Counted from the stretch's first letter, positions 1-64,000 are shown. The stretch is DNA of 64,000 bases from Podarcis liolepis (GCA_965112155.1 OZ218098.1), one strand, 5' to 3'. Numbers and translations: made by a program. The notes: generated by a model not told the origin, from the letters alone.

Positions 1-520
1 CTAGAGAACTAGGCTGAGTGCCTCCCTATTTGGTATGTGTATTCAAGGCCACAAAGTGCAATTTAGTGACTGTTTCAGACACCACTGGGCAGGAGGGGAC
101 AAAGCTGTGGAACTGACATCCCAGCAGTGACAGCACTGCCTCTTATGTGGATGGTATGGGACTGGCACTCCTGCTACTGGGTTGATTAGTGGGGCAGTAT
201 TCCTGAACCCAATGTGTCATTGAGCAGAGTTTGCCAGAGGGAGAAGCAAGGCACCCAGAGGGTGGAAACATGGAAGAAGTGTTGGGCTACCGAGCAAACA
301 TGTGGGATATAAACAGGTTCCCATCGACATGGTTTTTATGCTTCTGCTCAAAACATTCCCCCTTTGAACATTTATGTATACTGCTGTTTCAATTGAAAAC
401 GTATATCTATTTTATCAGTCTATTTCTATGCTAATATTATCCATTTCGTCATAGACGTGAGTTTATACTATAAATAAGATTTCCGCCCCCCCCCCTTGTC
501 TTTCTCTCTTGTTTGATAAG

Positions 521-692
521 ATGGTAAAAATGCAGCGAATTCCAGGTCCTAAGGAGCCTGCTGAATTGACCTATTATACTATATACAATGGGAAACCTTT
601 GTTGGGCACTACAGCTGCCAAAATTTTGAGCACTGTTGATTCACAGAGGATGGCCTTGACACTGGGATATGTCGTTCAAGTACAAGCTGATC
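521..692 (+). CDS. KIAA1549L: KIAA1549L coding exon A (first in window; gene starts upstream): MVKMQRIPGPKEPAELTYYTIYNGKPLLGTTAAKILSTVDSQRMALTLGYVVQVQAD
   Basis: Pyrimidine tract + AG at 519-520, donor C|gtaagg at 693; 172 nt, ends in phase 1 and joins exon B as C|CT (Pro). Peptide matches recalled UPF0606/DUF3827 ectodomain of KIAA1549L. Confidence 0.92.
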
Positions 693-934
693 GTAAGGAT
701 TCTTTGCTTTTCTTTCAGATAGTTTATTATAATTATTATGATTGCCTATTATAATAAAATCAACATGGAGCATCCCATGTGGTGGCTTATCTACTTTGGT
801 CAGTAACTCTTGTAAATGCTGATTAGCTATGTTTTTCTCTGAATACTTTCTTATGTGCTTTATTAATATGTACCTTAAATGATAACAGAGCTCTCTGGGG
901 ATGTATATATATAATAGCTAAGGATCATCATCTA

Positions 935-1288
935 CAGTGGTGCCCCGCAAGACGAATGACTCGCAAGACGAAAAACTCGCTAGACGAAAGGGTTTTGCGG
1001 TTTTTGAGCTGCTTTGCAAGACGAATTTCCCTATGGGCTTGCTTCGCAAGACGAAAACGTCTTGCGTTTTTTGCAAGTTTGTTTCCTTTTTCTTAACACC
1101 GTTAATGCAGTTGCGACTTGACTTCGAGGAGCAACTCATAGAACGCGGTGTGGTAGCCTTTTTTGAGGTTTTTGGTGATTTTTGAAGCTTTTCCAAAACT
1201 TTTCCGACACCATACTTCGCAAGATGAAAAATTCGCTAGACGAAAAAACTCGCGGAACGAATTAATTTCGTCTTGCGAGGCACCACTG
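935..1288 (+). mobile_element. Tc1/mariner-superfamily (Tigger/pogo-like) MITE, family 1, copy 1 (divergent core)
   Basis: TA|CAGTGGTGCCCCGCAAGACGAA ... TTCGTCTTGCGAGGCACCACTG|TA; TA duplication; reiterated internal CGC(A/T)AGACG motif. Confidence 0.9.
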
Positions 1289-1824
1289 TATTCTAACTAA
1301 CTCTTCAGTGTTAAGGAGAGAACTAGAGCTAAAGGCATGATTTTAAAATAATATCACTTCTTTGCTTTTCATGGCTGCCAGAATATAGAATTTAAAAGAG
1401 ATATGTTCTGCTTTAGAATTGTTTCTCTATAGGCTGGTAGGAAACCATGTTTTCTGAAAGTCTACAAAGGCATTTGAGGTAATATCCCAACCCAACCCTG
1501 ACCAGATACTGCTTCATGGTCATTTTTTTACTTTACATAGTGAATGTAAAATATGAACTGGGTTGGAAGTCTTGATCTGGACGCAGTCCGGCAGTTTTCT
1601 AACTCTTCTCTGATTCCCACCCCCAATAACCAGCATCAATTGGAGGAAGCAGAGCATGCTAAATACTTGCATAAATATTTAAGTGGGGCATTTGTTGCTG
1701 CTTCATACACATCCCATTAGAATTAATGGACATCAAACAGCAGTGGCATGGGCTGGTTGCTTCCTGTGCTGTAAGCAGTCTGTATCAATCTTTTCATTTT
1801 AGCTACTGTATTTAAAATGATTTT

Positions 1825-2183
1825 CCTGGTTCACACATGTCATTATGGCAAACCGTGGCTTAGAACAAAGTTATGGCCACTTTGCGCCTTGACAGTTATT
1901 CTGTTTCTGCGTTGAGACTAAGTCATGGTCTGACTTTGTGTGTTGGCCAAACTTGAGCTCATGGTTTAGCATTCGCAGAATAACCAAGATCCACAAATGA
2001 TAGGATAAATCTTGTTGGCAGCTTGCAGTTAGCCTGGAGTTAGCTAAACAATGACCTGAGTTTGGACAATATAGCATAGCAGCAAATCAACCTATGAGGA
2101 GTAAAGCAGCCACAATCTCCTGTTTTGGAGCTCATTCATTTGTGCTAAGCCATGGTTTTGCTTAGTGTGATGTGCAAACCAGG
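1825..2183. mobile_element. Old MITE with ~45-bp imperfect TIRs (Harbinger-like); related fragments near 40200-40500 and 42330-42500
   Basis: cctggttcacacatgtcattatggcaaaccgtggcttagaacaaa vs reverse complement of right end cctggtttgcacatcacactaagcaaaaccatggcttagcacaaa. Confidence 0.6.
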
Positions 2184-3841
2184 CCTATGTTATTTATGTT
2201 AGAGCTTAGCTTTTTCCTGCGATTAACAGTTTTCTCAAATCAGTGAATGACAACTCTTAAGTGTCCACAAGTATACATTCTGATATAAGTGTAGATCAAT
2301 ATATTGACTGCTCACAAACTATTTTTTTTTGCATAAAAAATTCTTTATGGAAATTCATTAGCATCATTACAGATGTAACTTCACACATTCACATACATAC
2401 TTACAAAGAAAAGAATATTCTTAAATTATTTTACCATAAGATATTAATTTAAACTTCTAATTCCGCTTAGATTTCAACTAAGCTAAGATCAAATAATAAT
2501 ACATAAAATAAAGTAAGATACAACAAAGTAAATTAAATTAAATGTAGACTTCCCATCATTTCCCCATATAGTTGTCATTTATGATTTTGAATGTACTTAC
2601 AACTATTACCTTACTCTTAATATACTTTCTAATACTTTCTTACAACATATCGTACCGATTTTTCTTTAATAAAGAAATAAAGAGACAAACTAATCATATA
2701 ATTGTAGAATGTAGTCACAGTGGACCATTAGCCCCAAGTAACTAGTAGGTTTATTATAATTATTATTGACAATATGGAGAAAAGAACCTGTCATAGTTGA
2801 TCATAAAGGACCAGTATGCATGTGTGACTCCAAATGGCAACCAAATACTGAAATCCATCCTCCCCTTCTGGTTATAATTTTTCATTTATTAAATTGGATA
2901 TTCGCCTAATGCTGCAGTCTCTGGCAATGTCCAAAAGAATGTTAAAAAGATCACTTATCATTTCTTCTGTAGAGCAGATACCTTGTCGATTGAAGTTTAA
3001 ATATTAATTGTTCATATTCAGCTTTGTCATGGCTGAAATTACACAGGATATTCACAAATAAAGTGAAAATTAAAAAATACAATTTCCATCAGACTGTTCA
3101 AATATTGGATATTATATAAATTCTTAATTATTTACAGTGATTATGATATCTTTTGGCTAATTCTGGAAATATTAATATTACATTGTTGATTTTAAGTATT
3201 GCTCCAGATGGAAATAGACCTGCACCTCTTTCCAACTTCTAGTTACTTAAGTGTTATTTTACTAATCATTCATTTATAAATATTATGGTTTGAGTGTTAT
3301 GGAAGAAAGCAAGGCATTCAATTAGTAGTTTTTAAGTGCTTGTATGGTGCATGGTGGAGTGGGAAAGGTAACCTCTGCCATAACTGATAAGAATTAGAGC
3401 TACAGCTTAAATAACCCATTTATTATCTTGGGTGAAGTGGGACATTGGAAGCTACTTATACCAAGCTGTACAATTTGTCCATTGAATTCAGTATTATCAA
3501 AAGTGATTGGCAGGGGCTTGTCAAATGAAACTTTTGCCTGCAGAATATGTGATTTACCACTGAACTCTAGCTTTCCCCCTAAGTGACATTGCCCTGATAT
3601 TTCTCCCATAATAAGCCAAGTCACTCTCTGCACCGTTTTTCACCATAGCTGATAGTAATGGTTGTCCTCCATAGGTTGTGGTAGAGCACAGTTCACATGC
3701 TTGAACGGTTGGGGAAAATATCTGCCTACGTGAGACTTTCTGAGAGCTCCTGCCAAGAGCAAACAGTACTGGACTTGCTGGTCTGACTCATTATAAGATT
3801 GCTTTATAAGTTTACTTTCTCTCCTTCTTTATTATATACAG

Positions 3842-4005
3842 CTGTGGTAAAAAACCCACCCAACAACCTATGGATCATTGCTGCAGTGTTGGCTCCCATT
3901 GCTGTGGTTACAGTCATCATCATCATTATCACGGCAGTTCTGTGCAGGAAGAACAAAAATGACTTCAAGGGAGACACCATGATGAACCTACCACAGAGAG
4001 CCAAA
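3842..4005 (+). CDS. KIAA1549L: KIAA1549L exon B, transmembrane exon: (P)VVKNPPNNLWIIAAVLAPIAVVTVIIIIITAVLCRKNKNDFKGDTMMNLPQRAK
   Basis: Acceptor tatacag|, donor AAA|gtaagt; 164 nt, phase 1->0; hydrophobic helix followed by basic stop-transfer RKNK. Confidence 0.95.
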
Positions 4006-4737
4006 GTAAGTAATTTTCATCCCAGGCTCAGGAATGGGAATTTCTTCTTCAGTGTTACATTCTCCATCATTCTGTACTTGAAGAACAAGATTGTGCTCTC
4101 TTTGGACAGATTTTACTAAACCAGTAAGACAATAAATACTCTGTGCTCAGAGACAGAATGAAGCCGTTCCCATTTATAGGCTTCCACCCAAGTGCAAGGC
4201 AATCTTTATAGTGTAAGTCCCTGTGAAACGGAGGAAGTACTAGCTGCTTAATGTGTCTTCAGAATAACCTTTAAAAAACCCTTTTTTCAACCATACAGGT
4301 TGAGCAGACATTATTGGGAGGAGGGTTAGAAGGGAGTACTGAATAGAATATGTGATTCACAGCAATATGCTTCCTGATAACTGCTACTGTTCAGTTCTTT
4401 TTGCCAGGGAGTCTAAAAAGGCCATTATCAGGTGTTTGAAACACTCTATTAACTTACTAGTGCCTCATGACCATAATAGAACAGCATGGTTGAAATAATA
4501 GATATTCACCAGTTGTGCCTGCATGCCAAAGAAAGAAACGATCTAGCTCTTACCAGGTCAAAGTGGTGAATAAAATATCCTGATCAATATCAATCACTAC
4601 TTCTAAGTTTTGTAGAAGTTTTTATTCTAGATACTAGGTACTAGTCACATCTAAAAGGGAAAGCAAGACAATCATTTAAGAAAAATATAGAAACCTTATT
4701 AAAATGTTATGAAATAAAAAAATAAAAATAAACAGTA

Positions 4738-4977
4738 CATTCAACTCTTATCTTACGCGATGGTTATGTTTCAAGGATAGTGCATAAAGCCAAAATGGTG
4801 CATAGTCAAAACACACTCTCCCTGCACTTTTGAATGCATGCTCAAGGTGAATGCAATGGCAGGTGGAATTGCTTATATCCCCCCACTGGATGCCTGCTCC
4901 CCTTTTAATTTTTTTTCAGCCAAGTGAATAAAGCTGAATTCACACAAGCTAAATGAGCCTAAGTTGCGGGTGGACTA
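4738..4977. mobile_element. Old, degenerate Tigger-like MITE
   Basis: Decayed inverted ends (tacattcaactcttatctta vs reverse complement tatagtccacccgcaactta, 13/20 matches) with TA-like flanks. Confidence 0.35.
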
Positions 4978-7900
4978 TATACATTAATAGTTTGTCTCTT
5001 TCCTGATTTTGATAATAAAATCATATCAATTTTATACAGTTTAAATGCAGAAATAGCAAAAATGGATAGCACACCCAGGTGTCACAATTTCTTTTTTTTT
5101 TATTTTGAAATGGCCAGAAATATGATTGGAGTCAAAAATCTGAGCTACATGCTTTTTTGTAGAACAGATTCATAAGTAGTGAAGCAAACAATAGGGAAAT
5201 CCTCAACATTTTTTACCTCCATTTGGCTGAACTGAAACTGGAGGTTGAAAGTTCATAGGAAGCAGCAGGTTTCTGCCTCAAGTGGTGCTACCTCACCTGA
5301 GTCTGAAAATAGATTGCAGTTGTTGTGTTCTAGGAAAGCTTATTGTTTCCTGGATGGTTCTTAGGGGCTTGTCATTGAGAAGATCCTTGATGACAGATAA
5401 GCTTTCATGAAACATCTGCCTATGGTTTGTTTGTTTGTTTGTTTACTTATTTATTTGAATGTATCTATTTATTGAATTTCCAAATTGTCCAATGACAGAA
5501 ATTCTCTGGGTAGTTCTCAGTACGTATAAAAATAGAAAATAATGCATACTTATGAAATATGAACGGTACAATATAAAGCCGGAATAAAAATACAATGACA
5601 GATGAAACAGCAGTGCAAAAGGTATAAACCCCACACATGCACATGCACACACACATAAATCTACGGAACACTGAAGCACTTTCCTAAAAGGCCTGGCAAC
5701 GCAACAGAAAAACTACAGTGTTGGCACCAAGTGAGTCTCTCTAAGGAGAGCATTCCACATTCAGTGTTGGAATGTGTTTGAGTTTACTTGGTGAAGTTGA
5801 AGATGTCTTGCCAGCAACAAGAAGTGCTTGTATGGCCTTGAATGTTATCTGGAGTCTTCAGATTCAGCTTTGGGAACCTTCTTTTCTTCTCTCTCAGCAC
5901 CATGGTCCCCCTCCAAACAATCGCCTCTTCCCTGCGGCTAAAGTTTACTCTTGAAAAACAGCAGATGATCCTCTGGGTACATATCCTGGCTTACATCTAG
6001 TTTGCTCTTTACTTCATTACTCTGGCCAGCTTCTGTACAGTTCGGAATTCTGTGGGTTAGTAAAGGCTCTTGCCATGAATATAAAATTTGGATAGTATAA
6101 TTAAAGGAACATTTGTGCACAGGGATAAGAGGATAAAGGTCCTTCCTGTTTTTGATTTATGTGCTCTAGTGTAAAATGTTTGATTAATGAAATTAGAAGA
6201 ACATTTTGTTTTCATTTTAGCCTGCCTGGAGTTTTGGTCTGTCAGGCATAACAGTAATCGTAATTGCTAGCAAATTATTAAGCGTAAAATCTTGGCAATG
6301 CAAATAGTTGCCAGTAATATGTGCTGAGTGTATTTAAATAGACTGTGTGTTGTTTCTCTAGTTGCAAAAATGCCTGAAACTACTTGAGCACTGCAAGCCT
6401 TCTGGATGAAAAATCTGTTCTGTGAATATGGCTGAAGTGGTTTGTTTATTAAAATTATGCTTATGAAATGACGTTATAATCTGTGTATATTTAAAATCTA
6501 TTGATTAGGACGGCTGCTGCTGAGGGTAATTTGTGAGCCTTTGCTCTGCAAAATATAATGTTTCAAGCCTTCTGAAAAGGAACCTTCTTGGCTTGCTGCT
6601 TTTATTCTTGTGGAGTGTTTCTATTTTATTTGCTCTGCTCTGCTTGCTTTGATTTCACATATCAAGGGGGAACAAGGAGAGTGGAACTGCATAATCAGTG
6701 CTGCAGTCCTGCTGCTGCTAAGAGACTCCTATGCACTGCAGCTCTTTGCACAGAAGGGCTGCCTGCTGGACCACCTTTTAGAACTCTCCCTTTGTGAATG
6801 GAACTAAGCGAATTATTGAAAGGATAGAGGGGTAATGAATCCTTTGGCATTAAATGTTACAATGTGCAGCAGGTGAGGGAAGAGATTTGGTGTGCCCCCC
6901 CAGGCCGTCCTGTTAAGGACAGCTCTTTAAAGGAAGCTGGGCAAATTGAATGTACTCGGAAAAGATCAAGTCTAGGATCTTGAGAGTTCCTAAATCCTTT
7001 TGTCATTCTTGATTGCTTTAACAATAAGGATGGTCTGTACTACACTTACAGACATTTGTGTCAACTGAGTTCAACCAAAAAGAAAAGTGGGGGAAGTGAG
7101 GTTTTTGGCACAAGAAGTGAATGAATGCACATAAGCATGCTCTCCAAAATAAGGGCATCTGTCCTTGTTAAACTTATGAGGGTTTTTTGCCTGATAGAAA
7201 CTGAAATACATTGCAAGGGTTGACTATTGAATGTGTTGGATTTCAGCTACATTATTTTATGTTTTGATGTGGAGGCTATCTGTGTTAAATCTCTGTTCAT
7301 TTTAATTCATTGCATGATTTTAGAGAATTTAGTGATTTTATATCTGAAGGGCAAGGAAAGTCAGGTGTATGTACCCTGTACCCTGCGCTCTTATGACAGA
7401 TAATGTGTGCCTGTTGGCTTAAATGTTGCTGTTAAAGTAATTAAATGAGTACATTTCTGTAGAGTTCCATTGCAAGGGCATTTGCATACTTTTATGTTCA
7501 CAGAACTGTTCATCTGACAGTATTCAGTCAGCTTCAGTTCTCTACTGTGATATGAAATTACAATGCTGAAATGATTTTTGTGGTTTATTTCTGGAGTTCA
7601 CACATTTCCTCCCCATTACTGTATTCCTGTGTAGCTGTTGCCAGAATGGAATAAACAGTTTTGCCAAGTAAACCACAGAAGTAGATTGAAGCTCCACCCT
7701 AATTAGGTCTCTAATGTGAAGTCCTTTATTATTCAGGAGCTTCTTAGTGTCAGAAGCTTGCCCCCCTTACTTTTATGTCAGATTATTATACTATTATTAT
7801 TTTAAAAAATAATAATCCCCACAGTCCAGAATATAGTGTGAAAGTATATGATAGGGAGGATGTATAGTGGCACTGAAAGCAGCTACCCTGTGAGGATCTC

Positions 7901-8695
7901 CTTCTCTCCTGGCAAATCTCAATATGCAACGTGATGTCTAGTGTTGAGAATCCCTACACTCTGCAAACAGGAGTCTGTGAGCTAGAATTGAAGACATGCT
8001 CAACACAATTATGTCATTGGGGGAGGGGGCAGTCTACTTTTAACATTATTGTTGACACCTGTCAGTCTCAAGGAGTGCGCCTTTGTGGGTGAAGCCAAAC
8101 CGTTGGAGGTTTACAGCGCCTGCTGTGGCTGTAGAGACCAATACTGGAGAGACATGTTTCATTGCAGAAATTAGAGTGGCTAAAAAATAAGGATAAAGGG
8201 TTTCATTGCACAGTTGGCAACATATTGATTGCTTTCTGACAGGTGAATTTAAAAACCTTTAATTTGTATAAAAAATGTTCTGTGCATTAAAAGTTGAAAG
8301 AAGGTGAGAAACGTTATTTTTCAGTGTCTTACTTCATTTTGAGAAAGAAAAACCTATCCTCCCCCCAATGGCATGCCATTGAATGTGCCTCTTGAATGCC
8401 CATGCTGCAACCAGGGTCTTTGTTTTTGTTTTTATAGAATATTCAGGTTCATTGGAAACCTGTGATTTGTGATAGGAATGAAAAAACACTTGACAGGTTT
8501 GACTCTAAAATAGCTCTGCTTATTGATTGTTTCAGTCAAAATGTCACAACGGATTCATCAAGTGTTGTCCTCATTGCCCTCTACGTGTTTTAACAATTTC
8601 CCCTAAGATGGAACTGGAGCTTTTCCTTCAAATGGCTCTGACAACAGAAGTGTCACTGGAATGTTCTTCTAGCTCGGTTTATGTGAAACATTGTA

Positions 8696-8999
8696 CAGTG
8701 GTGCCTCGCAAGACGAAATTAATCCGTTCCGCAAGTCTCTTCGTCTTGCGGTTTTTTCGTCTTGCGAAGCACAGCTATTAGCGGCTTAGCGGCTATTAAC
8801 GGCTTAGCGGCTTAGCGGCTATTAACGGCTTAGCGGCTTTAAGAAAAAGGAAACAAACTCGCAAGAACTCGCAAGACGTTTGTCTTGCGAAGCAAGCCCA
8901 TAGGGAAATTCGTTTTGCGGAACGACTCAAAAAACGGAAAACTCTTTCGTCTTGCGCGTTTTTCATCTTGCGAGGCATTCGTCTTGCGAGGTACCACTG
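8696..8999 (-). mobile_element. Tigger/pogo-like MITE family 1, copy 2
   Basis: Same TIRs, TA on both sides, opposite orientation to copy 1; central TTAGCGGC/TATTAACGGC repeats. Confidence 0.9.
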
Positions 9000-9325
9000 T
9001 AATAGGGTTTCACATTGGTGATGGAGGACAGTCCAAAATTGGAAATAAGATTTGAATATCTAATGTCATAGGTCTGCCTCCTGAAGCCGTTTCAGATGGG
9101 ACTGAAACTCTCCATATTCTGGACCAATCTGAAATTAATCCATTTTATGTCTCTAATATGAGCCATCTATGCTTCCCACTATCCCTAGCAGAAAGGCAGA
9201 AGGGCAGACCCATGGCAGCCATAAGGCCTCAGGCTAAGTATCTATACTCTCTTCCAGTATTTATGGCTGCTGTGATTCATCCATTTCAAAGTACATTGAA
9301 GTGACCCCACTCAGTCAGAATTCAA

Positions 9326-9361
9326 GTATGTATGTATGTATGTATGTATGTATGTATGTAT
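9326..9361. repeat. (GTAT)9 microsatellite
   Basis: Read directly. Confidence 0.95.
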
Positions 9362-9891
9362 AAAATACAACATACGTAAGTTTAGAGATGGTATACCTGT
9401 GAAATGTTGCATGCATCAGTTGAATGTAATTGATCGTCACAAATTACAAAAGTGGAGTTATTGTTTTCACGAAGCAGGTTGTGCTCTGCATAGTAGACAA
9501 TTTCAGCCCATCTGTAAAGTTTAAAAATGGATATGTTCCAGCAAGTTGCTAATACAAAAGGCCTGAAACATGATTTTATTGTTTTGGCATGCCATTTAAT
9601 GTCACATTTGTTCCTTTATATTTTGGAGTAACACAAGGGTACAGCTTAATATTTCAAAACCATTTTGTTCTGGGTGATATAAGCAACAGTGTTTGAAGAA
9701 GACACTGATTTCATCAAGGTCAGAGTATCTCCCACTGCATTTCCATCTTATATCTTTGGGGGATTGCTGTGTCTGTCTAAGAAACATTGGACTTTTTTAT
9801 GTAGAAAAAATCTCCTGTTGACCTGATATGACTTGTGAAGCAGACAATAAGCTGGTACATTTTCTGTTTCCTTCTTCTTTCCCATATTCTG

Positions 9892-9893
<2 letters not shown>

Positions 9894-9960
<67 letters not shown>
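9894..9960. repeat. (CT)n microsatellite with one interruption
   Basis: Read directly. Confidence 0.95.
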
Positions 9961-10553
9961 TATGGATTTGATTCCAATAAATCATTTGTCTGCTTAAAAA
10001 TAGAGCCATTCTAAACATTGTTTCTCTGTAGTTTGAAGCCCCTTTTTTTACTCTAAGCTGCTGCAAATTCTTGGTGCAATGTTCTTCCTCCATTGACCTC
10101 ACAGCTTAATTGGCCTACACTGCTATTAAATTCTGTTGGCTGTGGCAGCCACCTTATCATCCATGATTATCCATGTCATGGATGCCTGTAAACAAAACTA
10201 CATGGGTCACCACAGCCAAAGAAGAAAGAAGGAAATGCCACCAAGGAGAATAGTATTGGGATGAGACACATGGGTTTGCAACAAGTGCCAAAACATGGAT
10301 GATGCTTTCAGAATCACAAAAAGGAGTTCTAAAGAAGGCATGTACTTTAGACTCAACAGTAAAATACTTAAAAACGAATGCAGCTACTTTCCCATTAATT
10401 CTGTTTCCACAAAAGCATTAATAAATATGAGTAGTTTTCCCTTCACTCTTAGGTACATACAATGTGCATCTCTGGCTAAATCTTGAATTGTACAATTAAA
10501 AATGTATTAAATGTATATCTGATTCAGAACTCCTTTGTTTTCTGTACCTGCAG

Positions 10554-10744
10554 CCAGTCCAAGGATTTGACTATGCCAAGCAACATTTGGGCCAACAGGG
10601 AGCTGAAGATGAGGTTTTGCCTGTAACCCAAGAGACTGTAGTATTGCCGCTTCCAGTGAGAGATGCTCCTGCCTCTCAGGAGAGGGAAATTATTCAGGAT
10701 GGAAGCACTGCTAAAATTGCAAAGTCCAATGACACAAGAAAGAG
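10554..10744 (+). CDS. KIAA1549L: KIAA1549L exon C: PVQGFDYAKQHLGQQGAEDEVLPVTQETVVLPLPVRDAPASQEREIIQDGSTAKIAKSNDTRK
   Basis: Acceptor tttctgtacctgcag|, donor GAG|gtaagt; 191 nt, phase 0->2; family motif GFDYAKQHLGQ. Absent from the ORF track. Confidence 0.94.
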
Positions 10745-10832
10745 GTAAGTATTAACAGCAGAAGAAACACCCTGGTAATTCGAAACTACTGTGGAATTTA
10801 CAACCATTACAGTGCCTATATAATGGTCTTTC

Positions 10833-10854
10833 GTGTGTGTGTGTGTGTGTGTGT
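10833..10854. repeat. (GT)11 microsatellite, ~90 bp downstream of exon C
   Basis: Read directly. Confidence 0.95.
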
Positions 10855-12948
10855 AGAGATATTGGAGCCAGAGTGATGGACTGCTATATTGATTAGCTAG
10901 GCTTCCTACAGAAAATATTACTATTATAATATATTTTTGCAAGTTCTTCTTGTTCGAGGGATATTGGTGAATGAAAAGTGACTTTCTACATTTTGTTAGG
11001 TGGCCTTCCATTTTATATAACCACTTACCTGCCTTGCTCAATTTTTTTGTTCTCAATTGTTTGTTTGCTTAGTACAAATGATAAACTGAAACTTAAGTCA
11101 AATAAGATGGATATGGTTCATTAGCCCAGGGACATGGAATTGCTCTATCCTCTAATGGAGCAGTTTCACAGGTTGGGAGTCAACTAGTGAGTCCTGTCAG
11201 CGAAAGCCCTGTACAGGGACTTCTGCTTGCACAATGCAATGTTCTTCCTCTCCTCCACTGGTGTCTCCTGAGAGTGGCTCTGGGGGGAGGGGACAGAAGA
11301 ACCCCTGGAGCAGTGCACCATTGTGGGCAAGGGGGGGGGGGTATAACCTTACTTTTAAGCCAAATACTTGCCCTGAAGGAACAATCGCCTAGGCGTGACA
11401 CTGAATTCCTCCCACAGTTTGTGAGTTCTCCTAGATCCACCTTTATCATTGGAGACATTCTTTGGATTTTCCTCCTCAGATGCCAGACTTGTCTTCAGTC
11501 ACCTCAGGCTTCTCTGCATTGTCAGAAAGATGAATATTTGGAGATAACATAGTTTCCGCAATAGAGATGTAAGAGATTTGATTTGTTTTTATTTTATCAT
11601 GGCAATTTACAAGAGTAATGCAACCAAAATTATAGGTCCATTTCCTGAGGATCTTGCGAACTCAGTTTCAGCATCTCAAGGGAAGGAGGTCCAAGTGTAA
11701 CATACAGAGAATGTGCAGAAGTATTATTAATTTATTTACCGTTTTATGCCCAGATAGTTTCTCTACTCAAACTTCAGATTTATTTCAGTAAGGGTGAGGA
11801 CTTAAAGTGGGTGGGGGGAAGACTGCAGAAAATATAGACTTAAAAGGATCTTAAGAGAGAGTTTTGCTAAGCTAAATGGAGCTCCTCCGAAGGACCTGCT
11901 TATTGAACATTTATCCTGATTTGCTTGCACAAAGCTTACACAGAGGTTAGATTATATCCACTCTTTATTACACATTCATTCTGCATTTTTTGAGGGGCAG
12001 TTACACTACAGCGAGCATTCATCTTGATTTGTTTGTGTGGTGTTTACATTTCCTCCCGATAGCCATTAATCCACACCTTTTCAATGAATTTACCTGTCAC
12101 TTTCCAACTGAAATAGACAGGGTTTTTTTAATTAGTGAAGTAGTTCTGCCGGGGCAACAGAGCAGTTTAATCCTCCTTAAATGTGCAGACCTAAAGTTCT
12201 GGTATGCGGCTGAATCAGTCCCATGATGCCTTGGAGGTGCTGCAGATAATTACTGCATCAGTTCTAACCACAGACTTGAGGCTACCTAACAGCTGTAGAA
12301 ATTGTTTACTTTCTGTCAGACCAAAGATTCTTTAATTATAAAGATAAACTTGTCTTATAATTATTTGAAAATGCCCTTGTCTTATGCTCTGACAGTGATT
12401 GCTCCTTGACTTGACAGTAGATTACCAGAACTTGTTGCAATGAAGGAGTCGTTGTTGATTTGCTTCCTTCCTTCTGATATCAATACTACTAAGGGAAGCT
12501 ATCTCATATTACATTTGCATTTGTAATAGTACTACCAAGTTTCCCTTTAAAAATAGCATCCTTATAATTTATCACCTAAGCCTTTTGCTAAAACAGTTAG
12601 AACTGCATCTCACATCACACTTAAAAGACATAGATATGGGAACTTGAAGCTCTCCCTAACAGCCTTACAAAACTTGAGGAGTCTAATGTTCTACAAGACT
12701 AGGAAGGGGAGAGACACACCAGCTGTGACTTATTGCCACCCTCCTTTTCTTTTGTGTTTATTGTTTACTGTGTTGCTTCTGTGGACAAGGAAGGGGGAAG
12801 GGTTTTTTGTTTTTGTTTTTTGCTGTGGATGCTTGTGGGTTAGATTAGAAGGGGTTGGTTGCTGTATTCTCTTGTTAGCTTTATTGTTCAAAAATATGTG
12901 TGCATAAAACTAACCCATACAGAATATGCATACAAGCCTTTAGTTGTG

Positions 12949-13021
12949 GTTCCTGCATTGCAGGGGGTGAACTAGATGACCCTTGGGATCCCTTCTAACT
13001 CTACAGCGCTTTGATTCTGTG
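12949..13021 (+). mobile_element. CR1 extreme 3' tail (a second one near 16184-16235)
   Basis: cctgcattgcagggggtgaactagatgacccttgggatcccttctaactct...gattctgtg, typical CR1 terminus. Confidence 0.65.
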
Positions 13022-13616
13022 TACGAAAGCGTGCAAAATTGTATTGAGAATATGCATTCACAATTGAATATCTCCTCTTTTTAAATGTCCAGTGATACAA
13101 GACAATCTTGCAGAGGCTAAAAAGGGTTTTTTCCTCCTCATACAGCGCCTATAAAACAATTTTTATTGCAAAGCAATTTCTTTTACTATGCAGTTATAAA
13201 CACAGCTGCATACAGACTCCATACATGACGAACAGAATGAGAGTGCAGCCATATTTCTGAAAGAGTGCAAGGAGAAAGAGTTGTGCAGTCAGAATGCTTT
13301 AACGGCCTCTGTATTGGGGGGAAAGTGACTTTTTGTCCTTTGCAATATTTTCCTTTATCTCTGTGAGTTTACAAAGGAGATGCATTCAATTGTGAATGCA
13401 TAGAAATCTTTCTAAATTCTGAGCTGTTAAGAAAATGTACTGTGGATGCCTCCTTGATTTTATTGTGTTTCTTTATTGCAACATTTTTATCTTTCTTTTT
13501 GTATAAGAATCAGGCTTGAGAAGTCAGCGATGCAAACCAAGCTAATGCAATAACCTTGAAATGAGAAATATGCAGGAGAAACTTACAATCTTCCTTGTTG
13601 CTATGGTTACTTGCAG

Positions 13617-13744
13617 CAGGTCGCCTAGTGAGAACGGTTCTGTCATCAGCAACGAATCAGGAAAGCCCAAGTCAGGCAGAAGCTCTCCACAGAAAGTAAT
13701 GGCACAGCAGAAAGTGACAAAAGAGGAGGGAAGAAAGAGAAATG
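13617..13744 (+). CDS. KIAA1549L: KIAA1549L exon D: (S)RSPSENGSVISNESGKPKSGRSSPQKVMAQQKVTKEEGRKRN
   Basis: Tandem acceptor ttgCAG|CAG|g, donor ATG|gtgaga; 128 nt, phase 2->1. Confidence 0.92.
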
Positions 13745-14980
13745 GTGAGAAATGTTTCCTGATGAGAGATCTACTGTATAACTGCCATTTCTCCCATGGA
13801 GATATGCTGCCACAGAATATGCAGCATTGCAAGCCACTCTTTTTTTTATGCCCTGCAAATAACAACCCTCCATGCATCTATTCTTCTCTCTAGCTGTGTT
13901 TCCTCTCTTTGTTTATACACATTTCTCTGCTCTATAAAGCTATCCATTCATCACTAAGCTCAATATTTGTTCAGACTCTTGAATCGTTGCAATCATTGGC
14001 TTGTTTTCATAGTACATTAAGAAAATGGGGTACAGTGGTTTGTATTCATGTACCTGGATTTGTATCCATAGCAAATAGCCCTTTTTTGTTTTGTTTTCAG
14101 TGTGGCTTTCAATTCCCCCAGATCTGATAGCATGCCTTAATTAGGCATAGCTGGATGTTAAGGTGTGGTGGTCCATAGTGCTGATGATTCTTTGTTCTTT
14201 AGGCACCCTCCTTTTTCTCTGTCTTTGCTAAGGTCCTAAGCTAAAGAGCACCCCCTAAGAGTCTCATTTTTCACATTGAAGCTGTAGGCTTTGTGATTAA
14301 TAGTGTACCAGCTATAGTTAATGAGAACTGGATATTAATTCCCAGCATTTTGTGATTTATTTTTCGCTTGCTTACTGCTCTTCCTGAGTTTTGAATGTTG
14401 TATACTGTCTTGTAAACTAATGTGTGAAATCAGTCATTTTTAAAAATTTCTTGCTATCTGATTATCAGTGAATGGCTTGATCTTAAAACTTGCAGCTCCA
14501 TCTTAAAAAAATATATGTGGAACGTACTATATTTTGCACTAATGTAGACTTACAAAGCTTGCATTGCAAACAGCATTAAATATGGTTTTAAAGATACTTA
14601 ACTGATTGCAGATGTTTAGGATCAATGTTTGTCCTCCATCTTCAAAGCACTTAATCTGGAAAAGATCCATTGAACTATGTAGTAGTCCCCTGAGTAAACT
14701 GTCCCCTGAGAACACTGTAAAATATGAATCCTGCAGTGGGTATAGATTCCTGCATTTATAGCAATTATGAAATCTTCTGCTTGCAAGACTGATATCAAAA
14801 TCCACATGAATCACAATGGAACTAGCAAATGGTAGCAATTTGAAAGAAAACGGCATGCTGTTTCCCATAGATCCTTCCTGAAAGTATTGAAGAAACACCA
14901 TTTATTGTCCACTTGTCTGTATTAAATATGTTAGTGAGGATGTTATTTTCTGTTTTGTTTCTTTTTTCTGTGACATTTAG

Positions 14981-15004
14981 GTTTTAAATCCTCAAAGAAA
15001 ATTG
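14981..15004 (+). CDS. KIAA1549L: Candidate 24-nt alternative microexon of KIAA1549L (adds GFKSSKKI)
   Basis: About 40-nt AG-free U-rich tract, tttag| acceptor, TTG|gtaaga donor; phase 1->1, no stop. Confidence 0.65.
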
Positions 15005-17186
15005 GTAAGAGATTTTAGTTTCTTAATTAAAACTATACTAATATTTCATTCAATTCATAATTGCTACAATTCTAATGCATCTTTACAATCACTATAATGG
15101 CTACTAAAACCAGTATTTCGCTATAAGGAGTGTGGGTGGATGGGTGGGTGATAAATCCATGTATTTGAACCCTGCTCTGAGAATTTAGCTACAGTGAAAT
15201 ATTTTGCTTGTGGGCAGAAAAGATCATGTAATCGTGGCTTGATTTGCTTGTCTACACAGAAGTCTCTAGAGACTGTGCTCTGTGTTGCACCCAGAGGACT
15301 CTGTGGTGTTTCCTCCCCAAATATTTTTCACCCCTCTCAAAAATGTCTCACTGAGAGGCCTCCCCCCTCCCATTCCCACTAGCCCCCCTGAGCAAGGGAG
15401 AACTCAACGTAACCTCATGTAACTTCACTGGATTCCAGTTTATCAAGGGGTTGCCAGGCTTTGGGGGCCAGTGGTAATTTTGAGAAAGTGCCATGAGCAC
15501 CAGTCACAAAATGGCTGCCGGGAAGGGTCATGGTGGTGTGATACAAAAAAAGCTGCTTTATGTGTGTGGTGTACTGGTTGCCACATCTAAAAGAGCAGGA
15601 AAAGAGACAGGACCACAACTTCAACCCTATCATCAATGGGGAAAGGCAGTTACATCAGCCACCCCTGCACTTGCTCAGAGAGTTCAGTTCTTTCCCCTCT
15701 TCTCTGTTCAGAACTGGGGGGGGGGGGGAGAGAGAGAGAGTGGATGGCCAATCCTGGTATCTAATGAAAGGTGGGCATGTTAGAGGGGAGATTTGATGTA
15801 TGCGACACCGAACCAATGCAGACAAAACTGAGCAGAAAGAGCAAGCAATCACTTGTGCATAATGGATTTTTGAGGGGATATATACTGAGACCTTTAGCAG
15901 GTTCCATAGGAGGTACTGGCAGGCTCACTGGTACCCAGAGCACCACATTAGTAAGCCCTGCTGTGCATGCAGATCAAGCAATCAATATAGAGGCAAGACA
16001 CCTGAATATTGTTTATAAAGTTCTGCATGTTCATATTAATATAGCTGTCAAGGTTGACCTCAGAACCAGAAATTTGTTGCTCCCACAAGTTTCTGGGCCA
16101 AACTCGAAGCCTCTTACAGCCGTTCATGTCCAGGAGGGCCAGCTTATATTTTGAGAATACTAAATATTCAGAACTATTTCTGAAGGGGGTTGGAAGAGAT
16201 GACTTCAGGGTCCATTCCAACTCTTCCATTCAATGAAGGTGCAATTCTGATATTTACCATATAGAACATAGAACTGAAAGCTCCCAGTTCTAGCTTCAGC
16301 AGCTTCTTACCAGTGGATAATTACTCAGTAGGCAGACTGAGCTCATGTTTAGGGCACCAGCAAAGCAGGGGCATGCACACACACACAAAAATTGTTAAAT
16401 AATTATTTGATATTTCAAAATAGTTACCATGCGAAAAATCAGAACTTCCTTACACCCCACAGCACACTCTTCCCCCATTTTTCTGTTCTCTTTTTGTTAC
16501 TTATGTTGAATCACCCCTTCAGCTCTATCAAACTTGGGGCATCTGAGAGTTAAATACACAGTTAAACAACAAATCTAAAACATAGCCCCTCCACAAGGAC
16601 AAAACTTAGGCCATGGTCTACAGCTGGAAACTGTAGCAGAAACATAGTTCCAGCTGACTATACATTAGAAATTCCTGAATATTGCAGAGTCTTTACTTTG
16701 GTCCATTTCTTATAATCAACACTTGTCACTTGGGTATTGAAACAGTTCAACGTGTACTACTGTACTCCTCATATTTTTAGAGCATTCGCTCTTTTATAGA
16801 TTTCACCTATATTAACTAAATTTCCAGGCAGACCTGATAATTTTTACACCTCCCTCCTTTTGTCAGACTCCATTAATGAAATTACTATCCAAGTGGCAAA
16901 ATACTTTGCTTCAGCGTGCATTACGAGGAACCGTTTGATTAAATCTCCCCACCAGCCCTACTAGCGTTCAGCAACCCTTTCTAGGTGACTGTGAATGTGC
17001 TGCAACCCCCCCCCCCAAATATCATTAGCCTTTCACTGTGCTGTCAATTCCTAACAGTCCTCCACTGTTCTGAAAATTGCAACTATACTTGTTTGACTGC
17101 GACTTAGTGGCTGAGCTGTGATGGTAATAAGAAAGAAAGAATTGCATTTGGGCAAGGGGGAACCGCAATCTTTTCAGTGCTTAGGG

Positions 17187-17322
17187 CAGGCATAGGCAAA
17201 CTCGGCCCTCCAGATGTTTTGGGACTACAACTCCCAGCATCCCTAGCTAACAGGACCAATGGTGAGGGATGAGGGGAGTTGTAGTCCCCAAATATCTGGA
17301 GGGTCGAGTTTGCCTATGCTTA
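17187..17322. mobile_element. hAT-type palindromic MITE (136 bp)
   Basis: Perfect 8-bp TSD GCTTAGGG (17179-86 / 17323-30); whole element is a fold-back (gggactacaactccc ... gggagttgtagtccc). Confidence 0.9.
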
Positions 17323-19347
17323 GCTTAGGGCCTCTGAAGGTCTCAATCTAGCTGCCTTCTTACACTAGTGTATGGCCAGGTTCAGACCTCTGTGACACTG
17401 GTGACATATGTACAGGCTTCTTCATTCACTTCAGTGGCAAGAGCGGCTTGTGTGGAGCTTCTGCCATTGAAATTCATTATTCTTGTTCATATTTATGCAC
17501 GAAAGTTCTGAAAGAGCTCTTGCACAGAGGCGTACCTACGGTCCCTTGCACCATTGGCAAGGAGCTGTATCAGTGTCCTGTTCCAACCCCCCCCCCGCCA
17601 CCCCCCCCAATAACTTTACTGCAATAGTCACATTGGAAATTACTACATTTTACATGACCCAAGTACCCGATGCATCTAGAGTGAGGGTGAGGCGAGGAGG
17701 AAGGGCAAAAAATTGCACGCCTTTGTGTCGTGGTGCAAGAAGGATGGGAAGCTTCTCCTGCATCACCGCATTGCCACACACATATGCCATGCACACCAGA
17801 GTCTCCAGTGGTCTACCTTCATGCTGCCTTGCCATTTCTTCTACCACTCGGGTTCCAGCTTTGTCTTAACTTATGACCTTACATACGTAACTGGAGACAG
17901 ATTTCTGGGGTTATTTTTGTCCCCCTGCTTGCGGTTTCACCAGCCCCTAGGTAGGCCTTGCTCCTGCATGACCAAATGATATCATCATGTTTTTGTTCTG
18001 TTCTTGCAGATATAAGGCTGTTTTTGCAAATATAAGGCTGCATACATTTAAATGACATTTGTTTTTCCAAAGAAATCTGAGAACTAGTTTATACTTTTCA
18101 GAGCTACGATTCCCAACACCATTAACAAATTACAATTCCCAGGATTCTTTGGGGGTGTATGGGCTTCAAATGTGTTTTACTTGTATGGCATGTACACAGC
18201 TTTATTAGCAAGCGGCAAGACCCAAGAAGCAAAGTATAAGCTGGAGCACACTTTGGCTATCTTGCTAAGCCTTTAATGTATTTTTTTCAGTTTTTAATGT
18301 ATTTCAGAAAATGCAGGATCTCAAAATCAGAATCTCTTTCTTATTCACTTTGGTTGATACAGACTCAAAGTTAAGATTGGTTCATCAGTTGTCATAGTAA
18401 CAGACCAATTTTAGAATCTGTTCTTCTGGCATTTAGTTAACAGAGGAAAGTGATAACATTTGGTTACTTTTAAAATATAAACTTTAGTGCAGCTCTGCTT
18501 AAAAGAGTCCCTCATTCAGGTGCAGATAAGCACACAAATAGGAAACAGTTGAAATGTACATTCAAGAAACACTTCACTGAAAGGCCAAGGGATGTAGCCA
18601 ATAAAGCTGTTTCATTGGCACAAGGACTTTGGCTTGTGCAACAAGACTTCCTCTTCCCATGCCCCCTCCAGATCTGCTCTAGGTTCCCCCCTCCCCAACC
18701 AACCAGAGAAGATTAGGGAAGGGGAGGGTTAGGAAGTTCCATTCCATAGGCTGAGGTCCTTGGGCTACTGGGCAATTTAGCTGAACACCACCCTAACATT
18801 TTGGGAGAGATGACCTTCTATTCATAGTTAGAATTGTTTGTTAGGATTTTTAATAGAAGATTAATTTAAAATCATTGTCTTTTATCGATCACGTCTTCAC
18901 GGGTCACTGTGTTTTCCCTCTCACTTTCCTGCTAATAAAGACAGAGCAATGTTTGCTACAGCCAAATTCTGAATGTGCCTCTTCATAATATTAAAAATTG
19001 TGTTCCTTTTTGTAGATGTGCTGCAGTAACTTAAGTTTAATCCTGGCCAATGAATATAGAGTTGGCAAAGTTCACATAAGATTCTGGACTTTTTTGCATG
19101 ATGGAGGAATGATGCATCTCCGTCTCTCTCTCTCCCCTCCCCCAACCTTCCACCAGTCAGATGATATGACATGTGAGCTGGGCACTCCATGTTGGTGCCT
19201 GCTCATGTGAAGGTATCATTCATGCAGGTTTTCTCATATACCTTTTGTTTTGAGGAAGAAAATGCTATCAATTAGCAGCAAAGGATTTTATGGTGAAAAG
19301 TACCTGTGGTTTTAATTTGAGTTATGCAGTATCTCGCATTGAGTCAG

Positions 19348-20372
19348 TGGCAGACAATAATTGTGTCTATAGACATTCAAAAAGCTTTCAATAAAGTATG
19401 TCACCAAAGGTTCCTAAGTAAGATTTGTAGTCATGGAATGAGAGAGCAGGTACCCTTATGGATCAGTAACTGGCTAAGAAACAGGAACCAGAGAGTAGGA
19501 AGAAATGGACAGTTCTCTCAATAGAGGGATGTAGAAAATAAGGTCCCCAGAAGATTGGTATTGGTATCTCCAAACTTGATAAATGAGTACTAAAATAATG
19601 AAATCATTGTAAACAAGTGTAAAGTGATGTACATTGGGGCAAAATATCTTAGTTTCCCATATACACTGATGCGTTCTTAGCTGACAGTCACTAACAAGGA
19701 ACAAGACCTTAGGGTTGTAGGGTCGCTCAAACATCGTGACCTGATAAAGACTGTGTGGCAGCTGTGGAAAAGGTGAATTTCATATCCGGGATCATTAGCA
19801 AAGGGACTAAAAATAAAACTGCCAATATCAGAATGCAGATCTATACTACACTTGGAATACTGTGTACAGTTCACATCAAAGGATACTGAAGTGTTGGAAA
19901 CAAAACTGATCAAGGGATGGTCAACTGCCCAGTGCGGAAAGGCTGTGACATTTGGGACTTTTCAATTTAGAGAGAAGGCAAGTTAAGTGAGAATGTGATA
20001 GAAGTGTACAAGACTATGCATGGTGTAGAGAAATGTTTTTATCCATTTATCATGGATACTAGAACTCGGGGTCATCCATTGAAGCTGAATGTTGGGAGTT
20101 TCAGGACAAATAAAAAGAAGCACTTCTTCAAACAAAGCACATAATTAAAATACGGAATTTGCTTCTGCTGGGGAGGCTTAGGTGAGTTCATGGAAGATAA
20201 GGTTAAGTTCTCCCACCACTGTTGGAAGCAGTATCCCTTTATCTATGAGTTGCGGGGAGAGTGCAGCTCAGGCCTTGCTTCCTATAGGCATCTTTTAGGA
20301 CATCCTGTGAGAACAGGGTGCTAGATGAGATGGCCACTGGCCTGACCCACAAGGGCTCTTAATTATCCTTAA
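19348..20372 (+). mobile_element. CR1 LINE fragment (degenerate RT region through 3' UTR, internally deleted)
   Basis: Translates as IDIQKAFNKVCHQRFLSKICSHGMREQVPLWISNWLRNRNQRVGRNGQFSQ, then KCKVMYIG-type motif and CR1-like 3' end; stops and frameshifts. Confidence 0.85.
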
Positions 20373-21814
20373 TGGGCGTGTGTTTGCAAATTCATTTTCC
20401 AGGGGTTTCTTTATCACCTGCTGCATTTACACACATGATAAACAGTGTCACTTGGTCTTGAAACCTGTGCATGTGGTGTCTGAGCTCCCAAGGCTAGCCT
20501 GAGAGCCTTTCTTGCTTAGCTGCCTTCTCCACCAACATGCCTTTGTAACCTTGGTCTCAGATTGTTTGTTCTATCAGTTGTAGGTAGGATGGGGTGGGCT
20601 GCGTGAGACTCTCTGCAATCCTAAGAGGTAGTGCTTTTCTAGAAACATGATTAATCTCAACAGAAAAGTGCCAGTGCAATATGCAGAATATTTCAGTGAA
20701 ATTCTAGTTTCTATAGTAACTAGCCCCTTCTTCCTCTAGTAAATGGTTAGTGTTGCTGTGCTTTGGAAATGAGTAGGAGGATGAAATGAATATAAAAGGA
20801 CACTGTAGAGCTGTGTACAAGCAAAGTAAAATAATAGCTTTAGCTGAAGGCTGTTTCCCTTTCCCCCTTCATTACAATACGCAACATACACAAACAGCTG
20901 TTGCCCTCCCCATAAAGATGAACATGTTTTTTCCATAGGAATAAAATAAAACTCATTAAGGCTCCACAATTTTAAGTGAAGGCCTTTAGAATTAAGTTTG
21001 CCGTAGTCTATTCAAGTACATTTCAAAATTCTGAACATGCTGTACTTTCTGCTGTCAAGATAGTTTTTTGTGAAATTATGGCAAAATGTGGGCAATCCAG
21101 TATTTTGCCCCAGCCCCATAATAGGCTCCATGCACTTGTGAGAGCCTATTGGTGATTTACATGTTGATGATTGTGGAGCTTAATCAGATTCTTCTGAGCA
21201 AACTTTGTGAAGTCACTGTGAAAGAGATAGATAAGACCAAACATAAAACTGCCCACAGTGTTTGCTTACAGTTCATTGCCATCTAAATGACAGCTTAACT
21301 TTGCCAACATTTGTAAACCACATCTTGATTTTATCACTCATGTGTCAGTGAGATGAAACACAAGAATAAAGTCAGATTTGTAATTTAAGTGACATTTACC
21401 GAACAAGTATTCTGTTCCAAGGATGAGAGAAATTCCTTTTCCAGCTTTCTTATACAGTATTATCATAGTTTAAGGCTCAGATTTTCTCACATTTAAATAA
21501 TTAATTTTGGCGTTGTTTTCTTCTTAAGATATGTGTTGAGGCTGTATGTTAAGGCTAGCTTGAAAGTTTGTGCTGAAACATGACACACAACGTTGAAAAA
21601 AAATCAAAAAGCAGGATTCTGACTAAATGAAGGAACTGGGCTTGCTTATTATGTATGTGGTCGATTCAAATCAAGTCTTTAGAGAACAGGATAGAAAACA
21701 CATAAAACACATTATTAGGATGTGTTTACTAATGTCATGGTGATGTCTGGTCATTTTATACCCATAGAAAGTAAGTGTAGCCCAGTCTTGTACATGTTTA
21801 CTGAATTCTCAAGG

Positions 21815-21905
21815 TAGTTGTAGCCCTAACTAGATCTACTCAGAAGTAAATCCCATTGAATTCAGTGGGACCTGATCTCAGGTTAACGGGATTAGGATTG
21901 CAGTT
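21815..21905. repeat. Short ~90-bp palindromic interspersed repeat (relatives near 22308-22401, 23722-23808, 47680-47760)
   Basis: Centre gaagtaaatcccattgaattcagtgggac with self-complementary arms recurring at several sites. Confidence 0.55.
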
Positions 21906-24900
21906 TTAGTTTTTATAGGACTACTGCCTTGACATAGTTATTTTCTTCTTTATCCCTTATCCAATATAATCTGTTCATATGTTGTGATGAATACTTTTTT
22001 GCACTCATGGGAACTGTATCATTCAAGTGAGTGAAATAATGTGTGAATGAATAACAGCATCTGGGATCTCTAGTACTTTTGAGTTTCTGTGGTTGTCAAC
22101 AAATGTATGTTGAAGACTATGGTAGTTACAGCAGTTAAGATTCCATTTACAGGAATGTAGCCCCAAAGTAGCTTTAATGGGTTTAAGAATAGGCCTAGTG
22201 ATAACATCTACAGTCTCTGATAAATGGATTTGGCCAGAGATCACTACGCTGACCTCCAGGTTTAGTAGTCATATGAATTACTACAACTGAAATGGTATAA
22301 GAGTATAAGGCAGCAATCCTGTAGCCATCTCCCTGAGAGTAAGCACTATTGGACTCAATGCAACTTGCTTCTGAGCAGACATATATATAGAATTGTGCTG
22401 TAAAACAAAGTCTGAAAATAATTTAGAAAATGCTATTATGCTGCATGTTTTCATAAAAGAAGATATAACAGATTCAATGCCCTTGAAATTGCATGCCTTT
22501 TTGAAAGGGGACCCCCCAAAAAACACCCACCCAGCAGTTTTCTGTGTTAATTGGCACTTTTCCAGTCAAATGGACTGTATAATTTCTAAACAGAAAATGA
22601 AGCAGAAAGGATTCTATAAATATATTAACATAATTTGGTTGAGTTGTGACCCTTAAATTCTTCCTTGGAGCCTACCCCATGTTATTGTCTTGAGTAAACT
22701 TTCCAGTTGCCAACATCTGTCTTCCACACATGCAAATGCTACCGATACTGCTAATAAGAAATCCAGTGGATTTCTTTTCTTCCATTAGGTTCCATTAACT
22801 TTCTCAGGTAGCTGCCCAAACCTGAATAAAAGGATTTTGCATCACTGTGTCAAAGTTTCTCCAAGAGTGAAGCACCCTAGATCGTGATGGTAGTGATGAA
22901 GATGATAATAATGGTACAATAATATTCATTATTTGTATAGCACCTACACCCAAGTACACTGCTTTCAGATCTTACAGGCTTTCAATCTAAAAAAAACATG
23001 GACAAAGAGAAGGGTGAGTAAAACATAAAAGAATAAGGTGCATCTATTATGTTGTAAGAATAAAGTTTATTTTTTAAAATACAGCTAAAATTGAACTTGA
23101 TAGGTACAAAACATTATCTAAACATTCTGCAATCACAGATGAACTGTGAAAAATTGGGCAAATCAGGGTTTTTGGAATGTCAACATTTGTCAAACTTATC
23201 TTCAATCACATGTGCTCAGTCTCTGTGCAGCATAATGAAGTCAAAGGTTCTCAAGGTGGTAGAATGGATCAGTCAAAATATTAGAATATTGTTTTGAACA
23301 CCTTCCCCATACAGAGAAAAGAAAAAAAGAACAGCTCACTACAAATAGAAAATTGGCAGAATGGATAGAGGGCTTTCTGGAACCTTTTCCTTTTCTTCTC
23401 CAGTTTTTTTTTTGCCGGAGGACTTTTTAATGGATATGTATGTGGATTTAAAAATGGAAACCCCCTCACCCGCCCAATCTAAATTCTACAATCCATTCTA
23501 TTGTGTGAGAACTTTCTTATCTCATGTATTGGCCATGTCTTTATGGTGTGTGCGTGTATGAATGAATGAATGAATGAGAGAGATGGGTATAGAAGGTATT
23601 GTAATTGCTCTGGTGATTGACAAAAATTGGAATTTGATGCAAACATAACCCAGGTTCCCTGACTCTCATAGAAATCTACTGTATAGAAAGACACAAGAGC
23701 CCACTGACTGCAGGCTAACAAAGGCTGAAATCTAAACTCACCTGGGAGTAAACACCATTGATTTCAATAGGAGTTGTTTCCGAGTAGGCATGGTTAAGCT
23801 TGTGCTGTAAGTCAAACGAGTTATGAACCTGAGTTCTTTACACATGTGAGCAGGCTCTGTTTTGTAATTTGGAAGGGAGGATTTGTAGTTGGAGCCAGGA
23901 ATGTAAGAGACAAAGAGAAGCCCTGTATTTGGCGGAATAGATGAGTGTGAGAATTCCCATCTTCTACATTTGAATAACCCACAGACTGGGGGAAATACAA
24001 TTTTCCGTGGAAGCAGGGAATATCTCCATACTACCTGAATTGCATCAAGTATCCCTTCTCTTTTATGCGTTTGTAGCTGCCACTGAAAATCATTCTTCCC
24101 CAGTCTGAGAAAGTCCTCCTCATAATGATATGCTTTTCTGTTTCTTGGACCAAATGCCTCATTATGGTTCTTGTAATGTGTCATTTATTTTATAAATCAT
24201 GCAATTTGTGTATTGTTAAAGAAATAATGTTAAACTGAAGTAAAACAGAGGCTAAGTCTCATATTTCAATGAACAGAAATATCCTCCCTATTGGTAGAAA
24301 GCTATTTGGCAATGCCTACCTGTGCCACTCTTCATCCCAATCTCCTAAATATATTTGTTAGAGAAATGTGCAGTTCTTTTCCAAAAGCTTCTAAGAGACC
24401 TTTTTATGCACAATTTTGCAAACCATAAGGAAATTAATAAGAAGAAGCCTGAGATAACCTTTATACTTCTCAACAATTTAAGTAAGTTCCTGTCACAGCT
24501 GCTATAGACACTTATTTCCTGTGTGTGTACATGAGCTTCAGATCACTCTGAACATATAATGCAGGCATTGTTGGAACAGACCAACTTCATATCTTGATGG
24601 CATAAATTGACTTGCTCTGTAATTCTTACAGTAATTAAAAGAACAATAAATTTTCAGAGCAACTAAATCTTCGGAAATACAGGTTTGAAAATGCCAACCC
24701 GACAGTAATTTATTCTTTGATTATACTGGATACAGCACAAATATCACTCGGTTACATAACAGAATTAATTAAACTAGTTTGATAGGATCTCTACTTTTGG
24801 GTGGGTGGGCATGTAGGGGGAACAAAATACATGGGTGGCTATCTTGTTCCTCCTTCCTCCTCTTCTCTTCTTAGTGTCTGGAACCTGTAGTTTTGACCAG

Positions 24901-25719
24901 CTGTGGTTAGAAGAAAACCACAGTTCCTTGAGATTGTACATATTTGGGATCAGAGGTTTGTTTTAAAGTGAAAGCTTTCTCTCTCTCTGCTCTCACTTGT
25001 GGAGGAGGAGATGAGAGGGAGAGAATGCAAGGAAAGTGGTAGTAGTAGAGGTACTCATTCACCATCATCTTGATACCTGAATCAGGCATAAGACTCATTG
25101 AACCAGGTAGCAGGTACCTGTTAGGATAGCATTCAGATGACCAGTTTATTTTGCATTCATCCTGATTGTGTCCACAAAGTTTGCTGGGAGGTATATGATG
25201 TTGGTTATGATCTGTTTACAGGGAGATAATATGATTTTGCATCAAGCAATTGTTGTTGCACACTTTCCAGTGCATTTACTCATCACTTTCCTAACATCAA
25301 AAAGTCTGTTTTGTTTTGTTTTGAAAAAGAGGGTTTGTTGCACAAGAGCACCAAATTCACTTTAATTGCACCACCTGAAGGCTCGTATGCAATTGAATTT
25401 CACCCACAAAATAATTACTGTTTGTAAATGGCCCACACTGTACACATTGCTATGCCAACTCAGTGTCACAAAATATTGTTTAGCTTTCCATATGCAACAC
25501 CCCCCTTAAATGTTTGGAGTTTAATGCATTTCTTTCATATGATTTACCTGTATGTTCAGCAGCACAGCCTGTTTTAAAATAAACCCTCCTTTATTGAAGT
25601 ATCTGCTTAAATCATAATGCCTTGCATGACAAAACCCCCAAAAGATTCATTGGATTTGAAATCTAATGCCAGTGATTTTAAATATAGGAGGCTCATATAC
25701 AGAAAGTGTTTATTACAAT

Positions 25720-26014
25720 CCGGGGTCCCCAACCTTTTTGGAGCATGGAGGCACATTTCGAAATCCACAAAACCATTGTGGCCCCACCCAAAAACACATA
25801 TTTCACTGACAATAACCAGTGATACCCAGAACCCCCAGGCAAAACATGCACACCTACCCCAAAATAAATAGACAAAAAATTAGACAACCCCCAATGAAAC
25901 AACCATAAAATGCCAAAACTTGTTTTTTTAAAAATGAGAAGGGCTTTGGTGAGTAGCAGGGATATCTGTTTCTGGGGTGTTGTGGTACTCACAGGGACAT
26001 GTTGGGGACCCCAG
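25720..26014. mobile_element. Probable hAT non-autonomous element ending about 90 bp before exon E
   Basis: Inverted ends ccggggtccccaac / gttggggaccccag; attaca present on both flanks (imperfect TSD). Confidence 0.5.
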
Positions 26015-26105
26015 GATTACATGCAATTCATTTTCACTTTCCTCCTCACCAACTCAGAATTGAAATGCCCAAACCATATGCTGACTTAATCCTAATATGT
26101 TTTAG

Positions 26106-26284
26106 TGCCCATAAGTGATGAAGAGGAGGGAGATATGCTCTTTGATAGCATTGCCAAGTCTGCCATTGATCCCTTTGACACATCTTCTGGATCTGTACAG
26201 TTGATTGCCATAAAGCCTGTAGCTTTGCCTCCCGCACACACATCTTCGGATAGGAATCAGGAAACTGCTGTCCTTAACGGAGAG
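26106..26284 (+). CDS. KIAA1549L: KIAA1549L exon E: (V)PISDEEEGDMLFDSIAKSAIDPFDTSSGSVQLIAIKPVALPPAHTSSDRNQETAVLNGE
   Basis: Acceptor tgttttag|, donor GAG|gtaaga; 179 nt, phase 1->0; family motif VQLIAIKP. Confidence 0.93.
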
Positions 26285-27104
26285 GTAAGATTATATCCAG
26301 TAAAGTTGTGTAATCATTTATGCATTGGCGGGTCTTTAAAGCAAGTGCTCAGAGGAGCACTTGGCTACCAGATCCGATTGACACTGGTTGGAAAGCTAGC
26401 CTCTGGTGGGGAATGTTTTGTGACTTGTGGTGTTGACAGGTTGTATGTGGAGCTGCCTAAGAAAGGGCTAAAGACCATTCAGGTTGTGGCTGCAATTTCT
26501 GAAAGGAAGGATGAAAAAAGAAAGAAAGAGGGGGGAGTGTCCTCTGTTGCCTTTTGTGACTGCTAAGATGGGGTAATTTCATTATGGTGAAATCATGCAA
26601 AAAGTTATTTTATCCTTTTTGTATTGCCTTATGCAAAAATTATCCATAGTCATACTACTCAGTATGTATGACAAATGGAAGAAGAAGAACAGCAAAACTA
26701 CGAAGAGGGCCCCCTCTGTTGATCTTAGAATTTAATAATGTGTGCAGGGATGGAGGTGATTATCACATATTTGGTGGCCTAAGTTATTTAGGGCTACAAA
26801 CACATATGTGAGCAACTTGCATTGGGATCAGAAGTGAAGTAGCAACCAGAGCAGCTGTTTTAGAACAGTGGTTTTGTGAGTTCTCCACCCAAAAAACATT
26901 TTCTTGCTTTCACTTACTTGTACAAGAAGCAACAGTCAGTATTCAGCAATCCCCCCCATCAAAGCACCATATATATTTAATTACATTTAACTTTAAGGTA
27001 ATGTAAATTATATGAATTCTAAATGGAACCCCTGCCAGTAATCTGGCTGCTGCATTTTAGACCTGCTAAAGTTTCTGGGTTATCTTCAAGTGCAGCCCCA
27101 CATA

Positions 27105-27612
27105 CAGGTGTACGCCATAATCGTCAAAATTATAACAAAAAGGCTTGACATATCTTGCCTTGCATGTCATGAGTCCATCTCATATATTAGTTTCACCTTT
27201 TAAGTTGAACTACAGTGGTGCCTCGCAAGACGAAAAGAATCCGTTCTGTGATTCTCTTCGTCTAGTGGTTTTTTCGTCTTGCGAAGCAAGCCCATTGAAG
27301 GATTAGCGGATTAGCGCTATTAGCGGCTTTTAGCGGCTTTTAGCGGCTTATCTGCTGATCGGATCAGCTGATAAGCGGCTTAGCGGCTTAGAAAAAGGGG
27401 GGGGGAAGGAAAAAAAACCAGCAGGAACTCGCAAGACATTGTCGTCTTGCGAAGCAAGCCCATAGGAAATTCGTTTTGCGAAGCACCTCCGAAACGGAAA
27501 ACTCTTTCGTCTAGCGAGTTTTCCGTCTTGCGAGGCATTCGTCTTGTGGGGCACCACTGTACTGAAATAAATGAACTTTCCCACAATATTCTCATTTTTC
27601 AAGTTTCACCTG
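27105..27612. mobile_element. Internally deleted Tc1-like element (essentially one ~155-bp TIR), interrupted by MITE copy 3
   Basis: TA|CAGGTG ... GTTTCACCTG|TA; the right end reads as the reverse complement of a Tc1-type TIR start (CAGGTGAAACTTGAAAAATGAGAATATTGTGGGAAAGTTCATTTATTTCAGTA). Confidence 0.75.
27213..27559 (-). mobile_element. Tigger/pogo-like MITE family 1, copy 3 (inserted in a Tc1 remnant)
   Basis: TIRs and TA duplication (27211-12 / 27560-61). Confidence 0.9.
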
Positions 27613-27879
27613 TAGAGTGCACTACAATAATCAAATCTGGAAGTGACCCAAGTATAGAGTACAGCAGCAAATCATTTGTCCAAAAGAGGCCATAGCTGGC
27701 AAATGAGTCAGAGCTGGCCACTTGAGTCTCCAGTATACAGGAAAACTCCCAAGTTATAGACCAGTTTTGTGGAAAGGAAATTCCACCATCTAGGAACTGG
27801 CACAGAGAATGCATTCTGAGGGTTATGAAACTACCAAGAGGACTTCTGCTGATCTTAATACCTGTAGTTTCACATATTT

Positions 27880-28150
27880 GGGTCATTTTTGAACAGTTGA
27901 AGTTTCCGAGTTGCCTTCAAGGGCAGCCCCATGTAAAGCACATTGCGGTAATCCAACTTGGAAGTTGCCAGAGCGTGGAGTACCGTGACCATGTCATCTC
28001 TGCCCCAAAAGGGCTGCAGCTGGCAAACCAGCCCTAGTTGAGAAAGGCATTCCTAGCCCACAAAGGCCACCTGAGTCTCCAGTGAGTGACAATGTGGAGC
28101 ACTCCTAAGTTACAGACTTGGCTCCTTCCAGGGGAATGTACCCAGTCCAG
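27880..28150 (-). mobile_element. Second L2-clade ORF2 fragment
   Basis: Reverse translation VLHALATSKLDYRNVLYMGLPLKATRKLQLFKN. Confidence 0.75.
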
Positions 28151-28424
28151 GACCCCCTGGTCTCCCCATATTTCTTTCCACATTCATATTTAAACTGATG
28201 TATATTTGATATTTGTCAATAGACACCGAAGACCTGCAAGAGGGGGAAATTCCCACAATTTGCACATAGTGAAAGGGGACAGCCTTTCCTTATTTTATTC
28301 AGCATTCCATACAGCAGGCCCTGTTTGCGCAATGAATGCATACTTTACATAAAAGACCTATTTGTTTAAAAATTTAATTCTGATGCAAAGTTGTGGTTGG
28401 AGGGATATAGCCTAAGATATAGGG

Positions 28425-28539
28425 CAGGGGTAGCCATCATAGTACCCTCCATCAACCATGGCTAGCACGGTCAACAATCAGGGATGATGGGAGCTGTAGT
28501 TCAGCATCATCTGCAGAGCACTATTTTGTCTATTCTCAG
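28425..28539. mobile_element. Older relative of the palindromic hAT MITE
   Basis: cagggg start; cagggatgatgggagctgtagttc arm. Confidence 0.5.
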
Positions 28540-29210
28540 TATAGAGAAAGGGCTAGTTACATCTTCACATTACTGCACATTGTGATAAGAGCCAATCCCG
28601 ATCATGAACTCACATTTCCATTGGCTAAAGTGAATGCTGTTATAAATAAAACAGATTGAAATTCCCCACAGTCAGCTGCCTACTCCCTGCTGTAAATCAC
28701 TGCTCACACATGTGGTCTGCTCATGTTAGTAATGGTAATGAACACAGATGAGTTTGAGGTTCTTCTTCCATAACCTGGAAAAAAACTTGCAATGTACGAT
28801 TTTCCATTATAGGCACTTAGAGCAGTGATCTTGCATGCATTCATTGCTATGACATTTCACTGCCAATGTGAGTAGACTGTTAACATGATTTGCAGAAGTG
28901 AGCTGGGAGTTGAATGTAGGAGAACTGTCAGATTTCCTTGTTATTTTGAGATTTGCCTGATGCTGAGGTCTGGCATAGGTAGTTGAGGATAGTGTCCCAT
29001 TTTTATCACCATTGTAAACTATGGATTAGACACTACTGCCTGAGGTTTCATCTAGGGATAGTTGCCAATTCTACCAAAAAGGAAACTTAAATGCCTACTC
29101 ATACATAATCTATAGGCTATAAAATAATTGGCCAAAAGTCAACAAGCCTTAATCAGAGGGTTAATCTGAACAAATAGATTTGATTATAATAAGTATTTTT
29201 TGTTTGTCAG

Positions 29211-29428
29211 GTTAACAAAGCTTTGAAGCAGAAATCTGATATAGAGCACTATCGCAACAAATTACGCCTGAAAGCCAAGCGAAAAGGCTATTATGACTTT
29301 CCCCAAGTTGATAATAACAAGGGCTTAGCAGACAGAAAAAAGATGTATGAAAAAGCACAAAATGAAATAGATCATATTTTGGATGCTGATACGGATGGAT
29401 CTTCTCCGTTTGTAGAACCCAAAAACAG
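29211..29428 (+). CDS. KIAA1549L: KIAA1549L exon F: VNKALKQKSDIEHYRNKLRLKAKRKGYYDFPQVDNNKGLADRKKMYEKAQNEIDHILDADTDGSSPFVEPKN
   Basis: Acceptor tttgtttgtcag|, donor CAG|gtgagt; 218 nt, phase 0->2; conserved EHYRNKLRLKAKRKGYYDFP block. Confidence 0.95.
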
Positions 29429-29937
29429 GTGAGTATTTGCTCTATATTTTTGTCATTTCCCTCATCATTTCCACCTCTACCATAAAAGGGCAAGTGGTGA
29501 GGAGTAGTGTCAATTGGCAGAATGGCAGCATGAAGTGACAAGGTTTTTTTGCGCATGAAGAATGTTCCCATATCTGCCATCTTTCCCCTGTTTAGTGATT
29601 TGCCATTTCCTTGAGATGATTGGTGCTTTATTTATGAATGTATTAAGCTGTAATATGATGATAAAAGAGTTGAGAAGCAATATGGCTGTTGGGATAACAT
29701 TCTCTTTTTTCCTGCCTATTGATCAGACCTCAGAATTACTATTATCTCTTGACACCAGGAGAGGGATGGTGGTCTGCCCTGGAGTGTGCTGTGCTACATA
29801 CAGTACTGTGGATGTTGGAAAAATAGATGACAGTACAGCAAATTTCAAATGCTGATGTTACAAACTAATGACTTCTCCTTTTTTTGCCTATGTTAGCAGT
29901 CAGGGTCGAGTATATGATGAACTCTATTTTTATAGAG

Positions 29938-30019
29938 CAGGGTTTCCAAAATTTGAGTCTCCAGCTGTTTTGGGACTACAACTCCCATCATCCCTAGCTA
30001 GCAGGAACAGGAAACCCTT
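29938..30019. mobile_element. Internally deleted copy of the palindromic hAT MITE
   Basis: cagggtttcc...ggaaaccct ends; left arm gggactacaactcccatcatccctagct retained, right arm lost. Confidence 0.7.
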
Positions 30020-32789
30020 CTGTAAAGAGCTTTAGATAGGTGATTCTGTGGGTTTTATTGCCCCCCCTCATTTTTTGATGTAATTAATAAATTATTAATG
30101 GCTTTGTATTAAAACACAAGAGGTAATATGTGGCCTCTGTTGGAATTTTCTTAATGTTCCCCATCTGAATTTGTTGCTTTCTTAGTTCAGTATACAGTAC
30201 TTATTCTTATAAGGACAGATAGTTGTGCTGGTGTCTCTTAGCATTGTAATAAACAAGAACCATTAACTTTTATGCTGACCATTAATTTTTTTATTGCGGC
30301 TGTCCTTCATGGGCTTTTGACTGTAAGATAAGCAGAAAGACTCCAGCACATAGAAAGTCGGAAGTTGTGTGGATGTCATACAGAATGCTCAGTTCTACTA
30401 TGCAAGGCTTAGGAAGAAAATATCATTTTCTCTCTGACACCCAGCTGCCAATTAGAAATTGCAAGTTTTGAAACAAAAATTCCCATCCATTGTCCGTCAA
30501 ACAAGCAGAAGTGTCTAGAAAGAGCTTTTCTGCTCAAGAGCAATAAGAACTGAACTGTTACTCTATTGTCACGTGTTTTCTCAGACCAGGAGGGATTAGG
30601 AACTGTTAAGTGAGTTTTCTACCTGGAATTGTTTGCAGTGCTTCCTCCAGCCCATATAGGCATCCCTCAATCAGTACCTGAGATACAGGGCTCTCTGCTC
30701 AAGATCTGCCTTCAACGCCTGTGCAGAGAAGTAAAGGAAAATGTAGCGTAGAGTTTCTGGAATATCTTTGGTATATAAAGAATGGTGAGATCTTTTATGT
30801 AAATTGGAGCCTGGATAAAATTAAATAAAAAAGAAACTAAGTGCCAGAGAAACATAATTCTAAGGCCATTCAGGTCAGCAAAGAAGAAAGATTCTTGATT
30901 GGTTGGTCTGGTGCCATTGCTGGGACATTAGGGCTTTGTACAGGTCTCCAGTGGAGGAGGCAAGTGGAATTGTTACATATGCATAGTAGAAGATAAGATA
31001 AAGTTTGAATTATACAGTAGCTTCTTCTATTAGCGCAGGCTATCTTAGGAATATAAATGAAGCATGCAGAAATTTTATATTAATGTACACAGTGGAAGTG
31101 ATATAGCCCTGGAATCATGACTGGAAGGTTAGAAAGTATCAAAGGAGCAAGAAATCCTTAACGCATATTTAGCATGAAGTTTTACTATTGAGCCAGTAAA
31201 TTTTATTATGTACTCTGGGATTTGCTTGCTGGTGCACAATGTAGAAAGAGGCCATGGTGTATGTGTTCCATGAGTTTTAATGTTTTATTTGTTGTTTTAG
31301 AGAAAGGAACTTCCTTATTCTAATCCATTTTGCCCAATAATTCACTCACAAATAGTGAAAAAGGTTTTTTTGTGTGTTTGTGGGTAGGGAATATTCACAA
31401 ATTCAGACGTTATTCAGGATTGGATGTCATTTTGGGTTAGTAATACCCACCTTTTGCAGAAGGGTATTAAATTACAGGTATTTTATCATGTTTACTTAGT
31501 AAAGAAGTTCAGATTTTAATCAATTAGATCTTAAAATTCTGCATATTTGCTCTTTGTAAAACAGTATACAACATCTATAGGTTAAATCATAAAGACATTA
31601 GGAATCTTTTCCTCCATATTCCTCCTCTGCAGCTACTGTTACTATTCCCTCTTGGCTTGGTACTTCAAAATGTGAAGAAATAAAACTGTCACCAAATAAA
31701 TTATTCACACACTGGCCTTCGCGCATTCATATTTTTGTATAACATCACTCTAAAAACATTTACAAATTATCAGTGGTACTAAATAAACTGAGTTGTACAT
31801 GGACCAGGTCCCCAGCCCTATAGATTCCTCAGAGTATTGTTCGTCACGTAGTCAGTGTTTTAAAATGCTGCAGTTGTATTCCCTGTCGACAATGACTAAC
31901 CTATGCTTGTGCCAGTTGTTCGTGTTGATACCTCCCTTCTCATTAGTGAATCTTCCTTAAATCAGCTAATTGGCAATCTCAGGGCAATTTCACAAAGACT
32001 GCTCATTATATGTACTGTTCTTGATTCCCCCCTCCCCTTCCTTAATAGTTTCACAATTAGGTCAAGGGTGTGAATCTGCCTAAAATAATCTGAAAACAGT
32101 GTAATCTTTTAATCACAGAAGTGTAGGGCCAGTGTCAGTCCCACCCTGCTGTTCCTCGCATAGGGAGGGACATGTTAAGCTGCCCTGTCCCTGGCTCCAG
32201 TAGTTCTTTGGAAAAAGGAGGTGACAGCCTACACAACAGTGCATTCTGACAGCAATTTGCCTTGGGTTTGCAGGCACTTCTGCCCCCTGGAATTAACTTG
32301 CCCCTCTGTCCTCGAACGGTAGCTACAGGAGAACTCTAGAGACTTTATTCCCTTAGAAAAAATTCATACCACCTCCCTGAATTGCCTCCTTCCTTCCATA
32401 TTTCTAGCCCCTTTCCCTAGAAGATAGAAGGGGGGAGTGCAACACAAATTCTACCCAATTAAGGGGTTTGTGGAGGCTGGAAGCTCCCTAAAACCCCTTT
32501 GCAGAGTGTTGCTATTTCAGGTGGGATTGAATCACAGACTGGGAAATTCCAGTTGCACAATTAAAGTAGATTTGAGGTCTTGCCCAACAAACCCAGTTCC
32601 TCAGAGGATTGGGCTTTTTTGTTTTTGTAGGAAAGGGAAAGTGATGGGGGAAACGTATTGGAGGAAAATGTAGGACAATGCTTGCTTGACACAATTTTGT
32701 CTAGCCTTGCTGAAAACACATTGGGGCAGGTCTTCTGGAAGCAACCCTAGAGGTTCCTCCTGTCCCAAGTTTATTAGCCGTTTACTGAC

Positions 32790-32998
32790 CAAGCTCATTC
32801 TTGGACAAGGATAGCCTGGCTAAGATGATTTATGCACTAGTAACCTCAAGTCTTGACTATTGTAACACCCTCTATTTGGGGCTGCCCTTGTGCCTGGTCC
32901 AGAAGCTCCAGCTGCTACAAAATGCTATGGCTAGATTGTCAATAAGGACAGACTGCCATCAGCACATATCTGAATTGCTTAAAAGTTTGTGCTCACTG
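32790..32998 (+). mobile_element. L2-clade LINE ORF2 fragment
   Basis: DSLAKMIYALVTSSLDYCNTLYLGLPLCLVQKLQLLQNAMARL motif. Confidence 0.8.
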
Positions 32999-33654
32999 GT
33001 TACCGTATTTTTCGCTCTATAAGATGCACTTTCCCCCCTCCACAGTGTATCTTCAGTGTATTATAAAGTTATCCTGTTGCTTTCCCCCTGAATCAAATTA
33101 AATGAATCAGTTTAGGTATAGAGACAAACTTCCTCATTTTCTTCCACTCACTTGGGTTTGCCTCTGTTTTAGTAGTATACTGTTTTAGTAGTGGCTGGTG
33201 CCCATTGGAACTGGGAAGGGCGAAAGGCAAGGAGACCGGCAATAGGCGAAGGCAGAGACAGTGGGAGACGAAGCGAACTAATCTGAGGAAAAAGTTGTAT
33301 TAAACTTGTGATTAGTTGTACTTTTTTACAACCTAGTATTCTGCCTTTCTGTATGCAGATTAATGTTTCAAGGTTGAGGATTTTGTGGTACTAAATTCTT
33401 AAATAAATGACTTTATACATTTGCAATGAATGTATGAAAATTCTAGCATTTCCACATTTTCCTCCCTCACCTCAGACCAGTCCCACTAAGATCTCTCTAC
33501 AGGTCTCATGATACTAAACAAATGTGACAATATGCTAGTTAGGTTATTCTCTTTCTGTTGAAAGCAAAATAATAATAATAGTGTTTTGTTCATGCACTAG
33601 AGCAGGGAAAGTAAAGCCCCCCCCCCCAAGGCATTAGGAAATATGATTTTACAG

Positions 33655-33790
33655 CAGGGACCCCCAAACTATGCCCTCCAGATGTTTTGGGACTACAGTA
33701 CCCATCATCCCTGACCACTGGTCCTGTTAGCTAGGGGTGATGGGAGTTGTAGTCCCAAAACATCTGGAGGGCCAAGTCTGGGGATGCCTG
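33655..33790. mobile_element. hAT-type palindromic MITE, same family as 17187
   Basis: CAGGG...CCTG ends, same fold-back body with inverted centre; TSD ttttacag/ttctagag (6/8). Confidence 0.85.
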
Positions 33791-34182
33791 TTCTAGAGCC
33801 TTCAAGACCCACCAACATTGTAATTTGCACTCATGGTCTGTGTAGATGCCCCACTCTGGCCCTTAGACCTTCTGTTCAGCTATGAAGTAGGTCAGAAACT
33901 CTGCCTCCCACTTTTATCTTAGCTTCTGTCTTGCTTATTTTCTACCCCCAGTGAGTCATCTGATAGATGTTCATTGTTAGTCTGGTTTATTGTCAAATTT
34001 GTGTCACAGAGAAAAATGGGCACCTTTCCCGCATCCATCATCCGTTTCCACAGCATAGAGCTCTGTCATAGCTGTGGGACAATTGCTTGATTTCCTTAGA
34101 AATAACTGGAGAGCTTCAGATTAAATGATGCTACTTATTGGTGTTCTTTATGGACTATGTGTACTGACGGTATAGTGATAAC

Positions 34183-34332
34183 CAGTGCCTTTTTTTCTAA
34201 AAAAAAACTGTTTAGGGGTACTCTCATTTTCCTCCTCATATTGAAATACTGCAACTCAATGAGGCAAAACTTAGATTCACGGAATGTTTAGGGCTATGCC
34301 TACCCCTTCGTCCCCACAGAAAAAAAGCACTG
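34183..34332. mobile_element. hAT-type MITE family B, copy 1
   Basis: TIR CAGTGCCTTTTTTTCT / AGAAAAAAAGCACTG; TSD gtgataac/gagataac (7/8); homologous to 36242..36393. Confidence 0.85.
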
Positions 34333-34540
34333 GAGATAACAAGATATGGGAAATTTAGGACTGGTTCTATTGTGCTAGATCTGGGGTTGATGGGAGTTGT
34401 AGTCCAAAACAGTTGGGGGACACTAGGTTGGTTAAGGCTAGTATGAACTGTGTTACGAACTGTGTTATTAGAAGTGTATTGTTTCTTGAATGCTATTTCT
34501 TAAAACAAACGTAGCAGTTTTTAAGAAGGTTGACTCTGTA

Positions 34541-34782
34541 CAGTGGTACCTCGGGTTACATACACTTCAGGTTACAGATGCTTCAGGTTACAGACTCCGC
34601 TAACCCAGAAATATTACCTTGGGTTAAGAACTTTGCTTCAGGATGAGAACAGAAATCGTGCAGCAGCGGCGCAGCAGCAGCAGGAGGCCCCATTAGCTAA
34701 AGTGGTGCTTCAGGTTAAGAACAGTTTCAGGTTAAGAATAGACCGCCAGAACGAATTAAGTACTTAACCCGAGGTACCACTG
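34541..34782. mobile_element. Tigger/pogo-like MITE family 2
   Basis: Perfect 18-bp TIR CAGTGGTACCTCGGGTTA / TAACCCGAGGTACCACTG, TA duplication, internal reiterated TTCAGGTTA motifs. Confidence 0.9.
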
Positions 34783-35022
34783 TAGAGGATTTTGAAATGC
34801 TTACAGTGTGCTAGCAAGGAATCAGTTTGAGTGTGACATGAACTATCCACGAGTCTCTGGCAGGCAGATTGCTTGAGGAAAAGCCACCACCCAGGTACCC
34901 TTTTTGTCCTTCTGTTTGCTAATTTTGCACATCAGTTTTTTTTCATTCACATGCCGTGATCATGTGTTAGTCCCTGTCTTTGGGTGATCAGACTTCAGTC
35001 CAACAATGCAGTTGCTAAGGTT

Positions 35023-35354
35023 GTGCCTCGCAAGACGAAAATAATCCATTCCGCGAGTCTCTTCGTCTAGCGTTTTTTTCGTCTTGCGAAGCAACCCTAT
35101 TAGCGGATTAGCGGATTAGCGCTATTAGCGGATTAGCGGCTATTAAAGGCTTAGCGTTTTAGCGGCTAAAAGGCTATTAGCGGCTTAGAAAAGGGGGGGG
35201 GAGCGGGAAAAAATTGGGACACTCGCAAGACGTTTTCGTCTTGCGAAGCAAGCCCATAGGGAAATTCGTCTTGCGAAGCAGCTCAAAAACGGAAAACCCT
35301 TTCGTCTAGCGGGTTTTCCGTCTTGCGAGGCATTCGTCTTGCGGGGCACCACTG
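35023..35354 (-). mobile_element. Tigger/pogo-like MITE family 1, copy 4 (outer 5 bp of left TIR missing)
   Basis: Begins at GTGCCTCGCAAGACG, ends GGCACCACTG|TA; same body as copies 2 and 3. Confidence 0.88.
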
Positions 35355-35749
35355 TACTGTACTGAAAAAGGTTGGCACCTAGCTGAATGGTTCGCTAACA
35401 TATGTGAGACGGTATGAATATGCATTGGATGATTTTCAAGCACATCAGGCAAATCCATCATTATTGGAGGTTATTATTGATATGGAAATGAATAAAGAAA
35501 TAACTGGTGTATAGTTACATCGGTTTGAAATTGCAGAGTTATACACAGATCTTCACAAAAAAGAAGCATTTCAGTATTTGTTTGGAGTACATTGTCTAAT
35601 AAATTTTGGTTGTTTGTTTTCAAGTGCTTCAATCTTTCGTCTTCATTGAAGCAATCAATATATAATTTGACTTGATGACTGCCAATGTGTAACTGAATAT
35701 GCATGGGGAATTGATGATTTAGAATATTTTTTTTCAGAACTCAGAGCAT

Positions 35750-35971
35750 AAAGACTGAAGCGACATCCTACTGCGGAAGATGTACCTCTTTACTCTGGCT
35801 TTTTACACCTGATGTGTATATTTTTAGGACATGCCTTATTTCTGTAATTTTAAGTTGTTTTAAAGTGTTCTTAGTCTCATGTTTCAATTATTGCAACCCG
35901 CCTTGGGACCTTGGGGTGAAGGGCAGGTAATAAATTGTTGTAGGCAACAACAACAACAACAACAACAACAA
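35750..35971 (+). mobile_element. L2-like 3' end with (CAA)9 tail directly upstream of exon G
   Basis: cccgccttgggacc...gaagggcaggtaataaat terminus similar to the 36822 element; CAA x9 at 35945-35971. Confidence 0.6.
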
Positions 35972-36006
35972 TACTGGCCTCATTTAAATACTTTATTCTT
36001 CTGCAG

Positions 36007-36136
36007 GCAACAAATGAAGAACTCTGTTTACCGAAGCAGGCAGTCTTTGAACAGTCCAAGTCCAGGAGAAACTGAGATGGATCTACTTGTTACACGAGAG
36101 AGACAAAGGCGTGGTATCCGCAACAGTGGATATGAT
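36007..36136 (+). CDS. KIAA1549L: KIAA1549L exon G: (R)QQMKNSVYRSRQSLNSPSPGETEMDLLVTRERQRRGIRNSGYD
   Basis: Acceptor ttcttctgcag|, donor GAT|gtacgt; 130 nt, phase 2->0. Confidence 0.93.
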
Positions 36137-36241
36137 GTACGTGCATGCAAAATTCATTCACTACAAGCTGCATTGGAAGCGTAGCAAACATTAGAACGGT
36201 CCTAGCAAAACAATCTACCTAGTGTGAAAGTGCTTAATAGC

Positions 36242-36393
36242 CAGTGCTTTTTTCAAAAAATAAAAATAAAAATAAATTAGGGGTACTCTCATTTTCCTAC
36301 TCATATTAAAATACTGCCCCTCAATGAGGCCAAACTTATATTCACAAAATGTTTAGGGGTATGCGTCCCCCCCCCCCCCAGAAAAAAGCACTG
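36242..36393. mobile_element. hAT-type MITE family B, copy 2
   Basis: TIR CAGTGCTTTTTTC / GAAAAAAGCACTG; perfect 8-bp TSD TTAATAGC. Confidence 0.9.
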
Positions 36394-36821
36394 TTAATAG
36401 CTACTTCCTTTTTAGCAACGGCTAGAGCTGATTTTATGCATTTTTTGGTCTTCAGGATTCAGGTTTTTTAAAAATCATATATTCACTTCAGTAGAAGGCA
36501 TGGGAAAGGCAGTTCCTGAAGTCAAGCTTGAATAACAGCAGTTCGTCCATTTTAAACATTCACTCAGGCACATGCCCTTTCCCAAAAGCTCAAGGTGCTT
36601 ACAATCTAAGTAGATTGTTGATCTGACAATACAAGGCTGCTCCTTACAATCTTGTTGAGCCTTCCACACATTTTGATAGTATAAAGGTAAGTAACAAAAA
36701 GGAAACCCAAATTCATACACAATATTTTATTGATTCTGCTGATATGATACAATTCTGCAGTCGTACCATATCAACCAAGCTTAGAACAGGCACCTGGATC
36801 CTAAAAGCCTCAGCTTTCTTT

Positions 36822-37168
36822 CATCTGAAGGAGCGTCTCCACCCCCATTGTTCTACCCGGACACTGAGGTCCAGCACCGAGGGCCTTCTGGCGGTTCCCT
36901 CACTGCGAGAAGCCAAGTTACAGGGAACCAGGCAGAGGGCCTTCTCGGTAGTGGCGCCCGCCCTGTGGAACGCCCTCCCACCAGATGTCAAAGAGAACAA
37001 CAACTACCAGGCTTTTAGAAGACATCTGAAGGCAGCCCTGTTTCGGGAAGCTTTTAATGTTTGATGTATTATAGTATTTTAATATTCTTTTGGAAGCCGC
37101 CCAGAGTGGCTGGGGAGGCCCAGCCAGATGGGCGGGGTATAAATAATAAATTATTATTATTATTATTT
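36822..37168 (+). mobile_element. Young 5'-truncated L2-clade LINE (ORF2 C-terminus, 3' UTR, (TTA)n tail)
   Basis: Open frame HLKERL...RTLRS...RAFSVVAPALWNALP...FRRHLKAALFREAF*, CpGs retained, tail gggcggggtataaataataaattattattattatt. Confidence 0.85.
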
Positions 37169-39154
37169 AAACCACTTTCTAGCACTTATGGTGACAAAAA
37201 CAGTCTTGGGAAAATATGTCCACCAACAGTGCCCCATCAGAAGAGCTCAGGAGCTGAAGCAAAGCATAAGGAATCTGATGGCCCTTAAGGTCCTTTGCAC
37301 CCAAGTTGTTTAGGGCTTTGTGAAGTAACACCAGGCCGCATCACAGTCAAGCCCACACTACAGTGTATTCTGTTGGCTGCAATACAGTGCTTCTTTCAAA
37401 CCTAATTTCAGTGGTGGGGGAGGGATCCAGGGGATCGTGCAGATCCTGCCACTGTGTGTGTAGGTGCACCTATGGGTGCATGGTTGGTGATCCCTGGTCT
37501 TGGCCTTTTCAACGGTGGCCTACAGTGCAGCAGTTGCAAGAAAAGAAAAGGGCAAATTCTATGTTAGGGACTGAATAAAAGCATCCCCTGCTGAATGAAT
37601 ACACTATCTGCCAGATCACAAATATAGAAATCAAGGATTGTAATGCTCATGATGTAATAAATACCCTATCTATCCACTGAAATATAGTGTGCTCCTTTGC
37701 CAAGGTGAGGGAAACTGTGAAACATCAAAAAATATTCACAAGAGTACGTTTGTGATGGGATTGTTCATGTTTTGACACTGCCTGTCAGAACAAATAAATC
37801 GTAATTTGCTGTGTAACTGGGATTATGGCCTGCTATGCTCTAGTGTGCTTCATTGCAACAGAAATTTAAAGGAACAGCCTATTTTAATCTGTTTTTAAAT
37901 TTAACTGCTTCAGGTGAAAAAGGGGCTTTTAGAAAAATTACTGATAAAATGCTAGATAAAGGCAGCTTTTCTCTGACTCACTCTTTCTTGGTAGCTGTTT
38001 CCCTTTTGTAAAAGACTGTTTTGGTATGTTGTTAGCTTCCTTTGGCTTTTCTTTTGGCAACAGAAGCATGATACAAAAGTGAAGTGAAACAATTTTGCAG
38101 GGGGAGGGGAGGTGTGTGCTTTATTTATTTATGGCTTGCATTTATATACTGCCTTTCTCCTAAGGCAGTTTACAATTTAAAATATTAATGCAAGCAAATA
38201 GTACAAAATGTTTTTAGGCCTACATGAGGAGCAGATGGCAGATGCTATTTGCAGAGCATCTTTTAATATTTAGTAGTATAAATGGATCCTTGTGCCTAGC
38301 TGAAAGACTGCTTGTATGTTTAGCCTATTTACATGTATAAAGTAATTTTCAAGTCCAGTGCTTCCCCACCAACAGCCTCTGTGGAAGCAACTCCCAGCTC
38401 CCCACGTAGGTAACAGAAGTGGCAAACAGGTATTTTGAGTTCAATCCTCCCCACCCACAAATGAGAGTTTGCCATATGTTTGTAACTTGCCTAACATAAT
38501 TTATTAAATATATACATTATCTTCTAATACTGAGCACCTCATAGTAGACTGAATAGAGTGCTGAACTGAGTTGTCAAATTAAATCACACCGTGAGTGAAA
38601 ATGATATATATATATTGTTCAGAACTTGCTTATAGGACTATGAAACTTCGCAGTCTGTGCTCGTGTTACACTAGCACAACTGGGGAGATAGAATGGTCCA
38701 CTCACAGTGCAAATGCGGACACAGAAAGCTGCAGAGGAGCTGTGAGAGGACAGAAATAATAACTTATGTACCAGTGATGGGAAGGGGTCATTCTGACTGA
38801 AATGGATCTCTAGAAGTAGAGCTGGAGAGGGAGGGAGAAAGGTAGGCAAGCACTGGGAATGTTGGAGTCATTTGCCCCTCTGACTTCATTTATGACATGA
38901 TTCTACAACCAATTCTCTAGCTATTCATCAGCTGAATAACACATGTGGTAAAGACAATCAATTCATGGTTTCTGAAATAGCTGTCCATTATGGATAGGTG
39001 TTGATAGGCCAAATGAGGTAGATAAAGAAAATGTAACACTTTATGAAAGCCAAATATAATCACTTCTTATGACCTAGACATAGACAGGATTTTTACTGAA
39101 TTAACCCCCCACCCTTTTGCAAAGTTGCCCAACTTTTTCTATTATATCCGACAG

Positions 39155-39505
39155 ACTGAGCCTGAAATGATAGAAGAAACAAATGTTGACCGTGTCAATG
39201 AGCCCCGAAATTATAACAGAGCTCATCAAGCAAAAGGCCATTCAGAGACATCGACTCTGAGTTCCCAGCCATCCATTGATGAAGTCAGACAACAGATGCA
39301 CATGCTACTGGAAGAAGCCTTTAGTTTGGCCTCAGCGGGTCATGGAGGACAGAGCAGGCAGCAAGATGCTTACAGTTCTACACAGCAGTTGCCATACTCT
39401 GAAGTTGTGACCAGTGCTCCTGGTACCATGTCTCGACCCAGAGGAGGAATACAGTGGGTGCCTACCTATAGACCAGAAGTGTATCAGTACAGTTTGCCAA
39501 GGCCT
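39155..39505 (+). CDS. KIAA1549L: KIAA1549L exon H: TEPEMIEETNVDRV...SSQPSIDEVRQQMHMLLEEAFSLAS...EVYQYSLPRP
   Basis: Acceptor tccgacag|, donor CCT|gtaagt; 351 nt, phase 0->0; family motifs QPSIDEVRQQMHMLLEEAF and VVTSAPGTM. Confidence 0.95.
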
Positions 39506-39674
39506 GTAAGTGACCACTTATATGTGTTATACTCAGAACTGTTGTTGAAATGCCAGAATTTGGACTTTAGGGAGTTTCTCTTCTGGCCATCACATACTTC
39601 ATGTAGTGGCTCGAAGATTCTGCTGGGCTGTGTGAATGATGTTCAGTTTTCATCCTCATTATCATCCTCCTCAT

Positions 39675-39836
39675 ATTAAATTTCTATACCTCCCTTCATC
39701 CAAGGATCACAGGGCAGTTTATAGTATGAAAACACAAAATACATAACAAACAAAACAAACAAAACAATATCCCCCCACCCCAGTTTAAAAGGCCATAGAT
39801 TGTTTAGTCAAAAGTCCTGGGAGAAGAGAAATGTTC
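39675..39836 (-). mobile_element. L2-like 3' end fragment
   Basis: tatacctcccttcatccaaggatcacagggcagtt, shared with the element at 62667. Confidence 0.55.
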
Positions 39837-42800
39837 TAGATTAGTTTTGAGATGAATAACCCAAGTTGGCTTTGAAATAGAAATTAACTTACTGTACTTA
39901 AAATAAGCAGAGTAAGAGCTTGTCCGCATATCTGCTTGTCATGTGGGTCCGATCTTCCACTTGTCCTGTGCTTTCTAGGCACAGATCTGAGTGGTTTTTC
40001 CATTTCTTCCACTGCTTTCCCCAGGAAAACCCACTGTTTACCTCATAATTGGAACAAATGTCAATCCACAGAAAAACTGATTCATTCAATGGCAAGCAGC
40101 GGGTCTTCCTGTTGGAAAGCAGAAGGACAAGCGGAAGTGTGGGAGAGCCCTAAAAGGCAAGTTGGCTTTAGAAAACCAGCATTTATTAGTGACCTGCTGT
40201 GGATATCATGCTAAACACTAATTTAGCATTATATGAATGAGCTGCAGCTTGCCTCAGGGGTAGATTCAAAGAGGTGTTTGGAAGCATTCACTGTTTCTGC
40301 TTAACCACAGCTTGTTGTGTTGTTTGAACCAACAAACTGTGATCAAACTGTGGTTAATATTCACAAGCCAAGTTCAAAATTGCTTTGAAAGCTTCTGAAG
40401 TACTTCTTGAAGTTGTGGTAGAGAGGGAGGGAGGAGCATACTAGCCTGAGTCTTACTTTGACTGGTTCTCACCATGCTAAACTGTGCGTTAGCATGATGC
40501 CATGATGCCCCCTGTGTGTTGAGAATGGAGCTTTATTGGCAGTTTTAGATAGATAATTGCTTCTTGTTATTGTCCTGGCTCCTAAAAATGAGGTTAGCGA
40601 TGGGCTACCATAAAGTGAACATAAGGGAGAAATGCAAAGGCTTTCCAGGTGTTTCCGGTGGCAAAGTCATTGGATTCACAGATATGTATTGTCAAATTAT
40701 ATCCAAATAGGAGATGCCTCATGCTAAACCAACACTATGAAGTTTAGACAGGCAGAATCTATGGTTGGGATATGTTGACAATCTAGGAGAGGAATCTCAT
40801 ATTCCATCTTGGTGCTGCTACATAGTCAGAGTAACAAGATCTTGTGATTAAAGAGCCACCTTGAGATTCAGGAGATTTTATTTATTTATGCTGTCCTCCT
40901 TCATTCAGAGCACCTGCGATGAAAAGAAGGATCCATAATGTCATGTATACTTAAGAAAGTTCCCAAGAGACACTGCGAAAACTGTTATCTATGTGCTTCC
41001 AGTCTTGTGGGCTAGGTTGTCTGTCACCTACACTTTAAAAAGGGAGACAGGCGCATGACTAATCCCGGTCCTTTTCTCAACAGCTAAATAGGAACAAAAA
41101 TGTTTTTTTTCCTGCCTGAGCTAAATCAGTTATGAATCACCTCATTGATATAAAGATAGGCTATAGCAAACCTGCTGGGGTTGTTCCTGGAAAATGTGAC
41201 TAAACAGAAGCAGCAGGTGATCTCCAGCCCACCTACACCTTGAATAAGTTGTTCAGAAAGAAAGAAAGAAAAAACTTTAAAGCTTCCTTCCTTTCCCTGT
41301 GTTGATTTCAGAGAATCTAGCCAGCCCAATCTGTTTTATTTACTAAGGCCCAAAGTACATATTGCTAAAGGTATTTTGGGCACCACCAATTCACAGCTCT
41401 CTGTTATGTTTAGTTGGGAAAAATGGTTGCTGTTGATATCATCACAGCAGAAGGCTTAACCTGATAACATCTCCACCATTCTAATTCTTTTTTTTTCTTT
41501 TTTAAAAATACATATTACTGGGGAGACATGGGGAAAATGTGGGTTGGCAAATTCCCCAGGACATGTTCCATTTTGGTTAGAGGTGCAATCTCTACCTTTC
41601 TCATTCATCTCTCCCTTTGAAGTATTTACTCAGATGAAGCATTTACTCTTGCCTTGGCATGGTTTAGCGTATCCAACTAGATAGTTATACTTTATCCACT
41701 GCCTGCCATTGTAGAGAGTTACATTGGTCTTTGCAGACATTTCCCAATGACCTTGTATATGTGTAATATATCCTGATGTAGCCTGGACACTTTCTGTGCC
41801 TTCCAACCACCTCTTTCTTGTGGCACTGATTCCAAAGACCGTTGGTTTTGGATTCTTTAATAATAGCTGATCTGTAACAAAACAATATATAAAGACCAAC
41901 TTTTTTGTGCTAATCTAAGACAGATATGCTTCTTCCCGGACAAATAATAAGTTCTTAACATATCAAGCATTGGCAGAACATTCATTTAAAAATAGGCCTG
42001 TGAAATATTGAGTTTACTGTGAAATAGAGAACAGTCTGAAATTTGCTTTGTAACCAAGAAAAAGACCCTAGAGCTAAAGTTGCTGTATCTTACCCTGGTG
42101 TAAACAGCTTTACTGTTTTGTAAAAAGGCATTTCACATTTCATAATAGAAATAAGCATGTCTATATGGATAGCTTATAAAGTCCCCAGATTATTCCTCTT
42201 ATGGTGCAAGAATGACCCCCCCCCCCAGGTTTCATACTCAAAACTGCTAGGATGGGGAGACAGAAAAAAAAATGTTATTTTTGATCCATTCCTTTCGGGT
42301 TTATTTGAAAGCTAGTTACATTAAATGCAAAGGTTCATGCTGCTGCTTAACTCTTGGTGGAAGTTGCCCATGGGCTCAGAAACCTGGGCTCGTGGTTTAT
42401 CTCCCACAGGCAAACCATGGTCAATGAGCCAAGTACAAACCATGACCATGCGTTTGGACATAATGCCAAGTCTAACTATGGCTTAGCTTTGGGCTGCATG
42501 GTGGCAGCAGGACCAGGGGAGAAATGAAGCAAATGCAATCTCAGCTACCTATTCGTCTCTCTCAGCTCCCTCCCCACACCCCCCATCTCTCTGAACTCTC
42601 CTAAGTGATAGAGTAGGAAATGTGTTTCAATGCATCCTATCTGAATCTTACAACACCTCCCGTGTCAAGGTGTCTATTTAGGGTACCTAGAATGCCATGC
42701 TGTTCTCAGTGATGATTTTGATATGTTGGCTGTTCTAGGAGAATGAAAAGTAGAGGATGTCACAGTAGCATTTCAATCTAGCTGCTAAGCAGATTTGATA

Positions 42801-43499
42801 ACTGTCGCTGTATTCCCAAGTTAACTTGACAATCTCTGTCACAGTGCAAAGGCTGCAAGATTAGTATCTCATGCTTTGGGCCATAGGCTGATGGTGACAG
42901 TGTCAGGGAGGTGTTTTGACACGCGCGTAACATGGCAAAAATCTCTAATTTTGCTGTCTGCCATTTTCTGTCAAACTCTGTAAATCCTGGGTGACTGATC
43001 CAATAGCCTCTAAAATCTGATCCCCAGGATTACTTTACTTTGGTGGTAGTGGTTGTTTTTTGTTTTGTTTTTTTAAATTGAGTCTTTATGTTGTCATAAT
43101 AAAGGAACTTGCTTGTTCTTGCCTAGAGGAACATGAAACATATTCCCTGTTAAAAAGGTTGGAAAGAAAAGTTAAAATATAAAATGGTTTTCTTGTAGAC
43201 ATTTTTGTTTCCTGTGATAATGTTAGGTGCCTTGAGATATTCCAACATCAAAATATTTTTATTTTTAGTGGGACAAAAAACCCATTCTGAATTCTCCTTG
43301 GGGGAGAATTCAGACAGACAAGAACACTGCAGCGTTGAAATTTTAGGATGCACTAATAATGTTCACTTTGAAATAGGCTTGGATTACAGTCTTCTTCCAA
43401 CATGCTTATGTCATATTTTGGAGAAATGCAATGCAGTATAATTTTTTAATGAAAAGTCAGTGGATCGTTGAGGAAATATCTATTTATTTTTCTTAACAG

Positions 43500-43597
43500 G
43501 CTTATAGATTTTCTCCACTCCCTGAAATGGTGATGGGTTCTCCACCTCCTCCTGTGCCTCCTAGGACGGGACCTGTTGCCGTCACCTCTCTTAGGAG
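43500..43597 (+). CDS. KIAA1549L: KIAA1549L exon I: AYRFSPLPEMVMGSPPPPVPPRTGPVAVTSLR
   Basis: Acceptor tttttcttaacag|, donor GAG|gtacta; 98 nt, phase 0->2. Absent from the ORF track. Confidence 0.92.
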
Positions 43598-44924
43598 GTA
43601 CTATGCTACTGTTTTTATGTTTTAGCTGAAAATGTTGTATCTCTATCTCAAGATGGAAGATTTCTTTATAACTGAAATTGAAAGCCTCAGATGCATTACA
43701 GGGCTAGCATTTCTTATGCTGTATAGGTATTTGTGAAACTATAATCAAGTAGTGTCATTTCAGAATTTTAGGATTTCAAATTGTTTTTAAAAGCAAGCAA
43801 GCAAGGAAAAATGTGGGGTATTGTTCCGCTGTAAGCTACTCAGATACCTAATAGTATCTTAAACCATGATTTAAATCCTCTATCATAAAGGCATGCCAGA
43901 TTTGTTGTTCTGTAAAAGAAGTAAATGATTCATAAACCTCCCTGTTTTTCTCTTCTGAGACGACCAGCAGTAAGCATTGCAAAATATATGGATGACCTTA
44001 TAAAATTGATTTTGGCACTCTAAAGACATTTAGAGAGATTGTTGCCATCAAGTTTCTTATCTGCACTTTAAACGCCTAATAAATATGAATCAGTTTTAAC
44101 AATGTTTTAGTATTTAGTGCCCAGTTCTCCAGGCACTGCTGTTGTACAGTTCCCATTCATTCTAATCTTGTGGACATTGCCTTTTAAATTCTGTTTTCTC
44201 ACAGTCAGATAGCTCATGCATTCCTAAAGCAGTTGCATAGCTCAGGCTCTTGGTCTATGAAATGCTGCTTCTACAAAATGACACCTGTTTGCAAAGCCAC
44301 AACATAGCAGGCATGTTATATTTTATTGTGCATTAGCATAAGAATACAGAAACAGCTGAGCTGTCCTGATTGGCTGCCAGTGATGTCATAACTGTTGTGC
44401 AAAAATATCAGTGGACTGTAAAACACTGGCAGCCATGCTCATCCTTCACTGTCAGAACAAATGTAGCACTGAGCTACACAGACTATATAAAAGAAATAGG
44501 ATTTTTTAAACTGAAATTACTGTGTTTTTAAACTTACTATATTTTGATTTTTAAAAGAAAATTATCAGTACAGGCAGGATACAGTAAGTAACCAGTGCTA
44601 TTTGTTGTAGCCTCACTACTTTTTATTTATTCTTATTTTCTAACATATATTTGTGCTATACCAAATCAGGATATGTCTTTGGGATGCAGGCTATATAAAT
44701 GATGCTTGAAGTAGCGACTCAGCTCTACTGGTATGCACCCATTGTAAACAACTGTCAAAGCAAAAAGCAAAATGCTTTCTCTACCCGCCTTTCACAAAAA
44801 GATCCCATACTTCTGTGACTAAAGCTGTAGTTAACTGGTCTGCTCCAGAGCAAGTAGGTTGTGGATTGCAACTGATGTGTGCTTGATGTTGGAATGACTG
44901 ATGTTTCCAATATATATTATACAG

Positions 44925-45073
44925 GTCGACGTCCGATATTGGCAGCAAGACAAGAATATCAGAGTCCAGTGGAACTGAACAGATTCAGCCGCATGATCAT
45001 GCCCCTTTTGTCCCAGTATCAAGAGCCCCAGTATCTGTGGCTCCATTGGATCAATCAGCCTTGAATTACTCAG
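44925..45073 (+). CDS. KIAA1549L: KIAA1549L exon J: (R)STSDIGSKTRISESSGTEQIQPHDHAPFVPVSRAPVSVAPLDQSALNYS
   Basis: Acceptor ttatacag|, donor CAG|gtgaaa; 149 nt, phase 2->1. The ORF-track frame at 44879 is the wrong frame. Confidence 0.9.
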
Positions 45074-45788
45074 GTGAAAAACGCATGCGGTACAAACAGA
45101 GACCACATCTAAGTCTGTATGGCATAGAGACAAGCGTATGAGATCTTGCAAGCACCTTGTTTAGGACTGTGTTAAATGGTTCTCTTGAAGGCTTGATGAG
45201 GAGAATTAATAAAAGGATCCCCACACACTCTTTCATTTTATCACATGCAGCATATTTCTAATATGGGAGAGGAATGGGGAGGAAGGATATGGTCTTTCTG
45301 TTTGAAGCACCTGGAATTGGCATCTTTCTAAGACAGGATCTTGGAACCGATGGTGTGTTTTGCTGTACAGAAAGCAAATGGCCCTGTAACGTAGACCGTT
45401 TCCCTTGTAATGGCTGCTTACTCTTGAGTGGAATGCACTCTGCATTGACCCAAAGGCCACAAGCTTTCTTTAGAAAGAGCCTGTTCAGATTACCACTTTC
45501 AGCTAAATGTGGTGAAGCCATCCTGAATTGGTGGCAAATGTCATGTGATTGTTTCATTGTGTCTCCAGCTTGCAAGCTAGCATGTCCTTGCAAACCATTC
45601 AAAAATGAATTAGGTGAGGATATCCTGATTCGTGACTGACCAGGTCCCCTTTGTGGCAGATCAATTCAGATTAACTTCACTTCACATTAAATAGGTTGAA
45701 TATGGTCATAACATGTAGGCGTTTCTTCTGGGAGCTCACTATCAAGTAGATTCTACTTGCAATGAGAAGCTTCAGAAAAAATATATAT

Positions 45789-45981
45789 GGACACATGAAG
45801 CTGCCTCATGCTGAGTCAGAACATTGGTTCATCTAGTCCAGTATCATCTATTCTCACTGGCCACAGCTCTCCAGGGTCTCAGACCAGAGGTCTTTCTCAG
45901 CCACGTGCTAGAGATGCTGGTGACTGAACCTAGGACCTTATACATGCAAAGCATGTTCTATACCATTGAGCTCTGCCTCCC
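45789..45981 (-). mobile_element. tRNA-derived squamate SINE
   Basis: Reverse strand begins gggaggcagagctcaatggtatagaacatgctttgcatgtataaggtcctaggttcagtcacc (A/B-box tRNA-like head). Confidence 0.7.
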
Positions 45982-46571
45982 CGACCCCAATCTCTTTGAT
46001 TACAAAGAAATTCCAGTCAACTTAGCAAAATCCTTTCTGTATTAAGGAAACACTTCAGACATTATATATCTGCTTAGGTACATTTGGACGTCTACAACCT
46101 AAATGTTTGTGCAAGACTGTGTGTGAACTAGTTGGGCTCATCTTCTATTTCACATTGTAACTTTAAGCTGCCATTTTGTTAGTGTTCTTGAGTTGACTAA
46201 ACCAATCATCCAGTTGCTGAAGCCCATATCATCTTGAAAAGGATTCCCCCCCCCCAACCAGATTGAACAGAAACCCAGCGCAATGTGTATCAAATACAAA
46301 TAATGGAAGGTTGTGTTGCTGGGGGGTAGGAAAGGCATGTGCAAGCAAATTATAAAAGGATCGCTTGTGGTTCCGGGTTCACAAGAAGGTCGGGAAGAAA
46401 CAGGTGATTTTTCAGGGTTTTTGAAACCTGACAGAACGACATTAAACGATTGGCGCTCACTCAGCCGCTAGAATTGTGTCAAAGTAAAGGTGAGCAAGGG
46501 AAGAGTAACTGTTCTGTCTTTGAGAAAAATGTTGGTGAGGGGTAGATTGGGATCGCCTTTTGCTTGCTGAT

Positions 46572-46599
<28 letters not shown>
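46572..46599. repeat. (TTTA)n tract, probably the tail of a minus-strand L2-like fragment extending to ~46672
   Basis: Read directly; adjacent ataccgcttgattg...aagcggtttaca. Confidence 0.8.
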
Positions 46600-46604
<5 letters not shown>

Positions 46605-49600
46605 CCTTTCCTTAGTTATTTATTTAAATGTACATACCGCTTGATTGTAGTAAAATTCCTAAGCGGTTTACACGAAAAGTAGAGTTGAGATTTTTCTCCT
46701 ACAGACGTTGTACCGTGGATGTTCACCTTGCATTCCCCCCTCCCCCCGGCCCCACCTGCGACGTTTTGGAGTAAGTTACCATGCGTCTATAAAGAATCCA
46801 TTCATTGTGGGATGTTAGCTTCTAAATAAGAGGCTAGAAGCAAGATTTTTCACTTTGCTTCTCACAGAGGATGGTTGGGGCAAACAAAAGTTGAAAATGA
46901 AAAAAATGTGTAGGAGAAAATGCTGACTCGCTTACTGATTTGGGGGCATTTTATCTACAGCTACACCCTCCCCCCCTTTGGATACTTCCATCTTCTATTC
47001 TGTGATACAACATTCAATAGCTGTGTACATGTCATGGCTGCTACATGAGTAACTGTGCTCCTATATGCCCTAGATTGAAGTCCCTGTTTTCTATCTTCTG
47101 TTGTAACATCTGTCCTTCCAAATTCAAAGCATTGTCTGCTACACTGCTGGTATACTTTTGTATTTTTAAAATACTGAATAGTGGTAAATGATCAATAGAA
47201 TAAAATTGCATTTCCAGTAACTTATGTAAACATAAAGAAGTAAGAATCAACAGTGTGTTGCAGTTTTAAAAAAAATAAATACTCAAAAGATATTGTTTTC
47301 ACGATTAAGTTCCCCAAAACTTCACAGTTATTTGAATACATCAGGTACTCAATTCCATTGATGAGGTATTCCAGTGCCTCAAATTTCATGAGACACAGAA
47401 TAGTCTCTTAATATTGAAAACTCTGAAATATCTGGATGACACTGGGCTGAATGAGCTGTTGGCATTGACACAGATGAGTCTCTCTAACTTTTCTGACTCT
47501 GAAATCACGAGGTGCTAAGCTATTGCAAGAACATTATATCCACTTTTCCTACACATGTAAAATAACATCTTTGTAAAAATATAAAATCCCTTAATTTTCT
47601 TTGTAAGATAGAAATTTAATAATGTACCAACAGAAAATGCCTTTGTCTTAAACAACTGCCCCTAACAAAAATCGCAGTTAAGGCCACAGTCCTAAGTTCA
47701 CTACATGGAAGCAAACTTTTCACTGAAACAAATGGGAATTGCATTGTATTTATGATTGGGTACTAAACTATGGGTTTAATTTTTTTTGCACCCGGTTGGG
47801 GATGGGGAAAAAGGGCTTGTAGAAATTTCACTATATTGCCTTAGGTTGTGATCCAGTGGAGCGTTTAAGAGTTTTACTTAATTTTAAGCATGTAAATAGT
47901 CCCAGGGGACCGCTCAGCACAGTTTGCATGTTGCCAAGGGGTGTGTTAGTGCTTGTGTGCTCTTCTGCTCCCAGCTCCCAGCTCCCAGTGGTTGAAATAC
48001 AGTAACGCAGCTCATGCTTCTTGGCAGTCTATTGCCACAGACAACTTTTGCCAGGAGCTGTTTCTGATAAGCGCAGTTTAGCTGAATATTTCTGGAACTG
48101 ATTGGTAGTAGACTCGTACAAAATTACTAATTACGGGAATGAGAAAAAAATTATACTATGGTAACATTTGGCTAGCTAGCACAGTGATTCACACCTACTA
48201 TTAAAGAGGATGCTGGCATTCAGTTTTCATCTAGGATGCATCTCTTTGTCCCAACCTCTGAATGGGCTGCCCTTTCTGCCCCAACCAACTTACTCCAGAT
48301 GCCATATTCTTCACTGCCTGGGTGGCTCCACGTGGAAAGATTCCTCTTTCGTGCATAGACTTGGGGGATGCGCTGTGCTAGCTTTTGTCTGATTTTTGTT
48401 TAAAGGGGAAGCAATGTAGAATACTGTAGATACTTGTTTGTTTAAATATATTAAATGTTGGTCAGTTTAGAATTTGGGTGCTGGTACTCCAAAAGAGATG
48501 GTGTCTGATGCTAAGGTGTCGGCATTTTAGGAAGGTGTAAATTACTACTGACATGGCACATTTATTTACCATCACTAGTTGGCTTGATGCAGAACAAATG
48601 TGATGGATACTCTCCTTGTCCAGAAGGCGACTGTTAATGTCATGGGTAGTAAGAGAGAATGCCAAACTCCCAGTTCTGCCGAGGAAAAGATTGCATTTCC
48701 TTGATGAGACCTCAAATTTAACTAAGGTGTAGCAATTTTGGTGATTTGCTTTTTATTCACCTAAAAACGGACTCCTGAACTGAATAATAATTCTATTAAG
48801 TTTTTCATTGTATCTAATTTCACAGAATCTCCTTGGGAATAGTTACCACAGGTAATATGGACATACTGGAACTACATGACAGAATCTTTGCAAAAAACAG
48901 CAACACTTAGCTTGTTTTCCCATTTTCTCAGTTTTGCTTTATATAAACAAGACAACAGGATGATCATGCATTCACATGGGCTGGCTTTGGGACCCCAGGA
49001 TATTTTATTAAATGGCTATTATTTAGAGCATTAATAGCATGCTAGCCTTGTTTGGCACATACGTCACAGAAAAAAATATCAAAAATAGGAGGAGGATAAT
49101 GTAGTAATTCAATCCTTATTATCATTGGATATTTCTAAACAGAAATTTTATCCCTGGAGATTAGTTTTGCGGAATATGAACGGTGATGTGAAGAGGATAA
49201 CAGGATTCTTCTTCCATGTCAACGTATTCATTTTAGACTTGCTGATCCTTTCAAACTTGGATTCAAGGCTTTCATGAGTGTGACTATGTAACTGGGAGAC
49301 AATGAATTACTGCCTCAAGATCAGAAAGACTAATCAGAGAATATTGTAGTGAGGAAGCACTCTTTATTGTCATATATCAAGACAAAGCATGAGCTATGAT
49401 AAATAAACATTATTTATTAAATTTGTATGCTGCCCTACATCTTTAGATCACAGGGTGGTTCACAACCTTGGCTCTATGGATCTACTGCTGCTATTTACAG
49501 CAGTCAAAGATTTCATTTGACCAGAGGCACTCAAATTTTCTTGAAATCAACAAAAACCAAATCAAACCTAAAAACTACCCTTGTGCCTCCCTACATACAA

Positions 49601-52600
49601 CTAAGATAAAACAAATATAAGTGGTACAGTTGACAGTCTAGGCTTTTGTAGGTCTTCAGTGTGCTTTGACTACCTCAGAAAAGACAGCCTATGAAAGATA
49701 AGTTGTTGGCTCTGGGCTTCTGGTCCCATCAATACAGTTTAGGTTTGTATGTGGACCATGTAACTAAAGAGGGCACACATTAGATTGGCCTCGGGTTGGG
49801 ATTGTTTTCCATCTAGCAGTTTCTCTCCTTCATAGGTAAGCTTTAAGCACCGGTGATTCCAAATGATAGCACAGGACTCCTAAAGCTATTCAGCCAATCA
49901 CTTACATTAAAAGAAAGCTTCTGTGGCAGCTCTCTAGTATTAAAATCCATACTGCTCACCACCACTGCCGGCATTAGAAGATTCTCCTGTGGCCACATGG
50001 GTCTGATTTCTGTAGTATGCGTGACCACCATTCTTCCCTTCTGTAGCAGAAACAGTTCAAAATGTAAAGTCATGTGTGAACGCAAGCTTATTTAATAACT
50101 AAGCATGTGTATTGATGGGTGAGTTCTTTTACGGTTAGGTCCTGATTCTGAAAGGTCATTTGTTGTATTTGCATTGGAGCAGCTGCCTCATTTTTATTTT
50201 TATTTTTGAACTTGAGGGCAGGAGGAATGATTTCTGCTGTTCTTCTGCACAAGATCAAAATGGCTGAATGTGTGGAGAAGATGTGGTATTGGTTCTACTC
50301 CCCTTTTTAAAAAAAGAAAATAGTCATGGATTAAAGGTGGCATAGGACAAAAAACACAAACACATTGGAACATTCTTTTTTATTTAAGATTATTTGATAC
50401 TTGCATCCTTCTGGCTCTGGAAGCAGCATATGAGTAATTGTAGCTCCTCAAGAGAAGCTTACAATTGCTCCAGCATAATAGAAGCTCCTCGCTACACTCA
50501 TCCTGGGTTTATCGCAAATAATCTCTGTGACTCTAAAGCGTGGTGTAAATATACAGCCGTGGTATAAATATTGGTACTGGAAATGGCTTTAAGCACTCAA
50601 AGCATTTTCCCAATTTGAACTGCTTGTGTTGCATCTGCAGTCATTCCAACCTATGATTCCACGAGACTCTGTTTGTAATATGATGTCTCTGTTTCTTAAT
50701 TGTTTTTTTTATTTATTTGCTGTTTTTAGATTGTTGTTGAGTCCCATAAGGATAAATGCACCCAATGCCACTCCCACTCAGGGGTGTATTCATCACCACA
50801 GGAAATATAACCTGAAACCTTTTAAATTCAAGTTCAAGGTATCACATTAGGTTCTAGTGACTTGAGTGGATCATATGTCACTAGAGGAACATGACTACAC
50901 GAAAACATGTGACTAACTTCTAACATCCGCCCCCCTTCCCCTATAAAGGGTGCTTTGGTTGGTGTCCTTGGTTCCATTCATCTCATGTAACTTCATAAGC
51001 AACATTTATGCAATTTGACAAGCCCATTGTAGACAACGGAGGCTGGAAAACTGCTGTAAACTGAAATTTAAAAAATGGAACTTCGTCTTATTAAAATATA
51101 TTGTTTCTGCTTAACATCCCATGTGTGTGAAGTGTTTTGTTTCAAGTTACTCAGGTGCATTTATCAGTTTAATACACGACCACAAGGAGAGGGTTGGCCT
51201 GTTAAGTAGAATGGAGGCAAAGACCACTCTTCACAACTGATGACAATAATGGAACAGCCTTGTTGGTTTTCAATTACTGTTCATTGACTTCTTGAGTAGC
51301 ATCCCTATTTTGAGATAGAATTAATTGGTTGGGGGGTACAGAACACACGATTTTAAATTCCACAGAGAACTTTATAGGAACAATATTGGTTTCAGGAAGA
51401 GACTGTACCAGAATGCAGTAGGAAAATGAAAGAGAGGCTTGTTTTCTGTGTTGATAAAAGCTGTATTGAATACAGATAACACAGAATTAAAAATTACTGA
51501 GTTTCTGACTCCTGATTGTTGATTTGTCCTTCCCTTAGAATGTATTAATATTCAATGCTTATTCAAATAATTTTGTAATTGGGACATAAATCTTGAATAT
51601 ACTTTCAACATGCCAATTCTGTTGTGAATAACACAAGTATTTATTTAGGAGATGGTTGGGTGTTTTTGTGTGCCACATATCAAAAAGAGTTTTAAAATTA
51701 ACATAGTCCTGGGAGATTCCCAGAAAAGAAAGTAATGCCTTTTATTAATTGTGATTTTGGTTCAAAAAATGGTTACAAGAACTAGTCCAAAGACTTGCTG
51801 CACTTAATACACATGTTGGCAGCTGATGTGTGCGGCACGTAAGAGAGATGCTTCATTCCTTTTCTAACACTTAGCAACATGTTTCAAGCTGAAAGCAGTG
51901 ATGTGTTGCCGGCAGTTTAACAAGTGGCTCCCAGAAGATACCAGTGAGACTGAAGATCCATCCATTTGCCAACTGATGAAGATCACCCTGGTGGGGGCAA
52001 AAAACTGTTTATGCAAAAATGCTGCAAAGCATCAGAAAAAAACATAATGGGTTTATAATCATGTAACAAGATATGTTCATGTAAAATGATTCAGACATGA
52101 AGGAAATGAAGGTTTAAGTGATATTGATTTAAATAGCAGGTAGTTGGTACAACATTATCTGAACCATGTGAAGACCAATCCACACAGCAGCGAAGGAACA
52201 AGTCACACCTATATTTTTCTTTAATTCCTCTCTCCCCATAATCCAACAATTGTGCATATGACATATTGTCTAAAAAGAATGATGTTCCCAACAGGACTAT
52301 CTTAGAGATCATATCCCCCCTTGGAGTGTACCAAGCACCCTATGCAAACAAATCCATTCACAAAGCAATAACAGATAGTTACAGTGCTTTCTGGAAGCTC
52401 CAAACCCTGCTGGGTAACTGTTCCCTATTCAATAGGACTGTCTTGTCCCAATATCCTAAGAGCATTCTTATCCATTACATTCTGAAATATACTGCTATGC
52501 TTGTACTTATTCTCATAAAGTGTACAAGAGAAACTACACCATAGAGCAATATTAGAATCCATATTAAATGTTTATAATAGCACATAGAGTACAATTCACA

Positions 52601-53022
52601 AGGCTACTGACCAGCAAAATCATCTCTTTGGCTTTTCTTATTTTCTCTAAGCATAAATCCATGAATGTGCATCTGCACTGTGCCTATGTTCAATTTTCAT
52701 ACTCGTTCTTTCTACAGACAAGTATGATCACTAGTTGGGTGACCATGGTGTTGGTGTCTCCACTGTGTCAAGAGCAGTGTCAGTGCTGGGTTGACCTCTT
52801 CAAACAGGTATATTCTGTTGTGGGATGTTTCATCCTACAACAGTGGCAACAAGGCACTATGTGCAGATACAATAATACATGCTTTTTCTTTGGCAAGGGG
52901 CTTCTATTGCCAATGCAAAATGGCATCTTCTAGTTGGAACATCTTGGGTATCCTTTGCAATGTTCCTCTAGGTCTAGAGCAATGTATTTTGATTGCTAAT
53001 CATCTTCCCTGTTTCTTGATAG

Positions 53023-53174
53023 GAAGTACAGTTCCTGCAGTGTTTGCCATCCCAGCAGCAAACCGACCCGGGTTCACAGGCTATTTCATCCCAACACCAC
53101 CTACTGCATACAGGAACCAAGCTTGGATGTCCTATGCGGCAGAAAATGAATTACCAGGGCAATGGGCAGACTCG
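53023..53174 (+). CDS. KIAA1549L: KIAA1549L exon K: (G)STVPAVFAIPAANRPGFTGYFIPTPPTAYRNQAWMSYAAENELPGQWADS
   Basis: Acceptor ttccctgtttcttgatag|, donor TCG|gtaatt; 152 nt, phase 1->0. Confidence 0.93.
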
Positions 53175-53499
53175 GTAATTTTTTCCATTTTCTTTCTATG
53201 ATTTGTATGTTGAATGCAGATAGTAAGCTTTCTTGGAAGTCCCTTTGGAAAGGGAAATTTCCACATAGACAGTACTTTTCATGGGCTACTGCTAGTATTC
53301 GTTGCAAAGTTGCAGCTACTGGTTGCCTATGTTGCACTGGCCTAAAGAGAATAGGAAAGATTAAAGAATGATCTTAGCATGCAACAGTAGTAAATTCTCT
53401 TCACTGAAGTCCTTGATTCTGTTTCTGAACTAAAAGCAGCACCTTGCTCTCTACACAGTTGGTGCAAATTGTCCTGTGTGGTCAAGCAGAGGTTATTTG

Positions 53500-53670
53500 C
53501 TAGGAACATTGGAGGCAGCCTTTCCACTGAGCCAGACCATTGCCCCATTCTAGCTCCCTATACTGACCATCAAAGGTTATCTGATTATCTCCCAGACCTA
53601 CCTGGAGATGGTGGGAATTGAACTTGAGGCCTTCTGTGTGCACAGCAGCTTCTCTACCTGAGCCATAACC
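53500..53670 (-). mobile_element. tRNA-derived SINE, same family as 45789 (a decayed + strand copy lies near 3670-3805)
   Basis: Shared ctgagccagaccattg / ctggagatg..gggaattgaac blocks. Confidence 0.6.
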
Positions 53671-54292
53671 TAACTCTCTTAAGAGCTATGAGTGCCATAC
53701 AAAGAATAAGGCACCAGGGCCTTCAGGACAGGGAATCAATAGGAAAGAGATGACTTGTAGAGCCACATCTCATTTGTTATATGGTCTGCTTTGATTTAGC
53801 TCATTTGTCAGGAATTCCTCTGAGCTGTTAACCACAGCCTGATATCCAGCATACCTTTGAGCCAAGGTGGGACTTGCAGATAATTTCCCAGGCTGTTGGC
53901 AGTGGGTGTATGAAGACAGTGCTAACCAGAACGCTAAGGGTGATTTGTGTTAGCAATATGTGCTAACAACCAATATGTTGCTCTCCAAAAAGACAGCATG
54001 CTCTTCATGAGTAAAATGTTCACAGAGTAGTCAGTTTCCATCTACATCTCTCCCATCCCAAATTGTTGTCACTGGGGATGCAGTTGGTAGCTCTCTTTTT
54101 AAATTCTGGTCTGACAGGATTTTTGTTACCAAAGGCATTTTTGTTCAGCTCACCCTGAGTGATAGGCAAAGATACATTTAAATTGACTATAAATTGGGAT
54201 TTTTCTGTTTTGATGTGTTAAGAAGCAATTGCTAAGTGGGATTTAGTTCATTTTGAAGAAAATGGTACTTTATGTTGAAGGGAAAAGCTGTA

Positions 54293-54625
54293 CAGTGGTG
54301 CCCCGCAAGACGAACGCCTCGCAAGACGGAAAACTCGCTAGACGAAAGAGTTTTCCGTTTTGGGGGTGCTTTGCAAAACGAATCTCCTATGGGCTTGCTT
54401 CGCAAGCCGAAAATGTCTTGCGAGTTCCTGCGGCGTTTCCCCCCTCCCCCCCCTTTTCTAAGCTGCTAAGCCGCTTATCAACTAATCCGATAAGCCGCTA
54501 AGCCGCTAATAGCGCTAATAGCACTAATCCGCTAATCCGTCAATGGGCTTGCTTCACAAGACGAAAAAAACGCTAGACGAAGAGAATCACAGAACGGATT
54601 CTTTTTGTCTTGTGAGGCACCACTG
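54293..54625 (+). mobile_element. Tigger/pogo-like MITE family 1, copy 5
   Basis: TIRs and TA duplication; close reverse complement of copy 3. Confidence 0.9.
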
Positions 54626-56805
54626 TACTCCCTGACAAACTCAGAGTGTGCCTGGTGAAAGTGAAACTGCTGGGCCTGGTTAACAGGTTTTGGAGTTGTT
54701 ATCACTGTGAGGAGAGAACTAAAGATCATGCTACGTTTTTGACTGCTTTATACAGGATCAGTTTACTTCATACCTATGAAGAAAATCATGTAGTTCCCAT
54801 ACTGGATTCCTGTCAAGTGTATGACAAAATAGACATTTGACTGAGACAAGTTTTATGCGATAATTATAGGGGTTGGGTTTTTTTTACTACATAATATGTT
54901 TTCTCTTTAGAAACTATGGGGAACTAAATGAGAGAAGTTGCAGTTTATTTGTGTATTTGTGTTCAAGTTATCTTGAACATCATGAGATAGGCAGGATAGA
55001 TTTTTTGAAAATAAAATTAAGAGGGGTCTTGAAGGAAATGGGAAGATTCCAGAAACTTCCACTGCCTAAATGCAGGATTTTCAAGTATTAAAGCAGACAC
55101 TTATTCTAGATTTTTAAAAAGTATCTCCCTTAGTAAAACAGCCATTACATACATTCAAGGGCTTCTGTCTAGTGATAGTACCAGCCTCATGAGAAGATAC
55201 AAAGAAGCATTTGGTGGACAAAACAGTTTGCATTTTTGTGGTACTTACCTCAGAAGTACTATTGTAAAGCATTGTATGGGCTGAAACTGGCGAAATACTG
55301 ACCTCTAGTGTTTTGTTCTGAAACCTCTCTTTGTTAAATGTGTCCAATAACACAGTTTTATAAGCAAATGTGCTTTGCTTTGACTGAATTTTATTGTCAC
55401 TTGCATCTTGGTACTGCATAGATTTTAGTTTTATGCCTCACATAGATGAAGTAATAAGGGCCTTGCAGTGCATAAATACGAGTAAGCAACTGGGTGGCAA
55501 AAAGACTCAGCATCTAACAGGTGTTTTAGAAGTAAATTTATCAAATCTGGACTGTTTCTTTCTAGGTACTGGATATAAGGTGTTGTTATAATGTCTGGGA
55601 ATATGCTTTTATAAGATATGATATAATATATAGTACTGACAATTTCAAACTTGAGAATCGTTTATTCAGCGATTCAGAGAGTACTTGTCTAATTAAGAGA
55701 TAGAGCCATATAGGGTGCACACAGAATGAAAGATTGTTGGTACAGATTCAGATTGATGAACAAGTTCCAGTTTGCAAATTCTGTATAAAACATTATGTTG
55801 GCACCTTGTAATCAGTACTGTAGATTAGATTGCTAGCTTGGTCTGGAACCTTCCAATTTAAACCGTTGAAAGATTGCTAAGATCATTTAAATATTATGGA
55901 AACACATTGGAGGTATTAAATCACTCCAGGATTTAATATTTGACAGCCTTGGAGGCAATGAATCAACAGAGTCCAATACTGGATTTGAAACTTCCCCATG
56001 CAGTTTAAATTATTGAGAGAAGATAAATGTGCCTTTACTGTAAATTATCCAGCAGGAGCTTTATTGATGGGCAACCCACTACTAGTACACTATGGTTTGG
56101 GGAACGATGAGCAATTTGGTGTGTTCCCACTCATATTTCTATAAAGCTATTAAAATTGAGAAGTAAACATATTTTTTAAATATTTATACTTTGTCGTTCA
56201 AGTCATCCAAGAAGAATGATAAAAACAAACAAATTAAAGGAATGAATTACAAGTTCAATATCAAAACAGAAATCCACAACAATTAAAATTTAAAATGGCA
56301 ATAAAACCACATTGGATCATAAAACTGCAGAAGCAACAATAAATAGCAATAAAACATTAAAAGCAGACAGGAGGAAACAATGCCCCTGGTCAGGGCAATA
56401 AAATGGTTTTGAATGGGTTCCTCAAAGTGGATAAAGTAGACACCATATGAGTAAATTCAGTAGTAGTAGTTGACACAACACCAAAGAAAAGCCACTTTTG
56501 TCTCCTACCTGATATCTGGAGTCAGGGGCATCTGGCCCTAGATGGAAGAGTAGACCGTTATTCAAATTTAAACATTATACTGAACAACAAAAATAGATAA
56601 TACACACAAAGAGAAAACAAACATTAACAATAAAATAATATAAGTTCATCGCCAAGTGCTCTTGATAATAAAGTCAAAAGCAAAATAACCATTCAGGAAT
56701 GAATGAAAATGATACAAATATAAAATTATAAACGGTGTATAATAACACAAGTTACATTGCACAACAAAGGAAACAGAAAAGAAGAAAAAGCACTTGCCTG
56801 TTTAT

Positions 56806-56895
56806 AAAGGTAAAGGGACCCCTGACCGTTAGGTCCCGTCGCAGATGACTTGTGGGGTTGCGGTGCTCATCTTGCTTTACTGGCCGAGGGAGCCG
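56806..56895 (-). mobile_element. Sauria SINE 3' end (5'-truncated)
   Basis: aaaggtaaagggacccctgaccgttaggtcc...ggggttgcggtgctcatcttgctttactggccgagggagccg resembles the recalled lacertid Sauria SINE tail (ACCTTT repeat). Confidence 0.75.
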
Positions 56896-57509
56896 CCGCC
56901 ACCGCCAAATAAAATCACATTTCGAAGGGATTTGCAATCCATGTGATTGTGAAGTCATATATTTTTTAAAAATCACCCTCCAAATAGAGGTGAAATCAGT
57001 GTCATCCCTAGCCTCTCAAGTATTAAAAGTCAATATCTGTGAGATAGCAATGAACATATCTTTCTTGAACCAGATATCTAGGGTATAGCATCCCTGTTTG
57101 AGTGGCTACCAGAAGATAGAGAAGTAACTCTTTACACATAATATCCTCATTACCTTTATTGAAAATAGAGAAAATACAGGGTTTAGAGTCTAGAATTGCC
57201 CTTTCCCCTATAAGTATACTGATTTCTGTAATCGCTTGTTTCCAAAATTTATGAACTTTGGCAGAATTCTACCATATGTCCCATTAAGATCCCTTCTCCC
57301 CACATCCCTGCCAGGACAAAGGGGAACTCCAGGGTGTGACAATTGTTTTGTTGTCTGAGGGGGTGGTCTCCACTGTTTTGAAGGAGGAAGTTGGGCAGCT
57401 ACTCCTACCCCCCCCCAAAAAAAAAAACTGGGCCCACAAGTATATGCCAACTACCCCTGGCCACCAATACACCTGTGTATAAATGTTCTTGGATAAAACT
57501 GATTATTTT

Positions 57510-58015
57510 GACCCATTCCAGTCTGGTTTTAGGTATGGTTTGGGGAACAGAATCAGACTTGGTTGCATTTTGGGAGGGTAATGGAAGAGTGTTGAATATC
57601 CCGAATCTGTCAGCAGCTTTTAATATGTTGATGGCAGTATTATCCTAGACTACCTTTGTGAATTGTTTGCAGTGGTTTTGCTCCTACTTCCAGGATTGAT
57701 TCCAGAAAGTAGTATTGGGAGACTGTGCCTTTTTTCTCAGCAGTTGATCTGTAGGGTACCACAAGGCTTGATTTTGACCCCAATGCTATTTAATATATGC
57801 TGCCAGTATACCACCACTATTTCTGTATAGCATGTGAATCAGGAATAGCTGTGTGTGTGTCCTAAGCTGGTGAGCTGGATGAGGTTAATAAATTGTGACT
57901 GAATCCAGATAATATGGAGACTCTATGGATGGGCAGTTCCCAGATCTGGGATTGGGATCTAAATTGGGTTACACTCCCTCTGAAGAAGCAAGTGGAGAGT
58001 TTGAGGCTTCCTCCT
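57510..58015 (+). mobile_element. Degenerate L2-clade RT fragment
   Basis: Remnants of SGFR, GTE, NLSAAFN and VPQGLILTPMLFNI motifs. Confidence 0.7.
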
Positions 58016-58300
58016 AGAGTTTTGTATTACATTATGTGCCATTAAAGTTTTATAAATAAATAATAGTTTGCTACCATGAAATGGTTCTTGGAAATGGAGC
58101 AGGTTGGGCAACTCACAAAATTGTTGCAAATAACCCATGCAATAATTTCCACTCAGAAATTGCTTTTGTAAATACATAGCTATTTTTCTGACTGCGCCCA
58201 CAAGTAGCCTCTTTCCTCATGCAACCGTTGCACAAATTATGTCTTGTGTTTAAGAGCAAACCTTAGGGCAATTTATTTGTCTAATTAATATCTTCTTTAG

Positions 58301-58585
58301 GTCCCGCTTCCTGGCTACATAGAAGCTTATTCACGGCCACGCTACCAACACAACCACTCTCCTTCAAGACTTCCTCGTCAATACAGTCAACCAGCAAATA
58401 TGCACTCTGGCCTGGAACAAGTCCCACTGCCGCCTTCTGCTGCTTCTCAACAGAGCCTAACAGAAAATTACCCATTGGATAGCCCACTCAACAACCTTTC
58501 CACAGCTGCTCTGGTGAAGGCAATAAGAGAAGAAGTTGCTAAGCTAGCCAAGAAACAAACAGACATGTTTGAATTTCAGGTCTGA
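58301..58585 (+). CDS. KIAA1549L: KIAA1549L terminal coding exon L: VPLPGYIEAYSRPRY...LSTAALVKAIREEVAKLAKKQTDMFEFQV*
   Basis: Acceptor tcttctttag|; 95 codons including TGA 58583-58585. C-terminus AIREEVAKLAKKQTDMFEFQV is the recalled KIAA1549L end, not the KIAA1549 end. Confidence 0.94.
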   Translation, partial: VPLPGYIEAYSRPRYQHNHSPSRLPRQYSQPANMHSGLEQVPLPPSAASQQSLTENYPLDSPLNNLSTAALVKAIREEVAKLAKKQTDMFEFQV

Positions 58586-59725
58586 TGGCTTCTTGCGGTG
58601 AAAGTTTGCATCACATCACTTGTAGGCCCTCTAGCTGTTAATTCAGACTTCTTGTGGCTTGTGCCAAAGCAATGCCATTTTTTTTCTATTCTGAAACAAT
58701 CAACACTGGATTAAAAAGAAAAGTGAGTAAATAGAGTAGTCAGTCTGACGATCCGTTCTCTACCTATAAGGCAGGTGTTCCCAGGCAACCGTTGTAAAAT
58801 ATTGATGTATTATATTTATGATATGCAACTATCTGTCACATACCTCTTGTTCCATGAAGCCTTCATTGTTGGAGACATTATTTCAGCCATCTGCCTGTCT
58901 AATATTCCATTATGTTAAGAGCTTGGGAAGCACAAATATAGATCATTCTGTAGCAACTTGTGCATGTAAAAAAAGTAAACTTTTTTTATTCAGAAAAAAA
59001 CCATAGTAATAATATGAAAACTAAGGGCCATATATTCATATATTTGTAGTTCAGCTGATACAGTATCAAAAAGACTGATGGCAACAAAGCAATAGAGCTC
59101 AGCTCTGCCTAGAGACCACATTTAAACCGTACAAATCTGATGTGAAGAGTCCTTTGTAAATATCCCCAAAGTCACAATCGTTGCTCATAATCCAAAACCG
59201 ACAAAGAGGAAAAGAACAGTAAAGAGGCACGCTAGCATAAATGGTGTCTAAAGAGCTGGTGTAATGTTACTGTTGAGTTGCACAGAATTGCTTTCAGTGC
59301 TCTGTCTCTCTTCACTGTGAAATGGGAAAGAAAACAGAAATGCTACCTGGAACCTCCCAGTGAAAACAAATTCTTTGAATGTGCCCTACATTCAAAACGG
59401 TTTTCATTCTGAACACATGGCGGAACTGGTAAATTTGAGAACCTTGAGTCTGTCTCAGTCTGGAATAATGAATACACCTGTTTTTTTTTTTTTTTTTTTT
59501 AAAGATACAACCCTCTTGTTTCACACAGAGCTCTGTCCTTCTCTTGTAAACAATGATGTCCAGTGAAGTGATGCCAGAAGCAGCTTAACAGACTGACTCT
59601 GATTACACTCAACCAGTGACTACGCAAACTTAAGGAATCACCATATCTTTGGGGGTTGACTACAGTCTTTTCTTAAAGTGTAAATAAGTAAACAAGTCTA
59701 TGTGACAAAACAGTGTTCTGTGAAT

Positions 59726-59855
59726 CAGGGGTGGGAACTTGTAGCCCTCCCAGATGTTAACTCCCCTATCCGCCCCAGCCAGCATAGCCAGTGGTTAGGG
59801 AGGATTGGAGCTGCAGTCAAACAGTCTCTGCTGTGCTGCAGGTTCCTCATCTCTG
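59726..59855. mobile_element. Old hAT-type MITE inside the 3' UTR
   Basis: cagggg...ctctg ends, ccctcccagatgtt/ctccc motifs, TSD ctgtgaat/ctatgagt (6/8). Confidence 0.6.
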
Positions 59856-60242
59856 CTATGAGTGGCAGTGTGGGAAGTGATGTTTTGCCAAACCCAGGGC
59901 TGTAAGTTCTGGGAAGTCATTCATTGTTCTATTGCACTGTCATGAAAACACAGCCTCAAAATAGCAGAATGAAACTTTGCTGGCTCACCTTGGGCAGCTG
60001 CAAAATAAAAATAAAAATGGTGGACTGTTACAAAAAACACACACATTTTAGTTCCTTAATTTATAATGTAACTTTAGGGCAAATAGAAATTGCCTATGGG
60101 GTATCATACTGCGTGTATTGATGTCTACCAGAGTAAACATTCCCTTGAGCCTATTAATTTATTCAGCCTCAACTTTGTCCTTTGATCAGCTAATTTTGTC
60201 CCCCCCCCCCGGTGAGTTTCTTTGGTCTTTACTACTGCAGAG

Positions 60243-60281
60243 AAACAAACAAAACAAAACAAACAAACAAACAAACAAACA
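60243..60281. repeat. (AAAC/AAAAC)n tract in the 3' UTR
   Basis: Read directly. Confidence 0.9.
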
Positions 60282-60788
60282 GAAACAGTTTAAAGTAAAG
60301 CACAGAATTTTTAAGCAAACACATTAAATATGAAAAATATATTTCCAAGTGTGCAACTTAACTGTCATGATATATAATAAGTCCTTGCCAAAGGTCCTAG
60401 TAATCGCAGAACCTTTTGGTGTCAATTGTTTTCTTGTTATTTCAATAAATTGCATATAAATAAAATTGTATTTTTGTAATCATCATGTAAATAAATAGTT
60501 AGTGTATATTTATAGAAATGATCAACCTACAAAAGAAACTAAATAACCATAAATTACCAGCAAAAATAATTTTAAAATCAACTGAGTGATATATACATAG
60601 GCTAGTGAGACAACTGTATTGAAGAACCAAAGAAACTTAGTCACCCATAAGATTAAGTCTAATAAAAATAATCTTTTAATCTATCAGCCAATCAAAACTA
60701 ATTGTATCATTGCAATACATTCACATTGTGTGTATTCAATTGTTGTTTGTTCCAAAAATGTAGTCAACAGTGGGTATGAAAAATAGGG

Positions 60789-60890
60789 CAACTGAATCCT
60801 GATTAATGTAGGTGAATTTCTGACATCACTGTTCCATCTACTTGAAGGAAGGACAACTGAATCCTGATTAATGTAGGTGAATTTCTGACA
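60789..60890. repeat. Perfect 37-bp direct repeat with 28-bp spacer
   Basis: caactgaatcctgattaatgtaggtgaatttctgaca at 60789-60825 and 60854-60890. Confidence 0.95.
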
Positions 60891-62666
60891 CACTGGCTTG
60901 ATGGTATGTTCCTCTGGTGCTGCTAACACCCTAGGACTTTTCTGCCTCCCTCTCCTGGGAGTGGGTGAGGTGGGCAGCATGAGGTAAGAAGGAACATGGT
61001 CCCAGATTGAGGGCTGCTTGTTGGGAATTTAATATCAACTATTTAATATTTCAGTTAAACAGAACTAAAAACCTCTGTAGTGGATTCTTAATTTTATTTT
61101 GAAAATAGCTCAATTTAGTACTAATCAAATCCTACATTAGGTTTTGAATCATACTAATAATTTCAGTTTTACTTAGTTGAGAATGTAAATTTATTTGTTT
61201 GAAAACATACTTTAAACTAATTAGAAGGCTTGGAGGAGTATTACATTTTAGAATCTTGAATATCAGCCATGCAAGGTGCTTAAGTATAAATTCCTTCAGG
61301 GTTTTAAGCCCTTTGGCCTCTTGGCCATAAATTTAATTTCATTCCTGAGGCCTCTGCAAGACAGAGATCGAAAAGTGGATTATGTAGTAACTTTTTGAAG
61401 TCATTATTAAAAAGAGACCTGCTATTCACTTAAATAGTCCTAATCCAGTGTGGAGCTATACTTACCTAAGTCAATGGGACACATAATTTTGCACTGGTTT
61501 CTGGCTAATATATTTTGTCATAGGGAAATACTGATGAATCCTAATTCATTCAAACAATACATATTTTAAATTGTATCATTTACAATTTAATTATCTAAGT
61601 AAGTATTTTATAAACCTGCCCTCTGTGCATACTTCGTAGATACAGTTGTCATAATATCCTTATTCAATAAGCAATTCATTTTGTTGGTAACATGTTTGTG
61701 TAATTTGTAGAAGTTGCAAGCAGGATAATTGTTTCAAGACTAAAGGGGACATTGCTGGAAAGAGGATACTCTTAACATACGGTATCTGTGAGCACGATGC
61801 AATCATGGAGTCAAAATATGGTGTATGAATAATTTGATATATATTAAACGTTTTGTATGTCAATAGTTGCAACACAGTTTTTCAGTTAGAGATCACCTCT
61901 GTGCAAAGACATTCATATTGCAAGCATAGGCGGCTGCATGTAATACTGTAGAAAACTTCCTTTGAAAGCATATTTTTCCTTGGGATGTTTTTGAAAATGA
62001 CTTTTGCTAACCACTAAATGCTTTTACATGCAATTTTATTTACTCCAAAATGACTGAATATTTTGTTTAAGCAAGATAAGCGTACACAAAAAAACCCTAA
62101 CTTTATATGCGCAATAACTGTTAATGATAGGTGTCTAAAGTTTGTGAGCTTTATTGGTTGAAAATTGCTGCATGGCTAAGGGTAGATATATTGACATATT
62201 TGACCCAGTGATCTTATAAGAACTCTGACAGCAATATATGGATTCCATGCATACTAGAGACATGCGTCAGTCAATATAAGTCAGCTACCACTTGAATGGT
62301 GCTTCATGTTTGTAACACAAATTCATCTTGGACTCTAAGGCTGTGTACACATTGCCATTTATTCTGGCTCCAGTGCACTCCCGTTGCTGGTGTTTGAAGC
62401 CATGGACACATGACATTAGCCACAATCCATATCTATCCTTGAGTTTGGTACTGCTGTTTGGTGCGTTTCCCCTGAAACCAGCTTCTGTCCAATTTAAAAA
62501 CATAAGCTGAATTAAACATTGGCAGGGATGGGGGATGACAAGGTTGAACCTCATAACTGCCGTAGGGCTGAGCAGGAGTCCTCTAGTGTCACTCTCTGAA
62601 AATGGCCGGAAATGCAGGTAGGAGTGGAACCCCTGCATGACTGTGCCTCCAACTCCAAGCCCTCAG

Positions 62667-63210
62667 TTTATTTTATTTATTAAACTTGTATACCTCCCTT
62701 CACTCGCAGTTCTCAGGGCGGTTCACAACTTAAAAGTACAATATAAAAGCACAAAATACATGATGAAAACAAGAACAAAGCAATAGCCCCACCATAAACA
62801 CATTTGAAAAGGGGTATAAGATAATAACCAAAGGCCTGGTTGAAGAGGAATGTTTTTTGCCTGGTGCCTAAATGAGTAATGAAGGCACCAGGTGGACCTC
62901 CCTGAGGAGAGCATTCCACAGAGAAGCCACTGCAGAAAAGCCCTGTTGTTTTGCCACCCTCCAGACCTCTCATAGAAGAAGCACATGAAGAAGGGCCTTC
63001 GATTATGATCTCAGGGTCTGGGTAGATTCATATGGAGAGAGGCAATTCTGAGTTGCTCCAGGAGGATGCCATGGTTGATGATACTGAATGTCACTGTGAG
63101 AGAGTAAACAAGGCCACATTCTCCAGCTCCCAAGTCTCTCTCATTATGAAGATCATCAACCAATGTGACAGAAGCCATTTTAGTGCTGAAACAGGTTTGA
63201 GGTGGATTGC
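62667..63210 (-). mobile_element. L2-clade LINE fragment with 3' tail and internal deletion
   Basis: Reverse strand gives RAFLQWLLCGML (decayed RAFS..A..LWN) and VTLVDDL...FSIINHGILLEQL; (TTTA) tail at left. Confidence 0.75.
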
Positions 63211-64000
63211 GCTCATCTGCTTCTTCCATTCATGCATGGTCAATACAAGAAGGGGATATTTGAGATTTAGGCCACCTATTAATTTTAAATCACAGCTAAA
63301 CCAAACACACTTCTTTCATAGCAGGCTCACCAATTTTTAGCATTCCATTCACAGCTAGATGAGTTGGTAATACACAATCTTTAGGAGTTAAGTTTCTCTC
63401 TGCTAGCACTGGAATGGAGAAATGGCAACACTGAAGAGGTGCCCAATTTTGCCATGGACTGGTGGGCCATTCGCTATGCCTTGGCAGCCCAGATCTGCCA
63501 ACCCTTTAGACTATTTCAGCAATGGACAACTTCAGGCTTGTGGGATCATTCCACCAACTGTAAATAGGTACAAAATGGTGGATTATGGGGCAAAACCAGC
63601 TACCGACTGCACGCAGTGATTCTGGGTTAACTTACTTAAATAAGTACAAATCTACATCTGAGTTACTGCAGACCAGGGTTAGATAGCTACACAAAGATCT
63701 GGTTGAAGGCAACTAATTTAATACTAATGCTTTGCAGATGTAGAATATTGAAACTTGGAGAGAAGTGATTTGTACAGCATGGAGACAATTGTACTTGCAG
63801 TTTTAAGAAACAGCAAATTATAACAGAATTTATAAAGTTCCATTTTACAGCTGGGGAACAGCAATGCTCAGAGATGAGGTACATCAGGGTGCTGCATCAG
63901 ACTACAGGTTTTTGTTGTTGCTCTTGTTGAGCAGATGTGAATCAGAAATCCTTGCTGACATCTTGAACAGCCGATATACCCTGATTCTTTGCCCAATCGC

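Follow-up and report, generated by a model that had tools for sequence, protein, structure and literature searches.

A 24-nucleotide cassette microexon of KIAA1549L and the candidate sorting motif formed at its exon junction

KIAA1549L, a member of the UPF0606 family (Pfam PF12877), is a protein with a single transmembrane helix followed by a cytoplasmic tail. The window analyzed here, a 64,000-nucleotide stretch of Podarcis liolepis DNA, carries on its plus strand the 3' part of the KIAA1549L gene, whose last encoded residues are FEFQV. We take D630045J12Rik and C5H11orf41 to be aliases of the same gene. The intron between two of its coding exons, designated D and E, contains a 24-nt unit bounded by splice signals, and this raises the question of whether the unit is a genuine exon and, if so, what its inclusion does to the tail of the protein.

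Here, we describe a computational analysis of this unit, its splice context, its occurrence among vertebrate protein records, and its counterpart in the paralogue KIAA1549. The gene models confirm a frame-preserving, alternatively included cassette exon of KIAA1549L. The best explanation of the exon, to which we give an even chance of being right, is that its inclusion is likely under neural or sensory tissue control and likely activates a short, basic signal for sorting.

The microexon and its gene models

Twelve coding exons were placed between 518 and 58585 in addition to the microexon, and 11 of the 12 are 98-100% identical to one P. muralis protein. Exon E matches the KIAA1549L proteins of Podarcis muralis, P. 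lilfordi, and Lacerta agilis at 100% identity. The features of the gene that bear on the microexon are the following.

518..58585, plus strand: 3' part of KIAA1549L, 12 coding exons and the microexon
3844..4005, plus strand: exon encoding the single transmembrane helix, placed by its match to the P. muralis protein
13617..13744, plus strand: exon D, 128 nt, ending ...RKRN + G, with a phase-1 donor GTGAG; 100% identical to P. muralis protein residues
14939..14980, plus strand: microexon acceptor with a 40-nt AG-free zone and TTTAG, from the sequence
14981..15004, plus strand: 24-nt cassette microexon, GFKSSKKI, from splice sites and annotated proteins
15005..15010, plus strand: microexon donor GTAAGA, from the sequence
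15037..15061, plus strand: ACTAAT and a TAAT half-site, with YCAY at 15046 and 15055; not above chance
15089..15092, plus strand: third YCAY; not above chance
26106..26287, plus strand: exon E, starting VPISDEEE, with the acidic stretch and the x-P of the junction motif

The microexon (14981-15004) is situated between the end of exon D at 13744 and the start of exon E at 26106. The last base of its TTTAG acceptor is 14980, and the flanking splice sites read G/GTGAG after 13744 and AG/TG before 26106, the slash marking the exon boundary, with both junctions in phase 1. Its length lies within the 3-27 nt range of cassette microexons, its sites are AG and GT, and its inclusion keeps the reading frame, introduces no stop, and, together with the flanking bases, encodes GFKSSKKI. 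The decisive evidence is that annotated proteins carry this same sequence, matching the predicted inclusion product; coding for FKSSKKI occurs once across the six frames of the 64-kb window, at 14983. The initial annotation of this locus had proposed an in-frame, phase-1, 24-nt microexon without a stop, a proposal borne out by both the splice signals and the annotated proteins, and all of the coordinates that it gave, for the acceptor, the exon, the donor, the ends of exons D and E, ACTAAT, and three YCAY motifs, hold.

The splice signals were compared with chance by using the 60 plus-strand YAG-(3n, 3-51 nt)-GTRAG units that occur within the window. The pyrimidine fraction at the microexon acceptor (0.77) is the joint highest among these 60 units, and the unit with which it is tied possesses an AG-free zone of just 2 nt. 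The 40-nt AG-free zone is itself ordinary for this gene, because those at ten other KIAA1549L acceptors span 15-61 nt. The donor consensus is MAG/GTRAGT, from which the microexon donor, TTG/GTAAGA, deviates at positions -3, -2, and +6. An RNA structural switch was also considered and rejected, the folding of 14900-15110 being unremarkable (z -0.33).

The exon had initially been described as hidden in the intron and as one of a kind often missed by annotation. This part of the proposal does not stand, since both the Ensembl (A0A670HQ47) and the RefSeq (XP_077786269.1) models of P. muralis contain the insert. The P. muralis RefSeq isoforms X3 and X4 read RKRN-GFKSSKKI-VPISDEEE and isoform X6 reads RKRN-VPISDEEE, in which the exon is skipped. 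Among the P. muralis records, the insert is present in P0004, P0121, and P0483 (X3) and skipped in P0002 (X6), and the window-coded tails of X3 and X6 differ by the 8 insert residues only. Isoform pairs that differ solely by the insert are also found in chicken (X1/X3; XP_015141809.1 versus XP_015141811.1), duck (X1/X2), and Heteronotia (X1/X3). Inclusion and skip isoforms occur in the gene models of alligator and frogs as well, and 16 species in all have gene models of both forms. Among 120 of the 278 protein matches, those listed, 20 include the exon, 86 skip it, 6 have read-through residues, and 8 are without exon D; within this listed set, the insert is carried by 20 of the 112 records bearing exon D.

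The evidence for these isoforms consists of automated gene models (RefSeq XP, Ensembl, and GenBank). We infer that the models rest on transcripts, a basis strengthened by the existence of diverged forms of the insert that keep the frame; homology projection would hardly invent the diverged, whole-codon inserts of the frogs described below. It is virtually certain that 14981-15004 is a real exon. The annotated KIAA1549L isoforms of P. muralis and chicken have the same exon product and the same junction and represent the identical exon, as automated models only. Thus, the exon is already catalogued in public gene models, and it is an ordinary kind of microexon.

Distribution among vertebrates and in the paralogue KIAA1549

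Among the pooled protein records, counted as records rather than independent species, 66 have the insert at the D-E junction; they come from lizards, alligator, birds, frogs, and lungfish. It is carried by 9/14 lacertoid, 5/10 gecko, 1/4 anguimorph, 1/2 crocodilian, 29/131 bird, 20/27 frog, and 1/1 lungfish records; in this tally the sparrow read-through records P0114 and P0115 are scored as skips, and three Logan fragments stand outside the groups. The presence of the same insert in lizard, alligator, and bird protein records bears out the conservation in other amniotes on which the initial annotation had relied. The alligator, which is the crocodilian with the insert, has GFKSSKNI, and the lungfish has GFRTKKKI. 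In frogs the insert has a length of 9 or 11 aa, always a whole number of codons, and has diverged in sequence, as in GLTKQKRKI (Xenopus) and GFSKPKRNKKI (Engystomops), and skip isoforms are known from the gene models of five frog species. The conserved parts of the insert are the opening G-F/L, the lysines or arginines, and the closing K-I. From this distribution the exon appears to date at least to the lungfish-tetrapod ancestor.

Among placental mammals, the insert is present in 0 of 119 informative KIAA1549L records, 1 of the 120 records being without the junction. These 120 are the best of 421 matches to a vole query and are cluster representatives, mostly of rodents and carnivores; human, marsupials, and monotremes are not represented. 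By hand arithmetic, 0/119 at an expected rate of 20/112 has odds near 1e-10, a value that assumes independence, which does not hold for these records; loss of the exon in placental mammals is therefore likely. The insert was likewise found in none of 20 iguanian, 19 snake, and 5 informative turtle KIAA1549L records (a further turtle record, P0069, is without exon D), and in none of 2 scincomorph, 1 tuatara, 1 caecilian, 1 sturgeon, and 3 ray records. To judge from the gene models, placental mammals, snakes, and iguanians have probably either lost the exon or silenced it. Metagenome scans gave no match to orthologous D-E intron DNA.

Three departures from the usual structure of this region were observed among the same records. 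Four Zonotrichia models (P0109, P0110, P0112, and P0113) have GEN inserted instead, apparently through the use of a donor 9 nt inside the intron. The KIAA1549L records of five named teleosts (P0323, P0324, P0529-P0532, P0332, and P0335) are without the VP-SDEEE start of exon E and fuse the upstream exon directly to the DPYD region. Finally, the region is present twice, about 564 residues apart, in a model of the caecilian Rhinatrema (P0194), which reflects either a duplication or an assembly artefact.

KIAA1549, a retinitis-pigmentosa gene, possesses a cassette of 5 aa in Pogona, lungfish, and tiger barb (P0339 and P0501-P0521). It occupies the aligned junction, in a region where the paralogues align loosely and the anchors are the transmembrane helix upstream and a QLIA motif downstream. 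The cassette reads GINRV in 8/15 Pogona records, GKNKV in 2/5 full-length lungfish records, and GKNRI in 3/4 tiger barb records, and it is in none of 5 pika, 1 human fusion protein, 3 coelacanth, and 1 newt records. A 15-nt retina microexon of chicken KIAA1549, GgaEX1031894, is listed in Dataset S1 of PMC9303857 with PSI values of 24.55 (retina), 2.07 (neural tissue), and 0.13 (other tissues). This event is the sole KIAA1549 row in 18 supplementary files of that paper; KIAA1549L has no row in those 18 files, nor is it among the 75 chicken retina microexons, and the five chicken RetMICs on chr5 are all in other genes. The chicken event belongs to the sister gene and, at 15 nt, has the length of the cassette just described, but both the gene and the length differ from those of the 24-nt KIAA1549L exon. 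By its length and gene only, GgaEX1031894 would be the 5-aa cassette of KIAA1549. A 16-aa human retinal KIAA1549 exon, described in PMC10111803, was not equated with this cassette because its length differs.

The microexons of KIAA1549 and KIAA1549L share their position, their phase pattern (the opening G), and a closing [KR]-[VI], suggesting that a single ancestral microexon gave rise to both, the alternative being convergence. Perhaps, then, the microexon predates the duplication that generated the two genes.

No description of the 24-nt KIAA1549L exon was found in a search of full-text literature, which most subscription journals lie outside, and this negative is limited because the supplement of PMC12871342, which covers 347 chicken brain microexons, and four supplementary files of the VastDB paper may list the exon. 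KIAA1549L had no match in 23 of 27 supplementary files of the VastDB paper, where a control event identifier likewise went without a match, in the MicroExonator supplements, an uninformative result as the positive control Daam1 was also without a match, or in 12 zebrafish microexon supplementary files, which were searched with no control. The literature searched thus leaves undescribed how old the exon is, its KIAA1549 twin, the apparent losses, and the motif at the junction considered below. The history that emerges is of an exon retained between lungfish and birds, with a counterpart in KIAA1549, and apparently absent from placentals, snakes, and iguanians. Because neural microexons are generally portrayed as strongly conserved, the repeated loss of one would make a useful test case.

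Candidate function and regulation of the insert

The insert lies about 127 residues C-terminal of the single transmembrane helix, within the cytoplasmic tail, a placement that follows from the position of the helix in the exon at 3844..4005. Inclusion of the cassette would introduce GFKSSKKI into the tail beyond the helix, adding a second basic cluster and a K-I-x-P sequence across the junction. We propose that this basic K-I-x-P signal, switched on by inclusion, would alter the membrane sorting of KIAA1549L.

In the lizard, the sequence formed when the insert is joined to exon E is KIVP, and inclusion in the paralogue KIAA1549 forms R/K-V/I-G-P. The pattern [KR][VI]xP, which is our own relaxation of RVxP, short and picked post hoc after the sequences had been seen, is present at the junction in 62/66 KIAA1549L inclusion records versus 0/281 skip records, and in 13/13 KIAA1549 inclusion records. 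In the inclusion tail of P. muralis P0121 this is the one match, and the tails of P0002 and mouse contain no match. The motif is lost though the exon is kept in 4 of the 66, namely the alligator (NIVP) and three passerines (KIVA). Muroids (VT/AT/GT) and Pogona (VA), both of which show no insert, have also lost the proline at the start of exon E, as have passerines that retain the insert.

Of the roles considered, sorting or localization is the single most likely function of the insert, with a probability that we place just short of even. VxP and RVxP sequences are ciliary targeting signals in PKD2, ARL13B, and rhodopsin (PMC11240719, PMC10011728), and KIAA1549 has been reported at the photoreceptor connecting cilium (PMC10111803, PMC12969115). 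RVxP alone failed to bring an ARL13B fragment to cilia (PMC10011728). The insert resembles these signals in that a [KR]-[VI]-x-P sequence is made in a cytoplasmic tail, and the KIAA1549 inclusion form of Pogona has an exact RVGP, in a tail that contains a constitutive RVSP as well. It differs from them in that KIAA1549L has KIVP, which is two substitutions away from canonical RVxP and is lost in 4/66 records. KIAA1549L has been reported in the nucleus and in cytoplasmic vesicles (PMC4495688), and its placement in cilia was not found in the papers examined. The narrower reading, that the insert is specifically an RVxP-type ciliary signal, is unlikely. Should the junction motif prove to be a sorting signal, comparing the two isoforms would be a simple assay for this protein family, whose function is uncertain.

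The main rival is that inclusion tunes the tail electrostatically or through phosphorylation, with a longer basic patch beside SDEEE and added kinase sites altering phosphorylation or partner binding. The insert had been pictured initially as lengthening a basic, serine-containing patch of the cytoplasmic tail, of which the tail location and the retention of lysines stand but serine is not a conserved feature. Upon inclusion, the 30 residues ending in SDEEEG go from a net charge of 0 (Podarcis) or -1 (Xenopus) to one of +2, and the insert brings [ST]-x-[KR] matches (SSK and SKK) adjoining an S-x-x-E site, both patterns in the KIAA1549L tail being presumed kinase sites. The frogs keep lysines and arginines as the length of the insert varies, and charged residues are enriched in microexons generally (PMC13759335). 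Against such tuning, however, the Ser-Ser pair is missing from lungfish GFRTKKKI and from most frog inserts, and the KIAA1549 insert, with just 1-2 basic residues and without a following SDEEE, still shares the closing [KR]-[VI]. We consider tuning a possible function but a doubtful one. A loose MAPK docking pattern was dropped from consideration, as it matches the inclusion and skip isoforms alike.

Inclusion of the exon, whether it serves sorting or another function, is probably regulated by tissue, in neural or sensory cells. KIAA1549L has been reported as cortex-enriched in human (PMC4495688), and its microexon resembles the neural microexons controlled by SRRM3/4 in being a frame-keeping cassette of 3-27 nt with deep conservation and a pyrimidine peak 15-30 nt upstream (PMC9303857, PMC12871342). 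In neural microexons the pyrimidine tract peaks in that interval (PMC12871342), and upstream of the KIAA1549L microexon pyrimidines occupy 14/16 positions at -15..-30 versus 7/11 at -5..-15. The exon differs from this class in having no upstream UGC, the element named for SRRM4 (PMC9303857): TGC is absent from -60..-3, an absence shared with many brain-regulated microexons (PMC12871342). It differs further in being unseen in placental records and in having a frog orthologue of up to 33 nt.

An alternative, suggested by the ACTAAT and YCAY motifs downstream, is that the exon is real and under QKI or NOVA control, being included in muscle, glia, or neurons. These motifs are present where the initial annotation placed them, but control by QKI or NOVA is unsupported, the motifs being at chance level, and so is a specificity for nerve or muscle. 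ACTAAT, at +33, is followed 15 nt later by a TAAT half-site, an arrangement that we take to be QKI-like; such a bipartite site is present in just 4 of the 639 tiles, each 100 nt long, of the window, and the absence of UGC leaves room for a different regulator. Against 5000 dinucleotide shuffles of the same downstream 100 nt, which are 77% A+T, ACTAAY nevertheless gives P=0.29, three YCAY give P=0.20, and the bipartite QKI site gives P=0.14. We regard control by QKI or NOVA as having a low probability.

The most elaborate version of the ciliary reading is that a pre-duplication microexon builds an RVxP-type ciliary signal in both paralogues, that its splicing sets entry into the cilium in retina or brain, and that the copy in KIAA1549L disappeared separately in placentals, snakes, and iguanians. 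Taken as a whole, this scenario is improbable.

A minor explanation is that inclusion completes a nuclear localization signal of a released tail fragment. Bipartite-like basic pairs (RKRN...KK) are present in the inclusion form only, the frog inserts are very basic, and staining of KIAA1549L has been reported in nuclei (PMC4495688). The lizard sequence, however, is without a K[KR]x[KR] core and has a short linker, the KIAA1549 insert does not fit, and cleavage of the tail was not found in the papers examined; this explanation is quite improbable. The weakest explanation, that splicing noise or an annotation artefact has been copied across gene models, can draw on isoform evidence that comes wholly from automated models, most of which skip the exon, and on entire groups that are without it, but it has hardly any probability given an insert that scarcely varies among lizards, alligator, and birds, the diverged forms that preserve the frame in the lungfish and seven frog species, and a splice context that is the best among the 60 window candidates.

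Other features of the window

The microexon is not the sole cassette in this part of KIAA1549L. Two P. muralis records, P0004 and P0121, skip a 351-nt exon (117 aa) at 39155-39505, and chicken X5 skips its 116-aa equivalent. The acceptor of exon D is a tandem CAG-CAG (13614-13619), with the exon starting at 13617 or 13620, and could yield isoforms one residue apart. The C-terminus of the protein, FEFQV (58571-58585), is the majority ending in the family and presumably resembles a PDZ-binding motif; the C-terminal ending of the Heteronotia KIAA1549L models differs from it.

Two kinds of repeat are dispersed through the window. The first is an element of about 350 bp that occurs in both orientations, contains internal TTAGCGGC repeats, and is probably a non-autonomous transposon. 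The second is a palindromic, MITE-like element of 130-150 bp with arms of 55-63 nt and a spacer of 20 nt. Their copies are located as follows.

933-1298, 8693-9011, 27203-27571, 35015-35366, and 54290-54630, both orientations: element of about 350 bp
17182-17333, 29933-30010, and 33650-33801: palindromic element of 130-150 bp
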